DNA from: a virus
Taxonomy: Duplodnaviria > Caudoviricetes
IMG/VR virus record: IMGVR_UViG_2773857766_000004
Span: 52,292 to 116,291 of that record
DNA length: 64,000 bases
Strand: one strand, 5' to 3'
Shown: in pieces, positions 1 through 64,000 of the stretch
Position numbering within the stretch: position 1 is the stretch's first letter
Layout of the letters: every line of letters starts with the position of its first letter
Position numbers and translations under genes: made by a program
Notes under the pieces: generated by a model
Told to the model about the DNA's origin: nothing
Seen by the model: the letters and a program-made list of their open reading frames with translations, nothing else
The model's database searches: none

Positions 1-273
1 GCCGTTGCACACGGTCAGCGGCTGCCCGCGGCCTGCGCGGTCGATGTAGGGCGTGCCGATGTGCCGCCCGCTGGACTCGTATTCCGATCCCATGACCATG
101 GCGATCTTCACGGCCGGCGACGTGCCGGGGTCGGCAGCCACGGCCTGCACGTATTCATTGCGCTGCGCGGCGTCGGTGGCGTGCTGCGCAATGTAGGTGC
201 CGCCGCCCAGGCCGGCCAGCAGCACCAGGGCTGCCAGCTTCTGCGCCAGCTGGCGCGGGACGCGGCTGGTCAC
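1..273 (-). CDS. Endolysin, GH24 lysozyme with N-terminal SAR-like segment (runs off window)
   Basis: Manual translation from GTG at 273, overlapping the holin stop: MTSRVPRQLAQKLAALVLLAGLGGGTYIAQ...EYESSGRHIGTPYIDRAGRGQPLTVCNG; E...D...T pattern of phage lysozymes. Confidence 0.82.
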   Translation of the reverse strand, partial: MTSRVPRQLAQKLAALVLLAGLGGGTYIAQHATDAAQRNEYVQAVAADPGTSPAVKIAMVMGSEYESSGRHIGTPYIDRAGRGQPLTVCNG

Positions 274-572
274 TCGTCCACCTCGAGGCGGCCCAGGTCC
301 GTGTCCTCATGGAACACCGGCACGCCCGTGGCGCGCATCACGTCCATGCGCATCTGCCGCTCGCTCTCCCAGCGTTCGTACTCCTTGGCCTGTCGCCTGT
401 TGGCCTCGCGCTTGTAGTACCAGGTGATGAGCAGGCCGATCACGGCGACGGCCGCGCCGACATAGGCCGCCAGGTCCGCCGCCGACATTTTCCCGGCGAC
501 AGCCACGGATCCACCGATGATGGTGGCCTTGTTGCCGGCGGCGCCGATGGCTTCGAGGGTTTCGGTTTTCAT
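270..572 (-). CDS. Holin
   Basis: 100 aa with hydrophobic segments (AAYVGAAVAVIGLLITWYY) and a charged C-terminus, directly upstream of the endolysin. Confidence 0.78.
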   Translation of the reverse strand: MKTETLEAIGAAGNKATIIGGSVAVAGKMSAADLAAYVGAAVAVIGLLITWYYKREANRRQAKEYERWESERQMRMDVMRATGVPVFHEDTDLGRLEVDE

Positions 573-580
573 AGGCCCGG

Positions 581-618
581 ATCATTCCGGGCCGGCGCGG
601 TTCTGACGAACCCTATAC
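581..618 (-). promoter_or_regulatory. Putative late promoter 1 (lysis)
   Basis: GTATAGGGT-TCGTCA-N17-AATGAT, ATG 8 nt downstream; same spacing at five other sites. Confidence 0.7.
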
Positions 619-1134
619 GGGGGCGAACCGCGCCGCCGCGGCCCGGAGGACGCACGGATCGAAGCGCTCGGGGTCCGGGAAGCCGGCCGCCGCGGCCACC
701 GCTTCCGAGCATGTCCAGCGCGAGGCCTTCTGAGGGATCGCCCACGCGACGAAGCCGAGGACCAGCTGCCAGTCGTAGAGCGCACCCTGGTGCTCGAGGA
801 ACCACCGCGCCGCCCGCTGCGCGTCGCCGGGCAGCGGAAGCAGCTCCCACCGGGCCGGCTCCAACACCACCCTCTTCAACCGGACACCGCCTGTCCGCCC
901 GGCCCGGCGCGCCGAGTGCACGGGCACCGGCTCGGCCGCCACGCTCGACCCGCACCACAGAGCCCCGTCCGGGCCGGCTGCGCACGTGCCGTCGGGCATG
1001 AGCGCGTCCACGCCGTCGCCTGGCTCGAATACCAGCTCGGTGTGGCTGTACGGGCCGCCCAGGCGAAAACGGATGGCGCGGTTGGCCAGGCCCTGGAGCC
1101 CCGGGCGGGTGCCGGTGTAGGAAGCAAGCAGCAT
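613..1134 (-). CDS. Permuted papain-like (YaeF/YiiX, C92-like) amidase/peptidase
   Basis: Likely start MLLASY at 1134; His motif YSHTELV precedes Cys motif WTCSE, the circularly permuted NlpC/P60 order. Confidence 0.65.
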   Translation of the reverse strand: MLLASYTGTRPGLQGLANRAIRFRLGGPYSHTELVFEPGDGVDALMPDGTCAAGPDGALWCGSSVAAEPVPVHSARRAGRTGGVRLKRVVLEPARWELLPLPGDAQRAARWFLEHQGALYDWQLVLGFVAWAIPQKASRWTCSEAVAAAAGFPDPERFDPCVLRAAAARFAPV

Positions 1135-1136
1135 GG

Positions 1137-1691
1137 TCAGTCCCTGTGCACGGTGTGCAGCTCGTCTTCCACGGACACCGGCCAGCCGCCGGTGAAATCG
1201 TAGGCGCCAGGATCGGCAGAAGCTTCCATGGCGACGCGGTGTGCTTCGGCAGCCGCGAACACCGCCATGTCGCTCGCTGCGGTGGCGTTGAAGATCGACA
1301 GGGCCAGGGCCGGCGTCATGGTGACGAACACAGGCGGCGGCGCCGAGGTGAGCGTCTTCCATTGGATTCCGGCCGGCATGGCCTGCCCCATGAGCATCAG
1401 GGACATCTGCTGGATGCGGCTGGCGTCATCGGAGTGGAACCAGTTCTCCCCGATCTTCACGCCCAGGTACTTGCGCCGGTCGCGCTCGGCCTTGATCCGC
1501 TCCCACACCTCCGTGGCTGGCACCGGATCTGCAGGCTCGGGCACGCCGCCAGCCGCAATCCATGCCATGTAGGCGATGTAGTCCGGATTGGTATTGGGCG
1601 CCATCGGTGAATCAGACGTTGGTATGGTGGACCGAACACCGTCGTCCCAGCGATACACGATATTTTCACGGGTTAATTGGTATATGCTCAT
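1137..1691 (-). CDS. DUF4376-like tail fibre-associated/chaperone protein
   Basis: WERIKAERDRRK...WFHSDDASRIQQ...YDFTGGWP pattern; follows the fibre-like gene. Confidence 0.65.
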   Translation of the reverse strand: MSIYQLTRENIVYRWDDGVRSTIPTSDSPMAPNTNPDYIAYMAWIAAGGVPEPADPVPATEVWERIKAERDRRKYLGVKIGENWFHSDDASRIQQMSLMLMGQAMPAGIQWKTLTSAPPPVFVTMTPALALSIFNATAASDMAVFAAAEAHRVAMEASADPGAYDFTGGWPVSVEDELHTVHRD

Positions 1692-2521
1692 GCGTACTGC
1701 CCGCCTGTAAATTTCGAGCCCACAGAATTACCGGGCAAATAGCTTTCCCCCGCACCGTTCACGAAAATCGCAGAATTCGCGAAGACGTTGTATTGGACTC
1801 CCGTAGCTGTTCCGCTGTAGGTATTTTCATTAACTCGCAGAAGCGACAGGCAATCGGCATAAGCAAAAGATGTGGAAAAGTTCGGCGTTCCGGCTAGCGT
1901 GATGGTCCAACCTGCGCAAATAATTTTCGCACCGTTGGAGGCATACCAATGCACCCGTGCGGATCCGCTGATTTTGTATCCCCGCAGTATAATTGTCCCT
2001 GAGCAATTAACATGAAAATTGCCGCAAGCGCCGAAATCAATATCCCCGGCTGACAGCTGACTTCCAATATCCACAGATATTGCATTTCCGCCGAACGTGC
2101 TATCGGAACTGCTCAGCTTGATTCCTGATATGGTGTACTTCCTGGACCCGGCTGGAACATTGATACATGACCCGCTTGCGGTACTAATGCTCGTCGCGGC
2201 GGCGCCCGCGCCCACGATGGCGACCGCGCCTGATCCGATCGGATCTCGTGTTTCAAAAGGCGCGAAAGCCCCGCTGCCGATTGAAATCGTGACGTCGTTG
2301 TTTCCGCAATCAAGACTGGAAACTACGTTAATGGCCTTTTGAATGGTCAGGAAAGCGCCAGCACTGGTGTTCACCAACCCGGTGTTGCTGTCGCTTCCAT
2401 CGGTGCGGACGTAGTAGGTCCGCGCGGCCGACAGCCTCTCGCGCACGTCTTGGAGCGTGTCACCGGCAGGCAACTGCCGGACGCGCCCGCCCACCCTGAC
2501 CAGAGGCCGCCGTACTGCCAT
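1688..2521 (-). CDS. Tail fibre / receptor-binding-like protein
   Basis: TYYVRTDGSDSNTG...AFLTIQKAI motif typical of beta-helix spike N-termini; G/S/T/N-rich, lower-GC body. Confidence 0.55.
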   Translation of the reverse strand: MAVRRPLVRVGGRVRQLPAGDTLQDVRERLSAARTYYVRTDGSDSNTGLVNTSAGAFLTIQKAINVVSSLDCGNNDVTISIGSGAFAPFETRDPIGSGAVAIVGAGAAATSISTASGSCINVPAGSRKYTISGIKLSSSDSTFGGNAISVDIGSQLSAGDIDFGACGNFHVNCSGTIILRGYKISGSARVHWYASNGAKIICAGWTITLAGTPNFSTSFAYADCLSLLRVNENTYSGTATGVQYNVFANSAIFVNGAGESYLPGNSVGSKFTGGQYA

Positions 2522-2522
2522 T

Positions 2523-3053
2523 TCAGAGGATCACGTAGCCCAGATCGTCCGTCACCAGCTCGGTCGCGCTCTTCGCCGTGCCGAGCTCCTGGCAGACCTT
2601 GCCCGCGTTGGCGGTGTCGGTGCCGTCGAGGGGCGCGGAGATCACGCCGCCCGCGGTGCCCAGCCAGTACGTGGCGCCCGGCGTCAGCCCGGTCAGCGCG
2701 GCATTGGTGGTGTCGAGGGGGTATGCCGTGCCGCTCGCTCCGAAGGACACGGCGTCCTTCACGTAGCCGTTCGCCTGACGGCCGTTGCTGTTGTCCGCAA
2801 GGCGCATGTTCAGCGCGCCGGCATTGGCGTGGAAGTTCACGAACTTGCCGGCGCCAATGGCCTCGCTGGCCGGGGCGATCGTCGTGTTGGCTCCGATACC
2901 GGACGGCAGGAGGGTGGTGTCGATCCGGCCGTCGGGCCCGGTCGCCACCAGCTTGCCCGCGTCCGCCGCACCGGCGGAGACGGCGAGCCCGAAGAGCTGG
3001 CGGGTCTTCCCGGCGATTCGGGAAAGGTAGCCCTGGGTGGGTTGAGTTGCCAT
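2523..3053 (-). CDS. Virion structural protein (fibre/cement-like)
   Basis: 176 aa in late operon; LTPGATYWLGTAGG motif shared with the neighbouring gene. Confidence 0.5.
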   Translation of the reverse strand: MATQPTQGYLSRIAGKTRQLFGLAVSAGAADAGKLVATGPDGRIDTTLLPSGIGANTTIAPASEAIGAGKFVNFHANAGALNMRLADNSNGRQANGYVKDAVSFGASGTAYPLDTTNAALTGLTPGATYWLGTAGGVISAPLDGTDTANAGKVCQELGTAKSATELVTDDLGYVIL

Positions 3054-3057
3054 GGTT

Positions 3058-3558
3058 CTACTCCAGTGCGATGGGGTCTTGAAGGTTGAGAAGAAGGCGG
3101 GTCGGCGACAGCGCCGTGCCGATCAGCACATCGAAGCCAACCGCGGGCGCGGCGGTGGTGAGAGCTCCACCGAGCCCCAGATAGATGCGTTGTCCTGGCG
3201 TCCAGGACCAGGCGGAATCCGTGATGACACCCGAGCGCTGCACGTTGATGGGCTGGCCAGGGTCGGCAGCCGTGAGCGTGATACCCAGCAGCAGGTACAC
3301 GTGGTCCTCGTCGTCCTTGTCCAGCGCGTACACGCGGCCGGCCGCGTCTTCCCACGCGGCGATGAGGGCGGAAAGCGTGGAGCCGGCGACGCGCGACACG
3401 GTGGCGCCACCGGCTGGGCCGACTTCCCCGCGCGGGCCGGGTGGACCCTGCTCGGCGTCGGCCACCACCTGGATGACCTCCACCTCTTCGCGCAGCACGG
3501 AACTGTCGGCCTCCTGCGCCAGGATGGTGGTGACCTCTTCCACCAGCACATCAGCCAC
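3058..3558 (-). CDS. Virion structural protein with short collagen-like GPPGPRG stretch
   Basis: 166 aa; QGPPGPRGEVGPAG and WTPGQRIYLGLGG. Confidence 0.5.
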   Translation of the reverse strand: MADVLVEEVTTILAQEADSSVLREEVEVIQVVADAEQGPPGPRGEVGPAGGATVSRVAGSTLSALIAAWEDAAGRVYALDKDDEDHVYLLLGITLTAADPGQPINVQRSGVITDSAWSWTPGQRIYLGLGGALTTAAPAVGFDVLIGTALSPTRLLLNLQDPIALE

Positions 3559-3910
3559 GCGTCACCTCCTTGGAGACGCCGATGGAGCCCTCGGCCAGGC
3601 GGGTGACATCGCCGCTGGGGTGCACGATCTCCAGATCCCACACGCCAGATTCCCAGCCCATGGCCGCGGTGGCCGCGTCGCTCAGGTACAGGTCCACCGT
3701 GCCCGATGCGCCGCCCAGCGTGATGCCACCGTTCTCGGTGGTCAGGTCTGCCAGCGTGGTCGGGGTCTCCTTTTCCAGGCGGACCTGCATGCGCGCCGTC
3801 GCGCCCGTCAGGTCGATGGGCGCGCCGGTAGGGGACTCCCACCGCAGGCGTTTGCGGAAGGTCGCGCCCTGGTAGATAGTGAGCTTCTTGAGCTTGGCCG
3901 GGGTGGACAT
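3551..3910 (-). CDS. Ig-like/BppU-like virion protein
   Basis: LTIYQGATF...PIDLTGATARMQVR...VWDLEI...RLAEG pattern. Confidence 0.55.
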   Translation of the reverse strand: MSTPAKLKKLTIYQGATFRKRLRWESPTGAPIDLTGATARMQVRLEKETPTTLADLTTENGGITLGGASGTVDLYLSDAATAAMGWESGVWDLEIVHPSGDVTRLAEGSIGVSKEVTRG

Positions 3911-3917
3911 GCCGGGC

Positions 3918-3955
3918 AGTTTCCCGCCCGGCAGCCACCTCGCCTAACCCTATGC
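3918..3955 (-). promoter_or_regulatory. Putative late promoter 2
   Basis: GCATAGGGT-TAGGCG-N17-GAAACT, ATG 7 nt downstream. Confidence 0.7.
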
Positions 3956-6900
3956 TGGGGCCTGCCCTGCCTCGCGCGCTGCTTCGCGCATCTGCTGGCG
4001 CAGGGCCTTCGGCGCGGTGTCGGCGATCCGCTGCGTGCGGTCCTTGCCCATCTCGCGCACGCGCTTCCACACGTCCGGCATCTTCACCACGATCGGCTGC
4101 TCCGGATTGTTTCGGTTCCAGTCAGCCAGACGTTCGCGCGCCTCTGCAAGCGCCGCATCGTCCTTGCGGAAGAGCGCATCCGCCCACTGCGCCTTGATCT
4201 CGCTGCTGGTCTGCGTGTAGAAGGTCTTCGTGCGCTGCATGAAGCTGTTGGCCTCCTGCACCTCGGCCACGCTCTTGGGCTGGAAGCCCAGGAACTTCGC
4301 CCCCGCCTCGGCCAGCGTGGTGTCGATGACCTTGTAGCCCTTCTTGTCCTTATAGATTCCGGTCGCTGCCATGTCCACGCCCTTGACCGCGTTGCGCACC
4401 GCGGTCGGCGCCACCTCCAGCGCTGCGCCCCCCGCATCCCCTGTGAGTAGCTTGCGCCCCGCGGTGAAGCCCCGCGCAATCAAGTCCCCCGCCGGGCCGG
4501 CGACTTCCAGAAGATCGCGCTCGCGGTTCTGCTTCGACAAGAGCAGCCCGGTACCGGGGAGCAGGTTGCCCAGGCCCATACGGCCCGACACGTCCACTGG
4601 CGCACCAGGCAGACCGGAGACACCCTGCTCAACGAAATCGGCGATCTCCTTGCCCATCACGTCCGCCAGCAGTTGCTTGCGCCACTGCTTGCTGCTCAGG
4701 TTGTAGCCCATCATCTGGGCCGCCCCGTCGATCAGATCCTCGGCGTCTTCCATGAAAGGCAGGCCGCCTGCGCCCGACATGAGCAGCAGCATGGCGATGG
4801 CCCAGCCCACGGCCCGCTTTCCTTCCGGTCCGCCCTGAGTCCACATGCGGTGCATCAGCTCCAGGTAGGACACGCTGTAGGTCTTGAAAGTGTTGTGGGT
4901 GATGAACGGCATGCCGTTGCGTCGCGCCACCCATGTGCTGGTCCCTGGAACGATCGGGCACCAGACGCGGCCTGTGTAACGGACGCGCTCCGATTCCTTC
5001 ACCGAGTAGCGTCCGTTTTCGGTTCTTTGCGATTCGCGGATCAGCACCTTCCGGCAGCTCGGACCATGCTTGCTCACTCGGAAACTCTTGCCCAGGATGG
5101 TCAGCGCCATCTGGAAAGTCTCCAGCGTCTGCCCCGGGTTCTGGATGAGGCACCGCTGCCCGGCGGCCGACTCAGAGCCGTCCCCCTCGATCATGCGATC
5201 GACCAGCAATTCAATCTGGGCCTTCGTCATCCGCATCAGCAATGCCGGGGTGAGCTGCTTACCGGGCAGCATCTTGCGCAACACTGCAGCGCTGCTTTTT
5301 TTGATGTTGAACCGGATGTGCGCGGCATTGCCGCCGACGTAGTTCCAGGTCGTTTCGGTGTATTCGAGCCCGGCTGCGTCGAGGTCAGCACGGATCAGGT
5401 CTGCTGTGCGCCCTTCGTTCTGATACAGCTTCAGCGCGCCGCCCCATTCCTCTCGCCCGCGGTTCTTCTTCGTGAACCACCCTTCCGTGACCACCCAACC
5501 CAGCACCCGCGCCTGGGCGTCGGTGATGGGCTCGCCGGTTGGCAGGTGATCGAACGGCGCGGCAGTGGGAATCTGAACCCGGTGAGACGCCGGGATGTCC
5601 TGCGCTTCGGCCACCCCCAACTCCCAATGCGTGGTCCCCCGCTGCGCCCCTTTGGTCCGCTTCCTTTTGTAATGCACCACTCGATGGTCTGGGGTCATGA
5701 GCATGTCCAGCGTCTTGGACTTCGCATGCACCATTTCACCATCGTGATCGAAGATGTGCACCGACGCCATCGGAGCCCAGATGAGCCGCTCTGTGGTCAT
5801 ATCGAACGATGCGAGCATGTCGCCCGGCACCAGGTGGTCGGGGCCGACCCATCCGCGCTGCGTCAGCGCTTCCGTGGTGTCGTCCACACAGAAAAGCGCT
5901 CCCCCCACAGCCCCCCGCGCGAAGCGGGGTTTATTCGCTTTCGAGTACACGAACTGCGTCTCCAGCACCGCCTTGCGGGCGAAGTTGGAAGGCTCGGCCA
6001 TGCCCTGCTCCTTCGCCATCCGATACGCGGCGATGAAGGTGCTGCGGCGGTTGAACTGTTCGGCCAGGGCGAAGGGCTGACCCCACGCCACCTTCACGCG
6101 CTCCCAGTTGTTGGCCACCGCGGCGCGTGCGTCGCCCACCTTCGTTCCGTCGCCCGTGCGGAGCGACCCAGTGCCGCGTGCCTGCGACATCAGCTGATGG
6201 ATCTCCTGCGGGGACACCACACCATCCTCCTCCGCGGACTGCATCGCGGCAGCGAGGTCGGGCTCGTACTGAAAGCCCTTGCGGCTCATGTCCTTGAGGG
6301 CGCGCGCCATCTGGGCGCCGGCCTTGCGCATGCCGCCAAACTGAGACAGCCACGGCATGGTGATCTGGAACGGTTGCATCATGTTCACGGCGGCGGACGC
6401 TACCGAGCCTCCCAGGTACTGGGCGAACAGCATGCCGCGCACGGCCTGGCCCTCCTCCTGGGGATTGGCGATGTAGTCGCGCAGCCCCATGGCCAGGTCT
6501 TTCAGCTCTCCCTGCTCCTTCGGGATGGCGTTGATTGCGCTCTCCATGGTGCCGGCGTTCAGTCCGCCAGCGCCCAGGCGGGCATTAGAGTACACGAAGC
6601 TCGCCAGCACGCGGCCCACGTCCTCGCTGTACCCCGCGACCCCCTTGCGGTGGATCAGGCGCTTGAGCGCGCTGTGGTTGTTCTTGGCCAGTTGCAGGTA
6701 GGCCTGAAATGCCTTGTCCTTCGGGTCGTCGCCCTTGCCGTCCAGCCCCAGCATGCTCCCGAACATTTCCAGGCTCTCGGGGGTGACGCCCGCGAACAGC
6801 TTGAATGCGTCCTGGCTCATGGTGCCCTGGGTGACGGTGGCGCCGGGGAACTGCTTTTCCATCTCGGCCTTCATCCGGTTGGAATCGGCCTTGGTCTCGA

Positions 6901-9900
6901 ACATGCCGAAATATTGGCGATCGCCCGCGGCGTCCACCACATCCACCGTGTAGCGGCCGAAGCGCGACAGCGGGGCATAGCCCTCGTCCATCAGCTGCTG
7001 CGCCCTCTCCTGGGCTTTCACCACCGCGTTGTTCAGCTTCATCAGCCGTTCGGACCATTCGGGCCGATCCCGGGCGTCGTCCATCAGCGTGCGGGTCAGC
7101 AGCTCCACGGCATCGTCAAGGGTTTCCTGCGCCAGCACCGCGTCGCGCATGCCCGCGTACTCATCGCCCAGGCTGCGCAGCATGTCGGCGCGCGCCGTCA
7201 TGTCGATGGAGCGGTCGATGGCGGCCCGGCCCTCTTGGTAGAGGCTCACCTGGTTCGCGTCGAGCCCGAACATGGTTTCCAGCTCCTTCTGGCTCCACAC
7301 CACGCCGGCCTTGAGCACCCGGCTGTTGAAGCTGGTGTTCACGTTGGCCTCGTACATGCCCACGGGCAGGCCCTGCCAGGCGGTCAGGATCTTCGGGTCC
7401 AAGCGGCCGCCGCGCAGCAGCAGTTGGGCCTTCTGGTCGGCCGGCAGATTCTGGTACTTGGCCGTGAGGTCATCCAGCAGCACCGGGGTGCCGTCGATGT
7501 CCCGCGCCCACATCAGCGTGCCCTCGAACAGCGGGCGCGCCACGGCCTTGTTGTCGGCCGCGGTGATCGGCTTCTTGGTCAGGTCGCGCCAGCTGTCCAC
7601 GCGCGGCAGGAGGCGCGGGGCCATGTCGGCCGCGTCGTTGCCCAGCATGGACACGTCATCGATGAAGCGCTGGGCCGACTCGAACACCGGCTTGAACGCG
7701 GGCGCGCGCTCGGCCAGGTGGCGCATCGTGCCGATCGTCTTGTCCCAGAGCGACACCTTGCCGGGGTGGCTCATCGTCTGCGTGATCTGGTCCAGGGCCG
7801 AGTCCTTCAGCGCGGCGATGCGCTCGCGGCTGAACATCACATCCGGACCGGCCCCAGTTTGCGGCAGATCGGCCTCAGTTTTATAATTGGCGCGGAAGCC
7901 GGAAACTCGCTGTACCACCCCAGGCAATTGGAGCCTGGCCGTCGTGGCGAGTTGCCGGCTTTCTTTTTTGTTCGCAAACTGCAGCAGGCCGTCCCGGATC
8001 CAGCGCGTGAACGTGCGGTCCGCGTTGTCCTTCGGGTAGGCGCTGGGCACATAGACCACCTCGGCCCGGTTGCTGGCGCCGTTCGGATCGACGGCCACCA
8101 CCACCGGGTTGCCGCGCACCACCAAGCTCGTCACCACCACCATCCGCCCGGGCTGGGTGTCCGACTTGAACACCATCACGGGATTCGACAGCAGCTCGCC
8201 CAGCCGCTCCAGATCCGCGCGCGGCACGCCGTGCTCGAAATGCATCTTGGCGAGGAGGTTGCGGTTCGTGACCACCGGCTTGCGTACCACGCCCAGCGCC
8301 TCGAGGGCCGCCGGCGTCTCGATGCCGAGCGGCACCTGGGCGCGCAGCGCGCGTTCGTCGTTGTTCAGGCCGGCGGTGATGGCCGCACGCACCTCGGCCG
8401 CGAACCCGGACCGGGCTTCGTCCTGCGCCAGGCTGTACTGCATGGCTGCCGAGCCCATGCCGCGCTCGCGCGCCGCGGCGGCCCGTTCCACCCAGTTGCG
8501 CGCCGGCAGGATGTAGGCCTGGATGATGTCCGCGTCGCGCAGGCGCAGGCTCCCGAACCCGGGCACGTGCTCGCGCAGGAAGTTGCGGATGGCAGCGACG
8601 GCCCGCTGCACGAAGGACAGCTGCGGATTCTTCTCGGCCATCTCCGCCAGCACCTCCTCCGCCGCCCGGGCCCGGCTGATGCGGTCCACGCCGCGCATGC
8701 CGTACTCGGCCATCTTGGCATCCACGTCAGCGCGGCGCATGGTGGCCACCTGGTTCAGGATCTTGTCCAACTCCGGACCGAAGAGCCCCCGCAGGCCGTG
8801 GTGGCCGGCCACCTCGTGGTACAGCACGCGCGCGGCATCCTCCGGCGTGGTCAGGCGCGATGCCATCAGGTACGCCTTGCCGCCGAAGTAGAACCCCTCG
8901 GGTGCACCATGGGCGCCACCTGAGCGCTGGCGCGTGTCCGCGTCGCGCACGCGCTGGGGAATGATGGGGTCGTTCAGGTCGTAGGCGACCACCACCTCGG
9001 GGGCGTTCTGCCAAGCCGCCACGATCGGGCTGACCGTTGCGCGGATGGACTCTACGGCCTGCAGGCGGGCCTCGGGGGAGAACCCATCACCCTTCCCCAT
9101 GATGCGCAGCAGTTCCGCCGCCATGCCCGCGCCCAGGTCGTCTTGGGCGTATCGACGAAACAACGGCTCGCTCTCAGCGGGGCCTCTCTTCCGCGCGTTG
9201 TCGCGGTTCCGCGCGGGCGCAGAGGGCTCATGGGAAGCAGCGGCCGGGGCCGGCGCGGGGTCCACCTCCATCCGGCCAGCCGGGCCCGTCGCATAGTTCA
9301 CCTTGGAGGGTTCGGTCCCGTGGGTGCGTTCAACCGCGCCAGCCTTGTCCGCCCACGCGCCACTCCCGTCCTTCTGCACCTCGCGCACGGTGACGCTCCA
9401 GCGCCCATCCGCGTCCGCCGGCTGGTAGCTGACCACGCGATCGAACCCGCCGCCGTATCCCCGCACAACGTTGCCGGGGGCGAAGTAGGCGGCGCGGCGC
9501 TCCTCGGCCTCCCGCGCTTCGCGCACGGCCTTGCTCTCGCGCTTGGCCTTCGCGTCCTTCATCTTCTCGGGCACGGTCTTCGGCTTGGCTGCCGGGCTCG
9601 CTTCACCCGCCGCGGCGGGTGTTGCAGGCGCGGCGGCCTTTTCCGCCTTCGCGCGTTTCATGCGTTGCGGCACCGTCTCTGCCGCCGCTGGCGGCGCCGG
9701 GGGCGCAGCAGATGCGCTCTCCGAGGCCGGCAGCGCTGGCGCAGGTGCCGGCGCTGTTTCCGCATCCTTGTCGGGGGCTGGGCCGGCCTCCTCCGCCGCC
9801 GCCGTGGGCAACGCGTCGCCGGCAGCCGGGGCCGCGGCCGGCTTCACTGTCTTGGCAGGGTCGCGCACCCAGTCCTTGAATTCGTCCTGCGTCATCTGGG

Positions 9901-12523
9901 TGATCCCGCCCAGCCCCGTCCAGCCCTTCTCGTAGTTTCCGAGGTAGGTGCTGCGGGCCTCGGCCTCATCGGCCGCGCCCATCACCACCTTGTGCTCGTC
10001 GAATGAACCATCCTTGTTCACCTGGTCCACCACGAACACCGGCAGGGCCGAGTCTTCGGCGCGATCGGTCATGAACACGTCCACGTGGTCCTTGTCCGCA
10101 CCCTTGGTCCCCTTGATGTAGCCGTAATGGTTCTGCAGGGGAGGCCATTCAGGCCGGCGGCGCGTGCCGGCCGGATTCTCGATGCTGATGTCGTGACCGT
10201 TGATGCGAGCGTGGCCCTTCCGATAGTTGCCGGCCAGCTTCTGGGCCTCGGTCGGCTCGGGCAGGTCGTTGCTCAGGCTGGTGGCCGCCTCTTGCGCCGC
10301 GGCTTGCGCCACAGTGGGCGCAGATACCGGAGCAGCAGCTGCGCGCGCGGCACGGGCGCTGGTGCCAGCAGCCTTCGGCGGCACCCTCGCCTCGGCGGCA
10401 GCCGGCACCGGCTGGGCGTCCAGCGGAGGGAACGTGGTGCCGCGCGCCATGGCGACGGGTGCTGCAGGTGCTGGCGCCGGCGCGGCGGCGGCCTCCTGCA
10501 CAGGCGCGATCAGGTCGGCAATTTTGCGCTTCAGATCGCTGTTCAGGTTCTCCCACTTGGCGCCCGCCAGGTTCTTCTGCAGGACGGGCTTGAGGCCCTT
10601 CAGTTGCTCGGCAACCACCTGGCGCTGGACGGTAGGCAATCGGGTCCAGGTCTGGCCGGCGGCATCGATGCGCTGGGCGCGCTGGTCCTTGCTTTCCGGC
10701 GCTGCTTGCGCGCCTGCCGCTGTCTTTGCTTGCGCTCCAGCGTCCGCAGTCGTGGTGCCGCCATTGATCAGTGTCCCTTGCGCTGGTGCGCCAGCAGCGG
10801 CGACGGCCGGAGCCTGCGCTGCTGCTGGTGGTTGGGTGCTCGCTGGTTGGGCTTGGGGGCCATCGGTGGTTCCTTTCACGGGGGTGGATTGCTCGGCGGC
10901 GCGGGCAGCCTTGCGGCGCGACAGCTCCTGCGCCAGCTTGATGCGCACGTCGCGGCCCTGGGCGCCGCGGAAGACTTCCGACAGCTGCGCGTCGCTCCAG
11001 TTGGCCACGTCATCGGAACCGGGGATCTCGCCCGTTTCCGGATCCGCGCCAAGAGGTGACCGCGCCGGCTGCTCCTGTTTCTGGGCCTTGCCGCTCTTCT
11101 CGCCGGCCTCGGCCGCCTGTGCCAACGCGGCGGCCTGCTGCATCTGGTCGGAGACGCCGGTATCCACCGCCATGGCGGCGCCGGTCGAAAGCGGGCCGTC
11201 GGCGGGGTTGATCCCCATGCGCACGGAGCGCGGCACCTGGGCGCCCGTGGACTGGTAGATCTCGTCGTCCGGGCTCTCCACCGCGCGCGAGGCCTCCATG
11301 TCGGCCTGGCGCTGCGCCGCGGCGGCGGCGCGCTGCTCGGCCAGGGCGGCGGCCCCGTCCGGCGGTGCAGACTGGGGCCCGAGCACCTCGCCCTGTTCCT
11401 GCTCCTGCAGCATGCGTAGCTGCTCGGCGAAGGCCTCGCTCACCCGCTCAAGCCCGGGATTGCGCGCCGGGGCCTCTGCCGCCGGCTCGTCGCCAGCGGG
11501 CCGGGCCGCGGCGGGATCGCCCTCGCCGACCGCGGCCGCGCGCGGCCGCGCCGCGGCATGGTAGCCAGCAGCACCAGCCCCCATCGCCCCACCGGACAGG
11601 GCGCCCAGCACGATGGCCGAGTCCACCTGGTCGTACCAGGGCTTGTCGAGCGCGACGTTCTGGAAGATCTGTTCGGCCACGGACTGCGGCAGTTCCTCCA
11701 GCAGGCCCTCGGCGATCGCGCCCTCGATCACGTGCCGCGGGATGCTCTTCACGGCCTGCTGCTGCAGCGGGTTCACGGCGGCGCCGGCCGCCTCGTCGGC
11801 GAACTGGCGAGCCATGCCGCTCCGCCCCTGCGCCAGCATCGTCTCGGCGTCGCCGATGCCCAGGCGCTGCGCGATCCGGCCGCCCACCGCACCGACGGCG
11901 CCCCCCACAGCCCCGGTCGCGGCGGCCAGCCCGGCCTGGCTCGGGGTCAGCAGCCCATCCGGGGTTTCCTGGCGGATCTGCTCGGCCTGCGAGCCGGCCA
12001 TGGTCAGCCCTTCACCGGCAGCCCCGGCGAGCGCGGCGCCCTTGGCCCCCATCTGCCCCAGGCGCGTTGCAGCCAGGAGCCCCCGGCCAATCGCCCCGCC
12101 ACCGATCATGGTGGGGATCGACTCGCCAACGCTGGCGACCACCAGACTGGGGTTCTGCACGGCCGTGACCGCCTTGTCCACGATACCGTCGGCTTCTTGG
12201 AACTTCCGCTGGGCTTCCTTGGTGGCGTCGGAGTGCCAGTCGTTGACGATCTCACGCGTCTGCTTGGGACGGAACCCGACAGCGCCGCCTTCGTTCTCGA
12301 GGAACTTGCCCACGCGGCCACCGGTGAGGATGTCCGCGAGGCCCACCGCGGCCTCGGGAATCGCGATGGCGCCCTTCACTGCGGTAGCGGCGATGTCCTG
12401 GCCCCAGCCTTTGAGCCCGCGCTTCGGCTCTTCGCCATCCAATGCTCCAGAGAACGGCTGTAGCGTGCCGGACGATGGTGCATCAAGAACTCCATCGAAG
12501 GGCTTCAGATTTTGGTCTTCCAT
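3950..12523 (-). CDS. Giant PLxRFG-domain polyvalent ejection protein, intein-containing
   Basis: 2857 aa; PLSRFG at 6956-6973; HEVAGHH zincin motif near 8800; pyrophosphatase-like ISIENP..HYGYI..GADKDHVDV; MuF-C/PBECR-like domain. Confidence 0.88.
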   Translation of the reverse strand: MEDQNLKPFDGVLDAPSSGTLQPFSGALDGEEPKRGLKGWGQDIAATAVKGAIAIPEAAVGLADILTGGRVGKFLENEGGAVGFRPKQTREIVNDWHSDATKEAQRKFQEADGIVDKAVTAVQNPSLVVASVGESIPTMIGGGAIGRGLLAATRLGQMGAKGAALAGAAGEGLTMAGSQAEQIRQETPDGLLTPSQAGLAAATGAVGGAVGAVGGRIAQRLGIGDAETMLAQGRSGMARQFADEAAGAAVNPLQQQAVKSIPRHVIEGAIAEGLLEELPQSVAEQIFQNVALDKPWYDQVDSAIVLGALSGGAMGAGAAGYHAAARPRAAAVGEGDPAAARPAGDEPAAEAPARNPGLERVSEAFAEQLRMLQEQEQGEVLGPQSAPPDGAAALAEQRAAAAAQRQADMEASRAVESPDDEIYQSTGAQVPRSVRMGINPADGPLSTGAAMAVDTGVSDQMQQAAALAQAAEAGEKSGKAQKQEQPARSPLGADPETGEIPGSDDVANWSDAQLSEVFRGAQGRDVRIKLAQELSRRKAARAAEQSTPVKGTTDGPQAQPASTQPPAAAQAPAVAAAGAPAQGTLINGGTTTADAGAQAKTAAGAQAAPESKDQRAQRIDAAGQTWTRLPTVQRQVVAEQLKGLKPVLQKNLAGAKWENLNSDLKRKIADLIAPVQEAAAAPAPAPAAPVAMARGTTFPPLDAQPVPAAAEARVPPKAAGTSARAARAAAAPVSAPTVAQAAAQEAATSLSNDLPEPTEAQKLAGNYRKGHARINGHDISIENPAGTRRRPEWPPLQNHYGYIKGTKGADKDHVDVFMTDRAEDSALPVFVVDQVNKDGSFDEHKVVMGAADEAEARSTYLGNYEKGWTGLGGITQMTQDEFKDWVRDPAKTVKPAAAPAAGDALPTAAAEEAGPAPDKDAETAPAPAPALPASESASAAPPAPPAAAETVPQRMKRAKAEKAAAPATPAAAGEASPAAKPKTVPEKMKDAKAKRESKAVREAREAEERRAAYFAPGNVVRGYGGGFDRVVSYQPADADGRWSVTVREVQKDGSGAWADKAGAVERTHGTEPSKVNYATGPAGRMEVDPAPAPAAASHEPSAPARNRDNARKRGPAESEPLFRRYAQDDLGAGMAAELLRIMGKGDGFSPEARLQAVESIRATVSPIVAAWQNAPEVVVAYDLNDPIIPQRVRDADTRQRSGGAHGAPEGFYFGGKAYLMASRLTTPEDAARVLYHEVAGHHGLRGLFGPELDKILNQVATMRRADVDAKMAEYGMRGVDRISRARAAEEVLAEMAEKNPQLSFVQRAVAAIRNFLREHVPGFGSLRLRDADIIQAYILPARNWVERAAAARERGMGSAAMQYSLAQDEARSGFAAEVRAAITAGLNNDERALRAQVPLGIETPAALEALGVVRKPVVTNRNLLAKMHFEHGVPRADLERLGELLSNPVMVFKSDTQPGRMVVVTSLVVRGNPVVVAVDPNGASNRAEVVYVPSAYPKDNADRTFTRWIRDGLLQFANKKESRQLATTARLQLPGVVQRVSGFRANYKTEADLPQTGAGPDVMFSRERIAALKDSALDQITQTMSHPGKVSLWDKTIGTMRHLAERAPAFKPVFESAQRFIDDVSMLGNDAADMAPRLLPRVDSWRDLTKKPITAADNKAVARPLFEGTLMWARDIDGTPVLLDDLTAKYQNLPADQKAQLLLRGGRLDPKILTAWQGLPVGMYEANVNTSFNSRVLKAGVVWSQKELETMFGLDANQVSLYQEGRAAIDRSIDMTARADMLRSLGDEYAGMRDAVLAQETLDDAVELLTRTLMDDARDRPEWSERLMKLNNAVVKAQERAQQLMDEGYAPLSRFGRYTVDVVDAAGDRQYFGMFETKADSNRMKAEMEKQFPGATVTQGTMSQDAFKLFAGVTPESLEMFGSMLGLDGKGDDPKDKAFQAYLQLAKNNHSALKRLIHRKGVAGYSEDVGRVLASFVYSNARLGAGGLNAGTMESAINAIPKEQGELKDLAMGLRDYIANPQEEGQAVRGMLFAQYLGGSVASAAVNMMQPFQITMPWLSQFGGMRKAGAQMARALKDMSRKGFQYEPDLAAAMQSAEEDGVVSPQEIHQLMSQARGTGSLRTGDGTKVGDARAAVANNWERVKVAWGQPFALAEQFNRRSTFIAAYRMAKEQGMAEPSNFARKAVLETQFVYSKANKPRFARGAVGGALFCVDDTTEALTQRGWVGPDHLVPGDMLASFDMTTERLIWAPMASVHIFDHDGEMVHAKSKTLDMLMTPDHRVVHYKRKRTKGAQRGTTHWELGVAEAQDIPASHRVQIPTAAPFDHLPTGEPITDAQARVLGWVVTEGWFTKKNRGREEWGGALKLYQNEGRTADLIRADLDAAGLEYTETTWNYVGGNAAHIRFNIKKSSAAVLRKMLPGKQLTPALLMRMTKAQIELLVDRMIEGDGSESAAGQRCLIQNPGQTLETFQMALTILGKSFRVSKHGPSCRKVLIRESQRTENGRYSVKESERVRYTGRVWCPIVPGTSTWVARRNGMPFITHNTFKTYSVSYLELMHRMWTQGGPEGKRAVGWAIAMLLLMSGAGGLPFMEDAEDLIDGAAQMMGYNLSSKQWRKQLLADVMGKEIADFVEQGVSGLPGAPVDVSGRMGLGNLLPGTGLLLSKQNRERDLLEVAGPAGDLIARGFTAGRKLLTGDAGGAALEVAPTAVRNAVKGVDMAATGIYKDKKGYKVIDTTLAEAGAKFLGFQPKSVAEVQEANSFMQRTKTFYTQTSSEIKAQWADALFRKDDAALAEARERLADWNRNNPEQPIVVKMPDVWKRVREMGKDRTQRIADTAPKALRQQMREAAREAGQAPA
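4892..5890 (-). mobile_element. Intein (333 aa) with LAGLIDADG homing endonuclease
   Basis: GALF|CVDDTTEALTQRGW ... TPDHRV (block B) ... LGWVVTEG and MIEGDGS ... VWCPIV..TWVARRNGMPFITHN|TFKTY: Cys1, terminal His-Asn, +1 Thr; 999 nt in frame. Confidence 0.93.
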
Positions 12524-12529
12524 CCCTCC

Positions 12530-12567
12530 ACTGTCCGCGCTACGGGGCGGAGTGGCGAGCCCTATAC
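12530..12567 (-). promoter_or_regulatory. Putative late promoter 3
   Basis: GTATAGGGC-TCGCCA-N17-GACAGT, ATG 6 nt downstream. Confidence 0.7.
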
Positions 12568-12724
12568 GGTGCGAAGGAGCCGATACCGCTCATGTCGTGC
12601 TCCTGTAACGGGAGCAGGTCGGCAGGCTTGGCACGGGGCCCAGGCGCAACATGTCGCACTTCTTGCAATGTCTTCGCGGACGTGTATATACACCGCGCGA
12701 AAATTAGCGGTACTATTGCATCCC

Positions 12725-13024
12725 ATGAAGAACTTAGAAATCTCTGGAGGCGTACTTGACAAATTGGCAAACAAGCATCAAGTAGAGAGGAAAGAGGTAG
12801 AGCAGTGCTTCAGGAACATCAATGGCCCGCTGCTCATCGATAACAGGGAAGACCACAGGACCAATCCTCCGACGCTGTGGTTTCTGAGCTATACCAACAA
12901 GGGCCGTTTACTCAAGATCGCGTATATACAAAGAGGCTCAACGATCCATCTGAGGACGTGCTATGAGCCCAACCAAAACGAGATCAGCATTTACACGAGT
13001 CACACCAAACGGAGAGTCAAATGA
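12725..13024 (+). CDS. BrnT-like (RelE superfamily) toxin
   Basis: 99 aa from ATG 12725; KLANKHQVERKEVEQCF...TNKGRLLKI...LRTCYEP; overlaps an RHH gene; lower GC. Confidence 0.7.
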   Translation: MKNLEISGGVLDKLANKHQVERKEVEQCFRNINGPLLIDNREDHRTNPPTLWFLSYTNKGRLLKIAYIQRGSTIHLRTCYEPNQNEISIYTSHTKRRVK

Positions 13025-13344
13025 ACAAGTTCGCAGGCACTGATGAAGCATGGGAGGAGCGCCAACTGGGCGCTGACGCCGACCACGCAGAGGTGGCCGG
13101 TGCGGAGCATATGGCAGCGCTGGACGAGGCGATGGGCATGCAGTCCATCTCGATCCGACTGCCCAAAGGAATGATCGACGCATACAAGCTGATCGGCGCT
13201 CACCATGGCGTCGGGTACCAGCCTCTGATGCGAGACATCCTGCAACGCTTCATCCCTGAAGGGTTGAAGGAAGTGCTGGACCACCACCAGCAAAAGGCCA
13301 CACAAGCAGAAGGCCGCATTGAGGAGCTGCGGAAGGCGGCCTGA
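13021..13344 (+). CDS. BrnA/CopG-like RHH antitoxin
   Basis: SISIRLPKGMIDAYK...GVGYQPLMRDIL; ATGA overlap with the toxin. Confidence 0.75.
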   Translation: MNKFAGTDEAWEERQLGADADHAEVAGAEHMAALDEAMGMQSISIRLPKGMIDAYKLIGAHHGVGYQPLMRDILQRFIPEGLKEVLDHHQQKATQAEGRIEELRKAA

Positions 13345-13362
13345 TGCCGTACCTTGCCCCAG

Positions 13363-13388
13363 AAGGCCCGCTTCGCGCGGGCCTTTTT
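13363..13388 (+). terminator. Intrinsic terminator after TA operon
   Basis: AAGGCCCGC-TTCGC-GCGGGCCTT followed by T run. Confidence 0.7.
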
Positions 13389-13536
13389 CATGGTCGAATA
13401 ACCGAACGGTAATTGCTCCACGATAACGGGGGCTGTGCCCGCACCTGCCTCAGTGCGCCGGCCTCTTACCCTCCCAGCATAGGAGGGCCCCATGAACGAG
13501 AAGACCATCGCCACCCTCTTGCTTCCGGCCGCCTCC

Positions 13537-13611
13537 GTCGCCTGCATCCTGGACAAGGCCCCAGACGTGGCGAACGACACGGCAGCGCGGGCGGTCTACC
13601 ATCTGAGCCAG
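13537..13611 (+). pseudogene. Fragment paralogous to the 15811-16161 moron gene
   Basis: VACILDKAPDVANDTAARAVYHLSQ versus MATCILDKAPGVANDTAALAVYQLCQ; similarity then stops. Confidence 0.75.
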
Positions 13612-13706
13612 CCGTCACGGCCCTGGCCTGCCAATTCCTAAAGTGCCCTCTGCACCTGCGCCCGCGAAGGGGAACGCCCTGCTACATTCCTGCGGGGAGG
13701 TACACC

Positions 13707-13790
13707 ATGGACGGCTTCATCAACAACATCTGGACCGGCCGCGCCGGGCTTGCGAAGACCTACTGGGGCTATGGGTTCCTGGGCGGGCTG
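13707..13790 (+). pseudogene. Probable truncated 5' end of a membrane-protein moron
   Basis: TGCTACATT extended -10, GGAGG RBS, MDGFINNIWTGRAGLAKTYWGYGFLGG, then runs into the antisense of ant. Confidence 0.4.
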
Positions 13791-13813
13791 GAGAGCCCCG
13801 TACCGACCCTTGA

Positions 13814-14764
13814 TCAAGCCCGCCGAGGCGCCGGCAGAATCTCCATAAAGCCTGGTTCCTGCATCCCAGCCACAGGGCAGCGGCCACGCAGGGCTCGCAG
13901 AATGCCAACCAGATCCGCGGCTTGGTCGCTCATGGGGTGAAACAGCATACCAAGTCGGTCGAGGCGGGTCGTGATGGCTTCCTGCTGCGCCCTTGACACA
14001 GGAGATCGCAAGCCGCACTTCGACAGCACGGCGTTGACCAGCGGCATGAAGACTTCCACCGGCGTGCCGTTTGGCCCTTCCACCTGCCTCACCATTCGGG
14101 CAACCTGCTCGTTCAGCGCACCAGAGGACGGCGCTTCGTCCACCAGATCCCATTCGGCCGTGTGCCGCGCTACGATAGACAGCGCCTCAGTGAACTCGCT
14201 GCGCGGAATCTGCCTGTACGACACATGGAAGTGTGCCTTGAGCTTGCTCCACCCCTTCACCATGGCCGCAGCCCGCTTGTGCTTCGGAAGCCGGTCAACC
14301 GCCGTGGTCAGCATCAGCCGCAGGGCTTCCGCCTCCTCGCCCGTCAGCACGTCGCCCGGGCTGACCGAGTACAGCGCCCGCGGGTTGACAGCGATGCCCT
14401 CGTTCCAGTAGTGCCAGAGAGCGTCATCGCACTCGTTCTGGTACTGAATGACGCGGGCGCGGACTTGGGGGCTCTTGACCTTGCCCGGCTCGATGGTGGT
14501 CAGCCATGCCGCCGTCTTCCGCACAGGCAAGCAAGTCATGGCCTGCTCGCCACCGGCCGAAGGTATTGTCAAGTTGACAATACCCCAGCGCGACTCGTTG
14601 GCCGCCACCTTGCGGAACTGGCTCCCCCAGTCCAGCCCCATGGCCGCGACGATCGGCTTCATGGGTGTGTACGGCTGCCCGTTGTTCTCCACGACATACA
14701 GGTCAGCGCCATGGAAGGGGACGGTGATTGCGCGGCCGGCCGCGACTTGCGTAGAATTCGACAT
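13814..14764 (-). CDS. ant: P22-type antirepressor (AR N-terminal domain)
   Basis: AITVPFHGADLYVVENNGQPYTPMKPIVAAMGLDW..Q and QYQNECDDALWHYW; likely start MSNSTQ. Confidence 0.85.
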   Translation of the reverse strand: MSNSTQVAAGRAITVPFHGADLYVVENNGQPYTPMKPIVAAMGLDWGSQFRKVAANESRWGIVNLTIPSAGGEQAMTCLPVRKTAAWLTTIEPGKVKSPQVRARVIQYQNECDDALWHYWNEGIAVNPRALYSVSPGDVLTGEEAEALRLMLTTAVDRLPKHKRAAAMVKGWSKLKAHFHVSYRQIPRSEFTEALSIVARHTAEWDLVDEAPSSGALNEQVARMVRQVEGPNGTPVEVFMPLVNAVLSKCGLRSPVSRAQQEAITTRLDRLGMLFHPMSDQAADLVGILRALRGRCPVAGMQEPGFMEILPAPRRA

Positions 14765-14840
14765 GTTGAATCCTTCTGTCAGAGGTTGGGTTTGGACACT
14801 CGACGCCCCGGTTGCTGCAACTTCCGGGGCGTTTCCTTTT

Positions 14841-15020
14841 TCAGGCCGTCTTGGCATGCTGGGCCTCCTGGGCCTCCTGGGCCTCTTTGGCCTGTGCCAA
14901 AAACTTGTTGACCAGCCAGTTCATTGAGCGGTCCTGCTCCTTCGCCTGGGCCTTGATCCATTCATGGACCTGGGTTTGCAGCCGGACCTTCAGTTGCTCA
15001 CCCGCTTGAGTTGATTTCAT
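14841..15020 (-). CDS. Arc-like RHH repressor (59 aa, not in ORF track)
   Basis: MKSTQAGEQLKVRLQTQVHEWIKAQAKEQDRSMNWLVNKFL; upstream of ant as in P22 immI. Confidence 0.75.
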   Translation of the reverse strand: MKSTQAGEQLKVRLQTQVHEWIKAQAKEQDRSMNWLVNKFLAQAKEAQEAQEAQHAKTA

Positions 15021-15031
15021 GGCTCCCTTTC

Positions 15032-15101
15032 ATGAACCTATTAGGTCCACGCAGCCAATGTACCTTTTAGGTCCATTGTCGTCAACACCTATTTGGCCCA
15101 T
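15032..15101. promoter_or_regulatory. immI-like control region: three operators and leftward promoter
   Basis: ATGAACCTATTAGGTCCAC (15032), ATGTACCTTTTAGGTCCAT (15058), CAACACCTATTTGGCCCAT (15083); minus-strand TTGACG-N17-TACATT. Confidence 0.72.
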
Positions 15102-15113
15102 CATCCGCACCCG

Positions 15114-15650
15114 ATGAAGCAGACCGACCCGCAGTACAAACTCCGAATCCCTCCGGACCTGAAGGAGCAAATCGAGACCGCCGCAAAGGAGTCAGGCCGC
15201 TCCATGAACGCCGAAATCGTGGCGCGTCTGGAGGATTCATTTGCTGCGCGAAACGACGGAACCGTGTTGGCAGCCATGGACGTGGTGCGCAGGGAGTGGG
15301 AGCTAAGTGCGACCGTCAACCGGCTTGAATTCACGCTCCGTGGCTACCAGGATCAGTTGAGCTTTTTGCGTCAACGGATGGCGCGGGAACGGAGGCTGCT
15401 GAAGAACCTTCAGGAGGTTCGCGACCAAGCCCGGCAACGAGGTGACCTCGCCCAGGTTGAGCACATCCAGGCCGAAATCGATGAGAACGAGGAGTGGATG
15501 AAGGCTTCAGAGGTCGAGTTGAAGCAACTCGAGGACGTCATCACTGCAATGAAACGGCAGCTGGTGGACGTCATGCATGCAGCGGTGAAAGCTGGAGATG
15601 AACAGCTGAAAGCCGTGACGCCGGTAGATCCTGCGCCGCCACGCAAGTAG
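15114..15650 (+). CDS. Arc/Mnt-family DNA-binding protein with coiled-coil C-terminus
   Basis: MKQTDPQYKLRIPPDLKEQIETAAKESGRSMNAEIVARLEDSF; divergent from arc-ant. Confidence 0.82.
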   Translation: MKQTDPQYKLRIPPDLKEQIETAAKESGRSMNAEIVARLEDSFAARNDGTVLAAMDVVRREWELSATVNRLEFTLRGYQDQLSFLRQRMARERRLLKNLQEVRDQARQRGDLAQVEHIQAEIDENEEWMKASEVELKQLEDVITAMKRQLVDVMHAAVKAGDEQLKAVTPVDPAPPRK

Positions 15651-15810
15651 CGTCGCGCGGCGCTGAGCTGCGTGGTCATGGCGACCATGAAGCCGCCCGC
15701 CAGCCACCCAGGGTCTGGCTCGGGCACGCCCATCGAACTGTTCTGACCGCTCCAGACATTCCAGGTGCGCACTGGTAAGAACGGAGCGCCGCTCTGCTAC
15801 ATTGCCCTCC

Positions 15811-16161
15811 ATGCGCCGAGTCATCGTCCTAACCGCCCTACTCTGCACCCAGTCGGCGTGGGCGTCCAACATGGCCACCTGCATCTTGGACAAGGCCCCA
15901 GGCGTCGCAAACGACACGGCCGCCCTGGCGGTCTACCAACTCTGCCAGTCGGAGAACCCTGGGGGCTTCGATGCTGTGCCCCAAGGCTCGGCCCGCGGCC
16001 TATTTGGGTTCAAGTCTGGCGCCGAGTGCACGTCCAAGAAGGCCGCGGCCACCCGAAGCAACAGAGCCGCCGTCTTCGTTGGTGTTGCTTGCCGGAAGCT
16101 GTATGACGATGCACCTGAAGGCTTCAGGCCATTCAGCGGCAAGCTCGACCACGAACGCTAG
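15811..16161 (+). CDS. Secreted four-cysteine moron protein (VF_A0006-like), candidate superinfection exclusion
   Basis: Signal peptide MRRVIVLTALLCTQSAWA; four Cys in mature part; ends GFRPFSGKLDHER; TGCTACATT extended -10 seven nt before ATG. Confidence 0.7.
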   Translation: MRRVIVLTALLCTQSAWASNMATCILDKAPGVANDTAALAVYQLCQSENPGGFDAVPQGSARGLFGFKSGAECTSKKAAATRSNRAAVFVGVACRKLYDDAPEGFRPFSGKLDHER

Positions 16162-16164
16162 ACC

Positions 16165-18390
16165 TTAAGAAGCAACGAAACGCTTACCACTTGCGTCTTC
16201 GTAAACGGGCTTTCCTCCAGAGGTTCCGACCAGTTTCTTCATACCCGCAGGCAGCGCAGATCCCTGCCCCACATCCACCCGCTGCACGTCCCCTGTCGCT
16301 TGGTTGTACCGGAGCACACTCCCCTCGCTGGTAGAGCCATCGGCGTTCTTGACCGCGGGCGTGACCTGTACGCGCCAGTCGTTCTGGCCCTGGCCAGCCA
16401 GCGCCCGCAGTGCCCGCTGTGCCTGCGCCTTGGCGGCCTCTGATGCGGTGGGATCGACAAGCACGCCGCGCAGTTGCTCCTGCTGGGCCGCGATGCGGTT
16501 GGCGTAGCCCTGGGCCTCCACCTGGCTGTCCACCGACCGCCGTTGCGTGGCGGCCTGCTGCGCCGCAATGCCAGTCCGCTGCGCTTCGACAGCGGCTCGG
16601 GCGCCGGCACGTTGGGTCTCACCGGCCTGCTGCATTTCTTCGCGCGCCAGTGCCGCGTTCTGGCGCATGGCTTCGGTGTCCATGCCCGGCTGTGCCGCGC
16701 GGGCCGCGAGATCGGCATTGGTCATGGCCGCCGCGGTGGCTGCCTCTGGCGACATGCCCTTGTGCTGGTCCCACCGGCCGCCGTTGTTCATGATGCTGGA
16801 GGCCGATACCTGGGCGTTGCGAAGGTCGTTGCGGGCCTGCCAGTCGTTGCCCGAGTGACGGGCTACCGGCGCCGAGAATGCACCAGGCTGGAAGCCCCGA
16901 ACCGGTGAGTCCTCCGGCTGGGGTCGCATGCCGGGCGCGAAGCCGCGCACCATGCTTTCTGCAGCAGCATCTGCCGCGGCGGTGGGCCGGCCGGAGAACC
17001 CGCGGGGGAAGTTCATGCCCGTCGCTTGGTCGCTGAACTGCCCACGGCCGTGCTCGAAAACGCCTGGGCGCACCTCGGCGGCCGAGCCCGTTGCGGCTTG
17101 CGCAGTGGCCGGCTGAGCGCCAGCCTGCTGCATTACGCTGCGGCGGCTCTCCTCCGCCATGCCCGGCGCGAAGCCGCGTGCTGCAGGAGATGCTGTCGGC
17201 GCTGCTGCGGGAGCATCTGCAGCGGCGGGGGCAGCCGCGGGAGCGGGCGCGGCGTCGACCGTCCCGAACAGCCCCGAGCCGAAGCCTCGTGCCGCGCCGA
17301 TGATCGGCTCGGAAACCTTGTCCGCCAGCTCCAGCCCGTACATGCCCAGCCCCTGCACCGCGGTGCGCGCAGCAGTGCCGGCGGCCTGGGCGTAGTTGCC
17401 GGAGCTCACCTGGTCTTTCAGCTCCTGCGCCCGGTCCTGCATGTACAGCTCGGACGGCCCGGCCGCACGCTGGTCGGACTGCCCGCTCGGGCGCGGCGAG
17501 AAGCCCCGAGTCTGGGGTTCGGCCTCCGGCGCGGCGCCGACGTAGGGGCTGCGGCCCGCGCTCGGGCTGCCCTGCGGGTAGATGTTGGAGGGGGAGATTT
17601 GCTTGCGCCGCTCTTCGTCCTTGACCACGCCGCCATCGGCGAAGCTCGGACGCGTCGCGTACGTGGTCGCAGGCGGCAGGCCGGGCGGACGCTGGAGTGC
17701 AGGCGCGGGGAAGCCCACGGCCGCCGGCGCGGCGCTCACAGGCGTGGTGCTGCCCAGCGGGGTTGGCGCGGTGCCGGGGGGCGCCGTGTTGGCGGGCTGG
17801 CTCATGCTGGCCAGCTTGCTTTGCGCAGCATCGCGGTCGGCGCTGGGCATGATGGAGCTGGCCGTCACCTCCAGGCTGCGCTGGGCGTTGCGCTCCGCCC
17901 ACCCCATCGGTGCCCCGGGCGCCGCTGCGGCGGCTGCAGGCGCTGGGGCAGCCGGCTGGGCTGCCGTCGCGGCGGCGCTCTGCGGCGGGTCGCTGACCAG
18001 CCCCCCGTTGGCGAAGAAGAAGCGCGGCTCCGGCGGCGCCGGCGGCCGTGCTCCCGGGGAAAAGCCGCGCACCGGCGCGTGGGTCGCATCCTTCATCTGG
18101 TCCAGCGCCTGCACGCCGATGGCATGCACCTGCTCCGGCGGCAGCTTGAACTCGCCGTTGCTCAGGTTCACGGCCACCTTCCGACCGGGCTGGAAGCCGC
18201 GCGCGCCCATGGTCTCGAGGTTCTGAGCCCCCACCTGTTGGGTGCTGTCGGCCGGCATGATGTAGGTGCCCGGCGCAACGGCGTCCTGCACGTCATCGGA
18301 GGTGCCGGTGCCAGGCCCGCGCACCACGCCGCCGCCGGCATATCCACTGGTCTTGGCGGCACGGTGCGCCGCCGGTTGAAAGCCTCGCAT
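16165..18390 (-). CDS. Ejection/internal virion protein, A/P/Q-rich with RGFxP repeats
   Basis: Start MRGFQP after AGGAGG; GPGTGTSDD..LSNGEF and FAxGG motifs resembling tape-measure-like segments. Confidence 0.65.
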   Translation of the reverse strand: MRGFQPAAHRAAKTSGYAGGGVVRGPGTGTSDDVQDAVAPGTYIMPADSTQQVGAQNLETMGARGFQPGRKVAVNLSNGEFKLPPEQVHAIGVQALDQMKDATHAPVRGFSPGARPPAPPEPRFFFANGGLVSDPPQSAAATAAQPAAPAPAAAAAAPGAPMGWAERNAQRSLEVTASSIMPSADRDAAQSKLASMSQPANTAPPGTAPTPLGSTTPVSAAPAAVGFPAPALQRPPGLPPATTYATRPSFADGGVVKDEERRKQISPSNIYPQGSPSAGRSPYVGAAPEAEPQTRGFSPRPSGQSDQRAAGPSELYMQDRAQELKDQVSSGNYAQAAGTAARTAVQGLGMYGLELADKVSEPIIGAARGFGSGLFGTVDAAPAPAAAPAAADAPAAAPTASPAARGFAPGMAEESRRSVMQQAGAQPATAQAATGSAAEVRPGVFEHGRGQFSDQATGMNFPRGFSGRPTAAADAAAESMVRGFAPGMRPQPEDSPVRGFQPGAFSAPVARHSGNDWQARNDLRNAQVSASSIMNNGGRWDQHKGMSPEAATAAAMTNADLAARAAQPGMDTEAMRQNAALAREEMQQAGETQRAGARAAVEAQRTGIAAQQAATQRRSVDSQVEAQGYANRIAAQQEQLRGVLVDPTASEAAKAQAQRALRALAGQGQNDWRVQVTPAVKNADGSTSEGSVLRYNQATGDVQRVDVGQGSALPAGMKKLVGTSGGKPVYEDASGKRFVAS

Positions 18391-18417
18391 GGAGCCTCCT
18401 GTGATGCAGATGTGCCG

Positions 18418-18455
18418 ATTCTTCGGCCCAGCCGCACGCCTGCAAAGCCCTATAC
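18418..18455 (-). promoter_or_regulatory. Putative late promoter 4
   Basis: GTATAGGGC-TTTGCA-N17-AAGAAT upstream of RBS AGGAGG. Confidence 0.7.
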
Positions 18456-18508
18456 GCGGGCGTTGAGCCGGCTGCCTGAGCTCAGCAGGGTGGTCCAACA
18501 CCTTTCCG

Positions 18509-18661
18509 TCAACCGCCGGCACCGCAGTTGTAGTTGTGGCCGGTCGTTTTGGTGGTGTTCCAGGTTTCTCCCTGGCTACCTTGCCCAGGAATTCCGGCCG
18601 ACACGTGGATAGCCGGCATTGCGTCGGCCGCGAGCTGGGCGGCGCACTGCGCGTCACCCAT
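18509..18661 (-). pseudogene. Orphan alternative C-terminus of the upstream coiled-coil virion protein
   Basis: AQCAAQLAADAMPAIHVSAGIPGQG aligns with SQAASTLAAGAMAGISLGSSVSGGS at the end of 18654-20567. Confidence 0.55.
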
Positions 18662-20567
18662 TGGTCGTTGAACCGGGTGTTGGAATCTGCATCGACTCCG
18701 AGTAGTTTGCGGACGCACTGACACCCGATCCGCCGCTCACGCTGGAGCCGAGAGAGATACCAGCCATCGCGCCGGCCGCCAACGTGGAAGCGGCCTGGCT
18801 TGCGGACTTCAGGGCTTCGAGTTGGATCGACGCCACACGGATCATCTGTTCCATGTCCGCGACGTACTTCCGGATTTCCACCTCGTAGGCTGCGATCGAG
18901 GTCCGCATGTTGGCCTCCTGGGCCTGCAACTGCAGGCCGATCGCGGCGCTCTCGGCGCCTACCTTGGCCGTGTACCGTGCCGTGTTGGCCCGGTGCGCCT
19001 CGGCATTGGCCTGGATGGCGGCGCTCTGCTGCTGGATGAGCGTTTTGTCCTTGTCGAGGTTCGCCACGAAGGCCTGCACGCGCAGCTGCGCCTGCGAAAT
19101 CTCGGCCGCCTGGTTCTTGATGCTGATGTCGGCCTTCGCGGCTTGGCCGGAGACATACGCGCTGTAGGCGCGCGCCTGGGCGTCGATGAGGGAGGCCTTG
19201 GCGGTCTCGCCCTTGACGCGACTTTCGTAGGCGTCGAAGCGCACCTTGTCGGCCTGCAGCAGCTCGGCGTGCGCCTGCACCTCGGCCTTGAAAATTTCCA
19301 AGCGCGTGCGCTGTTGCTCGGATTCGAGCTGCGCGCCCTGCATCTGCGACTTGTAGATTTCCAGGTCCAGCTGCAGCGCCTGCACCTGGGCCTGGTAGGT
19401 GCGCACTCGCTGTTCGTTGACCTGGCCCTTTGCCAGCTCCCCGTCCAGCTCGGCGCGGTACACCTGGATCCGTGCAAGCTGGGCGTCCAGGCGTGCGCGG
19501 AACACGGTGGCCTCTGTTGCATAGGCCGACTGCTTCGCGTTGAAGATGGCGATCTGTGCGTTCAGCAGCGCCAGCTCGCTGTCCAGTTGGATCTTGGCGG
19601 CCTCGAAGGCCCGGCCCGCCACGGCGGACCAGATCCCCACCAGCACCTGTTCTGCGGCAATGGCCTGGGTGCAGGCGAACCGCACATTCTCGATCTGGGC
19701 ATCCGTGACCTTGATGAGAACGTCCCGGCCCAGCGTCTGCTTGCGCAGCATGGCCTCGGACCGGATGGCGTCGATGCGGTTGACCATCATGCCCGGCGGC
19801 ATGGTGAACCCGCGCGAGGAGAACTCCGTTGCGGCGGCCGATATGTCCCGGCTCACGGCGATGTCTTCACGCGATGCGGCGCGCTCCCAGAGGGCTTTTT
19901 CCACCGCAGGCGGAAGCCCCGTGCCGCCAGCCCACATCCGGCGCAACTGGGCCAACTCCTCCTCCAGGATGGTGACCTTGTAGGGCACCTCCCGCCACTG
20001 GAGCACGGTCGATACGTGGCTGCCCTGGAACTCGGGCGACTGGGCTGTGAATTCCGGCAGCGTCGGGAAATCGAAATGCGGAATCACGATGTTGTCCAGC
20101 GAGGGGAGCAGCGGTTTCTCCAGCCGAGGCGCCTCTGGCGGCACCACCTCCCGTATCGCAGGCGCCGTCGGCGCGGCCCCGTAGTCGCGCCAGTCCGGTG
20201 CCTCCGGAATCTGGATGGCCGCGAACCCAGGATTGAAGCCTTCGACCTCGATCTGCTGCACCGGGGCGATTGCGCCCACGCCCACGTCCGAACGGTTCAC
20301 GGGCGTCACGACGCCGAAGCTGTCGCGGCCCAGGTCCGGCAGCTCCAGATTGCCGGTGACGCTGGCCTGCAGATCCGGGACATCCGGAGCGCTGCCGGAC
20401 ATCAGCAGTGCAGGCGTGAACTTGCCCATCTCTTCGATCGTCTGCCGGGCCGCGTCCTGGGCCTTGACTGCCCGCTCGATCGCACTGCCCTGCCTCTCCA
20501 GCACGGTGTCGCGGATCTGCTTCGCCGCGTCGTAGGCCTCGGCAAATGCCCCTGTTGCTTCTCCCAT
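18654..20567 (-). CDS. Long coiled-coil virion/ejection protein
   Basis: Start MGEATG after GAAGGAG; Pro-rich N-half, A/Q-rich helical C-half, Ser/Gly-rich tip. Confidence 0.65.
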   Translation of the reverse strand: MGEATGAFAEAYDAAKQIRDTVLERQGSAIERAVKAQDAARQTIEEMGKFTPALLMSGSAPDVPDLQASVTGNLELPDLGRDSFGVVTPVNRSDVGVGAIAPVQQIEVEGFNPGFAAIQIPEAPDWRDYGAAPTAPAIREVVPPEAPRLEKPLLPSLDNIVIPHFDFPTLPEFTAQSPEFQGSHVSTVLQWREVPYKVTILEEELAQLRRMWAGGTGLPPAVEKALWERAASREDIAVSRDISAAATEFSSRGFTMPPGMMVNRIDAIRSEAMLRKQTLGRDVLIKVTDAQIENVRFACTQAIAAEQVLVGIWSAVAGRAFEAAKIQLDSELALLNAQIAIFNAKQSAYATEATVFRARLDAQLARIQVYRAELDGELAKGQVNEQRVRTYQAQVQALQLDLEIYKSQMQGAQLESEQQRTRLEIFKAEVQAHAELLQADKVRFDAYESRVKGETAKASLIDAQARAYSAYVSGQAAKADISIKNQAAEISQAQLRVQAFVANLDKDKTLIQQQSAAIQANAEAHRANTARYTAKVGAESAAIGLQLQAQEANMRTSIAAYEVEIRKYVADMEQMIRVASIQLEALKSASQAASTLAAGAMAGISLGSSVSGGSGVSASANYSESMQIPTPGSTTNG

Positions 20568-22546
20568 CACAATCTCCTTCTGCTTTCGGCCACCTCGGCC
20601 TCGATGCTCGATATCCGGAAGCCAGCCCCGCCCACATTCGCGATGCCGATCCGCCAGTAGCGGGAATTCAGCCCCCTGCCAGGGACCACCCTGTTGTTGC
20701 GTGGCTGGGCCGCGGAGCGCGGCTGCATTGCGTAGGTGAACGGGCCGTAGCCCTGGCCGTAGGTTTCGACGGTCGCATTGAGCAACCCGTCCGCCGCGTA
20801 GCCGTACCAGAGGCCGACAACTCGCTTTTTGCCTGTGCCGCTGTTCTTGGGCGCCCCGCTGTCGGTAAACCCGCTGAAGTCGGTGAAGCCGTACCGCACC
20901 CGCGCAGGTATGGTTTCCTTGCTGTCCAGGCTGCCACCGACAACCGCGAGCCCTTCCGGTCCCACGGCGAACACCTTGCCATCCACAACGGCCATGTCGG
21001 TGAATGCCCAGCCGTCGTACCAGCTCACCCCGCCCGTCTCGGTGTTCATCACCCACGCAATCAGTCCTCGGTCGATCATCAGCAGCTCGTCCGCTCCCTC
21101 GCCGCCTTCGGAAACCTGCACCAGCGAGGTGGCGTGAACCTGCACTTCGTCCGAGCATGCTGCAGCGTCCTCGGCATCTGCGGTTGTCGTCTGCGCGGTG
21201 ACGTCAACGGCATCCTCGCCCAGCCCCACATCCTCCAAAGCCATGGTTGGCTCTGCCGCATACGCCTCTTCGTCCCCGGCGCCGACCCCTTCGGCAACCT
21301 CCGAGAGGGACAGCAGCGTGGAATCCGCTCCCTGCGCCGGCTCCTCCAGCACCATGGTGGAGCGCACCGCCAGCGCGGCGGCGTCGAAGCCGACCGCCCC
21401 GTCCTCCAGGAGCAGCCATGGATCACGGGTGGTAGCCTCGTCGGCGCCTGCGCCAGTCTCCTCCATCAGAACTTGCAGCCCGTGGGCCAGAAAGTCCGCT
21501 CCGAAACCAGCATCCGAGACAATCACCTCGTCGGACACCGATGGTGCCGCCGCGTCCGCCGCGGCAATCCGCTCTTCCACGAGGATGTAGCTGGCATCCG
21601 AGATCGCGTCGGAGCCAAGGCCGATGGCTTCGATGTCGGCGTAGTAGGACGCCCCACCGAACGCCGGCAACGTGACGCGAAACGCCGGGAGTTCCAACGT
21701 TTCGCCTTCTGAGGCCACAAGCAGCGCAGGAAAAGCGATCACGGCTTCGTTGTGCTCATCCTGCGATGCATTGACCGCCATGGGTAGCATCGAGACGTCC
21801 ACGGATGCGGGCACCTCAACACCGCCTGCGGCATAGACCACCATCGCTGGGAAGCTGACCTCGGTGCCTTCAACGGAAGTTCCCTGGGCAGCAAAGACCG
21901 CCATCGGCTCCAGCGACACCAGCGCAGAGGCGTAATCGCCCTGGCTCGCCGAGATGGACATGGGCTGGAACTGCAGCAGCACCGGCTCTGCGTCTGGCGG
22001 GCCCAGCCGCACCGTCATCGGCTCGAAGGAAACACGCGCCTCGGCATGCTGCTCCTGGGATGCCCTGATCAGCATGGGAGGCATCGCGAAGTATGCGGCG
22101 CCGCCACTCTCGATCCGATGCAGGTCCGCGTCGTCGATGCTGTCCGTCCCGCCCAGCAGTGAGGCATCCAGGAACACGCCGTACAGGCTGGGCGCCGAGC
22201 TGGCATAGATGAGGGTGCCAGGCAGTGCGAACGGCAGGCCATCCACACGGGTTTCGCCGTTCCCCCTGCAATAGAACACCTTGCCACCGGCCCTCACGAT
22301 GTAGAAGGTCTCATCGGAGCTGTAGCCGGTCCATGCCGTGCGAGCGATGCCGGATTCGAGCACCCTCACCCGACCTGCGCTGAACGACAGAGCGTGCAGG
22401 ATCTCGTCGGGATCGGCGGACCTGTCGGTATTGTTGAGGCCAGCGACAACCCCTGCAACACCACCGGGCACACGGAAGCTGAACCAGCCGTCTCCGGAAA
22501 GGCCCAGGATGCTGCGCGCCCCCGAAATCCACGTGAGAGATGCCAT
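20567..22546 (-). CDS. Tail/virion structural protein
   Basis: 659 aa, acidic beta-rich repeats, coupled to neighbours in late operon. Confidence 0.6.
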   Translation of the reverse strand: MASLTWISGARSILGLSGDGWFSFRVPGGVAGVVAGLNNTDRSADPDEILHALSFSAGRVRVLESGIARTAWTGYSSDETFYIVRAGGKVFYCRGNGETRVDGLPFALPGTLIYASSAPSLYGVFLDASLLGGTDSIDDADLHRIESGGAAYFAMPPMLIRASQEQHAEARVSFEPMTVRLGPPDAEPVLLQFQPMSISASQGDYASALVSLEPMAVFAAQGTSVEGTEVSFPAMVVYAAGGVEVPASVDVSMLPMAVNASQDEHNEAVIAFPALLVASEGETLELPAFRVTLPAFGGASYYADIEAIGLGSDAISDASYILVEERIAAADAAAPSVSDEVIVSDAGFGADFLAHGLQVLMEETGAGADEATTRDPWLLLEDGAVGFDAAALAVRSTMVLEEPAQGADSTLLSLSEVAEGVGAGDEEAYAAEPTMALEDVGLGEDAVDVTAQTTTADAEDAAACSDEVQVHATSLVQVSEGGEGADELLMIDRGLIAWVMNTETGGVSWYDGWAFTDMAVVDGKVFAVGPEGLAVVGGSLDSKETIPARVRYGFTDFSGFTDSGAPKNSGTGKKRVVGLWYGYAADGLLNATVETYGQGYGPFTYAMQPRSAAQPRNNRVVPGRGLNSRYWRIGIANVGGAGFRISSIEAEVAESRRRL

Positions 22547-22550
22547 ACCG

Positions 22551-22856
22551 CTACTTCAGAGTTCGGAAGTTGATGAAGGTGGTTGCCAGAGGATTGAGCT
22601 GCCACTGCCCGCGCATGTCGCAAGACAGCCCGTGCACCACGCCCAAGTCCCCCGAGAGCCGCTGAATCGACATGCGCGTCTGCCCCGGCCTGCACACCGC
22701 CCCCGGCGGTAGCGTCGTCACCGGGGCGGTGGGCTTCGGCGACGGGGGCGCAGGTATCGGCGACGGCGGGTAAACCGTCGGCGTGGGCGGCTTCGGAGGT
22801 TGAGCCGGAGGCGGTGGCGCAGGCGGTGGAGGCGCTGCGCGGATGAGCTTGCTCAT
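22551..22856 (-). CDS. Proline-rich hypothetical protein
   Basis: ATGA overlap with upstream gene; fills operon gap. Confidence 0.5.
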   Translation of the reverse strand: MSKLIRAAPPPPAPPPPAQPPKPPTPTVYPPSPIPAPPSPKPTAPVTTLPPGAVCRPGQTRMSIQRLSGDLGVVHGLSCDMRGQWQLNPLATTFINFRTLK

Positions 22857-23293
22857 TGCAGCGTCGGCAGAGCCACCGCGAAATAGTTAAGGGTCCACGG
22901 CTGCCCGGCGGTGAACAGCGTGTTCGACACGTTCATGTCGGCGTTGATGGCCGCAATCGTTCCCTGCAGCCGAGGCACGGTGGTGCTTGCAGAGCCGTCG
23001 TCCGAGGCGGGCGAGAGCCGGAAATAGGTTGCGGAGCCGGTGGTAGGAATGGAGTTGGTCTTCCACACCTGCGCGGTGTCCTTCGAGAGGATGCCGCCCG
23101 CGGCCGCGCCGAAGTTCAGGCCGCCCGAGCCGCCGTTGTCGGTGAGCGTCGCGAGCAACGTTCCGCTCACGGCTGCATCAGCGTCATCGGGCACAGCGCC
23201 GCCGTAGATCTTGAGCACGCTGCCTTGCAGCGCTTCCTTGAAACCAGTGGATTCCAGCATGCCATTGCGCAAACCGGTCGAGAACTTTGCCAT
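22853..23293 (-). CDS. Virion structural protein (paralogue of 23304-23756)
   Basis: STGLRN..LKIYGGAVPDDAD..GTLLA..RLQG; AGGAG RBS. Confidence 0.65.
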   Translation of the reverse strand: MAKFSTGLRNGMLESTGFKEALQGSVLKIYGGAVPDDADAAVSGTLLATLTDNGGSGGLNFGAAAGGILSKDTAQVWKTNSIPTTGSATYFRLSPASDDGSASTTVPRLQGTIAAINADMNVSNTLFTAGQPWTLNYFAVALPTLQ

Positions 23294-23303
23294 GTGAGGC
23301 TCC

Positions 23304-23756
23304 TTATTCAGCGGGAAGAACGAGGTTGAAAAGCGCCACGGCCCGATTGGTGTCCGTGGTGATGGAGTCCATGCCGAGCAGCAGGCTTTCGCCTACTGCA
23401 CCGTCCATGCGCGGGAAATAGTCGGAGAAGGTGTCGGGATCGCGTTCCGCGCCACCGACGAAGCGCCACCAGCCCGGGATGCCATTGGCAACGCCACGGA
23501 TGACCCAATTGCCGGCCTTGACCAAAGCGCCAGGGTCATCGCCTCCGGCTACGCCCAAGCCACCAGTGGGAGTGCCTGGCACCGGCGTGACGCCGTCGGC
23601 GCTGACGATCGCCAGAAGCACACCGGGCGGGGCCTCGTCGGCCGTGCGGGGCTGAGAGCCGCTGTAGATGCGGATGTGCCCGTACTGCAGCATCGACCCC
23701 AACCCGTAGTTGGTGACGATGGCGCGGCGCAGGCCCGAGCTGAGTCGAATGGTCAT
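23304..23756 (-). CDS. Virion structural protein (paralogue of 22853-23293)
   Basis: SSGLRR..IRIYSGSQPRTAD..GVLLA..RMDG. Confidence 0.65.
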   Translation of the reverse strand: MTIRLSSGLRRAIVTNYGLGSMLQYGHIRIYSGSQPRTADEAPPGVLLAIVSADGVTPVPGTPTGGLGVAGGDDPGALVKAGNWVIRGVANGIPGWWRFVGGAERDPDTFSDYFPRMDGAVGESLLLGMDSITTDTNRAVALFNLVLPAE

Positions 23757-26494
23757 AGCACTCCGATGGGCAAGATGTTCTGGGCGAGATCCGGAATGCC
23801 CGTGATCTGCTCCAGGGGAAGCGAAGAGTGGCGGATGAACTCGTCATCGCCGTACCAGGCGGTGCCATAGTCCGGCCCCACCCGAATGGTGTTGCTCACC
23901 TTGCCGGCATAGACGAACTCGTCCCGATGGAACGCTGCCAGGAAATCGACGGAGGCCTGGCTGCCGAGCGACATGGGCACGCCATGCGATACGCTCGTGC
24001 CGACTTGGCTGTGGCGCTGGCTGAACGTGGCCCCGTGCATCTGAACGTCTGCGCTATAGGCGCACATCCCGACGAGGCTCGCTTTATGCGTCACGGCCGC
24101 CACGGCGGTCTCCCCTGCGGGGTTCACCCGGATGCGGCGGGTGCCGTCAGCGGAGCGGAGAACCGCCATTGGCAGGAAGCTGGTGAAGCCCACGCCTATG
24201 TTCGTGTTCGTCCAACCCTGTGAGGCTCGGCCGGCCGCCTCCTCGTCCCCCGTGGGGAAGAGCACGTTTTCCTTGGACTTCACAGTCTGCCCCTGGATGA
24301 CGATGGACATGCTGCAGGTGCGGGGATTGAGTCCTCCTACGTCGTAGCCGGTGCCCTGCATTTCGTATCGCATCAGGGCGGTCCGCACGGGGCGCAAGAT
24401 GTCCAAATACAGAAGGTGGCAGAAGTAGCCCGACACCGTGAAGCTCTCATCCGTGTCGGTGTTGGTGACGGGCAGTCGCGTCCCGTCCGGGAACACGAGG
24501 GTGCTGCGCAGGCGGGTGCGTTCGTAATAGGTCGCCGGCCCGGTCGTGGTGCCGGCTCCGGGTTCATCCTGGAACAGCTCGGAATCCACCTCCACCGATG
24601 CGTACACAATAGACTCGCCCTGATAGTCGGCGAAGAGGCGGTACGAACCGCGGCAGGCCCTGCGCATCCAGGTGCTGCCCCACCCTACCGTCACATCCAG
24701 GCTCTGCTGCAGCACCTCGGCAAATGTGCCGCCGTGCCACTCCACGAAGTGCAGCACCTCTCCCCATACCCGCTCCGCATCCGTCGTTGCCGTCGTCACC
24801 GGGTCGCCGACGCCTCCATCGGCTGCGTAGGTGCCGAAATGCGACTCGGTGATGATCTGGTCTTCCGAAACCGCCTCGGTGTACGAGATCACCATTCGCG
24901 CGCCCGATTCGGAGAACTTCGGGTAGGACACTTGGCCCAGGTTGTCGGGCAGGCGGAAGCGTCCAAGCTCCTGCCGCGTGGCGTAGAAGTCGTGGGCCAG
25001 CCCCTGAAAGAGCACGATGAACTGCGGCCCCTCTGCAGCTTTCTGCCGGGCGAGGCCGGCGACCCTGAGCATGCGCCGGCCGCTCGCGGTTTGGAACCGG
25101 GCCGCGAGTGGGGTGAACAGCTCGGACAGGTTGTCATGGACCTCGATCGCGCGTCCCTTGAACCGCACGCGCGCCATTCCGCTGCCAAGATGCAGATCGA
25201 TGGTCGGTATGAAGTAGCCGTGGCCCTGGGTGTAGAAAACCGATTCGATCCCGACTCTCTCATCTTCCGGCCCCTCCTGACCCGGCACGGAAGGCAAAAC
25301 GAAGTTCTCCATGCCCATGAAGATTTGCGAGGCCTCGGAGCCCACCACGGGCGGGACGAGATCCTGAAATTCACTGTCGAGCGAGTACGGAGGCACCTGG
25401 CGTTTCTCAATGCCCACGCCTGCGTTGTTGCGCGTTGCGCTGTCGAGCGTGGGCCACATCTCATCCGCCGCCCAGTCCCGAACCATGTTGGCATAGTGGG
25501 CAGGAGAGCCGCGCCACCACTCCACGGCTTCCGCACCGAAGCGGGCGGATTGCACGTCGGTAGCAGTCGTCAGAAAGATGTTCTCGCCAGCAGGCGATGT
25601 GGGCGTGAGGATTCCAACCGATCCGCGCAGCCCGGCCCGGGTTGCATATCGGTCTTGCTCAAAGCTCAAATGCCCATCCCTGAAGCTCCGGCTGTCGTGC
25701 CCCAGCACCTTGGCTGTCTTGTTCAGGTACAGCACCAGCTCGGACAGCATGCCCTCGTAGCCGCGCAATGGCGGGTGCACCTCACCGCGTCCAGCAGCCG
25801 CGCGGATGAGGTTGGTTTCTTCGCGGATCGACTTGTGGACGTCCAGCTCGGCGCGTGCCGCGCTGGTGGGTCGGTGGCAATACCACGTGGCGGTTTCGGC
25901 CTCACTGTAATTGCGCTGCCAGCGGGCACGGAACTGCGGCTTCACGCGGCCATCCACGCGCGCGCCGATCACGAACTCGCCGCGCGCCTCCCAGTCCATG
26001 TAGAAGAGCGGCGCCGCGCAGTAGTTGCGGTGCGTTGCGCTCACCTTGCCGCCAGCGGCGCGAAGCACGGCATCCGGGTACTGGTTGTCCTTGAACCGGT
26101 TGATGATGACCTGCCGCAGAGGGCCCAAGGGCGTGCCCAAACCATCCGACGTGTTCGGCATCCCATAGCCCAACGGCGCGGCGGGTGAGCGCGGGGTGAT
26201 GACGAAGCCCTCCGGGAACCACACGAGACGCGAGATGGCGCCGATTGGCTCCTCCTGCGGCACCTCCTGCCGGTCCGCGCGCATGGTCACCCGCTCCACG
26301 GGGCCCGCAAGCTGTGCCGTGACCACTGAGCCGTCTCCCATCTCACGCCGCATGCCCAGCACAGGCACGCCCGACGCACCTGCGAGCAGCTTCGCCTGGA
26401 ACATCAGGCGGCGCGCCTCGGCATCGAGCGACTGGGAATCGCCGTTGCCAGAGGTGGCGCGCCCTGGCGCCGTGAACGGAAGCCGGTCGGTCAT
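23753..26494 (-). CDS. Large tail protein containing a CAP/SCP-like domain
   Basis: Start MTDRLP; ETNLIRAAAG...GHDS...GENI...AVEWWRGSPAHYANM matches the bacterial CAP signature. Confidence 0.6.
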   Translation of the reverse strand: MTDRLPFTAPGRATSGNGDSQSLDAEARRLMFQAKLLAGASGVPVLGMRREMGDGSVVTAQLAGPVERVTMRADRQEVPQEEPIGAISRLVWFPEGFVITPRSPAAPLGYGMPNTSDGLGTPLGPLRQVIINRFKDNQYPDAVLRAAGGKVSATHRNYCAAPLFYMDWEARGEFVIGARVDGRVKPQFRARWQRNYSEAETATWYCHRPTSAARAELDVHKSIREETNLIRAAAGRGEVHPPLRGYEGMLSELVLYLNKTAKVLGHDSRSFRDGHLSFEQDRYATRAGLRGSVGILTPTSPAGENIFLTTATDVQSARFGAEAVEWWRGSPAHYANMVRDWAADEMWPTLDSATRNNAGVGIEKRQVPPYSLDSEFQDLVPPVVGSEASQIFMGMENFVLPSVPGQEGPEDERVGIESVFYTQGHGYFIPTIDLHLGSGMARVRFKGRAIEVHDNLSELFTPLAARFQTASGRRMLRVAGLARQKAAEGPQFIVLFQGLAHDFYATRQELGRFRLPDNLGQVSYPKFSESGARMVISYTEAVSEDQIITESHFGTYAADGGVGDPVTTATTDAERVWGEVLHFVEWHGGTFAEVLQQSLDVTVGWGSTWMRRACRGSYRLFADYQGESIVYASVEVDSELFQDEPGAGTTTGPATYYERTRLRSTLVFPDGTRLPVTNTDTDESFTVSGYFCHLLYLDILRPVRTALMRYEMQGTGYDVGGLNPRTCSMSIVIQGQTVKSKENVLFPTGDEEAAGRASQGWTNTNIGVGFTSFLPMAVLRSADGTRRIRVNPAGETAVAAVTHKASLVGMCAYSADVQMHGATFSQRHSQVGTSVSHGVPMSLGSQASVDFLAAFHRDEFVYAGKVSNTIRVGPDYGTAWYGDDEFIRHSSLPLEQITGIPDLAQNILPIGVL

Positions 26495-26495
26495 G

Positions 26496-27083
26496 TCAGG
26501 CGGCCAGGGGCTGCAGCCGGATGCGGTAGCCGATTTCGACCTTGTCGCCGTCGAAATACACACGGTCCTTGGAGAACCGCGCGACCGACACCAGCGTCCC
26601 CGACGTGCTGCCCTTGATGGATTCGGACAGGAGAGCCGCGCCGCGCACCGTCAGCGAGGTGGCGGTGGCCACCGTGAAGACCGCCTTGTTTGCGACGGCG
26701 TCGATCACGCCATTTGCTGCAGCGCCGGGCACCCACAGTTGGCGCAGGCCCTCGGAGTAGCCTTCCGTGTTGCTGGTGATCTCGGTAGCCGCTGCCGAGA
26801 ACGTGGCCGCCGTCACCGCGTCGGTCGGCGTGTACGCGCCGGAGAAAAGCGCGATGTAGAACTGCGGGTGGACCGTGCCGCCAGCCAGCGCGGCCGACAG
26901 CAAGTAGTTGAACCCCTGGGTGGGAATGCGGTTGCGCTCGACCTCGGCCGGCCCGCCGTTCACGGCAATGGTGTACTCGCCGCAGGCCTTGATGCCCAGG
27001 TCGTGGGCTAGCAACAGCCCGTCTTCCGTCTCATCGAAGCGCTGGCGGTCCAGCGCGCGTGCGATTGCGTGTGTTTTCAACAT
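26496..27083 (-). CDS. Tail structural protein
   Basis: 195 aa; NRIPTQGFNYLL...YIALFSG...SVARF pattern seen in phage tail proteins. Confidence 0.6.
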   Translation of the reverse strand: MLKTHAIARALDRQRFDETEDGLLLAHDLGIKACGEYTIAVNGGPAEVERNRIPTQGFNYLLSAALAGGTVHPQFYIALFSGAYTPTDAVTAATFSAAATEITSNTEGYSEGLRQLWVPGAAANGVIDAVANKAVFTVATATSLTVRGAALLSESIKGSTSGTLVSVARFSKDRVYFDGDKVEIGYRIRLQPLAA

Positions 27084-28306
27084 GGGTATCCCTCGTTGGT
27101 TGAGTCAAGAGCCACGCCGACGATCGGCGAAGGCGAGGAAGCCGTGAGCGTGACAACCTGACGGATGCCGCCGCGCAGCAGCAGAACGGACCGCCCGGCG
27201 ATGTCGGGCGAGAGCCTGATGCGGCCAGGCTGCAGCGGTCGGGCGACCCCGCCCGGGGCCCCGGCGAAGTACCCTTCCTCACTCAGCCATACGGCTTGAG
27301 CGCCCTGCCCATCGCCGGCAAGCTGATCGGCTGGTACGAGAAGAGAGGAACAATGGACGGCCTTGGCCGACGAGGCGAGCGACTGCGTCCAGGCGGAAGG
27401 ATCCGAACCGCCCAGCCACCACACCCCGCGGCTGTCTCCGACGTAGGCGCCGCCTTCCACCAGCTCAACAAAGCGGATGCGGCCAACGAAGCGGACGAAG
27501 CCCCGGCGCGGAGCGATGAGGTGCGGGCGAAGCGGTTCCGAGAACCATAGGGTGTCTCCGGAGGCCACGTAGATCCGCCCCGCGTAGGCCCGAACCAAGT
27601 GCCCGCTCGGGAAGGGCGCCAAGTCCAGGGTTTCGCAAAGGGCGCCGCCCGGATAGACGGTGAGCGCATAGTCAGCGGACAGGGCCTCGAACTCCTCGGC
27701 CAGGTAGAGCACGTCACCATCTGGAGGCGTCACATACGCCCTGTAGCGATACCCTGGGGCCACCGTCAGGCCGGTGAGCCTGAGCCCTGCCGAGGTATCG
27801 GCCTGGCCGACGATGCACGCCGCGGATTCCTCGCCATTGCCGTCAACCAGCGAGATGGCCACCGTGTAGCGGCCCGGCGTCAACGTTCCGGAATCCCGCG
27901 CCTGTACTTCCGGAAGCGCGTCGGGCAGTTGGACGCCGGCGGGCGTCGCCAAGTCTCGACCGGGATCCATGGCCAGCAGCCCTTTGGCGCACACGACATA
28001 GAGGCGCCCGTTGTACTCAGTGAAGGCCACGGGCCCCAGGCCGATCTGCGCGACCATGAGGCTGGCGTACGTACGGGTGTCCACCTGCAGGAGCGCGTCC
28101 CCGCGAACCACCAGAAGTTTCCCGCCGAAGGCATGTGCGTGGGTGAAGCCCGTGCCCACGGCCACCGGCGTGTAACCGTCGCGCCGTCGGAACTGTCCGC
28201 TGCGATCGATGTCCACGTTGATTGCTTCGCGGACGGTTCCCGCCGGCATCTCCACCTCGTCGGAGAGCAGGTCCATACCCAGCACCGGCAGTGGTATGCG
28301 CGCCAT
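27077..28306 (-). CDS. Tail nozzle / stabilisation-like beta-rich protein
   Basis: Start MARIPL; REAINVDIDRSGQFRRRDG N-terminal motif and GRIYVA..LWFSEP typical of podovirus nozzle proteins. Confidence 0.6.
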   Translation of the reverse strand: MARIPLPVLGMDLLSDEVEMPAGTVREAINVDIDRSGQFRRRDGYTPVAVGTGFTHAHAFGGKLLVVRGDALLQVDTRTYASLMVAQIGLGPVAFTEYNGRLYVVCAKGLLAMDPGRDLATPAGVQLPDALPEVQARDSGTLTPGRYTVAISLVDGNGEESAACIVGQADTSAGLRLTGLTVAPGYRYRAYVTPPDGDVLYLAEEFEALSADYALTVYPGGALCETLDLAPFPSGHLVRAYAGRIYVASGDTLWFSEPLRPHLIAPRRGFVRFVGRIRFVELVEGGAYVGDSRGVWWLGGSDPSAWTQSLASSAKAVHCSSLLVPADQLAGDGQGAQAVWLSEEGYFAGAPGGVARPLQPGRIRLSPDIAGRSVLLLRGGIRQVVTLTASSPSPIVGVALDSTNEGYPC

Positions 28307-29133
28307 CAGGCCACCTCCCTCGCATTCCGCAGGTCGCGCCACCAAGCCGGACTCACGCCCTCCGAATGCCATGCGATCGCCCCATATGCGCCGCTTGAAG
28401 CCGTCACGGTGAGGAACAACTCGTTTCCAAGCGGAATGCCGCCGGCGGTTCCCCTGACCACCGTCACGCCCGGAGAAAACACGTTCGCCCGCACAGATCC
28501 TTCGGCGTTTGCTCCGGTGCCGGTCTGCGTGGAGTGCTCGATCTCCCCGCCATCGGCCGGCGTGAAGGTGATGGCGTACTGAACCAGCGTGCCGCCGGCT
28601 CCTCCCTCGACGCCGAAATACACGTAGTCGTCGCCGAAGAAGCTTTCGTTCTGCCCCGCGTTCGTCGCCAGGAACGGCGCCTGTGCGGGATGCCCTTGGG
28701 GCCCTACGGAGCCCCAGCCCATCTTCGTCGGCGGAACCGGTTGCGGCCCGCTCGCCCCCTCGGCGTACCAAGACCCGGAGCCATAGGCACCGTCAACGCC
28801 CGTGATCACATAGAAGAGCTTGTTGCCGGAGACCTGGGGCGCGATGACTTCGATTTCCACGACGCCGGCATTCAGCGGCCCACCGCCGAAGTCTGGCACA
28901 TAGAAGCTCATCGGATCCGAGGATCCGGAGATGGTCGAAACAACAGGCTCGCTGCCGTCTTCCGGCGTGAACGTCAGCCGTACGGTGTATCCCTCCGGGT
29001 CGCCGTCGGCGACGACGAAGCCGAAGTACCCGACCACGTATCGACCCATGGAGCCGTTGCCAAAGTTGTCGGTGCTCGCCGGCGGCTCCATGCGGTTTGC
29101 GCCACCCAGCCAGCCCAGAAGAGGAGCGCTCAT
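28306..29133 (-). CDS. Hypothetical virion protein with two tandem beta domains
   Basis: YFG..LTFTPEDG..GNKLF..GAYGSGSW repeated as YFG..ITFTPADG..GNELF..GAYGAIAW. Confidence 0.55.
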   Translation of the reverse strand: MSAPLLGWLGGANRMEPPASTDNFGNGSMGRYVVGYFGFVVADGDPEGYTVRLTFTPEDGSEPVVSTISGSSDPMSFYVPDFGGGPLNAGVVEIEVIAPQVSGNKLFYVITGVDGAYGSGSWYAEGASGPQPVPPTKMGWGSVGPQGHPAQAPFLATNAGQNESFFGDDYVYFGVEGGAGGTLVQYAITFTPADGGEIEHSTQTGTGANAEGSVRANVFSPGVTVVRGTAGGIPLGNELFLTVTASSGAYGAIAWHSEGVSPAWWRDLRNAREVA

Positions 29134-29729
29134 GCCCGGCCCTCCCTGTGCTCGATCTCTATCCAACGGCGTGCCATCACCTGGGCGGTGAGCATGCGCG
29201 GGTCGCGGCTCCAGCCATTCGCGCGCCTGTTCCAGATGTAGCCGACCCTGGGCACGTAGGCCGCGCCGGCCGCGCCCATGGCCCAGTACAGCATGTGCTC
29301 CGTCCAGTAGGTTCCCCGCGGCAGCCTGGCTGCAGCAGCCTTCGCGCTGATGGTGCGCATCAGCACCAGGTGGTGCAACCCCATGGGACCGCAACGGTGC
29401 CGATCACGGTCGTAGTCGTACCAGGAGCGCCGCACATCGGCGCGCCCGGGCTCGCGCAGAATCTCATCCGTGTACGCCAGGGGAACCGCCATCGCGTCCG
29501 CCCGAGTTGCGCACACCTGCAGCACGTCCAGATAGTCCGCGGGCAGTTCGTCATCGTCATCCAGGAAGAAGCACCAGGGGGTACGGACTGCGCCGAGCGC
29601 ATCGAGCCTCGCAGCATGCAGATCCGCCGGGTTCCTGAGCGTCTGCACGCGACCAAGCACCTCCAGCCCCGGCAACTCAATGCACACCGGGGAAGCGGAG
29701 AGGACGATGGCGGTGATGAGGGAAGACAT
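29130..29729 (-). CDS. GT-A fold (family 2-like) glycosyltransferase
   Basis: AARLDALGAVRTPWCFFLDDDDELP (DxD region) and HHLVLMR; start MSSLIT. Confidence 0.65.
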   Translation of the reverse strand: MSSLITAIVLSASPVCIELPGLEVLGRVQTLRNPADLHAARLDALGAVRTPWCFFLDDDDELPADYLDVLQVCATRADAMAVPLAYTDEILREPGRADVRRSWYDYDRDRHRCGPMGLHHLVLMRTISAKAAAARLPRGTYWTEHMLYWAMGAAGAAYVPRVGYIWNRRANGWSRDPRMLTAQVMARRWIEIEHREGRA

Positions 29730-29730
29730 G

Positions 29731-29829
29731 TCAGCAGAGCACCGCATTCATGTGCGGGGGTTCTTGTCGCGTTGTGCGACGCAGATCGGAGTCCCACAGC
29801 GGGCCGAAATAGGCCGTGAAAGCACGCTC
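29731..29829 (-). pseudogene. Orphan duplicate of adaptor gene 3' end
   Basis: ERAFTAYFGPLWDSDLRRTTRQEPPHMNAVLC* versus ERAFTAYFGPMPDADLRRDTRADVQHFNRGVLP* (29861-29962). Confidence 0.85.
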
Positions 29830-29860
29830 ATCAGGTCGATGTGCATGGTTGCGGTATCGG

Positions 29861-30535
29861 TCATGGCAGGACCCCCCGGTTGAAGTGCTGCACGTCGGCG
29901 CGCGTGTCGCGGCGCAGGTCCGCGTCGGGCATCGGGCCGAAGTAGGCCGTGAAGGCGCGTTCGGCCAGCACGGCACGGTCAGGGTCGAAGCTCTCGCTGT
30001 CGGGCAAGCTGAACGCCCGGTGCAGGGCCCATTGGATCAGGTGCTCGTGGTGCGCCTCGTGGATCTCGGGCTTGGCGGTGTCGTTGTCCACGTCGAATGG
30101 CTTCAGCGGGAGGCGGTAGCACTCCAGCTCCAGCACCTCGCCGTTCTCCACCCGGCCCACCACGCGCAAAGTGGTGTCGTCCTGGATGACCCAGTCGCTC
30201 GCGTCGTCACGGTCGCGCCAGCCCGGCACCTCCGCATCCAGCCATTCCCGCGTCACGATGCTCATTGGCCGCGGCTTGCTGTCGCTCGCGCGCAGGACCT
30301 GCAGATGGATGATCTCGAAGACGGACGCGTGCAGGGGGTAAGTGTGCCTGCCTGCGGCCAGCTCAATGCGGGTCACCTCGGGCCGCGCGTCCTCCCGGAT
30401 GAGCCGACGACGGATGCAGGCCTGAGCCTGCGCATCGTTGAGCCAGTCGACCACATCCTCGCTCTCGAACAGGTAGGGCTCCACCTTGTCCTTGGCGAGG
30501 GTGCGGAAACGGCGAATCAGGTCTTCCAGCTTCAT
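29861..30535 (-). CDS. Head-tail adaptor protein
   Basis: LIRRFR..WLNDAQ..PEIHEAHHEHLIQWA; position after capsid genes. Confidence 0.65.
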   Translation of the reverse strand: MKLEDLIRRFRTLAKDKVEPYLFESEDVVDWLNDAQAQACIRRRLIREDARPEVTRIELAAGRHTYPLHASVFEIIHLQVLRASDSKPRPMSIVTREWLDAEVPGWRDRDDASDWVIQDDTTLRVVGRVENGEVLELECYRLPLKPFDVDNDTAKPEIHEAHHEHLIQWALHRAFSLPDSESFDPDRAVLAERAFTAYFGPMPDADLRRDTRADVQHFNRGVLP

Positions 30536-30975
30536 GGCATCCCGTACTGGTCCACGAAGCCCTTCACCATGTCGCGCAGCTTGGCCTCGCCGGTGTTCGG
30601 GTGCAGCTTCTGGCCGAACTTGTCGGCCGCGAACGCGAGGAGCGCCTGCTTGTCCATGGATTCGATGGAGTCCAGCAGTGCGAAACGGGCATCGTCCTGC
30701 TCGCGCTGCTCGTCTTCCTTCTTTTTGGCCTCGGCCAGCTGCTGCTGGGTGTCGTCTGCCTGCTTGGCCAGGGCGCCCTGCTGGGTCGCGTCCTCGGCGG
30801 CCCCGGCATCCGCGCCCTTGAACACGTCGGTGTGCTGGAGGAAGCGGGCGGCCAGCGGAGCGGGCACGAGGCGCGTTTGCCCGCGCGCGAACGTGAGCCC
30901 GGAACGGTAGAGGCGGTCTTTGAATGGCTCGTCGTTGCCGATGTAGGTCACGGCAACGTCCTGGGTCTGGCTCAT
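30532..30975 (-). CDS. Hypothetical head-associated protein
   Basis: 147 aa, AGGAG RBS, between decoration and adaptor genes. Confidence 0.6.
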   Translation of the reverse strand: MSQTQDVAVTYIGNDEPFKDRLYRSGLTFARGQTRLVPAPLAARFLQHTDVFKGADAGAAEDATQQGALAKQADDTQQQLAEAKKKEDEQREQDDARFALLDSIESMDKQALLAFAADKFGQKLHPNTGEAKLRDMVKGFVDQYGMP

Positions 30976-31044
30976 GTCAGGCTCCTGGGTGGTATGGGGA
31001 AAAGCCGGGACGCAGGGCCCCGGCCTTCGGTCTGCGCGGGCCAG

Positions 31045-31524
31045 TTACTTCGGACCGATCCGCTCGCCCGTCACGATGAAATCGGCGCGGCCGGCTTCCG
31101 CCACGGCGGCGCCCGTGATCGTGAGCACCAGGTAGGCCTCCTTGGCGAGCTTCACCGGGGCCTTGGCGCTGCCCGTGCGCAGGCGGGCCGCGGCACTGAG
31201 CGCCAAGTCGGCGCCGAAGTAGGCCGCGTCCTGGGGCACCACGGCATCGTCCACGCCATCGATGTAGAGGAAGCCGACGGAGCCGGTCACGCCCGCGCCG
31301 AGGTGGTCGGAAACGATGATCTGCAGGTCGTGCAGATCGAAGCCCTGGGGCAGGGTCTGCAGCGCCACGACATCGTTCACGGCCAGGGGCGCGGTGGAGT
31401 TGGCGTTGAGGACGGAGCCGTTCGCGAGGGTCTGCAGCGTGGCGCGCAGCACCGTGACGTTGCCGTACGGCGTGAAGCCACCGAACTGGTGGTCGCCGAT
31501 GAATTTCTTGAGGATGGTTGCCAT
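31045..31524 (-). CDS. Probable capsid decoration protein
   Basis: Start MATILK after GGAGG; beta-rich; immediately follows MCP. Confidence 0.55.
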   Translation of the reverse strand: MATILKKFIGDHQFGGFTPYGNVTVLRATLQTLANGSVLNANSTAPLAVNDVVALQTLPQGFDLHDLQIIVSDHLGAGVTGSVGFLYIDGVDDAVVPQDAAYFGADLALSAAARLRTGSAKAPVKLAKEAYLVLTITGAAVAEAGRADFIVTGERIGPK

Positions 31525-31591
31525 CTTGGCCTCCAAGGTGATGGGAATGGAGCCGGGGCCGGGCACCTCGCGGCGCCGGCCCCGCGGGTCA

Positions 31592-32884
31592 TCAGAAGCG
31601 CGGCTTCATGATCTTCACGGCGGTGTCGAGGACGGTCACGCCGTGGTCGGTGTATTCCTTGTGGTCGCCGTGATCCACCGCGAAGCGGATCTTGGACATC
31701 CCCAGGATGGCGCCGATCAGGATTTCCATCTTGTCGCCGTGATCGCCCTTCTCCTCGCTCCAGAAGAACGGGATGCCCGAGTGCTCCGATGCACCGAAGG
31801 CCTGGGCCAGCGCTTGGCCCCCCAGCAGCAGCGCACGCTCCACGGCGAATCCGGTACCGAACGCGGCAGGCACCACGCACGACGATTCCTGCTCGCTCGC
31901 ATAGTCGGCGCAGTACTTGACCGTGTCGCCCGCGTAGAAGCGGATCGGCTTCGGGTTCTTCAGGATCAGGATGCCGTTCCACAGCCCGGCATCGCCGAGG
32001 AACAGCGGGTGGTCCTTGGCGAGACGGGCACGTGCGTGGGCGTTGGCCTGGAACGCGCGGAACGCGGGGTCCGTGGCGAACTGGCTGTACTGGCCCGGGC
32101 CGGCCAGCAGCACGCGGATGGGGCTGTCCGTCGCGGCCTGGTCGTTGTCGAACTCCACCGGGGGCGGCGGCAGCGCGATGGAGTCGCCCCACTGCCGCAG
32201 GGAGTCCACCACGTCCATGGAGAGGCCGTCCGTCGTGGCGATCACCATCTCGCCAGAATTCGCCCGCAGCTCGCCCACCGAACCGCTCCCCGCCACCAGG
32301 TGGCGGTTGCGCGTGGGAGCCTTCACCCGGTTCACCATGATGTCGGCGAACTTCGGATGCGTGTCCACGGGCACGGTCCATTCGATCTTGTGATCGTGGT
32401 AGCCCCGGGCGCCGGCCAGGTGCACCAGGATCGACTGGTCGATGTAGGCGTCCATCAGGCGCTGAGCTTTCGGGCGGCCGAAGCGACGCATGTCGAACGG
32501 GCTGCGGATCTGCGTCATGGTGTTGCCCATGTCGATCGGGAACCGCGCCTGGTTCACCCGCAGCTTGTCCTCGGAATAGGACATGCCGGTGCCGCGGCCC
32601 TCGGCATGCTCGCTGCCCATGATCGGGTACGCGCCGATGGGGTTGTCCAGGTGGAAGGTCACCTCGTCGCCCTTGTTCTTCGTGAGGTTGTCCGCACGAA
32701 CGATAGGCATGGAGGTCTTCGACTGGTTGCCCTTGGTCGCCGCGATGGCCGCGTCGATCTTGGGCATGGAGCCAGTCAGGTGGCGCATCTGGGTGTTGCG
32801 CTGGGTGCAGGTGTGGAAAACGCCCACAGCCTGCTGGATCATCGCGCCCGGAGCGCCGGCCGGGGTGTTGGTCTTGGTGTTCAC
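31592..32884 (-). CDS. Major capsid protein (N4-gp56 / DUF4043 family)
   Basis: 430 aa; NLTKNKGDEVTF..MGSEHAEG..HPLFLG..GLWNGIL..RALLLGGQALAQAFG..DHGV; GTG start after AAGGAGG. Confidence 0.88.
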   Translation of the reverse strand: MNTKTNTPAGAPGAMIQQAVGVFHTCTQRNTQMRHLTGSMPKIDAAIAATKGNQSKTSMPIVRADNLTKNKGDEVTFHLDNPIGAYPIMGSEHAEGRGTGMSYSEDKLRVNQARFPIDMGNTMTQIRSPFDMRRFGRPKAQRLMDAYIDQSILVHLAGARGYHDHKIEWTVPVDTHPKFADIMVNRVKAPTRNRHLVAGSGSVGELRANSGEMVIATTDGLSMDVVDSLRQWGDSIALPPPPVEFDNDQAATDSPIRVLLAGPGQYSQFATDPAFRAFQANAHARARLAKDHPLFLGDAGLWNGILILKNPKPIRFYAGDTVKYCADYASEQESSCVVPAAFGTGFAVERALLLGGQALAQAFGASEHSGIPFFWSEEKGDHGDKMEILIGAILGMSKIRFAVDHGDHKEYTDHGVTVLDTAVKIMKPRF

Positions 32885-32894
32885 ATGAACCTCC

Positions 32895-33968
32895 TTAGAT
32901 CTGCTTGTTCAGCCAGGCCTCGATCTGCGCGGGCGACATGTTGGCCGTCGCCTGCAGCATCTCGAGGCCGCTCATGTCCGCCGTGGCATCCAAGGCCGAC
33001 GCTCCCGCCGCGTGCCCGCCAGGGATGCTGGAAAGGCTGGACGGGGGATCGGCCTTGGCTTTCGCCAGGGCGGCTTGCGCTGCGGCCTTGGGGTCGGCCG
33101 CAGCTGGTTGAGACGAGGGTTTCGCGGTCGCCGCCTTGTATGCGTCGAACACCTCCACGATCTGGGCCGCGCTGCCGCCCGTTTTCGCGTCGAACAGTCC
33201 CCGGTACGCGTCGCGGACCACGCTGGGGTGCGAGTCCACCCACGCCTGGAACTCCGAGCTCTGCACGATGGAGTCCGCGTTGGGGTGCGCCTTGTAGATG
33301 GCGTCGAAGTGCGAGCTGGCCGCGTCCTGCTGGTGCTTGGCCTGCAGCGGCTCCACGGCTTTGGCCACATGCGCCTGCACCTGGGTCGCTACCTGCTGGG
33401 CCACCAGCTTTTCGATGCCGGCTTTCAGCGCCTCCTCGGAGAAGTCGCCGAACAGGTCCGCGTCCGCACCCGCTTCGATGGCCGCCGCTGCGGTGGCTGC
33501 CATGTTGTCGGTCTTGGTCGGGGCCTGTCCGGCGTCTGCCCGGGCCTGCGCCTGCGCCTGCAGATCGGCCAGTTGTTGCTGAGCGGCTTCTGCGGCGGCC
33601 TGCCATTGCTGAGCGCCCTTGCGGGCCTCCTCCAGCTTCGCGTAGGGGATGGTGTGTTTGCCATCCTTCGCCAGCACCACGGCCTTCGACGGGTCGATCT
33701 GCGACTCATCCACCTCCGTTGCGCTGACATCCACGGTCTTGCCGTCGTCGGCCTTGCCCTGGGCGGGCTGCTCCTGTTCGTTGTCGGTGTCGGCCTTGGC
33801 CGCGCCTTTGTCGTCCGTCGCAGTGGTGGTCGTGGGCGCGCCACCTGCATCCGGCACCGTTGCGGTGCTGGTATCGCCCGTGCCTTCCAAGGCCAGTGCC
33901 TGAAGGGCCTGCTCCGGCGTCAATGCGCTGTCGATGCCGCTGTAGAAACTCTCGTGTGATGTCGTCAT
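32895..33968 (-). CDS. Capsid scaffolding protein
   Basis: Acidic, Ala-rich, DGKHTIPYAKLEEAR followed by coiled coil; directly upstream of MCP. Confidence 0.72.
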   Translation of the reverse strand: MTTSHESFYSGIDSALTPEQALQALALEGTGDTSTATVPDAGGAPTTTTATDDKGAAKADTDNEQEQPAQGKADDGKTVDVSATEVDESQIDPSKAVVLAKDGKHTIPYAKLEEARKGAQQWQAAAEAAQQQLADLQAQAQARADAGQAPTKTDNMAATAAAAIEAGADADLFGDFSEEALKAGIEKLVAQQVATQVQAHVAKAVEPLQAKHQQDAASSHFDAIYKAHPNADSIVQSSEFQAWVDSHPSVVRDAYRGLFDAKTGGSAAQIVEVFDAYKAATAKPSSQPAAADPKAAAQAALAKAKADPPSSLSSIPGGHAAGASALDATADMSGLEMLQATANMSPAQIEAWLNKQI

Positions 33969-34109
33969 GCCTGTCCCGCCACATGTCGCCGTGGCCGCAA
34001 GGGGCCAGCAATCCGGAGCGGCCATGGAGGCCGCGCCATCTGCTCGTGGATCCGGTGCGCTCGCACGCTCCGGGCATCGCTTCCCGCTCGCGCGTTCTGC
34101 TTGGGGATC

Positions 34110-34147
34110 AGTGTCGAAAGAGGCCGCGTTTTCGCTATGCCCTATAC
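34110..34147 (-). promoter_or_regulatory. Putative late promoter 5 (scaffold/MCP)
   Basis: GTATAGGGC-ATAGCG-N17-GACACT. Confidence 0.7.
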
Positions 34148-34184
34148 CGGGCGGGCTACGATGACGGCAGGAGGAGCATTGGTT

Positions 34185-34841
34185 ATGCGTTATGCGCTCG
34201 TGAACGGAGAGAGAGCCGAGCCGCAGCCGAAACTACGCGGCGCCTGCCGCGCCTGCAGCGAGGAGGTCACGGCGAAGTGCGGGAAGCACGTTGTCTGGCA
34301 CTGGTCGCATTTGGCGACCACCCACTGTGACCCATGGTGGGAGCCGGAAACACAGTGGCACCGCGACTGGAAGGACTGTTTCCCCAGGGACTGGCAGGAG
34401 GTGCCAGCCCGCGAACCGGGTACCGAAGAACTTCACATTGCGGACGTCAAAACACCGCATGGCCTTGTGGTCGAGTTTCAGCATTCCACGATCCACCCAG
34501 ACGAGGTGCGAGCCAGGGAGCGCTTCTACGGCAACATGATCTGGGTTGTTGACGGGTGCCGGTTGCCGAGCGACGTGGTTGTCTTTCCCAGTTGCGTCAA
34601 GGACAGTGCTGAAGATGTGCACGATTTTCACTGGATCGGCAGAAGCAAACTATTCCAGCGCTGGCATACCGAAAAGCCCGTGTTCATGGACTTCGGAAGG
34701 AATGGGCTTTGGCAGGTGCACCGTTTCAATCTCTCGACCCGCAAAGGCAAGCTGATATGGACTCCGCGCTCAGAGTTTGTGGAGGCCGTAGCAGGCAACA
34801 CCTTCGACTTTTCATTTGAAGGTGGGCCTGCTGCCAAGTAG
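34185..34841 (+). CDS. CoiA-like Zn-finger PD-(D/E)xK nuclease (moron)
   Basis: CRAC..KCG..HWSH..CDPWWEPETQWH..W..HIADV..VEFQHS; GGAGGAG RBS; antisense to late operon; lower GC. Confidence 0.8.
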   Translation: MRYALVNGERAEPQPKLRGACRACSEEVTAKCGKHVVWHWSHLATTHCDPWWEPETQWHRDWKDCFPRDWQEVPAREPGTEELHIADVKTPHGLVVEFQHSTIHPDEVRARERFYGNMIWVVDGCRLPSDVVVFPSCVKDSAEDVHDFHWIGRSKLFQRWHTEKPVFMDFGRNGLWQVHRFNLSTRKGKLIWTPRSEFVEAVAGNTFDFSFEGGPAAK

Positions 34842-34852
34842 CGCTGCCCGCG

Positions 34853-37150
34853 CTACCCGATGTTGTCGGCGGTGGTCGGCGTCTCGATGCCGCGCTCCCC
34901 TCTGCTCGCTTGCTGCGGTACGGGCGGGAATGCTGGGCTCGTGTTCTCCCGCACACCCGTGGCGTCTTCCATAGCAGCCGGCCCCTGGCCCTGGATGTAC
35001 GGGCTCTTGATGTTCATCGCCGCGGTCTGCGCGGGCACGGGGAAGTTCGGATCGTCTCCGCCCGGGTTGGGTGCTTGGTAGCCCGCGCCCTGCATGATCT
35101 TGTCCGCGATCGGCGCGATCATGGGCATCTGCGCGACTTGCGCCCCGCCCTGCATGGCCGAGAAAGCCGCCTGCACGCCTGTCTGCACCGCCTGGGCCAT
35201 GATCTGTTTGATCTGGGCCTCCGTCAGCCGCTCCTTCATGTCCAGCTCGCGTGCCTTGAGGTCGTTGCCGGCCTGCTTGAGAGCGTCGGCGACCGCCTGC
35301 TTGATGCGCTGCTCGACCTGCTCCGGCGTCTCCTGTGCGCCAGCCGCGCGCAATGACTCCACCAGTTCGCGCTTGAACGGCACGTCCATGAGGCTGGCCA
35401 TGAAAGGCATGGCAGCGGCCTGGTACTGCGCCGGGAGCGACTTGATCGTCTCGGACATGGCTTGCAGCTGCTGGCCCCGGAAGCTGGCCGTGCTCGGGAC
35501 ATCCTCCAGCGAGACCTTGAGGCGGGTCCGCTGCAGATCGTTGGACAGGTAGGGTAGCCCCGTCTCCGGGTCCGTCTCGGGCTTGTTGATTGTGATGACC
35601 CGCTTCGCCCGCACCGCGTCGCCTTCGATCACGATGGTCTGCTCCTCGGTGCCCATATCCTGGACCAGCATGGACAGCAGCAGTTCGCCCACCTGGGTGC
35701 GACCGCGCTTGAAGTTGCCCATCATGTGTGCGAGGGACTGGTTGGCCTGCTCCACCTGGGTGGCCTCCTGCACGCCGCTGGTGGCCGTGCCGCGGCGGCC
35801 CGAGAACGCGCCGGCCGCGGCTGGGTTCACGCGCTCGATAGCCTGCCGCGCATTGTTCAGCATGTCCAGCTGTTGGGCGTTCATCTGGTAGTCGCGCTCC
35901 ACCTCGAACCTTGCGCCCGGCTGCGCCATGGCGGCTGGGTCCAGCACCACGTCGGCGTCGAGGCGGCCGATGGTTCGCCGGAACTGGTCATCCGTCATCG
36001 CCACCGCACCCTTGGTGCGCACGGTGCGGAACGCCGACATGCCCCAGCGAAGCCGCGAGTTACCCGAGTTCAGCGTGTCCTGCTGGTAGAGCATGTTGCG
36101 GATGTACCCGAAGGGCACGTTCGTCTGGTCCTCCCGGAAGCCCCAGAAGGGGACGTAGGGGAAGAAGCGATGCGCATAGGGCGTGGGCCCATCGAACAGC
36201 ACGTGCGGGCCGAGCCAGTATGAGCGGCGCACCTTTGCCACGGTCGCGCGGCGGAACTGCACCAGGTTGTTCGCGATGGCATGCTCGTGCGCGGGGTTGG
36301 CGCGATCGAACTCCACCACTCGGCCGTCCGGGCTCTTGAGCACGATCACGTCGGACCAGCGCCGGTACCACAGCTCCGATGCGCAGATCTCCTTGTTGAA
36401 CGGGTTGTACCAGCGGTCTTCTGCGATGGTCCATTCGCGCGCCACGTCGGCCGCGCGGCTCAGGCCGGTGCTCTGCCCACCCTCGTCGTACCCATCGTAT
36501 TCGTTCCACCACGCCGTGCCCGACTTGCCGAACCGGCGGATCAGCTCCTTGTGCTCGGGGAACACCCGCACCAGCCGCGACGGGTGCATCCAGCGCTGCC
36601 GGCGAAGCCAGCGCGCGCGCAGCAGCTGGTCGTCGCTCGGGTCGCTCATGTCCCAGTGGATCTCATTGCGGTTGATGGGCAGGCACTGGAAGGGGTAGCC
36701 GAACGGGTCGTCCGATTTGCTGACCTCTACCCAGCCCACGCCCACGCCGATCTGCGGATAGAAGGCCCGCGAGCATGCGTCATCGGCCCGCGCGTTCCGC
36801 TCCGCCTCGTTCAGCTTGAAGTTGATCGCGTCCGCCACATCCTGCCCGCCAGGCTGCCCGTTGGGCGTCACGCGCCAGTCCGTGCGCGTGGCCTCCTCGT
36901 AGCCCCGGATGCCCTCGAGCGCGGCGCCGATCAGGTTTTCCATCGACGGCGGGATGCCCAGGGCTTGCTGGGCCTGCAGCAGCTCGGTCTTGAGCTGATT
37001 GCCGTCCGCGTAGTCCATCTCCTTGTCGGCCTGCCGACGCCAAGCCTTGGGCTGGTTGTCGATCTCCTCGAGGATCTGGGTGTACTCGCTCAACGACAGC
37101 GGCACATCGCCATCGGGGGTGTCCACGGGGTCGATTTCGTTGGTGGTCAT
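34853..37150 (-). CDS. Portal protein (P22-like)
   Basis: 765 aa after TerL; WRRQADKEMDYADGNQ..FPYVPFWGFRE..PFGYIRNM..QDTLN..SGVQ. Confidence 0.88.
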   Translation of the reverse strand: MTTNEIDPVDTPDGDVPLSLSEYTQILEEIDNQPKAWRRQADKEMDYADGNQLKTELLQAQQALGIPPSMENLIGAALEGIRGYEEATRTDWRVTPNGQPGGQDVADAINFKLNEAERNARADDACSRAFYPQIGVGVGWVEVSKSDDPFGYPFQCLPINRNEIHWDMSDPSDDQLLRARWLRRQRWMHPSRLVRVFPEHKELIRRFGKSGTAWWNEYDGYDEGGQSTGLSRAADVAREWTIAEDRWYNPFNKEICASELWYRRWSDVIVLKSPDGRVVEFDRANPAHEHAIANNLVQFRRATVAKVRRSYWLGPHVLFDGPTPYAHRFFPYVPFWGFREDQTNVPFGYIRNMLYQQDTLNSGNSRLRWGMSAFRTVRTKGAVAMTDDQFRRTIGRLDADVVLDPAAMAQPGARFEVERDYQMNAQQLDMLNNARQAIERVNPAAAGAFSGRRGTATSGVQEATQVEQANQSLAHMMGNFKRGRTQVGELLLSMLVQDMGTEEQTIVIEGDAVRAKRVITINKPETDPETGLPYLSNDLQRTRLKVSLEDVPSTASFRGQQLQAMSETIKSLPAQYQAAAMPFMASLMDVPFKRELVESLRAAGAQETPEQVEQRIKQAVADALKQAGNDLKARELDMKERLTEAQIKQIMAQAVQTGVQAAFSAMQGGAQVAQMPMIAPIADKIMQGAGYQAPNPGGDDPNFPVPAQTAAMNIKSPYIQGQGPAAMEDATGVRENTSPAFPPVPQQASRGERGIETPTTADNIG

Positions 37151-37160
37151 GGTGTCGTGC

Positions 37161-38888
37161 TCAGTAATAGGATGGGACCGGCGCCTCGACGTAGCCGCCC
37201 TGGTCGCTCATGAGTTCGAGCAGGCCCAGCTCCTTGGCCTGTGCCCATTGCCGGAAAGCGTCAGCGCCCTCGCTGCACCCGTTGCTCTTGTCGGGTGTGC
37301 TGTCCAGGTATCGGGCATCAGCCTGACTCCACTTCTTCTTATAGTGGGCCAGCCGCTCGACGCCCTTCTTCGTCCCCTCCAGGTCGAACCAAGCGGACTT
37401 GAAGTGCTTGCGCGTGGTCAGGATGCCAGTCATCAGCTCGGTGACCCGCGGCACGATGAAGAACTTGTGGCCGGGCAGCAGGCCCTGCAGCTGCTCCTTG
37501 ACCGACTTGTTGTAGTCGCCCAGGCGCTTGTGGTCCGCGTCGTGTGGGAGGAAGTGACCGCCGTAGACGAAGCCCCGGCGCTGCAGCTCCGTGGCGTAGT
37601 GGCGCAGGTCCTCGTCGTGCTCTTCGTAGTACCCGATGAAGCGGTCCTGCATCCGCGAGCACTGCATGAACCAGATGGCAGTCCCATCGCTGCTGCCGAT
37701 GTCCCAGAAGGTGAACACAGGCAGGTCCAGCATCGGCACGGTCGTGATTCCGCCGCGCTTGCGCACCAGCATCAGTTCCTTGGCGTAGTAGTTGCCCTTC
37801 GTGGACTGCTGGAAGGCCTCCTGCGGGGTGGACGGGTATTCCCGCCACATCTGGTCCTCGGCGCCTGCGAAGTCGTTGTTCAGCTTCTCGACGTACCAGG
37901 CGCGCTGCCCGGTGTCGATCGTGCAGCCCATCAGGCTCTCGATCTCGTCGAAATAGTCCTGCAGCTCCTGGCTGACCACCACGCCCGCCGGGTCCATGCG
38001 ATAGGCAGGATCCTGCCACCACGCATAGAAGTGGAAGCGGTATTGCGAGGCCGTCAGCCGGCCCGCGCCGGTGACCAGCGCCATGGCGCGCTGGCACATC
38101 CGGTAGAACTCGCCATCCTGCCCTTCCGCGGTGCTCTCCACCACGATGATCCCGGACAGCGGGACAGCCTGGAAGGAGCCCGTGACCACTTCGACGGCCT
38201 TGTGCGGGAACTTGGCGCAGATCTTCCCGAACTCGCTGACGTGCAGACGGTGGATGGTGCCACCGCGAACGGAGGTGGCCACGCGCAGGCTGGAGTTGTT
38301 GTGGGCGAACAGCAGCTCCTTGGTGCTGGCCCGCGCGAGGGGGAAGCGCTGGCGGATCTCCTCGGGCAGGTGGTCGTAGGCGAACACCACCTTGTCGCGG
38401 AAGATGGCTTCGGCCGTCTCGCGATCCTGGGCGATCATGCCGCAGCGCTGGTTGCCGTTGAACAGCGCGTGATCCAGCCACATGAGCGCGATCAGCGTGG
38501 TGAAACCCAGCTGCCGCGCCTTGAGGATGAGGTTGCGGTTCCAGAGCCGCATGATGAACCGGCGCTGCGCGCGGTTCGGCTTGAACGGCATCACGAACGA
38601 GTCGTCGTCGTCGCTCTCACCCTTGACGATGATCTGGTACAGGCACCCCGAGAAAAGTCTCCACTCCGGGTCCATGAGGCACCGGGCCAGCTCGGCCTCG
38701 TCGGTGGGGACCATGGTGGGGTGGGCCGCGATGTGCGGACCGCGCTTGGGTCGGCGCCGGTTGTCCCAGCGGTGGCCCACCTGCGCGTCTACCTCCTGCC
38801 CGGGCTTGATGGCCACGGCGTCTTCATCCTCTTCCAGCGTGCCGGGCTCGGCCGGCGCCGCGGCGCGCTTAGACCGGGGCGCCGCCAT
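37161..38888 (-). CDS. terL: Terminase large subunit
   Basis: ILKARQLGFTT (Walker A), LHVSE (Walker B), VESTA, WDIG nuclease motif, SEGADAFR; start MAAPRS inferred. Confidence 0.92.
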   Translation of the reverse strand: MAAPRSKRAAAPAEPGTLEEDEDAVAIKPGQEVDAQVGHRWDNRRRPKRGPHIAAHPTMVPTDEAELARCLMDPEWRLFSGCLYQIIVKGESDDDDSFVMPFKPNRAQRRFIMRLWNRNLILKARQLGFTTLIALMWLDHALFNGNQRCGMIAQDRETAEAIFRDKVVFAYDHLPEEIRQRFPLARASTKELLFAHNNSSLRVATSVRGGTIHRLHVSEFGKICAKFPHKAVEVVTGSFQAVPLSGIIVVESTAEGQDGEFYRMCQRAMALVTGAGRLTASQYRFHFYAWWQDPAYRMDPAGVVVSQELQDYFDEIESLMGCTIDTGQRAWYVEKLNNDFAGAEDQMWREYPSTPQEAFQQSTKGNYYAKELMLVRKRGGITTVPMLDLPVFTFWDIGSSDGTAIWFMQCSRMQDRFIGYYEEHDEDLRHYATELQRRGFVYGGHFLPHDADHKRLGDYNKSVKEQLQGLLPGHKFFIVPRVTELMTGILTTRKHFKSAWFDLEGTKKGVERLAHYKKKWSQADARYLDSTPDKSNGCSEGADAFRQWAQAKELGLLELMSDQGGYVEAPVPSYY

Positions 38889-39879
38889 CGTCATCCTCGC
38901 GGGGCTCGAACCCGTTCGTGCCGGATGGCGGGGGCGCCTCTGGGTCATCCGCCACGGGCTTGAACCCATTGCTGTTGCCGTTCGCGATCCGGGCCAGCAG
39001 CGCGGCCAGCGGGTCGGCCTTCTGCTGGTTGTCCTTCTCGTAGACGCCCAGGTGCCGCGCCAGCTTCTCGATGGCGTCCATCTTGGAGTGCATCTTGATC
39101 TCGATGCCGTCCTTGGTCTGCTTCGCGCCGGCATAGAGGGCCGCAGCTGCGCCGCTGATCTTGCGGGTGTCCTTCAGTACCACGCGCGGGGCACCATCGC
39201 CGCCGCAGTGCGGGCACTCGGGGTTGGGCTGCAGGAGAGGGTTGAACCCGATCCCGCCTGCTTCGTCGAACTCGGCAGGGTTCTTGCCCTTCTCCACCCA
39301 GTCCTCGCGGTCCCGGTTCATCTCGCCCACGGTGCGCTGGTACTTGTGCCCTTCGCCGTGGCAGCAGCGGCAGCAGCCGGTACGCACCTCCACCAGCTCG
39401 CGCGCATCGGCCAGAGCCACGCTGACGATCTCCTGCAACACGCGGTCCGCGGTGATCTCGGTGCGTGCCTGCTGGCGCTTCCTGGCTTCGGACACCGCCA
39501 GTTGGATGTCCGGTTTTGACAGGTTCTCCGCGCCCATCTGGCGAGCCGTGCCGGGGCTGTAGCCGGCTCGGATGGCGGCCTGGGTGGCGTTCAGGTCCAC
39601 CAGGTACTCGTCGACGAACTTCTCTTGCTTGGGCGTGAGCCCGAGCTGGGCGCGCTCGGCCTGCGGCGGTGGGGCGTTCTTCGGAAGCTGGGCGGCCTTG
39701 CGTGCCTGCTTCTTGGCTGGGGCCTTCTCCAGCCGTGGCGTGGGTGTCTTCTTCACAGCGGGCTTGGCCGATGCCGGCGCTGCAGGCGCGGCCTTGCCTG
39801 CGGCCCGTTGAGGGGCTGCAGGCTTGGGGGCTATGGTCTTGCGGGGTGCAGGCTTCTTCCCTGCCGGTTCTCTGGCCAT
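38869..39879 (-). CDS. terS: Terminase small subunit
   Basis: LTPKQEKFVDEYLVDLNATQAAIRAGYS motif; K/A/P-rich N-terminus; Cys-rich insert. Confidence 0.92.
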   Translation of the reverse strand: MAREPAGKKPAPRKTIAPKPAAPQRAAGKAAPAAPASAKPAVKKTPTPRLEKAPAKKQARKAAQLPKNAPPPQAERAQLGLTPKQEKFVDEYLVDLNATQAAIRAGYSPGTARQMGAENLSKPDIQLAVSEARKRQQARTEITADRVLQEIVSVALADARELVEVRTGCCRCCHGEGHKYQRTVGEMNRDREDWVEKGKNPAEFDEAGGIGFNPLLQPNPECPHCGGDGAPRVVLKDTRKISGAAAALYAGAKQTKDGIEIKMHSKMDAIEKLARHLGVYEKDNQQKADPLAALLARIANGNSNGFKPVADDPEAPPPSGTNGFEPREDDDGGAPV

Positions 39880-39887
39880 GGTCAGGA

Positions 39888-39925
39888 AGTGTCCCGGGCC
39901 ATGGCGGGGGAGTCGAACCCTATGC
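39888..39925 (-). promoter_or_regulatory. Putative late promoter 6 (terS)
   Basis: GCATAGGGT-TCGACT-N17-GACACT, ATG 8 nt downstream. Confidence 0.7.
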
Positions 39926-39970
39926 CGGGTTGCCGTGCGGCGCCCGGTCTTGGCACGGCGCGATCGGGGG

Positions 39971-40480
39971 TCAGATCGGCAGCAGGTGCTGCTGTAGCTC
40001 CGGCTTGCTCGCGAGCGCCGCCTTCAGTGCCCGTTCCAGCTTTCCCACGCGCGCAGCCAGCTCGGTGGCCAGGAAAAGATGCTGCCGGCCGTTCTCGATG
40101 ACGCGGGCGTCTTCCGCGAAGCCTCCCAGCGCGCGCGCCGCCGTGCGGGCCTCGGTGGGCGACAGGTCCAGCACCTGCTCGCCGATCTCCAGCTTCACCA
40201 TGCCGTCGGGCAAGATGCCGCAGAAGATGGCGCGCGGCGGCGGGAACGTCTCGACCAGCTCGTAGTAGCCCCGGGTGAGGCGTTTCAGCTTGCCGTCGTC
40301 CACCAGCGCGCGCAGCCGGTCGTCCACGATGCCGAGCTTCAGGCCGGTCAGCGAGGCCACCGTGTCGCGCGAGGCCTGCTGGTCCAGCCCCCGAAGATCG
40401 CGCACGGCATCGAACACCCGCTGGGTGCTGGTCAGGGGCTTGCCCTGGGGTGCTTCGGTCTTAGGCTTGTCCATTTCCAT
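39971..40480 (-). CDS. Winged-HTH protein, candidate late-gene activator
   Basis: SRDTVASLTGLKLGIVDDRLRALVDDGKLKRLTRGYY; last early gene before terS. Confidence 0.55.
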   Translation of the reverse strand: MEMDKPKTEAPQGKPLTSTQRVFDAVRDLRGLDQQASRDTVASLTGLKLGIVDDRLRALVDDGKLKRLTRGYYELVETFPPPRAIFCGILPDGMVKLEIGEQVLDLSPTEARTAARALGGFAEDARVIENGRQHLFLATELAARVGKLERALKAALASKPELQQHLLPI

Positions 40481-41063
40481 ATTCGTCCCCCTTCCACGGT
40501 TTCAGCTTGACAGGCCACAGGCCCGCTTGTTCGATCTCTCGGCGCGTCTCGGCGGCCCACCGCTCGCCCAGCAGCCGATGCGCTTCCCTGCCGCCCTCCA
40601 CCAGCTGGTACTGGTCGAACAGCTCGTGGCAGCCCACGCGGCCGGGCGCCACCGTGCAGAGCGGAAAGCCCCGGCGGTCGTCCACCTTGAGCCCCATCCC
40701 CTTCCCCTGGTTCTCGTGGGCATGCTGGCTGTGGCCGTGGCGGCCGCAGGCCTTGCAGGGCATCGCAGCGACGAGGCGCCGGTAGGGCTCGCTGCGCAGC
40801 AGCTCCTCCTTCGGAATGGTGGTGGGCACCGCCTGCGGGTCCACCAGCGCATGGACCACAGCCGGGGCGAACGCGGGCCGGCGCGCTTGGAGCGCTTTCA
40901 GCTGGAGCGTGAACGCTGCAGATTCCATCGCCGCACGTGCGCGCGCGGCCAGGCGCTCCGCGCGATCTGGCTCCGCCGCGGGCAGCCCCCGGGAGGCCGA
41001 GGCGAACCGCGAGCGCTTGAGCCCCACGGTGCCGCGGCTCATGGGCTTGGTGCGGGTCAGCAT
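40461..41063 (-). CDS. DUF968/NinG-like Cys/His nuclease-fold protein
   Basis: RSEPYRRLVAAMPCKACG..HAH..KGMGLK..PLC..CH. Confidence 0.6.
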   Translation of the reverse strand: MLTRTKPMSRGTVGLKRSRFASASRGLPAAEPDRAERLAARARAAMESAAFTLQLKALQARRPAFAPAVVHALVDPQAVPTTIPKEELLRSEPYRRLVAAMPCKACGRHGHSQHAHENQGKGMGLKVDDRRGFPLCTVAPGRVGCHELFDQYQLVEGGREAHRLLGERWAAETRREIEQAGLWPVKLKPWKGDEYGNGQA

Positions 41064-41311
41064 GCCGGTGCCTCCTCGCGCGGGGCGAACTCGATGCGCG
41101 CGCGCCAGCAGTCGGCCGGGCGCGCCCGTTTCAGCTTCACGACGCGGTAGCGGGTTGTGGCGCGCGGACCGTTCGCCAGGATCAGGTAGTCGCCCACCTT
41201 CACGCCCAGGCCATGGCCGACCACGGACGCCGTCTTTCCGTCCTCGCTCACCGTGATGAAGGTGATGTTGTGGCCCCAGGTTGGGGAGGTGTAGTCGTGC
41301 GTCGTGCTCAT
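41057..41311 (-). CDS. Hypothetical protein
   Basis: 84 aa from MSTTHD; coupled to neighbours. Confidence 0.55.
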   Translation of the reverse strand: MSTTHDYTSPTWGHNITFITVSEDGKTASVVGHGLGVKVGDYLILANGPRATTRYRVVKLKRARPADCWRARIEFAPREEAPAC

Positions 41312-41760
41312 GCCGCCCTCGCCTTCTTCTCTGGGGCTGCCTGGCGGAACGTCCATCCCACCATCGCAGCATCGCGCTCGTGCTGATTGCACCGGCCCTG
41401 CCAGCCGGTGTAGGCCTTGAAGTTCTCGGCGGCGCGCTTCGGGCCCTTGGCCGCCGGGCTGATGCCTTGGGCGGCTATGCCCAGCTCCTTGCAGATCATG
41501 TCGATCAGGCCGCACCACGCATCCACCGTCCCCAGGTCGCGCGCCGTGGCCAGGGCGGCGCCCTTCGCGGCCTTGCTGTGCGCGTTCCAGGCGCGACTCT
41601 GCAGACGTGAGTCCTCGTAGATCACCCAGTCCGGCCGGGCAGCGCGGATGGTGCGCTCCAGCTCAAGCGGCGTGATCGTGTCCAGCGCCACCAGCTTCCC
41701 GCCCTCGAAAGTGGCGAGGCCGGTGTCCATGCCCGGGTCGATGCCCAAAATCTTGCTCAT
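41308..41760 (-). CDS. RuvC-like Holliday junction resolvase
   Basis: KILGIDPG..G, VIYED, HERDAA acidic catalytic pattern. Confidence 0.72.
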   Translation of the reverse strand: MSKILGIDPGMDTGLATFEGGKLVALDTITPLELERTIRAARPDWVIYEDSRLQSRAWNAHSKAAKGAALATARDLGTVDAWCGLIDMICKELGIAAQGISPAAKGPKRAAENFKAYTGWQGRCNQHERDAAMVGWTFRQAAPEKKARAA

Positions 41761-42467
41761 GCCGTCCTCCGGGCGATCAGCGCGGTGAACATGCCGCCTT
41801 CCTCGCGCCATGACCGGTGCTTGCGCACGTCGGCGATCGTCGGCTTTGCCACGCCGTACTCCCGCGCCAGTTCACCATCTGTGGCGCCAGCATCGATGCG
41901 GGCGCGGATGGCACGGACCTTCTCCCAGTCCAGCTTTCCCGTGCGTTGCTTCGCGCGTGCGATCCGCGCCCGCTGCAGTTGAGTAACGGACTTCCCGATC
42001 GCCTTGTCTTCGCGGCGTCCGAGGTACATGTGCTGGTACTCGACGCATCGATCGTTCTCGCAATCCACGCGCACTGTCTGCTGGTAGCCCAGCGGGCCGC
42101 GCTTGATTTGCCAGATGGTCCGCCGCACCGACGTGGGCGCACTGTCTTTCCCGATGCAGGCCATGGGGCCACGCCTGGGGTCCAGATACCCCGGCCACTC
42201 CAGACAGCCATCCATCATCCTGCGGCTACGGTTGGTGAGGATCTCGAGCTTCAGCTCGTCGGTGAAGTCCCAGTCCTTGAGCACCAGATGGGGGATGCCT
42301 TCGATGTAGACGCTGCGGATCAGGTCTTCCGCCTTCAACGCTTCCAGGATGGCGCGCAGGCGCTGGCGCACTTCATGGTTGCGGGAGCCGGCCAGGTCGA
42401 GCGTGCGCACCGGCCCCTCGGTGATCCTGGCGAGCACAGCATCGCGTGTGAATTCCATCTTCATCAT
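41757..42467 (-). CDS. Degenerate HNH-like protein with C-terminal HTH
   Basis: GCLEWPG..CENDRCV..H and ELAREYGVAKPTIADVRKHRSW. Confidence 0.55.
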   Translation of the reverse strand: MMKMEFTRDAVLARITEGPVRTLDLAGSRNHEVRQRLRAILEALKAEDLIRSVYIEGIPHLVLKDWDFTDELKLEILTNRSRRMMDGCLEWPGYLDPRRGPMACIGKDSAPTSVRRTIWQIKRGPLGYQQTVRVDCENDRCVEYQHMYLGRREDKAIGKSVTQLQRARIARAKQRTGKLDWEKVRAIRARIDAGATDGELAREYGVAKPTIADVRKHRSWREEGGMFTALIARRTA

Positions 42468-43249
42468 GGCTTGGTGCCCTGGAATGCGTCCACGCGCTGC
42501 TGAGCGACGGCCTTGAGCGCACGGGTCCGCCGGCGGTCCTGCCACGCTCGCACCTTGAGGAGGCGCTGGGCCCGGGGCATGCCGCGGGTCAGCAGCGCGC
42601 GCAGCGTCTGCAGCTTCGCCAGCGCCTCCGCCTTCGCCGGGCTGTCGGCCTGCACGTCGGGCGCTGGCAATGCGAGCGCGGCGCGTGGCGCCGGCAGGGC
42701 CAGCTGCTCGCGCACATCGTCGGGCAGTGTCTCCAGCCCCCCGGGCAGGCGGCCGGCGGCGATGGCTTCCTGCACGGCCCGGGTGCGCCCCTCGGCGTCG
42801 TAGCCCAGGCTGACCTGCAACTGCGGCCGCCTGCGCGTGGCCCGGGCCTCGCCGGTGATGCGTGCGTACGCCTCCATGAAAGCCTGCCGCGCGCCGAACT
42901 TGTCGCCCGCGGCGAGCAGCGGCGCGGCCAGCCCCCAGGCCTCCGCGATTTCGTTGTTCCATACCACCGTGGCGCGTTCGTCCTGGCTATTCATGGCCAG
43001 GGCGTAGGCCTCGGCGGGCAGTAGGCGGCCCAGGGCGTGGTCCGCGTACTGCAGCACCGTGCCTGTCAGGATCGCGCCCTTGTGCTCGGCCCGGATGCGG
43101 GCCAGGGCCATCTGCAGCACCGGCTTGGGCAGGTGCGCCAGATCGTCCATCAGCAGGCTCAGCGCGGCGGGGCGAATGGCTTGGCCGGCCAGCTCCATGG
43201 TGGCGCCCAGCTCTTCGGCGAGCCAGTCGCGTGCGTCTTCGTCAAGCAT
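42464..43249 (-). CDS. Replication protein P-like / helicase loader
   Basis: Directly downstream of the initiator; GRLLPAEAYA..TVVW..ARQAFMEAY. Confidence 0.5.
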   Translation of the reverse strand: MLDEDARDWLAEELGATMELAGQAIRPAALSLLMDDLAHLPKPVLQMALARIRAEHKGAILTGTVLQYADHALGRLLPAEAYALAMNSQDERATVVWNNEIAEAWGLAAPLLAAGDKFGARQAFMEAYARITGEARATRRRPQLQVSLGYDAEGRTRAVQEAIAAGRLPGGLETLPDDVREQLALPAPRAALALPAPDVQADSPAKAEALAKLQTLRALLTRGMPRAQRLLKVRAWQDRRRTRALKAVAQQRVDAFQGTKP

Positions 43250-44477
43250 TGCAGCCCTCCCCGCTCTGAGCTGCGCGACGGGCGGCCCGCTCACGCGACA
43301 GGCGTTTCGCCTCCTCGATGGCGTCAGCGTTGGCGCTGGTCTTGTCGGCGGCCTGCGCAGCCGTGCCCGTCACCGCTTGGCCTCGAGCCCACTGCGTCCG
43401 ATAGCCCTCGGCCTGGTTCACCAGCACCCCCACGCTGTGCGAGTTCTTCACCACGAACGCCTCGTTCACGCTGGCGACGTACCACGCGGCCACCAGCGGC
43501 GCTTCGTCGTGGCCGAGCCTCTTCACCAGCGTCTTGACGTTCGCGTTGACCGGGGCATTGCGCACCGGCTTCACGCCGTAGCGGTGCTCGTAGGCCTCGG
43601 TGTATGCCGCCCACGTGGTCCGGCATGCCGCCTGCAGCGCCGTTTCCTCCTCGCCGCCAGCCCCGGCCGAGCCCGCCTGCCGGGCAGGCGGGGATGGTTC
43701 ATTGGTGGTTCTCTGGTGGTTCCTATTACGGTTCAATGATGGTTCGGGTGCGCCTGCTGCACCCTCAAAGCGCGCCATCTGCGGGTTAGTGGGTGCGCCT
43801 GCTGCACCCACAGGCGCGCCATCCGCACCAAGGGGTGCATTTGGCGCGGGTGCGGATTCTGCGGGTGCATGTGCTGCAGGTGCGCCATCTGCGGGTGCGC
43901 CATCTGCACCCATCAATTCGGCAGCACGACGGCCGCCATCGCCCGCAGCCACTCGCCGATTCATGCAGAGCGAGTCACGGATCGCTGCTTCCGTTTCGAG
44001 CACCTCGTACTCCGCCGCCTCTCGACGGGTGGGCAGCACAGCCAGCACCGTGCGCACGCAATCCGCCTTGTTCTTCTGGATCCAGACAGCCGCAGCCCCG
44101 GAGCCCCAGTAGTCGTCATCCTCTGGGAGGCATAGGCTGCTGCGCAGGCCGATGTAGAACCGGCCCGATGGCTTGTGCTCGATCCGATAGACGTAGTGGC
44201 TCGGCTTGGATGCCTTACCTGTGAAGGCTGACGGCGTCACCGTGTACATGGTGCTGCGCTGGCTGCGCCGCTCCCGGGTGATCGCACCGTGCTCCTCCAG
44301 CCACTTCAACGCCTCCTGCACCGCACGCGCCGATGCGCAGGTGCGCTCGGCAATCGTCTCCACCGCGGGCCAGCACACGCCCTGGTCGTTGGCTTGGTCC
44401 GCCAGCGAGATCAGCACGGCCTTCTGGGTCCCGCTCATTTGCAGCGGCCAGCAGGCCGCCATCACGATCGTGCTCAT
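43242..44477 (-). CDS. Replication initiator (HTH N-terminus) with internal GIY-YIG domain
   Basis: KAVLISLADQANDQGVCWPAVETIAERT; YVYRI..FYIG..YWGSG; contains iteron-like repeats. Confidence 0.8.
   Translation of the reverse strand: MSTIVMAACWPLQMSGTQKAVLISLADQANDQGVCWPAVETIAERTCASARAVQEALKWLEEHGAITRERRSQRSTMYTVTPSAFTGKASKPSHYVYRIEHKPSGRFYIGLRSSLCLPEDDDYWGSGAAAVWIQKNKADCVRTVLAVLPTRREAAEYEVLETEAAIRDSLCMNRRVAAGDGGRRAAELMGADGAPADGAPAAHAPAESAPAPNAPLGADGAPVGAAGAPTNPQMARFEGAAGAPEPSLNRNRNHQRTTNEPSPPARQAGSAGAGGEEETALQAACRTTWAAYTEAYEHRYGVKPVRNAPVNANVKTLVKRLGHDEAPLVAAWYVASVNEAFVVKNSHSVGVLVNQAEGYRTQWARGQAVTGTAAQAADKTSANADAIEEAKRLSRERAARRAAQSGEGCNA
43746..43910. repeat. Iteron-like repeats, putative replication origin
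   Basis: About eight copies of (G/A)GGTGC-N6-TGC, e.g. GGGTGCGCCTGCTGCACC twice, inside the initiator gene next to a less GC-rich stretch. Confidence 0.7.
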
Positions 44478-45184
44478 TGGGACGCCGCCCCCTGCGCCTT
44501 CCGCGCCTGATGCCTGCCCCAAAGCCCCGCGACCCACTCCACGCCCTTCGGGGTGAACTTCGTGGTGTTGAAGGCGTGCTCGGTGGCCGTGGCCACGCCC
44601 GATCGCACGACGAAGCGCCCTGCGTCGATGTGGCTCTGGTAGGCGGTCCACTCCCCGCCCAGGCGGTACATGACCCTCTCTTCCTGGAGGAATGCGCGGA
44701 ACTCGTGTTCGTTGGCCCGCAGGAGCTTGGCAACCTGCCGGAAGCCCTTGGCGCCGTTCGCGGCCACGTACCGGTCAACGTACTCGACCTTCGGCGCTGC
44801 CTCCTCCAGTTGGGCCCTCTGCAGCTCGATCTGCTCCGCCTGGTCGGCGGCCAGGCGCAGGGCCTGCGCCATCGTGCGCGGAACCGCGGGGGCGGCCTGC
44901 GCCTCCAGCTCCTGCCAGCGCGCGACCACGCGGCGGCGCAGCGGCAGGCTGTAGCCCGACAGCAGCGTATAGGTCAGCTCCCGGCCGAGGTGGAACGCCG
45001 TGGTGTAGCCCCGGGCATCCTTGTCCTCCCGGACATGATCCAGTTCAGGATCATCCCGCAGGGCGTCCAGCATCGTGCGGATGTCGCGGTTGACGTGCGA
45101 CAGGTCTTTCCCGGTCAGCTCGGCGATCTCCCGGCTGCTCATGGTGAGGGGCATCGCCCCCGTGGTGGCGAGGATCGCGTTCAT
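44474..45184 (-). CDS. Rha/KilAC-domain antirepressor-like protein
   Basis: MSSREIAELTGK..V.RDI; PRTMAQALRLAADQ..PKVEYVD..TKFTPKGVEW. Confidence 0.82.
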   Translation of the reverse strand: MNAILATTGAMPLTMSSREIAELTGKDLSHVNRDIRTMLDALRDDPELDHVREDKDARGYTTAFHLGRELTYTLLSGYSLPLRRRVVARWQELEAQAAPAVPRTMAQALRLAADQAEQIELQRAQLEEAAPKVEYVDRYVAANGAKGFRQVAKLLRANEHEFRAFLQEERVMYRLGGEWTAYQSHIDAGRFVVRSGVATATEHAFNTTKFTPKGVEWVAGLWGRHQARKAQGAASQ

Positions 45185-45492
45185 TGCCCGGCGCCCTCCG
45201 ATTCGGGGACCCCGAACGGCCCTATGAGCTTCGCCAGCGCGTCGATACGCTTCGAGTCATGGCTGATCTTGTCTACCACCATTTGCCGGTACGTCTTGCC
45301 GTGCACCAGCGCGTAGATGCAGTCGCGCAGCACCCCGGCGGTGTCCAGCCCGCGCGAAGCACAGTGCTGCAGCCACAACTCGTGGGTCACTTCATCGATC
45401 TTGGTCTTGGCGTCGCAGGTCAGCTTGCCGAGGGGCCCGGCAATGCCTCGGGCGAACATGGGGTCGTCGTGGTCTTCTGGGGTCGTGCTCAT
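45181..45492 (-). CDS. Hypothetical regulatory protein (CII position)
   Basis: 103 aa downstream of cro; ATGA overlaps. Confidence 0.55.
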   Translation of the reverse strand: MSTTPEDHDDPMFARGIAGPLGKLTCDAKTKIDEVTHELWLQHCASRGLDTAGVLRDCIYALVHGKTYRQMVVDKISHDSKRIDALAKLIGPFGVPESEGAGQ

Positions 45493-45884
45493 GCGGCGGC
45501 CGGTGGTGGTTGTAGGGGTGGGCTGGGGGCCGTCTCCGTCACGGCCTTTTCATGCTTTACCGGCTTCAGGGCCATCAGCGCTTTGAGCTGTCGGAACTCT
45601 TCCGAGCAGAGCGCGAGAACCCTGTCGCCGGCTTCGATATGCACAGTTCCAGTTGAAAACTCGCTGAAGGTGATGGAGACGGGTCCGGGAACCGCGGGAC
45701 GCAGCGTTTCAACTGGGGCGGCCGGCGGACACACAGCGTCCTGCATAGCCGCCAGGACTGCGCCGGTGCGTTCAACCAGTTGCAACGACTCGCGCTGGCT
45801 TCGCGCTGCACGAGTAGGAGCACGCGCGCGCTGCATGCGCCCCCGCATCAGGAACCACGAGACGTGTGGCACGGGCTTAGCCAT
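45489..45884 (-). CDS. Hypothetical protein
   Basis: GGAGG RBS inside cro end; coupled. Confidence 0.45.
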   Translation of the reverse strand: MAKPVPHVSWFLMRGRMQRARAPTRAARSQRESLQLVERTGAVLAAMQDAVCPPAAPVETLRPAVPGPVSITFSEFSTGTVHIEAGDRVLALCSEEFRQLKALMALKPVKHEKAVTETAPSPPLQPPPAAA

Positions 45885-46146
45885 GGCTCACCTCCGTCTG
45901 GGAGGCGATCGGGGCACCCTGGCCGGCTGGCTCGGCACGGACCTGCTCCTTTGGGAGGGGCGCCTTGCGCATACTGGCGCGGTGCAGCTTGAGCAGCGCC
46001 TGCCCGAGCGCGAAGCGAGGCTCAGTGGTTTTCCCTGTGGCCAAGTCGCTGATCGTGGCCTGCGCACATCCGGCGGCACGGGCAACCTGGGGCTGAGTCC
46101 AGCCCCGGCGGGCCTGGATTTCTGCGATAACGGTGTTCCACTGCAT
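45877..46146 (-). CDS. cro: Cro-like HTH repressor
   Basis: GWTQPQVARAAGCAQATISDLATG; divergent from cI. Confidence 0.82.
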   Translation of the reverse strand: MQWNTVIAEIQARRGWTQPQVARAAGCAQATISDLATGKTTEPRFALGQALLKLHRASMRKAPLPKEQVRAEPAGQGAPIASQTEVSHG

Positions 46147-46153
46147 GGCGATG

Positions 46154-46212
46154 AAGATAACGTATTTCCGTTATTTTACCAACGGATTTCTGTTATCGGA
46201 ACTCCGTAGAGT
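46154..46212. promoter_or_regulatory. OR-like operators with PR/PRM-like promoters
   Basis: ATAACGT-ATTT-CCGTTAT (46157), CCAACGG-ATTT-CTGTTAT (46179), TTATCGG-AACT-CCGTAGA (46193); minus TTGGTA-N17-TATCTT; plus -10 TAGAGT. Confidence 0.8.
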
Positions 46213-46219
46213 GCGCGCC

Positions 46220-46882
46220 ATGGCAACCGAATACGGCTCTCGGCTCCGCGCCGCCCGCAACCACGCAGGCCTGTCTCAGGTCGAACTTTCCAAGATCACC
46301 GGCATCGCCCAGAGCACAATCTCGACAGCAGAGAGAACTGGCAATGGCTCGGCGGACACGCCGGTCTATGCCAGAGCGTGCGGGGTCGATGCGCACTGGC
46401 TTGCAACCGGCGAGGGTCAGATGCTCTCCCAGCCAGCTACGCCGACGAATGCCACTCCGTACGAGACAACCAAGGTGCGGCCGGTCTACGTGGTGGGCCG
46501 GGGAAATGGAGGAGCGATGCCGGAGAGACTATGGACCGATGGGGACTTCCCTGTGGGCGGTACGGACGAGTGCGCGGATGTTGCTACGAACGATCCGCGG
46601 GCCTTCCTGATCAGGGTGGAGGGGCCATCCATGGTCCCGCGCTACAACCCTGGTGAGTACGCCTTGGTCGAACCAGATACCGAGCCCGAAATCGAAGACG
46701 ATGTACTGGTGCGTCTTGTTGACGGACAGACGATCCTCAAGCGCCTGCTTTCACGTCGCGGAGGCTGGCGTCTCGGAAGCTACAACTCCATGGACGTGCT
46801 TTTCTACAGCTTTGAGGAAGTCACCTGGGTCTATTACGTGGCCCACCCTGTCCCCCGCCGAAAGATCAAAGCTCGGTGCTGA
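46220..46882 (+). CDS. cI: CI-like repressor (HTH + S24 peptidase)
   Basis: RLRAARNHAGLSQVELS..WLATGEG; VEGPSM and ILKRL catalytic Ser/Lys. Confidence 0.92.
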   Translation: MATEYGSRLRAARNHAGLSQVELSKITGIAQSTISTAERTGNGSADTPVYARACGVDAHWLATGEGQMLSQPATPTNATPYETTKVRPVYVVGRGNGGAMPERLWTDGDFPVGGTDECADVATNDPRAFLIRVEGPSMVPRYNPGEYALVEPDTEPEIEDDVLVRLVDGQTILKRLLSRRGGWRLGSYNSMDVLFYSFEEVTWVYYVAHPVPRRKIKARC

Positions 46883-46899
46883 TGCAGCACCCCCGCCTG

Positions 46900-46923
46900 A
46901 GCCCGCCGCGAGCGGGCTTTTTT
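46900..46923 (+). terminator. Intrinsic terminator after cI
   Basis: AGCCCGC-CGCGA-GCGGGCT-TTTTT. Confidence 0.75.
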
Positions 46924-47054
46924 ACGCCCGCCCTCCGCCTATCGGAACGCGCGAGCATTCCACGCTCCAGTTTTTGCAGCGCCCCAGCCAGTCGCGCCGT
47001 CGCGGCACCGGGATTCCGCCCCCTCATGTTAGGACGCCGACGATCGGCCTACCG

Positions 47055-47090
47055 TTTCCAATGCGGCGCAATAACTGTATATTTAAACAG
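47055..47090 (+). promoter_or_regulatory. LexA (SOS) box overlapping a sigma70-like promoter
   Basis: CTGTATATTTAAACAG (47075-47090) = CTG-N10-CAG; TTTCCA-N17-TATATT. Confidence 0.8.
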
Positions 47091-47518
47091 TGTTTGTGTA
47101 TGTCTATCCGCTCAGGAGCAATGGCCGCCGGGTGCTGGCTAGGGATCTGCTCGCACGCCAACCGATGCTCGGCTGGCTTGTGTACCAGCAGGTGCCCCTG
47201 GACGACTATGGCGTGAGGTGGGAGGCCCACCTTCTTGAGGACCGGGGCGGCAAACCTCTCCTGTTATCCCTTCAGTGGGCGCGCCTGCGCCGGGTCGATG
47301 GCGTGATGCACCTTGTAGGTCGGGAAGACTGCGGGCGGAGATCGAAAAAAGCGTCCCCCGTATGGCGGCCCCAATCCTGGATGTGTGCGTTTGATCCTAC
47401 CGATGCCCAACCGCTTTTGCAGCGCATGCAGGTCGCCGCAGCTGCGGCCCCCTACAACCCCTTTGAGGATGAGCGTGATGACCACATCGATCACTTGGAC
47501 TGGCAATCCGCCGGATGA
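47090..47518 (+). CDS. Hypothetical protein, putatively SOS-induced
   Basis: GTG start at the end of the LexA box; 142 aa. Confidence 0.6.
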   Translation: MFVYVYPLRSNGRRVLARDLLARQPMLGWLVYQQVPLDDYGVRWEAHLLEDRGGKPLLLSLQWARLRRVDGVMHLVGREDCGRRSKKASPVWRPQSWMCAFDPTDAQPLLQRMQVAAAAAPYNPFEDERDDHIDHLDWQSAG

Positions 47519-47711
47519 CCACCCCACCCTCCTCCACCTGCCGCCTTGGTTCGGAGTTCCCGAACAGGTCGTTCTTCCGCTGCCCGCGGATGCATACGAG
47601 GTGCGCGAAAGGCAGCGTGAATGGTTCGAGGTGCGCGTGCGAGCAACTGAACAACTCGTTTATTCCGGTCTGGGCCCTGTATCGATCGCGGTGTCGCCAG
47701 CGCCGTTCTAA
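47478..47711 (+). CDS. Hypothetical protein (start uncertain)
   Basis: Frame LLHLPPWFG...VYSGLGPVSIAVSPAPF looks more protein-like than the alternative 47515 frame. Confidence 0.35.
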   Translation: MTTSITWTGNPPDDHPTLLHLPPWFGVPEQVVLPLPADAYEVRERQREWFEVRVRATEQLVYSGLGPVSIAVSPAPF

Positions 47712-47736
47712 GTAGTAACACCTAGATACCAGCCAA

Positions 47737-47779
47737 ATAACGGATTTCCGTTGACACGAAATAACGGTTTTCTGATAAT
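47737..47779 (+). promoter_or_regulatory. OL-like operators and strong PL-like promoter
   Basis: TTGACA-N17-GATAAT (47751-47779) overlapped by ATAACGG-ATTT-CCGTTGA and ATAACGG-TTTT-CTGATAA, same consensus as OR. Confidence 0.88.
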
Positions 47780-48185
47780 TCCTCATCGCCCCGGACAACG
47801 GGAAGCGACGGGGCCAATCGATCGAGAGCAGCCCGACACGTTCACCCGCGGGCGGCAGCGGAATAGAAAAGGTCGCCAGTGCGAAGGCTAGTAGCGCTCT
47901 GCCCCCGGATGGGATAAGGCAACGCGAACGAGATATGGCGAAGGAAGGAAACGACCGGCTGCCGATGCACTGCGAAATCCATCCGCTGGGTTCGATACGG
48001 CGGTGCGGCATCACGGGAGGCCAAGAGCAAGAACGACCGGCGCGCGAGCGCTGACCACCTCGGGAAAGTAGCGAGGACCATCATCGAAGCGTGCGGCCCA
48101 GTGCCCCGTATGGGTGACACGCACCTGCAAAGGCAAAACCTGAGCCCTGCGTGCAGGGTTGAGGTTTTTTAACCAGGAGAGATAC

Positions 48186-48476
48186 ATGGAAGAGAACCAA
48201 ACGGAGCAAGCTCCTGCACCTGACTGGAAGCACATTGCCTTTCAGCTTGCGCAACGCGTGAACTTCGCGGTCACGAATTGCAAAGCTACCGGCGGCATGT
48301 ACAACACAAAGACTGGACAGATAACTAGCTGGCGTGAGTACATGGCAGAAGCCCTGGAGATGATCCCGGGAACGACCGTTGACAGGGAAATGCTGGCGAC
48401 GTACGAACTGCCGCCCGCAAAACGGCGGAAGGCCCAGAAGGAACTGCGCGAAGAGCGCAAGAAGTCTGAGGCCTAA
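48186..48476 (+). CDS. Hypothetical protein, first gene of PL operon
   Basis: AGGAG RBS, MEENQT; basic C-terminus. Confidence 0.6.
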   Translation: MEENQTEQAPAPDWKHIAFQLAQRVNFAVTNCKATGGMYNTKTGQITSWREYMAEALEMIPGTTVDREMLATYELPPAKRRKAQKELREERKKSEA

Positions 48477-48643
48477 CCACCCCGCTCTCTTTGGAGGGCA
48501 AAGACACAAGAGCCCTCACGTAGAGGGCGTTTCTGCTTTCCAGCCGCGCGCCCCGTCTCCTCCCCCTCCCTCTCTTCTTGGGGCGCATCCACGCGGCTTT
48601 TTCTTCCCCTCCCTCACCGGCCGGCAGCCGGCACTCGATCATC

Positions 48644-48877
48644 ATGAGCCCCAAAGAAATCCAGGTCGGAAAAACCTATGTGAACCGCGGTCAGGGCCGC
48701 ACGCGCCGCACGGTTATCGCCATCGGCCCGAAACATGTGCCGCGCTGCTGGCACGGCTGGACGAAGCCTCCAGCGGGCACACCGGGTGTGCTCTTCGAGC
48801 AGAACGGCCGGCGCGAAAACCTCTACCTCTCGAGCTTCGCTACCTGGGCTGGCGAGGAAGCCCCCAACGAGGGCTGA
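48644..48877 (+). CDS. Hypothetical protein
   Basis: MSPKEIQVGKTY...LSSFATWA; typical small phage early gene. Confidence 0.55.
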   Translation: MSPKEIQVGKTYVNRGQGRTRRTVIAIGPKHVPRCWHGWTKPPAGTPGVLFEQNGRRENLYLSSFATWAGEEAPNEG

Positions 48878-49027
48878 CACACATTTCCGGCGTCCTGCTC
48901 AGGGCCGCCTTTCACCGCGCCGGGGAGTTCTCCTCCTCCCTCCCTCTCTTCCCCCGGTACGCCCCGATGGGGCAGCGGTCTTTCTACAACCCCGGCCCCG
49001 CTCGGGGCCCCGTCTGCGGAGCCTCGC

Positions 49028-49246
49028 ATGCCTGACGATTTCGTGTTGCCCTACCGCGACCCGGAAGGGAAAAACTTCGTCCTCATCGGCCCGAGCTGCT
49101 TCGGTCCCGTGCCAACGTTCTTGCGGACCGTTGCCGATGTGCTCTGGACGCTCGAGCAGTACCGGGCTGACCGGTGCGACGGCGGCATCACTGCCTGGCA
49201 ACGCCTTTCGCCCATGGAACCGTGGCAGCCCATCACCGCGGCCTGA
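49028..49246 (+). CDS. Hypothetical protein
   Basis: GGAG RBS; 72 aa. Confidence 0.45.
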   Translation: MPDDFVLPYRDPEGKNFVLIGPSCFGPVPTFLRTVADVLWTLEQYRADRCDGGITAWQRLSPMEPWQPITAA

Positions 49247-49344
49247 CGCGGCCCACCACCTTCCCAGCCGGGCCGGGGGCTCTCCTCCCTCCCTCTCTCT
49301 CTTCCCCTTGCAGCCCTTCGGTGGGCATTTATTTCGCCTTGAAC

Positions 49345-51852
49345 ATGACCGATCCCTACCTGGACTTCCTGCGCAAGAAGATCAAGCTCGCCAGCTTCGC
49401 CGGCTTCGACGTGGACCCCGCGGAGGTGAACCCGAAGCTGAAGCCCCACACCCGCGACATCGTGCGCTGGGCGGCCAAGGGCGGCTGCCGGGCTATCTTC
49501 GCGAGCTTCGGCCTGCACAAGACCGTGACGGCGCTGGAACTGATGCGCCTGGTGGGCACGCGCCGGCCCGGCATTCGCGGCATCGTCGCGCCGCTGGGCG
49601 TGCGCCACGAGTTCATCGGCCAGGCCGCGGAGCACTTTCATGGTGCCCACGCCATCGACGTGCGCTTCGTCCGCCGGGACAGCGAGATCGACGATGAGCG
49701 CACCATCTACCTCACCAACTACGAGGCCATCCGCGAGGGCAACATCAGCCCCGCGCGGTGGATCGCATCCAACCTGGACGAGGCGGATGTGCTGCGCAGC
49801 TACGGCAGCAAGACCTACCAGGAGTTCCTGCCCGCCTTCGCGCCGGTGGAGTTCAAGTTCGTGCAGACCGCCACGCCCAGCCCGAACCGGTACAAGGAGC
49901 TGATCCACTACGCCGGCTACCTGGGGGTGATGGACACGGGCCAAGCCCTGACCCGGTTCTTCCAGCGCGACAGCGAGCAGGCCGGCAACCTCACCCTGTA
50001 CCCTCACAAGGAAAAGGAATTCTGGCTGTGGGTGGCGTCCTGGGCAGTCTTCATCCAGCGCCCGAGCGATCTGGGCCACTCCGATGCAGGCTATGCGCTG
50101 CCGGCGCTGGACGTGCGTTATCACGAGGTGCCGAGCAACTACGAGACGGCCGGCGCCGAGAAGAGCGGCCAGGGCCTACTGATCCCTGACGTGGCCCTGG
50201 GCCTGTCGGCCGCCGCGGCCGAGAAGCGGGCCAGCATGCCCGCGCGGATCGACAAGGTGCGCGAGATCGTGGATGCGGATCCTCGGGACAGCTTCGTTAT
50301 CTGGCACGACCTCGAAGACGAGCGCCACGCCCTGCAGGATGCGATCCCGGAGGCCGTGAGCGTGTGGGGCACGCAGGATCTGGATGAGCGAGAGGACCGC
50401 ATCGTGGGCTTCGGCGATGGCGCCTTCCGGCTGTTGTCCACCAAGCCGGTCATCGCCGGCGCGGGCTGCAATTTCCAGCGGCACTGCCACCGCGAGGTGT
50501 TCGCTGGCATCGGCTTCAAGTTCCGCGATTTCATTCAGGCCATCCACCGCGTGCACCGCTTCGGGCAGACCAAGCCGGTGCGAATCGACATCATCCACAC
50601 CGAGGCCGAACGGGAGGTGTTGCGCAAGATGCAGGAGAAGTGGCGGCAGCACGACGAAGTGCAGGCCCAGATGAGTAACCTGATCCGCACCTACGGCTTG
50701 GACCAGCTGGCCATGCACGAGACGCTGGCCAGGACGATCGGTGTGAAGCGGCGGGTGGTCAAGAGCGACCTCTTCGAGGTGGCCCACAACGACTGCGTGC
50801 TGGAGGCTCGCGAGCAGCCGGAGAACTCGGTGGACCTGATCGTGACCAGCATCCCGTTCGCCAACCACTACGAGTACAGCCCCAGCTATAACGACTTCGG
50901 GCACACGGAGGGCAATGCGCACTTCTGGGAGCAGATGGACTTCTTGACGCCGGAGCTGTACCGGATCCTGAAGCCCGGGCGGATCGCGGCGATCCATGTG
51001 AAAGACCGGGTGCTGTTCGGGAACGTGACCGGTCTGGGACGGCCCAGCATGGACTACTTCCACGAGGAGGCGTCCATGCACCTGCGCAAGCACGGCTTCC
51101 ACAAGCTGGCCATCGTGACCATCACCACCGATGTGGTGCGAGAGAACAACCAGACCTACCGCCTGACCTACTCGGAGATGTGCAAGGACGGCACCAAGAT
51201 GGGCACGGGCTGCAGCGAGTACCTGCTGGTGTTCTTCAAGCCCCAGACCGACCTCTCGCGCGGGTATGCCGATGTGCCGGTGGCCCGGGCCAAGGCGGAC
51301 TACAGCCTCGGCCGTTGGCAGATCGACGCGCATGCCTACTGGCGCTCGAGCGGCGACCGGCTGCTGGCTGCCGAGGAGATTGCGGCGATGGGCCCGGGCA
51401 AGCTGGCCAAGTTCTTCACGGACGACAGCCTGCGGCGTATTTACGACTACCGGCGCCACGTTGCCATCGGCGAGCAGCTGGAGGAGCGCGGCGCCCTGCC
51501 CCGCGAATTCGCCTGCCTGCAGCCCGGGAGCCCCGACCCGAACGTGTGGACCGACATCGCGCGCATGCGAACCCTGAACGGGGAACAAGCCAACCGGTCC
51601 GTCGAGAAGCACATCTGCCCGCTGCAGTTCGACATCGTGGACCGCGCGATCGAACGCTGGAGCATGCGTGGCGAGAAGGTATATGACCCGTTCCACGGGC
51701 TCGGCACGGTCGGCGTGCGCGCCATCAAGCTCGGCCGGCGCGCCGGCGGGAGTGAACTGAACCCGGGCTACTTCGCCGACCAGGTGCACTACCTACAGGC
51801 GGCCGAGCGTGAGGCCAGCATGCCGTCGCTCTTTGACACCCTGGAGGCCTGA
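49345..51852 (+). CDS. SF2/SNF2-like helicase fused to N4/N6 DNA methyltransferase
   Basis: FGLHKT, LDEA, TATPSPN, QAIHRVHRFGQ; then DLIVTSIPF..Y, HICPLQ, VYDPFHGLGT. Confidence 0.85.
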   Translation: MTDPYLDFLRKKIKLASFAGFDVDPAEVNPKLKPHTRDIVRWAAKGGCRAIFASFGLHKTVTALELMRLVGTRRPGIRGIVAPLGVRHEFIGQAAEHFHGAHAIDVRFVRRDSEIDDERTIYLTNYEAIREGNISPARWIASNLDEADVLRSYGSKTYQEFLPAFAPVEFKFVQTATPSPNRYKELIHYAGYLGVMDTGQALTRFFQRDSEQAGNLTLYPHKEKEFWLWVASWAVFIQRPSDLGHSDAGYALPALDVRYHEVPSNYETAGAEKSGQGLLIPDVALGLSAAAAEKRASMPARIDKVREIVDADPRDSFVIWHDLEDERHALQDAIPEAVSVWGTQDLDEREDRIVGFGDGAFRLLSTKPVIAGAGCNFQRHCHREVFAGIGFKFRDFIQAIHRVHRFGQTKPVRIDIIHTEAEREVLRKMQEKWRQHDEVQAQMSNLIRTYGLDQLAMHETLARTIGVKRRVVKSDLFEVAHNDCVLEAREQPENSVDLIVTSIPFANHYEYSPSYNDFGHTEGNAHFWEQMDFLTPELYRILKPGRIAAIHVKDRVLFGNVTGLGRPSMDYFHEEASMHLRKHGFHKLAIVTITTDVVRENNQTYRLTYSEMCKDGTKMGTGCSEYLLVFFKPQTDLSRGYADVPVARAKADYSLGRWQIDAHAYWRSSGDRLLAAEEIAAMGPGKLAKFFTDDSLRRIYDYRRHVAIGEQLEERGALPREFACLQPGSPDPNVWTDIARMRTLNGEQANRSVEKHICPLQFDIVDRAIERWSMRGEKVYDPFHGLGTVGVRAIKLGRRAGGSELNPGYFADQVHYLQAAEREASMPSLFDTLEA

Positions 51853-51868
51853 CCCGCCTCGCCGCTCC

Positions 51869-51893
51869 GAGCCCGCCGCGTGCGGGCTCTTTT
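51869..51893 (+). terminator. Terminator-like hairpin, nearly identical to the one after cI
   Basis: GAGCCCGC-CGCGT-GCGGGCTC-TTTT. Confidence 0.65.
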
Positions 51894-51910
51894 CGTTTCA
51901 GGAGAACCCC

Positions 51911-52198
51911 ATGGACATCCACCACCCCGCCATGCGCGACACCACGCAAGCCCCGCCCGCGGAGGCCCCCAGTACGTTCCTCGGCACCGCCGCGCTGGCG
52001 GTCCTGGCCTTCGGGCTGCTGATCTGGGCCCAGCACGACGACAGCCAGGCGGACACCCGCCACCGCGCGGCCGCCGAGCAGGCCCAGGTCGAAGCCGCAG
52101 AGCAGCGCCGCGCCGCCGCGGCGGCCCGCGCATGCGAGCCCGGCACCACGCCCGCCTGGATCGACGCCACCACCGTTCAGTGCCTGCGCGCCCGCTGA
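51911..52198 (+). CDS. Small single-TM protein
   Basis: FLGTAALAVLAFGLLIWA; AGGAG RBS. Confidence 0.6.
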   Translation: MDIHHPAMRDTTQAPPAEAPSTFLGTAALAVLAFGLLIWAQHDDSQADTRHRAAAEQAQVEAAEQRRAAAAARACEPGTTPAWIDATTVQCLRAR

Positions 52199-52253
52199 CC
52201 GCCCCCTTCCCTCAACCGGCCCGCCGCGCGCGGGCCATCACCTGGAGAGCACT

Positions 52254-52670
52254 GTGCCCAAGCTCATCAACCCCACCCTGCAGGCCAAGCGCCAGTCGGT
52301 GGTCGATTTCCTCGCCAACGCCGTTCCGTCGGTGGCGGAGGAGGCGACCGACGGCCTCAACGACCTCGTGCACGCCACCACCGAAACCGGCAAGGCTGGC
52401 GAGATGGTCATCAAGATCAAGATGCGCCCCATCGGTGGCAAGGCCGGCCAGATGGAGATCGATGCCGAGGTCAAGACCAAGCTGCCGCAGCCGACGCGCG
52501 GCAAGACCATCCTCTTCGCGACCGCGGACAACAACCTGCAGCGCACCGATCCGCGCCAGCAGACCCTGGACGGCGTCCGCGACGTGAACCAGGAATCCGT
52601 CGCCCAGCAGGGTGGGGTGCGCAGCGTAGCGCCCGAGGCGAAGCAGCCCCTGCGCGCAGTCACCCACTGA
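52254..52670 (+). CDS. YfdP-like hypothetical protein
   Basis: TGKAGEMVIKIK..LFATADNNL; precedes the DUF2303 gene. Confidence 0.6.
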   Translation: MPKLINPTLQAKRQSVVDFLANAVPSVAEEATDGLNDLVHATTETGKAGEMVIKIKMRPIGGKAGQMEIDAEVKTKLPQPTRGKTILFATADNNLQRTDPRQQTLDGVRDVNQESVAQQGGVRSVAPEAKQPLRAVTH

Positions 52671-52690
52671 TCCCGTCACCCACTGATCCC
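52659..52690. repeat. 16-bp tandem duplication spanning a stop codon
   Basis: GTCACCCACTGATCCC x2. Confidence 0.85.
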
Positions 52691-52723
52691 GTCTCCCCCA
52701 CCCGTCCATTTCAAGGAGAACCC

Positions 52724-53563
52724 ATGGACATGAATGAAACCAAGACCGAAACCGCGGCGCACGAAGCCATCGCAGCCAGCCACCAGCACGTGCGCGACGT
52801 GTACGGCACGCCGCTGGTAATCCTGCCCGAAGGCTTCAAAGTCGGCCTGATACCCGAGCTGCTGCCAGCCCCAACCCGCAAGAAGGGCACGACGGTCCTG
52901 AACGATGCAGCGTCGTTCGTGGCCGTGGTGAACGACCAGAAGGGCGAGGACACCCGGCTGTTCAGCACCATCGACCCGCCCACCTTCACGGCGGTTTTCA
53001 ACCACCACGCGGCCGAGGCTGGCTGGGGCGATCACCGCGCGCGGTACAACGCGCCGCTGGCCCCCGAGTGGGCAGCCTGGACCGGCATGGACGGCAAGAA
53101 GCAGAACCAGGTGGACCTCGCCCAGTTCATCGAGAACAACCTGGTGGACGTGGCATTCCTGGAACCCAAGGACGGGCACCCCGGCAGCCCGGACGGTTCC
53201 ACGCTGCTGGAGGTGTGCCGCACGCTCGAGGCCAAGAAGAAGGTGGACTTCAAGTCCGCGATCCGTCTGGCCGATGGCAGCACGCAATTCACGTACGACG
53301 AGTACGTGCAGGGCAGCGCGCTCCAGGGCCAGCTTCAGGTGCCCGAGCAGTTCAGCCTCGCCATTCCCGTGTTCGAGAACGGCGCGAAGTGGCGCGTGGA
53401 CGTGCGGCTGCGCTACCGCATTCAGGACGGCGGCAACCTGGTGATGTGGCTGGAGCTGATCCGCCCGCAGAAGGTGATCGAGGGCGCGGTGCTGGAGCTG
53501 CGCGAGCAGATCGCCAAGGACACCGGCCTGCAGATCCTGAACGGCATCCCCAACGCCGGATAA
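52724..53563 (+). CDS. DUF2303 (YfdQ) family protein
   Basis: AVFNHH..GWGDHRA..QVDLAQFIENN..IPVFE..RLRYR. Confidence 0.8.
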   Translation: MDMNETKTETAAHEAIAASHQHVRDVYGTPLVILPEGFKVGLIPELLPAPTRKKGTTVLNDAASFVAVVNDQKGEDTRLFSTIDPPTFTAVFNHHAAEAGWGDHRARYNAPLAPEWAAWTGMDGKKQNQVDLAQFIENNLVDVAFLEPKDGHPGSPDGSTLLEVCRTLEAKKKVDFKSAIRLADGSTQFTYDEYVQGSALQGQLQVPEQFSLAIPVFENGAKWRVDVRLRYRIQDGGNLVMWLELIRPQKVIEGAVLELREQIAKDTGLQILNGIPNAG

Positions 53564-53632
53564 GCCAGGCCCATGAGCACAGGGCGCCGCGTGCGCCCCA
53601 TGCTCAATTCAGTAACTCGCGCTCCCTTACAT

Positions 53633-54232
53633 TTAGTAGTTAATGGTCCGGTCACGAATGCGGCCTGTAATGGCAGTGAGTTTTCTCAGATAAAAGTCCA
53701 GCGTTTTTGCAAGCGGCTCCATTCGTGCTGGATTTCTAGCCAGAACGCCGCGCAGCGACTCCAACTCGCAATGAAAGTCGACGAGATCCCGCGCCAATAC
53801 CTCGTCTATCAACGCGATCACCTTTATTTCGTCGTACGGCACTGCTCGCAGAGCGTCAATTGATCCAAAAACCTGCCTTTCGGCGTCTGCGCGCGGGGAT
53901 TTACCAGTTTCAGGCAAATGCCCGGTTGCCGCCCTTAGCATCCCTTCGTTAGTCTCGAAGATGCTCGTATGAAACCGTATTGATAGGTCCGCTGCAGCAA
54001 GTTCCGCCCGTCTTTCTTTACACCGCTGGAAACACTCGACAATTAATGGCGCAGCTATAGCCACTGCCAATGCCAAGATTGAACCCACGGCCTGGACCCA
54101 TCCAGACCATTCCGCTTTTGTCATGCATACCGTCCACCAGTAGTCTCTGGTCGCTGCTATGCAGTATTCCTGCGCAGGCTTCGCCATTTCGACAGCTCGA
54201 GCCATTGCGTCCAAAAGTTGATCGGCATTCAT
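53633..54232 (-). CDS. Single-TM moron protein (antisense, lower GC)
   Basis: Start MNADQL; EWSGWVQAVGSILALAVAIAAPLI. Confidence 0.65.
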   Translation of the reverse strand: MNADQLLDAMARAVEMAKPAQEYCIAATRDYWWTVCMTKAEWSGWVQAVGSILALAVAIAAPLIVECFQRCKERRAELAAADLSIRFHTSIFETNEGMLRAATGHLPETGKSPRADAERQVFGSIDALRAVPYDEIKVIALIDEVLARDLVDFHCELESLRGVLARNPARMEPLAKTLDFYLRKLTAITGRIRDRTINY

Positions 54233-54275
54233 TTTTACCCTCTCTGTTGTAGAGCGCCATATTACTTCGCAACCC

Positions 54276-54307
54276 AGGCCCGTCGCCTCGCAACCGCGGG
54301 CCTTTTT
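54276..54307 (+). terminator. Terminator-like hairpin
   Basis: AGGCCCG...CGGGCCT-TTTT. Confidence 0.55.
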
Positions 54308-54323
54308 CGTTTCTGGAGCCCGC

Positions 54324-56456
54324 ATGAAGCGTGACGCCTTCACCCTCCCGCTCGCATTCCCCGGCGAGCTGATCATCGACAACTTCGCCGGCGGCGGCGG
54401 CACGTCAACCGGGCTGGAGGCCGCATTCGGCAGGCCCGTGGACATCGCCATCAACCACGACCCCGAGGCGCTGGCCATGCACGCCATCAACCACCCGCAC
54501 ACCCAGCACCTGTGCGAGAGCGTGTGGGAGGTGGATCCCATCGCCGTGACGGGGAACCAGCCGGTGGGCCTCGTGTGGCTGTCGCCGGACTGCAAGCACT
54601 TCAGCAAGGCCAAGGGCGGCACGCCCGTGGCGAAGCACATCCGCGGCCTGGCCTGGGTGGGCATGCGCTGGGTGGCGCTCTGCAAGCCCCGCGTGCTGAT
54701 GTTGGAGAACGTCGAGGAATTCCAGACCTGGGGCCCGCTGCTGGTGGGAGCCGACGGCACCGCCCGCCCGGACCCCGCGCGGAAGGGGAAGACGTTCCAG
54801 AGCTTCGTGCGGCAGCTGCGCGCGCACGGGTATGCCGTGGACTGGCGCGAGCTGCGCGCGTGCGACAACGGCGCGCCGACGATTCGCAAGCGCCTGTTCT
54901 TGATCGCGCGCCGCGACGGCCTGCCAATCCAGTGGCCCGAGCAGACGCACGCCGCGCCCACCGATCGCCGCGTGCTCGCCGGCAAGCTGGCGCCCTATCG
55001 CACGGCGGCCGACTGCATCGACTTCAGCCTGGAGGCGGCCAGCATCTTCGACCGCCAGCGGCCGCTGGCCACCAACACCCAGCGCCGCGTCGCGAAGGGC
55101 CTGTTCCGGCACGTCCTGACCAGCGCGTCGCCCTTCATCGTGGGCGTGGGCGGCCGCATGGGCCAGAGCCCCGCGCGCAGCGTGCACGCTCCCGCGCAGA
55201 CCATCACGGCCAAGGCGGACAGCTGCATCGCGCAACCGGTGCTGACCCCCTACATGGTCAACACCCGCAACGGTGAGCGCGCGGGCCAGCAGCCGCGCGT
55301 GCGCGGCGCCGAGGAGCCGTATTGGACGGTGACGGGCCTGGGATCGCAGGGCGCGCTCGCGGCGCCGGTCATGACGCCATTCCTCACCGAGCACGCCAAC
55401 AGCAGCAACCAACGGACCATGGCGGCCGACGAGCCCCTGCGCACGATCTGCGCCCAGGTGAAGGGCGGCCACTTCTCGGCCGTGGCACCGGTGATCGCCC
55501 CGCTCCGCGGCACGAGCGAGCAGCACCTGCAGGGTGACGACACCCGGGAGCCGCTGTCCACCGTATCAGCCGGCGGCACGCACCACGCCCTGGCCGGCGC
55601 CGTGCTGGCGGCCGCGATCGTCACCAACACGACCGGGCACCCGGGCGCGACGGCGGACACGCCGCTGGCCACCATCACCACGGGCGGCCACCACGCCATG
55701 GCGGCGATGCACATCACGAAGTTCAACACCGGGTCCGTGGGCTCGGGCATGGACGAGCCCCTGCGTACCGTGACAGCCGGCGGGACACCCAGCCGCCCCA
55801 GCACCGGCATTCAGATGGGCATGGTCGCCGCGATGCTGGAGCAGGCCAACGGCGGTTTCTACGACGGCGACGGCCGGCCCGTCGGAGCCCCGGCCAGCAC
55901 CATCACCAGCAGCGGAGCGCAGCAGCGCCTGGTGACGGCCTACCTGGTGAAGTACTACAGCGAGGGCGGCCAGGACAGCGCCTGCGGCGCGCCGATGCAC
56001 ACCGTGCCGACGAAGGCGCGCATGGGCCTCGTGCAGACCGTGCAGGTGCCAGCCGACTGCCTGGCGCCGGAACACCGGGCCCGCGCGCGGCAGTGCGCCG
56101 AGCTGCTGCACACGCACCTGCCCGAGCAGTTTCCCGACCCGGCCGCCCTGGTGCTGATGCACCACGCGGGCCAGTGGTGGGTGCTGGTGGACATCACGCT
56201 GCGCATGCTGAAGCCGGTGGAGCTGTTCCGCGCCCAGGGCTTCCCCGAGGACTACGTGATCCACGAGATCCCGGACCCTGCCCTGCTCTTCGCGGGCGGA
56301 AAGCAGGCAGCCCACCCGCTGGAGGTGCAGCGCATCCCGCTCACCGCCACGGCGCAGGTCCGCATGTGCGGGAACAGCGTCAGCCCGCCGCAGGCCGAGG
56401 CGCTGGTCCGCGCGAACTTCGGCCACGAGACGGCCTGGATGGCCGTCGCCGCATAA
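54324..56456 (+). CDS. DNA cytosine-5 methyltransferase with repetitive TRD insert
   Basis: DNFAGGGG, SPDC, LENV, RKRLF, repeated PLxTI/VT, RAQGF, MCGNSV. Confidence 0.92.
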   Translation: MKRDAFTLPLAFPGELIIDNFAGGGGTSTGLEAAFGRPVDIAINHDPEALAMHAINHPHTQHLCESVWEVDPIAVTGNQPVGLVWLSPDCKHFSKAKGGTPVAKHIRGLAWVGMRWVALCKPRVLMLENVEEFQTWGPLLVGADGTARPDPARKGKTFQSFVRQLRAHGYAVDWRELRACDNGAPTIRKRLFLIARRDGLPIQWPEQTHAAPTDRRVLAGKLAPYRTAADCIDFSLEAASIFDRQRPLATNTQRRVAKGLFRHVLTSASPFIVGVGGRMGQSPARSVHAPAQTITAKADSCIAQPVLTPYMVNTRNGERAGQQPRVRGAEEPYWTVTGLGSQGALAAPVMTPFLTEHANSSNQRTMAADEPLRTICAQVKGGHFSAVAPVIAPLRGTSEQHLQGDDTREPLSTVSAGGTHHALAGAVLAAAIVTNTTGHPGATADTPLATITTGGHHAMAAMHITKFNTGSVGSGMDEPLRTVTAGGTPSRPSTGIQMGMVAAMLEQANGGFYDGDGRPVGAPASTITSSGAQQRLVTAYLVKYYSEGGQDSACGAPMHTVPTKARMGLVQTVQVPADCLAPEHRARARQCAELLHTHLPEQFPDPAALVLMHHAGQWWVLVDITLRMLKPVELFRAQGFPEDYVIHEIPDPALLFAGGKQAAHPLEVQRIPLTATAQVRMCGNSVSPPQAEALVRANFGHETAWMAVAA

Positions 56457-56460
56457 CCCC

Positions 56461-56484
56461 GCCCGCACCAGCGGGCATTTTTTT
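56461..56484 (+). terminator. Terminator-like hairpin
   Basis: GCCCGC-ACCA-GCGGGC-ATTTTTTT. Confidence 0.65.
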
Positions 56485-56567
56485 GGAAGCCCCATGTCCC
56501 AAGCCACCACCGATCAGCCCTATACGCCGCCGGACGGCCGCGTGGAGCCCTTCCCGGAGATCCAGGC

Positions 56568-56753
56568 ATGAGCACGCCCGCCTCCTTGGCCGAAAGCCGC
56601 GCCCGGGCTGCGCTGCCCAAGGTGCTGCGCGCCGCGGCCCGCGCGCGGGATCTGTGGTGGCAGCAGCGCCAGACCCACCTTCGCTGCGCGAGCTGCGGCG
56701 CCCCTATCACCCACCGGCCCGCCGAGGGCCAAGGCCTGCCCTGCGGGCACTGA
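56568..56753 (+). CDS. Small hypothetical protein (CxxC...CGH)
   Basis: 61 aa, co-oriented in early operon. Confidence 0.45.
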   Translation: MSTPASLAESRARAALPKVLRAAARARDLWWQQRQTHLRCASCGAPITHRPAEGQGLPCGH

Positions 56754-56773
56754 TCCACGAAACAGGAGCCACC

Positions 56774-57166
56774 ATGCCTGAATACCTCATCGCCCACGTC
56801 GGCCACACCAGCAAGTCGTACGAACACATCTGCTGGTGGAAGCCGGAGAGCAAGGGCTACACGATCTGCACCACCAAGGCGGGGCGGTACTCCGCCGAGA
56901 AGGCGCGGGAAATCTGCACCAGCTCCGAGTGCATCGCCGTGCCAGCAGAAGCTGCGGAAGGCTTGGCACGCACGACACCCTATTACCGCCAGCCGAACGG
57001 CACTCTCGGGAAGCTCTACGACGGCGGCCCACATGCCCCCGTCGAGAACAGCAGCAGGGCCTGGACCCAGCTCAAGGCTGATGCCCTGGTCATCGGGAAG
57101 TACGCCAAGCCCACGCCCATGGCGCCGTCCCGCGCGCGGGAAATCTACCTGGAGCCCCAGCCATGA
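56774..57166 (+). CDS. Hypothetical protein
   Basis: AGGAG RBS, MPEYLI; WWKPESKGYT..AGRYS. Confidence 0.6.
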   Translation: MPEYLIAHVGHTSKSYEHICWWKPESKGYTICTTKAGRYSAEKAREICTSSECIAVPAEAAEGLARTTPYYRQPNGTLGKLYDGGPHAPVENSSRAWTQLKADALVIGKYAKPTPMAPSRAREIYLEPQP

Positions 57167-57399
57167 CCACCAATACCGACACCACCGACCACACCGCCGC
57201 TCGCGCCACCTGGGTGGAGCAATGCGCGGAACGATTCGTGACGCGCGCCGGCCTCAACGCCGAAACGGACGCACGGTTCGCGAAGGCTAGCGCCGAGGCC
57301 TGCGCCGACCAGCAGGCCGAAGAGCACGGGCTGAACCCGTCCGAGTGGGAGCCGCCCGCCGACGCTGCGGACGAAGGAATGAGCTACTGGGAAGAGTGA
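57163..57399 (+). CDS. Hypothetical protein
   Basis: ATGA overlap; ends PADAADEGMSYW. Confidence 0.55.
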   Translation: MTTNTDTTDHTAARATWVEQCAERFVTRAGLNAETDARFAKASAEACADQQAEEHGLNPSEWEPPADAADEGMSYWEE

Positions 57400-57401
57400 G
57401 C

Positions 57402-58757
57402 ATGGACACCAACAACACGGCCGCCCGCGGGGCGGCACAATCCGAGGCCCTGCGCCTGGCCGCGATCGTGAATAGCGATGGGTACATCACCAACATCGAA
57501 CGCAGACAGATCGCCGCCGAACTGCGCCGCCTGCACGCCCTCACCACTGCAGCACCGGCCGCCCAGGAGGCCGAGCCCGTCCTGGATGAATCCGAGGCAG
57601 AAGACCTCGCCCGTAGCGCGTTCGAGACCACCATGTCCTACGGCGTGGATTTCGACGCCTTCCGGCGCCTCGCCATGGAGGTCCGCCGCCGCTGCTCTGC
57701 TCCGCGCCCCCAGGCGGATGCGGGAGCAGCAGCGATTGCGCCCGACATCTCGGCTGATCTGGAGCGGAGCGACTGGACCGCAGAAGAGGCCCTGCGCTGG
57801 TACGCAGCCGGCAAGCACTACGACACCGTGCCCAACGGGGACGGCACCAGTAGCGCACGCATCCTAGACAACGGCGCCGTGGCGAGCAATGCGCTCAAGT
57901 CCCTCTCCCGCGAGTACGCCGAGCACAAGGGCGACGTGGCGCTGCAAGAGGCTGCAGCAGCGCCCCAGGCGCCCGCCGCACCCACCGCCGCCGAGCACGA
58001 TCAGCTGCAGCGTACTGCCGTGGGCTGGCAGCAGCGCGCCGAGTTCGCCGAGCGGAACTGGCTGCAGTGCTACCGCGTCGCACTGTGCAATGGCGCCGAT
58101 CCTGGCGACTTCAAGCACAAGCCGGGCGATGCATGGCACGCAACTCCGGCGCCCGCCGCAGGGGCAGCGCCAACGGATGCGGACACCGTGGACGTGGTGG
58201 GCGTTCGTGCAAGCGGCGAGCACGTCAACCTCGGCAAGATGCCAATGCCGCCCACCATGAAAGCTCGGGACATCGCAACGTCCCAGTTCGGGGGCTTCCA
58301 AGATGGGGATGGCTCCGACGCAGAGATGTGCTTTGGAGCCCTTGAGGAATTGTTGGCATGGCTCATCGCGCAGGGCTGGAATGGCTCATCGCACAGGGCT
58401 GGGGTGCCAGTGCCAACGGAGGCGGAGCCGCCGGACCACGGCCCCGGCAATTTCGCCGAAAGGTTGCGCGACGTGACCCACAAGCTTCGCGGCTCCAACG
58501 ATGGGCTCACCGCTGTGGCAGACAAGTGCGTGGCTATCGGCGTGGCGGCTGACGAGGCGCTCGCGCAGGCAGAGGACGCGGCAGAACACAACTTCAACAT
58601 CATCCATGCGTTCGACAACTGGCTCTTGGAGCAAGGGCATTACCAGTGCCCGCACACCGAGGACGCAGATGGCGCCATGGCCCCCGTGCTGAACTGGATT
58701 GCTAGCGTCAATGCCATGGTCGCCGCCCGCGCGCGGCAGGAAGGCGGTGCAGCATGA
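57402..58757 (+). CDS. Mosaic Ea/Ead-like early protein
   Basis: AAELRRLHA..AAP linkers joining unrelated-looking segments. Confidence 0.5.
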   Translation: MDTNNTAARGAAQSEALRLAAIVNSDGYITNIERRQIAAELRRLHALTTAAPAAQEAEPVLDESEAEDLARSAFETTMSYGVDFDAFRRLAMEVRRRCSAPRPQADAGAAAIAPDISADLERSDWTAEEALRWYAAGKHYDTVPNGDGTSSARILDNGAVASNALKSLSREYAEHKGDVALQEAAAAPQAPAAPTAAEHDQLQRTAVGWQQRAEFAERNWLQCYRVALCNGADPGDFKHKPGDAWHATPAPAAGAAPTDADTVDVVGVRASGEHVNLGKMPMPPTMKARDIATSQFGGFQDGDGSDAEMCFGALEELLAWLIAQGWNGSSHRAGVPVPTEAEPPDHGPGNFAERLRDVTHKLRGSNDGLTAVADKCVAIGVAADEALAQAEDAAEHNFNIIHAFDNWLLEQGHYQCPHTEDADGAMAPVLNWIASVNAMVAARARQEGGAA

Positions 58758-58972
58758 ACATCATGGAAAAGACACCGGCCATGCTGAACATCCGCATCGA
58801 CGGCATGACCTGGGAAGAAGTGCGCGACATGATTGAAGAGCGGTTTGGCGCGCTCATGTGGTCGAACGGCGTGGCCTACCCCACCGGCACCGTGTCGATC
58901 AGCATGACCTTCGCAGAGCCAGCATCCGCCGTGGCGGTCCGCGCTGCAAAGGGACAGAAGGGACAAGCATGA
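58754..58972 (+). CDS. Hypothetical protein
   Basis: ATGA overlaps on both sides. Confidence 0.5.
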   Translation: MNIMEKTPAMLNIRIDGMTWEEVRDMIEERFGALMWSNGVAYPTGTVSISMTFAEPASAVAVRAAKGQKGQA

Positions 58973-59151
58973 GCACCGAAACCCCACAGGCCCTCACGCC
59001 TGTCGTCTCGCTGGTGTGGGGTGAGGCTAAAGACGGCACCTACTTCGCGCAGATGACCGTCTCCGGGCTAACGTCGGAAGACCAGGCCCGCGCCGCCATG
59101 GACCACATGCAGCGCCTCTTCTGCGGCGCGGAACAGGAGCCCATCCAATGA
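58969..59151 (+). CDS. Hypothetical protein
   Basis: ATGA overlaps; MSTETPQ. Confidence 0.5.
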   Translation: MSTETPQALTPVVSLVWGEAKDGTYFAQMTVSGLTSEDQARAAMDHMQRLFCGAEQEPIQ

Positions 59152-59564
59152 GCACCGACACCACCCTGGCGCCGTGCCCGTTCTGCGGCGGCGAGCCTTC
59201 AATCGTGGAGCGCCCCGACAACATAGACGGCACGGAGTTCTTCTACGCCATGGCCTGCTATTGCGGCGGGTACTCGGCACGGGCGCACCAGATGGCCATA
59301 CGAAAGAATCCGGAGCAGGCGAAGGCGGATGCCATCGCCGCCTGGAACCGACGCGCTCTGGCGCCGGCCGTCGAAGAGTACGAGCAGGCTCTGGCACTGC
59401 TGGCCGGGCTGCACCCCGGCCTCACGATCGACGGGCCTCCGTTGGAGGTCGCGACGCGCATCTTCGATGCCGTCATGGCAGACCGGGCACACCACGAGCA
59501 GGAGATCCGCCGCCAGGAGCGCGCCCTGGAATCGATGCGCGCGCACGCCTGGCGCAGATCATGA
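59148..59564 (+). CDS. Lar-family restriction alleviation protein
   Basis: LAPCPFCGGE..CYC..AIAAWNRRA. Confidence 0.72.
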   Translation: MSTDTTLAPCPFCGGEPSIVERPDNIDGTEFFYAMACYCGGYSARAHQMAIRKNPEQAKADAIAAWNRRALAPAVEEYEQALALLAGLHPGLTIDGPPLEVATRIFDAVMADRAHHEQEIRRQERALESMRAHAWRRS

Positions 59565-59755
59565 AGAGCCCCACAAAGGGCCGCCCTCGCCTCACCTTCG
59601 CCGACCTGGCCCGGGTCCGGTGCATGGTCTGCGACAAGGACAAGACCGCCGAGGGAGCCCGCCCGTTCAGGGCCCATCACGTCTGCGCGGACTGCGTGCG
59701 CCAGGTCAACCAGCGCGCCGCGGCCCGGGCCGACGCGCCGGCGCCGCCGGGATAG
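59561..59755 (+). CDS. Small zinc-finger protein
   Basis: CMVC...CADC. Confidence 0.5.
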   Translation: MKSPTKGRPRLTFADLARVRCMVCDKDKTAEGARPFRAHHVCADCVRQVNQRAAARADAPAPPG

Positions 59756-59778
59756 CCCCGGCGCATCTCACAACCCAG

Positions 59779-59805
59779 CCCGCCACCCCGGCGGGTTTTC
59801 TTTTT
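59779..59805 (+). terminator. Terminator-like hairpin
   Basis: CCCGCC-ACCCC-GGCGGG-TTTTCTTTTT. Confidence 0.65.
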
Positions 59806-59816
59806 CTGGAGTCCGT

Positions 59817-60794
59817 ATGTCCGAGAACAGCAAGATCGAATGGACCGATCACACATTCAACCCCTGGGAAGGCTGCCAGAAGGTGGGCCCGGGCTGCGAC
59901 CACTGCTACGCCGAGACGCGCAATGCGCGGTTCGCGGGTGGCACGGCCATCAACTGGGGCCCGGACGCGCCGCGGCGCCGCACCAGCACCAGCAACTGGG
60001 CAAAGCCCCGGGCCTGGAATGCCGCCGCCGCAGAGTTCTTCGCCAAGCACGGACGCCGGCAGCGCGTGTTCTGTGCCAGTTTGGCCGACGTGTTCGACAC
60101 CGCGGTGCCGGTGCAGTGGCGCCGCGACCTGTTCGACCTGATCGAAGCCACTCCCCATCTGGACTGGCTGCTGCTCACCAAGCGGATAGGGAACGCTCGA
60201 AACCTGTACGCAGGTGCTTACCTGGATTCCGCGCGGCCCTGGCCGGACAACGTCTGGCTTGGCGCCACCGTTGTGACGCAAAAGGAGGTGGATCGCGACA
60301 TCCCGAAGCTGCTGGCCGTGCCCGCACGCGTGCGGTTCCTGAGCATCGAGCCGCTGCTGGCCCTCGTATCGCTGCGCTGGTTGGCCGCTTGGCCCGAAAA
60401 CACGGGCCGCCGCGCCGAGCACCCCAGCGGTAACACGCACCACCTCGACGGCCTGCGGCGCATCGACTGGGTGATCGTCGGCGGTGAGAGTGGCCCGGGC
60501 GCACGCCCCATGCATCCGGATTGGGCCCGCACAGTCCGCGACCAGTGCGCTGCGGCGGGCGTTCCCTTCTTGTTCAAGCAGTGGGGCGAGTGGGTGCCGC
60601 GCGGCCCGGAGAGCATGGGCTATCCCCTGGTCGAGGGCGTGCCCCGCGTCCGGCTCACCGACCTCGGCGAGAACGGCAGCGACTTGTCTGCCGAGGGAGA
60701 CAACCACGTCTGGATGCAGCGCGCGGGCAAAAAGGCCGCCGGCCGGCTGCTCGATGGCCAGCAGCACGACGGGTTCCCGCCGTCCACGCCATGA
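59817..60794 (+). CDS. Phage Gp37/Gp68 (DUF5131) family protein
   Basis: SKIEWTDHTFNPWEGCQKVGPGCDHCYA..LLTKR..RFLSIEPLL..WVIVGGESG..FKQWG. Confidence 0.9.
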   Translation: MSENSKIEWTDHTFNPWEGCQKVGPGCDHCYAETRNARFAGGTAINWGPDAPRRRTSTSNWAKPRAWNAAAAEFFAKHGRRQRVFCASLADVFDTAVPVQWRRDLFDLIEATPHLDWLLLTKRIGNARNLYAGAYLDSARPWPDNVWLGATVVTQKEVDRDIPKLLAVPARVRFLSIEPLLALVSLRWLAAWPENTGRRAEHPSGNTHHLDGLRRIDWVIVGGESGPGARPMHPDWARTVRDQCAAAGVPFLFKQWGEWVPRGPESMGYPLVEGVPRVRLTDLGENGSDLSAEGDNHVWMQRAGKKAAGRLLDGQQHDGFPPSTP

Positions 60795-61012
60795 GCCCCC
60801 AGGACGACTGGAAAGCGGCCGACAAGGCCTACCAGCTGCACCACGCCGGCTGCGGCACCTGCATCAGCGCAGGTGCGAGCCCCAAGAACCAGACCCGATG
60901 CCCGGAAGGCCAGGCGCTCTGGGACACCTACAACGCCGCCGACCTGCCCGCGTACTTCTCGCGGCCTCGCGCGCTCGACATCAAGCCCCCGCCACAAGGA
61001 AATACTCAATGA
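60791..61012 (+). CDS. Hypothetical Cys/His protein
   Basis: HHAGCGTC..RCPEG..LW. Confidence 0.5.
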   Translation: MSPQDDWKAADKAYQLHHAGCGTCISAGASPKNQTRCPEGQALWDTYNAADLPAYFSRPRALDIKPPPQGNTQ

Positions 61013-61803
61013 CCGAAACACTCGCCCAGCTCGAAGCCCGCGATCAAGCCGTCGGGCCCACCATCCTCCTGGCCAGCGGCCGGTATTTCAGTTTCGACAA
61101 GCCGGAGAGCACGCCCGTCAGCGTGGAGGACATCGCTCACGCGCTGTCCCACCTCTGCCGGTTCACCGGGCACTGCCGCGGCTTCTACTCGGTCGCGCAG
61201 CACGCTGTCCTGGTCTCCCACCTGGTGCCGCCAGAGCACGCATTCCACGCACTGCACCACGACGACGTGGAGGCGGTCATGGGCGACATGTCCAGCCCCC
61301 TGAAACGCCTCATGCCCGAGTACAAGGCGCTGGAGCGCCGCGTGGAGGCCGCCATCCTGGCGCAATTCGGACTGCCTGCGGCCACGCCCGCAGAGGTCAA
61401 GCACGCGGACCTCGTGGCGCTACGCACGGAGCAGCGTGACCTGATGCACATCGACGGCGGCCGGTGGCCATCGCTGGACGGCATCGAGCCGACCCCAAGT
61501 TTCGGGCTGCAGCCCATGGGCCCCAATTCGGCGCGGCAGCTCTACCTTGCCCGGCACCGGGAGCTGCTGGCGGCGCGCGGTGCGCACGGGGCCGAGATCA
61601 TTGCCCCCGCGAAGGACACGAAGCATTACACCCCAGCACCAGGCGAAGACGGATGGGTCACCGAGCGGATCTGGAAGGGCACCCCATACGACTTCATGCG
61701 CCTGGCCCGAGGGCTCGTGTACCTGACGCCGGAGCCCGCCGAAACACGGGCTCGCCAAATGACCAACGCGCCCGCCACTGGCGCAGAACGGACACCCGCA
61801 TGA
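61009..61803 (+). CDS. HD-superfamily phosphohydrolase (YfdR-like)
   Basis: DIAHALSHLCRFTGH..FYSVAQH..ALHHD..EA.MGDMSSPLK..VKHADL. Confidence 0.85.
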   Translation: MTETLAQLEARDQAVGPTILLASGRYFSFDKPESTPVSVEDIAHALSHLCRFTGHCRGFYSVAQHAVLVSHLVPPEHAFHALHHDDVEAVMGDMSSPLKRLMPEYKALERRVEAAILAQFGLPAATPAEVKHADLVALRTEQRDLMHIDGGRWPSLDGIEPTPSFGLQPMGPNSARQLYLARHRELLAARGAHGAEIIAPAKDTKHYTPAPGEDGWVTERIWKGTPYDFMRLARGLVYLTPEPAETRARQMTNAPATGAERTPA

Positions 61804-62198
61804 ATATGGAAAGCCATATCACCCCGCAGGACGCCCCCATGGGCACCAAGGCGCCATCCATTGGCGGCGGATACTGGTGCAAGACCCCCAAGGGATGGAA
61901 ATGGGGCGGCCCCGGCGGCAACGGCAGCACGCTTCCGCACCCGGGCGGCGACTGGGACGGACGGCTGCTGCCTCCATCGGGCACCCTGCCCGCCCAACGA
62001 ACGCCCCAGCCCCCGGCAGATCGCCAGGCATGTGCGAAGGCGCTCGCCGCGGGCCTGCAAATGCCCAGTGCGAAGGCCCTGGAGATCATCAGGTACGTCT
62101 CCTGGGACCGGTCCTACAGCGTGTGCAATCTGGATGCGCTGGAGCTGGTCCGGGAGGTCGAGCGCTACTACGGACGGACGGAAGGAGGTGCAGCATGA
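61800..62198 (+). CDS. Hypothetical protein
   Basis: ATGA overlaps; GTKAPSIGGGYW..GWKW. Confidence 0.5.
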   Translation: MNMESHITPQDAPMGTKAPSIGGGYWCKTPKGWKWGGPGGNGSTLPHPGGDWDGRLLPPSGTLPAQRTPQPPADRQACAKALAAGLQMPSAKALEIIRYVSWDRSYSVCNLDALELVREVERYYGRTEGGAA

Positions 62199-62677
62199 AG
62201 ATGGCCCGCCCTTCCGCCCGCGACATCGATGCAGCCGACGAACTTCACTGGGTGCTCTCCGCGATCGACTCACGATGGGGAGGCCCGTGGGCGACGGATG
62301 GCCCTGACGATCTTCGCGCCACACTCGCCGCAGACGAAGAGTTCGACTGCGACAACCGCGAGCACCTGCAGGCGCTGTACAACCACCTGGCCAAGCTGCT
62401 GCGGCGGGCGCCGAACTTCTACGGACGGGTGATCAACGGCATGTGCCATGTCATCTGCTGGGACCACAACGCGATCCTGGACCCGGCCGACGACTGCCTT
62501 TCGCTCCATCCCGACCTGGTAGCCGGCTTGGCGCTGCTGCACAAGCACCGGTCGGATTTCCTCCCACGGCTGGAGCGCGAGGCGCGCGCCGCCGTCGCGG
62601 CCCAGGTCGAGCACTCGGCGGCCACCCACCTGACAGCAATGCGCGCCGGCTGGGCGCAGAAAGCGAGTCCCGCATGA
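62195..62677 (+). CDS. Hypothetical protein
   Basis: GGAGG RBS; MKMARPSARDIDAA. Confidence 0.55.
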   Translation: MKMARPSARDIDAADELHWVLSAIDSRWGGPWATDGPDDLRATLAADEEFDCDNREHLQALYNHLAKLLRRAPNFYGRVINGMCHVICWDHNAILDPADDCLSLHPDLVAGLALLHKHRSDFLPRLEREARAAVAAQVEHSAATHLTAMRAGWAQKASPA

Positions 62678-62961
62678 ACAGCCCCATCAAGCCCACCATG
62701 GACCTGCAGGAAACGGCCGACACGCTGAAGATGCACCCGCACTCGGTGGAGAAGCTGATCCGCCGGGGCGATCTGCCGGCGGGCAAGGCCGGCCGGGCCT
62801 ACCTGCTCCTCACGCGCGACGTGCTCGCCTACGCCGAGAAGATCGTCATCGAGCAGACCGCCGAACGCCTGAGCCGCCAACCTACCAGAGCGCCTTCGAC
62901 AGGTCGGAAGCGCGGAGGTTCGCGTAGCGCATCAGCATCCGCTGGCTCTTGTGCCCGGTGA
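62674..62961 (+). CDS. xis: Excisionase-like HTH protein
   Basis: MDLQETADTLKMHPHSVEKLIRRGDLPAGKAGRAY; adjacent to integrase. Confidence 0.75.
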   Translation: MNSPIKPTMDLQETADTLKMHPHSVEKLIRRGDLPAGKAGRAYLLLTRDVLAYAEKIVIEQTAERLSRQPTRAPSTGRKRGGSRSASASAGSCAR

Positions 62962-64000
62962 TTTTCATGATCTGCGTGTCCGAGAGCTGCGTGCGCTCGA
63001 ACAGCCGGCTCGTGGCCTCGTGCCGCAGATCATGGAATTTCAGCCCCTGGGCACCGGCCTGGGAAAAGATGTCGATGAACAGCTTGCTCAGGTAGTCGCT
63101 CGTCGCGTCCAGATCATTCGCTTCCCCATTCCACCAGGGGAACAACCGCGTGCCGGGCTCAGGGGAGGGCCCGTGCACATCATCCAGGTAGCTCCGCAGC
63201 TCGGCCAGCGCGACCGACGACAGCGGCACCTGCCTCTTGTCCCCATTTTTCGTCTTGTCCAAGAACACCGTGCGCCGCGGTAGGTCCAGCTGGGCCAGGT
63301 GCAGGGTGAACATTTCCCGCAGTCGCATGGCCGATTCCACGGCCAGGATCATCAGGCAGCGCAGTGCCCGGGGGTGCTCCAGCACCAGCGGCCGCTGCTT
63401 GCGCGCCAGCACCCCGCCGGCCAACACGGCAAGCGCCTGCTCGAACTCGCCCTCCTCCAGCCGTCGATCGCGCTCCACGTCCTCGCGCCTCACGCCGGCG
63501 ATCGCCTCGTCCGCCTTGGTGTACTGGGCGTAGCCCTCGGGGAGCGTGCGCAGCGGGTGGTCCGGCATGACCAGGAAGCCCTTGCGCATGCCCCAGTCGC
63601 AGCACCGCGCGAGCGCCCCCACCTTGGCCCGGATCGAAGCCGGCGCGAGCTTGTCGACCCGCTTCATTTCCGAGATCCAGTCGTCCACCCAGCCGGAATC
63701 GATCTTCGTGAGAGGGGCACCGCCGCGGGACGCCACGATGGTGTTCAGGGCGCCGATGTCCTTCTTCGACGGGTGCGCATCCCGGATGAAAAGCCCCACC
63801 AGCTGCTGGATGGTCATGGGCCGATCTGGCGTGCGCAGCTCGGTGGGTACGATTCCCCGTTCCAGCAGGGCGTCGAGCCTGGCCGCGTACCGGTCTCCCT
63901 CCTCCTCATCATCGAAGCTCAGGTACAGCGGCTTCTCCAGCACGCCGGCCCGCTTGAAGATGTATTCCCACGAGTTGCCCCGTTTTCTCTTGCCTGCCAT
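62882..64000 (-). CDS. int: Tyrosine integrase
   Basis: SAMRLRE (R), KTKNG (K), FHDLRHEA (HxxR), TGHKS..MLMRYA (H,Y). Confidence 0.95.
   Translation of the reverse strand: MAGKRKRGNSWEYIFKRAGVLEKPLYLSFDDEEEGDRYAARLDALLERGIVPTELRTPDRPMTIQQLVGLFIRDAHPSKKDIGALNTIVASRGGAPLTKIDSGWVDDWISEMKRVDKLAPASIRAKVGALARCCDWGMRKGFLVMPDHPLRTLPEGYAQYTKADEAIAGVRREDVERDRRLEEGEFEQALAVLAGGVLARKQRPLVLEHPRALRCLMILAVESAMRLREMFTLHLAQLDLPRRTVFLDKTKNGDKRQVPLSSVALAELRSYLDDVHGPSPEPGTRLFPWWNGEANDLDATSDYLSKLFIDIFSQAGAQGLKFHDLRHEATSRLFERTQLSDTQIMKITGHKSQRMLMRYANLRASDLSKALW

Follow-up and report, generated by a model that had tools for sequence, protein, structure and literature searches.

The 64 kb stretch of DNA that was analysed (the window) contains a prophage of an F116-group podovirus; the features considered are collected in Table 1. 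The genes of ej1, ej2 and the giant protein follow one another on the minus strand, ej2 taking in this order (ej1-ej2-giant) the position of T7 IVP-C, and a small four-cysteine protein (the moron) is encoded convergently with ej2. The two stop codons (moron, 16159–16161, plus strand; ej2, 16165–16167, opposite strand) abut, as the original prediction had it. The immI-like region lies in a neighbourhood that corresponds to P22 sieA-mnt-arc-ant; two truncated remnants of small genes were also located, and the homology of the second (13707..13940) to the 3-TM carriers described below is limited to approximately its first 28 codons.

Table 1: Coordinates of the features of the locus (positions in the window).
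Feature	Position	Strand	Remarks
Giant virion/ejection protein	3950..12523	−	2857 aa; polyvalent; from ORF, Pfam and PHROGs
Variable N-terminal cassette of the giant protein, codons 2–35	12419..12520	−	two docking-type motif copies: PFDGVLD 12482–12502, PFSGALD 12437–12457
Remnant of a second four-cysteine moron, truncated	13492..13641	+	49 aa; second match in own record
Remnant of the 3-TM carrier family, truncated	13707..13940	+	begins MDGFINNIWTGRAGLAKTYWGYGFLGGL; P0108 and P0114
immI-like region	13814..15650	mixed	Ant antirepressor, small RHH protein, Arc-like protein
Ant antirepressor	13814..14857	−	Pfam P22_AR_N; PHROG Ant
Small RHH protein	14841..15020	−	part of the immI-like region
Arc-like protein	15093..15650	+	Pfam Arc; PHROG Arc
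Extended −10-like element TGCTACATT	15795..15803	+	7 nt before moron ATG 15811
Moron, four-cysteine protein of PF28034 (VF_A0006)	15811..16161	+	116 aa from ATG; 119 aa from TTG 15802
Variable moron C-terminal tail DAPEGFRPFSGKLDHER	16108..16158	+	PFSGKLD at 16129–16149
ej2, internal virion/ejection protein	16165..18390	−	741 aa; phrog_11341; between ej1 and giant
Variable ej2 C-terminal tip (...LPAGMKKLVGTSGGKPVYEDASGKRFVAS)	16168..16257	−	candidate lock for the PFxGxLD key; identity to relative L046 resumes at 16256
ej1	18654..20567	−	637 aa; same operon as ej2, upstream of it; phrog_10969

The N-terminal GPGTGTSD domain of ej2 was found to be conserved in 166 IMG/VR stretches, the best 80 of which made up the ej2-selected set; the protein is related to F116-group phages, and a sequence search of ej2 against the PDB matched no T7 protein. 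GC content of the C-terminal tip is 54.4% vs 72.5% in the body of the gene; in the giant gene it is 55.2% in codons 1–35 vs 68.5% in the remainder, so that the lower GC content noted earlier at both places was borne out. The AF2 model of the last 80 residues of ej2 (mean pLDDT 69, moderate confidence) has three short strands at residues 56–78. A WW-like peptide-binding module, a three-stranded antiparallel sheet of ~30 residues, was considered for the PFxGxLD-type tip; the VIA wide search of the ej2 model gave Z ≤ 3.1, with matches at residues 3–48, outside the tip, and no fold match was found for the tip model.

The giant protein begins with MEDQNLKPFDGVLDAPSSGTLQPFSGALDGEEPKRGLKG and contains, according to Pfam and PHROGs, an InPase domain (residues 759–886), MuF_C (1428–1524), a PLxRFG-type C-terminal half and an intein. 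F116-like Pseudomonas phages have giant proteins that share ~51% identity with residues 1389–2847. One of the F116-like giant proteins, H66 gp60, is given in the available part of PMC4819975 as a structural protein and, by HMM-HMM comparison, as a homologue of T7 IVP-D (gp16). It is via these F116-group relatives, by sequence, that the giant protein is reported as putatively T7-gp16/IVP-D-like; phmmer against the PDB returned a portal-fused InPase domain as the sole match and did not find T7 gp16.

The moron likely starts at ATG 15811 rather than at TTG 15802, and the ORF closes with ...FRPFSGKLDHER. Its homologues number 86, and 79 of these carry the precomputed family PF28034.1; the Atlas assigns the moron itself to PF28034 clusters (score 0.94), no family was obtained for it from the local Pfam copy and no match from PHROGs, and PADLOC matched neither it nor the 3-TM carrier of L046. 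No function is known for PF28034, the name VF_A0006 was not found in the literature, and the variable tail of the moron and its link to ejection proteins are absent from the family description as far as this is visible. The four cysteines seen earlier (C27, C48, C76, C97) do not vary across an alignment of 44 members, in keeping with PF28034, a family marked by four conserved cysteines in a ~90-residue helical core. In the AF2 model (pLDDT 84.5) a helical core of five helices follows the signal helix and the tail is unstructured; as regards an inner-membrane location, a signal-like helix at the N-terminus is all that the moron shows, and with a putative signal peptide at 15811–15864 (MRRVIVLTALLCTQSAWA/SN) the protein is predicted to be soluble and periplasmic. 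The core, ending in ...ACRKLYDE, is common to all 86 homologues and is followed by unrelated tails of recurring types, with PF.G.LD in 20 of the 86.

A promoter of its own, of the extended −10 type, had been claimed for the moron. The spacing of TGCTACATT to the ATG is compatible with a leaderless transcript, and 17 of 57 moron-family genes have TGnTAnnnT in the 70 nt before them vs 47 of 3700 random windows (1.3%); a full sigma-70 site upstream of the moron was not obtained by a consensus scan requiring both hexamers. RNA-library contigs spanning the moron (X14, 15708–16437; X15, 15896–16354) show presence only.

Translated in all six frames, the window has three copies of PF.G.LD and no more, two in the giant N-terminus and one in the moron tail, each at the very place originally named; 300 composition-preserving shuffles gave a mean of 0.047 and a maximum of 1. 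PFSGALD and PFSGKLD share six residues, and among these the codon is the same for Phe only, which agrees with the earlier remark on different codons; the two genes are on opposite strands. Loci of relatives were then compared (98 fetched, plus the window; 74 of them unique and with the tail complete). When each tail was matched to its own locus in six frames, the best match fell within the first 100 codons of the left minus-strand ORF in 50 of the 74 (shuffled tails: 68/1480, 4.6%), and within the first 100 codons of the giant in 37 of the 40 unique loci with a left ORF of ≥1000 aa. Over the 50 loci, codons agree at 163 of 358 identical residues (46%) vs 180 (50%) expected from codon usage; because codons are not shared, tail and giant are alike at the protein level only and not by DNA homology. 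Short motifs can recur and phage genomes are mosaic, but a resemblance by chance or as a functionless by-product of recombination is very improbable in view of the two shuffling controls, the differing codons, the recurrence of the same code on unrelated scaffolds and the concordant switches among the listed pairs of close relatives (both below).

For the ej2 tip, the tandem motif of the giant and the tail of the convergent gene, 14 or more discrete classes were distinguished, and the three parts change class in step. Agreement of tail class with ej2-tip cluster was assessed over 64 loci (ARI 0.823; permutation maximum 0.089). For giant motif vs ej2 tip the ARI was 0.47 unsupervised and 0.76 with regex classes, the latter being post hoc (n = 99; permutation maximum ≤0.085); this set adds 80 loci for whose choice only the ej2 N-terminus counted and the moron played no part. 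At the 71 loci where the parts are ≥500 nt apart, the values were 0.50 (unsupervised) and 0.68 (regex). Sixty locus pairs have an ej2 pre-tip part ≥70% identical yet differ in tip cluster; among the 40 of these pairs that were listed the giant motif, plus the tail where present, also differs, barring the L145 and L043 rows (the L145 'giant' in two rows is a spurious ORF). Loci L006 and L007, 97% identical, are an example of such a concordant switch.

A natural swap is provided by locus L046, which is 93–98% identical to the window (97.8% over 16256–21299, a stretch that includes ej1) and has all three parts replaced: giant codons 2–35 (DWEKG twice), the last 30 ej2 codons, and the gene of the tail-bearing protein (the decoy), here a 3-TM protein ending VDWEKGELSPPPTR. 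Divergence within the giant is limited to 12419..12520, and the flanks on both sides are conserved. Related motifs pair with related tips, DLFDEF and LAxEFGL with one tip family, NFFDQFD and NPFxDPxYG with another. Two exceptions were met: L043, which comes from a MAG contig and was not counted as unique because it duplicates L042 in moron and tip, has a GPW-type tail and tip and the giant motif ISYEDAF; L018 has the tail DWENG, the giant motif FDPxxAR and no ej2 beside the moron. Co-variation of the three parts as one cassette, the lack of which the original prediction had named as its refutation, was found and is strong (37/40 loci, ARI 0.82, the L046 swap).

The ej2 tip adjoins the decoy tail or the giant start in every arrangement, and co-variation is therefore not fully separable from co-inheritance of one small non-homologous block. 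Linkage alone could carry the tip, always next to another part, if decoy tail and giant motif bound a third partner, e.g., a host periplasmic or inner-membrane factor for insertion of the giant, which the decoy would saturate; the tip would then co-vary by adjacency. This is rather unlikely. One conserved host partner is hard to reconcile with the 14 or more unrelated motif classes seen inside single host genera such as Comamonas, Paracidovorax/Acidovorax and Pseudomonas; the tip itself is hypervariable, with a sharp boundary at ~30 codons that calls for a function, and the motifs that accompany related tips are themselves related. At 23 of 59 unique ej2-selected loci there is no room for a decoy, and the pair of tip and giant motif (lock and key) therefore exists without one.

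Besides the four-cysteine family at least three unrelated membrane scaffolds with a cognate tail were found at the position of the moron: the 3-TM family (L046, L099, L105), a second membrane family (L100, L147) and a single-pass protein (L164). In all six loci the carrier gene stops ≤5 nt from the ej2 stop and ends in the cognate motif. The carriers of relatives have 1–3 TM-like segments, and the positive-inside rule places the tails of these membrane carriers, as predicted from sequence, in the periplasm. Nine closest relatives of the 3-TM carrier were inspected, and the class motif was present in the tail of six (regex) and of two more by eye; more distant relatives are without a tail. Foreign and cognate motifs are combined in one tail at L042, L044, L053 and L105; these double tails are explained by an exclusion role and not by a role in self-assembly. 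The mimicry says only that the tail meets the partner of the giant N-terminus, and membrane-anchored carriers could in principle signal; an exported mimic might bind incoming or released ejection proteins for a purpose other than exclusion (as a sensor that sets off a response, in protecting infected cells or debris from progeny, or in modulating lysis or release of the resident phage). Such a purpose is judged quite unlikely: no domain for signalling or for an effector function can be recognised in these tiny carriers, the four unrelated scaffolds have the tail alone in common, and the foreign-class motifs best fit exclusion of other phages.

The preferred reading, considered probable, is that the ej2 tip docks on the tandem peptide of the giant and that the exported mimic caps this tip, excluding phages of the same class. 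The tip would act as the lock, as a small module for binding peptides, and the giant motif would fit it as the key. Following ejection, the tandem pair of keys would link ej2 tips to one another in the periplasm and attach the giant to the ej2 tube there, a stitching that may be likened to the T7 gp16-N tape on the gp15 C-terminal domains. The prophage would export a single key, carried here by the soluble four-cysteine protein and in relatives by small membrane proteins; this monovalent mimic would cap the incoming same-class tips, the conduit would stay incomplete and DNA would not enter. The outcome would be class-specific superinfection exclusion, in which tails with two different keys exclude two classes, and escape selection against decoys would account for the hypervariability of lock and key. 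Competition by a mimic in the periplasm would be impossible if ej2 and the giant were already docked in the virion. The evidence leans, slightly, towards the wider picture of a polymorphic lock-key pair (at least 14 classes) in F116-group podophages, with decoys evolved repeatedly on at least four unrelated scaffolds and frequency-dependent escape driving the diversification. If true, this would be a lock-and-key means by which same-type rival phages are kept out.

P22 SieA blocks DNA injection, and escape mutations are located towards the C-terminal ends of the ejection proteins gp16 and gp20 (PMC10883804, Leavitt et al. 2024, available part). Comparison of the window with P22 confirmed the analogy of gene position that had been drawn: like sieA, the moron is a prophage gene convergent with the last ejection gene of the block and beside immI-type mnt/arc/ant; the stop-to-stop distance is 22 nt for sieA-gene 16 and 3 nt for moron-ej2. 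For the moron a soluble periplasmic protein is predicted, while SieA is polytopic and sits in the inner membrane. With BLASTP the moron could not be aligned to SieA and the 3-TM carrier reached no better than E = 0.22, and the likeness of the last 30 residues of SieA to gp7, gp20 and gp16 was no greater than that of shuffles. Two very different SieA types without a difference in specificity are described for P22, so class-specific exclusion is no general property of this gene slot; the available part of the same source reports neither class specificity nor co-variation for SieA (PMC10883804). TP-J34 Ltp, Tuc2009 Sie and HK97 gp15 are also prophage envelope proteins blocking DNA injection, with escape in the tape measure protein, which forms the conduit; unlike the proteins of the window they belong to long-tailed phages and to other protein families, and neither mimicry of a phage peptide nor polymorphic classes are described for them in what is available of that text (PMC10883804).

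A description of such decoy mimicry of an ejection-protein docking peptide was not found in the literature. Short C-terminal elements that pair with the N-terminal element of the next protein, in compatibility classes, are familiar from NRPS/PKS docking domains, and polymorphic toxin-immunity cassettes have a C-terminal tip that varies, with the small cognate gene next in line; both are analogies only, the biology being unrelated. In T7, once ejection has taken place, the gp16-N 'molecular tape' stabilises the C-terminal domains of gp15 in the periplasm (PMC8954989, review by Swanson et al., available part). The arrangement proposed here is like it in that the N-terminal part of an IVP-D-type protein would pair with the C-terminal portion of the ejection protein that precedes it (here from co-variation only), and unlike it in that the key is a motif of 7–9 residues in two tandem copies at the very N-terminus, the lock is formed by the last ~30 residues, and both lock and key are polymorphic.

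Translated in six frames, the window (64 kb) contains exactly three matches to PF.G.LD, two at the N-terminus of the giant (the T7-gp16/IVP-D-like ejection protein) and one in the C-terminal tail of the moron (the small four-Cys gene convergent with the ejection-protein gene ej2); local-composition shuffles (n = 300) gave a mean of 0.047 and a maximum of 1 match. The three copies lie where the original prediction had placed them; as also stated there, PFSGALD and PFSGKLD are written in different codons (6 common residues, same codon for Phe only), the moron abuts ej2 (3 nt between the stop codons), and the ej2 tip (variable last ~30 residues) and giant codons 1–35 are of lower GC content (~54–55%) than the gene bodies (72.5%, ej2; 68.5%, giant). 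The likely moron start agrees with the family consensus. With respect to a separate extended −10 promoter, the element itself was found in front of this start and is enriched in the family (TGnTAnnnT upstream of 17/57 family genes vs 47/3700 random windows), but a full sigma-70 site was not: the consensus scan upstream of the moron, both hexamers being required, gave 0 sites. The end of TGnTAnnnT often falls 6–7 nt before the moron ATG (the window and the fetched relative loci L002, L005, L006, L007, L019, L028, L053, L057 and L058), so that the mRNA would be leaderless.

Coordinates of features in the window
Feature	Position	Strand	Remarks
Giant ORF	3950..12523	−	2857 aa, starts MEDQNLKPFDGVLDAPSSGTLQPFSGALDGEEPKRGLKG
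Intein-like insertion in giant	4892-5890	−	giant residues 2212-2544, 333 residues
Bin of toxin-antitoxin region	12611-13211		RNA-library contigs
BrnT/BrnA-like toxin-antitoxin pair	12725-13344	+	just 5' of giant start; phrog_18652; CopG_antitoxin, phrog_17810
Truncated remnant, four-Cys family	13492-13641	+	between toxin-antitoxin pair and Ant
Truncated remnant, 3-TM carrier family	13707-13940	+	between toxin-antitoxin pair and Ant
RNA-library contig X14	15708-16437		over moron
TGCTACATT element	15795-15803		7 nt 5' of moron ATG
Moron ATG (likely)	15811	+	reads MRRVIVLTALLCTQSAWA, then SN...
RNA-library contig X15	15896-16354		over moron
Moron ORF, stop codon	16159-16161	+	ORF stop end 16161; C-terminus ...FRPFSGKLDHER
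ej2	16165..18390	−	stop codon 16165-16167
Return of identity with L046	16256		within ej2
ej1	18654..20567		start probably near 20567 (MGEATGAF...)
ORF containing ej1	18654..21158	−	overlaps next ORF
ORF overlapping the former	20567..22546	−	659 aa

The search gave 86 moron homologues, 79 of them with precomputed PF28034 (Atlas name: VF_A0006 four-cysteine protein). A core ending ...ACRKLYDE is common to all 86 and is followed by 10–30 residues in unrelated recurring tail types (PF[TSN]GKLDGE, DGWWKKxxTP, SEIDRFLN, PNFFDQFD, GPWxQY, FDPSTARP, TFTYEEAF, DRFGGVLV, DWExG and others); PF.G.LD occurs in 20. In the AF2 model of the moron (alignment of the query and 43 of the 86 matches) the core is helical (pLDDT 84.5) and the tail unstructured; Foldseek of this model vs PDB gave no solved relative (best E = 8.6), Pfam and PHROG scans of the moron gave no match, and PADLOC no match for the moron, ej2, the toxin-antitoxin pair or the moron's counterpart in locus L046.

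Four-Cys members for which no ej2/giant homologue was found nearby (L037–L040, L022, L027, L030, L034) have tails that belong to none of the recognised classes. Occurrence of the family is thus not limited to this phage slot. In the cultured P. aeruginosa F116-like phages LKA5, phiC725A, JBD90, E220, F1Pa and Atpa001 the four-Cys moron is found between the homologues of ej1 and ej2. In P. aeruginosa F116-like phages the junction of ej2 and giant is thereby ~2.3 kb away from the moron, yet the moron tail ...KPWEEYQ still matches the giant ...KPWEEF repeats. No gene is annotated at the moron match in LKA5 (L179, KC900378, record 45509–45805; only predicted promoters there), phiC725A, E220 and F1Pa; the JBD90 record is wholly without annotation, and in Atpa001 the match overlies 3 hypothetical proteins. 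For F116 and H66 there were ej2 matches, but no moron match.

Moron loci were collected with 10-kb flanks (49 genome loci, 49 IMG/VR loci and the window; 99 sources); the moron ORF was found in 96 and a complete tail in 90, and 74 were left once tails <8 residues and duplicates (identical in the last 90 moron residues and in the ej2 tip) had been removed. The tail of each locus was searched by six-frame Smith–Waterman against its own locus with the moron masked, and the best match was scored. It fell in the first 100 codons of the left minus-strand ORF in 50/74 loci vs 68/1480 shuffled tails; with an ORF of at least 1000 aa to the left, the match was at the giant N-terminus in 37/40. The 3 misses were L018 (true mismatch: DWENG tail vs FDPxxAR giant, no ej2 beside the moron) and L031 and L037 (long ORF not a giant homologue); most other failures had the moron <5 kb from the contig end or a non-phage context. 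The giant motif is in two tandem copies (two or more occurrences of a post-hoc class pattern within residues 1–95, 91/99 loci), and a blind repeat score of the giant N-terminus was above every shuffle in 62/99 loci. In L013 the giant has motifs of two classes, PFxGxLD and GPWxxY, in two copies each; the adjoining decoy tail is GPWIEY, and the locus ends before the ej2 tip. Gene conversion or a DNA repeat as origin of the tail–giant likeness was ruled out by the codon test: tail and giant are alike only as proteins, and of 358 residues aligned as identical, 163 have the same codon vs 180 expected from codon usage.

The ej2 tip families map one-to-one onto the tail classes, except that 2 tip families each serve 2 related classes; the agreement of tip cluster with tail class was ARI (cluster-agreement score) 0.823, permutation maximum 0.089 (64 unique loci).

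Motif classes and the ej2 tips paired with them
Motif class	ej2 tip
PFxGxLD	...GGKPVYEDAxGxRF
[GK]PWxx[YF]	...G[YW][RK][FY][KR]GGxP...W
FS[FY][ED][ED]A[FYS]	...GQVYQTxRGxAxWxG
[QE]I[DE]xFL	...REQKVEALRKLGY
NFFDQFD + NPFxDPxYG	...NPxxAAxFDxx[YF]GxG
DWExG	...RPVGTxSxVGxKxAxWDGxKW
FDPxTA	...GxxYVDAxGxxA
WWKxG + xFGGxL	...AQFxALPxGxxYxxxDGxxYRK
DLFDEF + LAxEFGL	helical

Since tail and tip adjoin, linkage alone could give this pattern. To address linkage, loci were selected by the conserved ej2 N-terminus alone (best 80 of 166 loci; complete ej2 in 76, of which 59 unique). Tip and giant motif remained paired in this set, also in 23 unique decoy-free loci (ej2 stop to giant start <150 nt), and further motif classes appeared (xWGxND, FDPDAYLAG, YLTDxEVGF, NPFxQF). 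The pooled sets (124 entries, 99 unique; moron-selected loci kept only with a left ORF of at least 1000 aa) gave for tip vs giant motif ARI 0.47 by unsupervised clustering and 0.76 with post-hoc classes; at least 500 nt apart (71 loci), the same parts gave 0.50 and 0.68; permutation maxima were ≤0.089 throughout, the regex classes having been defined after seeing the data, which does not apply to the alignment-based and clustering tests. The pre-tip 115 residues were at least 70% identical in 60 locus pairs with different tip clusters; among the 40 pairs listed, the giant motif (and the tail, if present) differs as well (L006/L007 at 97%, L163/L168 at 96% pre-tip identity), except for 2 rows with a spurious L145 'giant' ORF and the rows of L043, a MAG contig of GPW-type tail and tip and ISYEDAF giant. 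The predicted co-variation of tail, giant repeat and ej2 tip across related prophages is therefore borne out; the tip always adjoins one of the other two parts, so that selection and linkage are not fully separable.

A natural swap is provided by L046 (Paracidovorax citrulli DSM 17060), whose identity to the window is 97.9%, 93% and 97.8% in 3 long blocks and which differs in giant codons ~2–35 (DWEKG-type repeats inside conserved flanks), in the last 30 ej2 codons and in the gene adjoining the ej2 stop. The latter is not four-Cys; it encodes 138 aa with three TM-like segments and the C-terminus ...VDWEKGELSPPPTR. Among its 9 closest database relatives class tails were found in 6 by regex and in 2 more by eye, and 1 is without tail; more distant relatives end directly after the third TM segment. 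In the ej2-selected set the gap was at least 150 nt in 36 unique loci, 9 of which have an ORF convergent with ej2 (stop ≤5 nt from the ej2 stop) whose tail matches the giant motif: four-Cys carriers (L140, L154, L174), the 3-TM 'AGLAKTYWGYG' family (L099, L105), a second membrane family (L100, L147), a single-pass carrier (L164) and a short ORF (L165). In L160 a four-Cys moron lies 4 nt from the ej2 stop (tblastn); in L178 the motif is internal. All membrane-carrier tails are predicted to be periplasmic by hydropathy and positive-inside reading, a crude method. Double-motif tails with the cognate motif last were found in L042, L044, L053 and L105; two class motifs in tandem are also present in the tails of proteins P0091 and P0095 (double-tail examples: FDPSTAR + GPWRKY; DWERG + NPFADPNYG; DRFGGNLV + KPFDGKLD).

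The window is part of a 116-kb provirus record; portal, major head protein, large terminase and head-closure protein were recognised. A block similar to ej1, ej2 and the giant is found in F116-like podophages of Pseudomonas (genus Hollowayvirus). InPase and MuF_C domains are present in the giant, whose C-terminal half is ~51% identical to F116-like giant proteins; one of these, H66 gp60, is given as a structural protein and T7 IVP-D (gp16) homologue in excerpts of PMC4819975 and PMC5217972. The intein-like insertion begins with Cys and ends ...THN, followed by Thr; LAGLIDADG-like stretches were judged by eye, and a Pfam scan of the stretch gave no family. Only the window and L046 have it; in 6 homologous giants (L008, L016, L044, L055, L059, L083) the flanks are contiguous. 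From the ej1 start given in the Table, the upstream 197 codons of the longer ORF are probably non-coding.

The insert separating ej2 from the giant comprises the moron, an Arc-like gene, a small RHH gene, Ant, the two truncated decoy remnants and the BrnT/BrnA-like pair. The 3-TM remnant has the same CTGCTACATT element 5' as the moron. The remnants suggest that earlier decoys were replaced on insertion of the immI/moron block. RNA-library contigs cover the moron and the immI region, some ej2-body bins being without contig cover in 2 runs, and the toxin-antitoxin bin has by far the top contig depth in 2 runs (~6150 and ~6760); such contigs indicate presence only, nothing follows from missing cover, and genes cannot be ranked by depth.

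For the C-terminal 80 residues of ej2, AF2 (10-sequence alignment, mean pLDDT 69) predicted a conserved beta unit, a linker of low confidence and 3 short strands in the tip, which might be a WW-like domain; a VIA wide structural search with the ej2 C-terminal model returned generic beta matches not covering the tip (Z ≤3.1). Because of gene position and co-variation, the ej2 tip is read as a lock and the two giant motifs as keys. In T7, according to excerpts of PMC8954989, gp16 has an N-terminal 'molecular tape' by which the flexible gp15 C-terminal domains are stabilised and the periplasmic tunnel is thus completed after ejection. Here ej2 lies in the IVP-C slot and the giant is taken as the IVP-D homologue, whose two keys would tie the ej2 tips together; a periplasmic protein with a single key would cover the tips but not link them to one another, and conduit assembly would stall. 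On this reading the decoy, in the sieA slot, would serve for class-specific superinfection exclusion.

Such a mechanism, if true, would be the first case of superinfection exclusion explained at short-peptide level: the prophage would disarm incoming relatives with an exported copy of a peptide that is needed for assembly of their injection machine. Podovirus ejectosomes, of whose assembly rules little is known beyond T7 and P22, would then have a modular docking code; the extreme mosaicism at the ends of ejection proteins would be explained; uncharacterised PF28034 and unannotated ORFs of cultured Pseudomonas phages would gain a role; and cross-exclusion among temperate phages might be predicted purely from sequence.

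In the literature on superinfection exclusion and ejection proteins, searched with few subscription journals covered, neither a docking code nor decoys are described; the nearest works are that on P22 SieA and one reportedly on prophage FimU mimics acting on the pilus. Prophage exclusion aimed at the DNA-injection conduit is known; the polymorphic peptide-mimicry logic would be unprecedented. P22 SieA has no sequence similarity to the moron or the 3-TM carrier and no peptide likeness to the P22 ejection proteins. SieA as a hidden mimic was rejected, its last 30 residues scoring within shuffles vs gp7, gp20 and gp16. Class specificity is not found for SieA in excerpts of PMC10883804. The likeness to P22 lies in the arrangement: sieA is in the same slot, convergent with gene 16 (22 nt between the stops), and mnt, arc and ant come after it.
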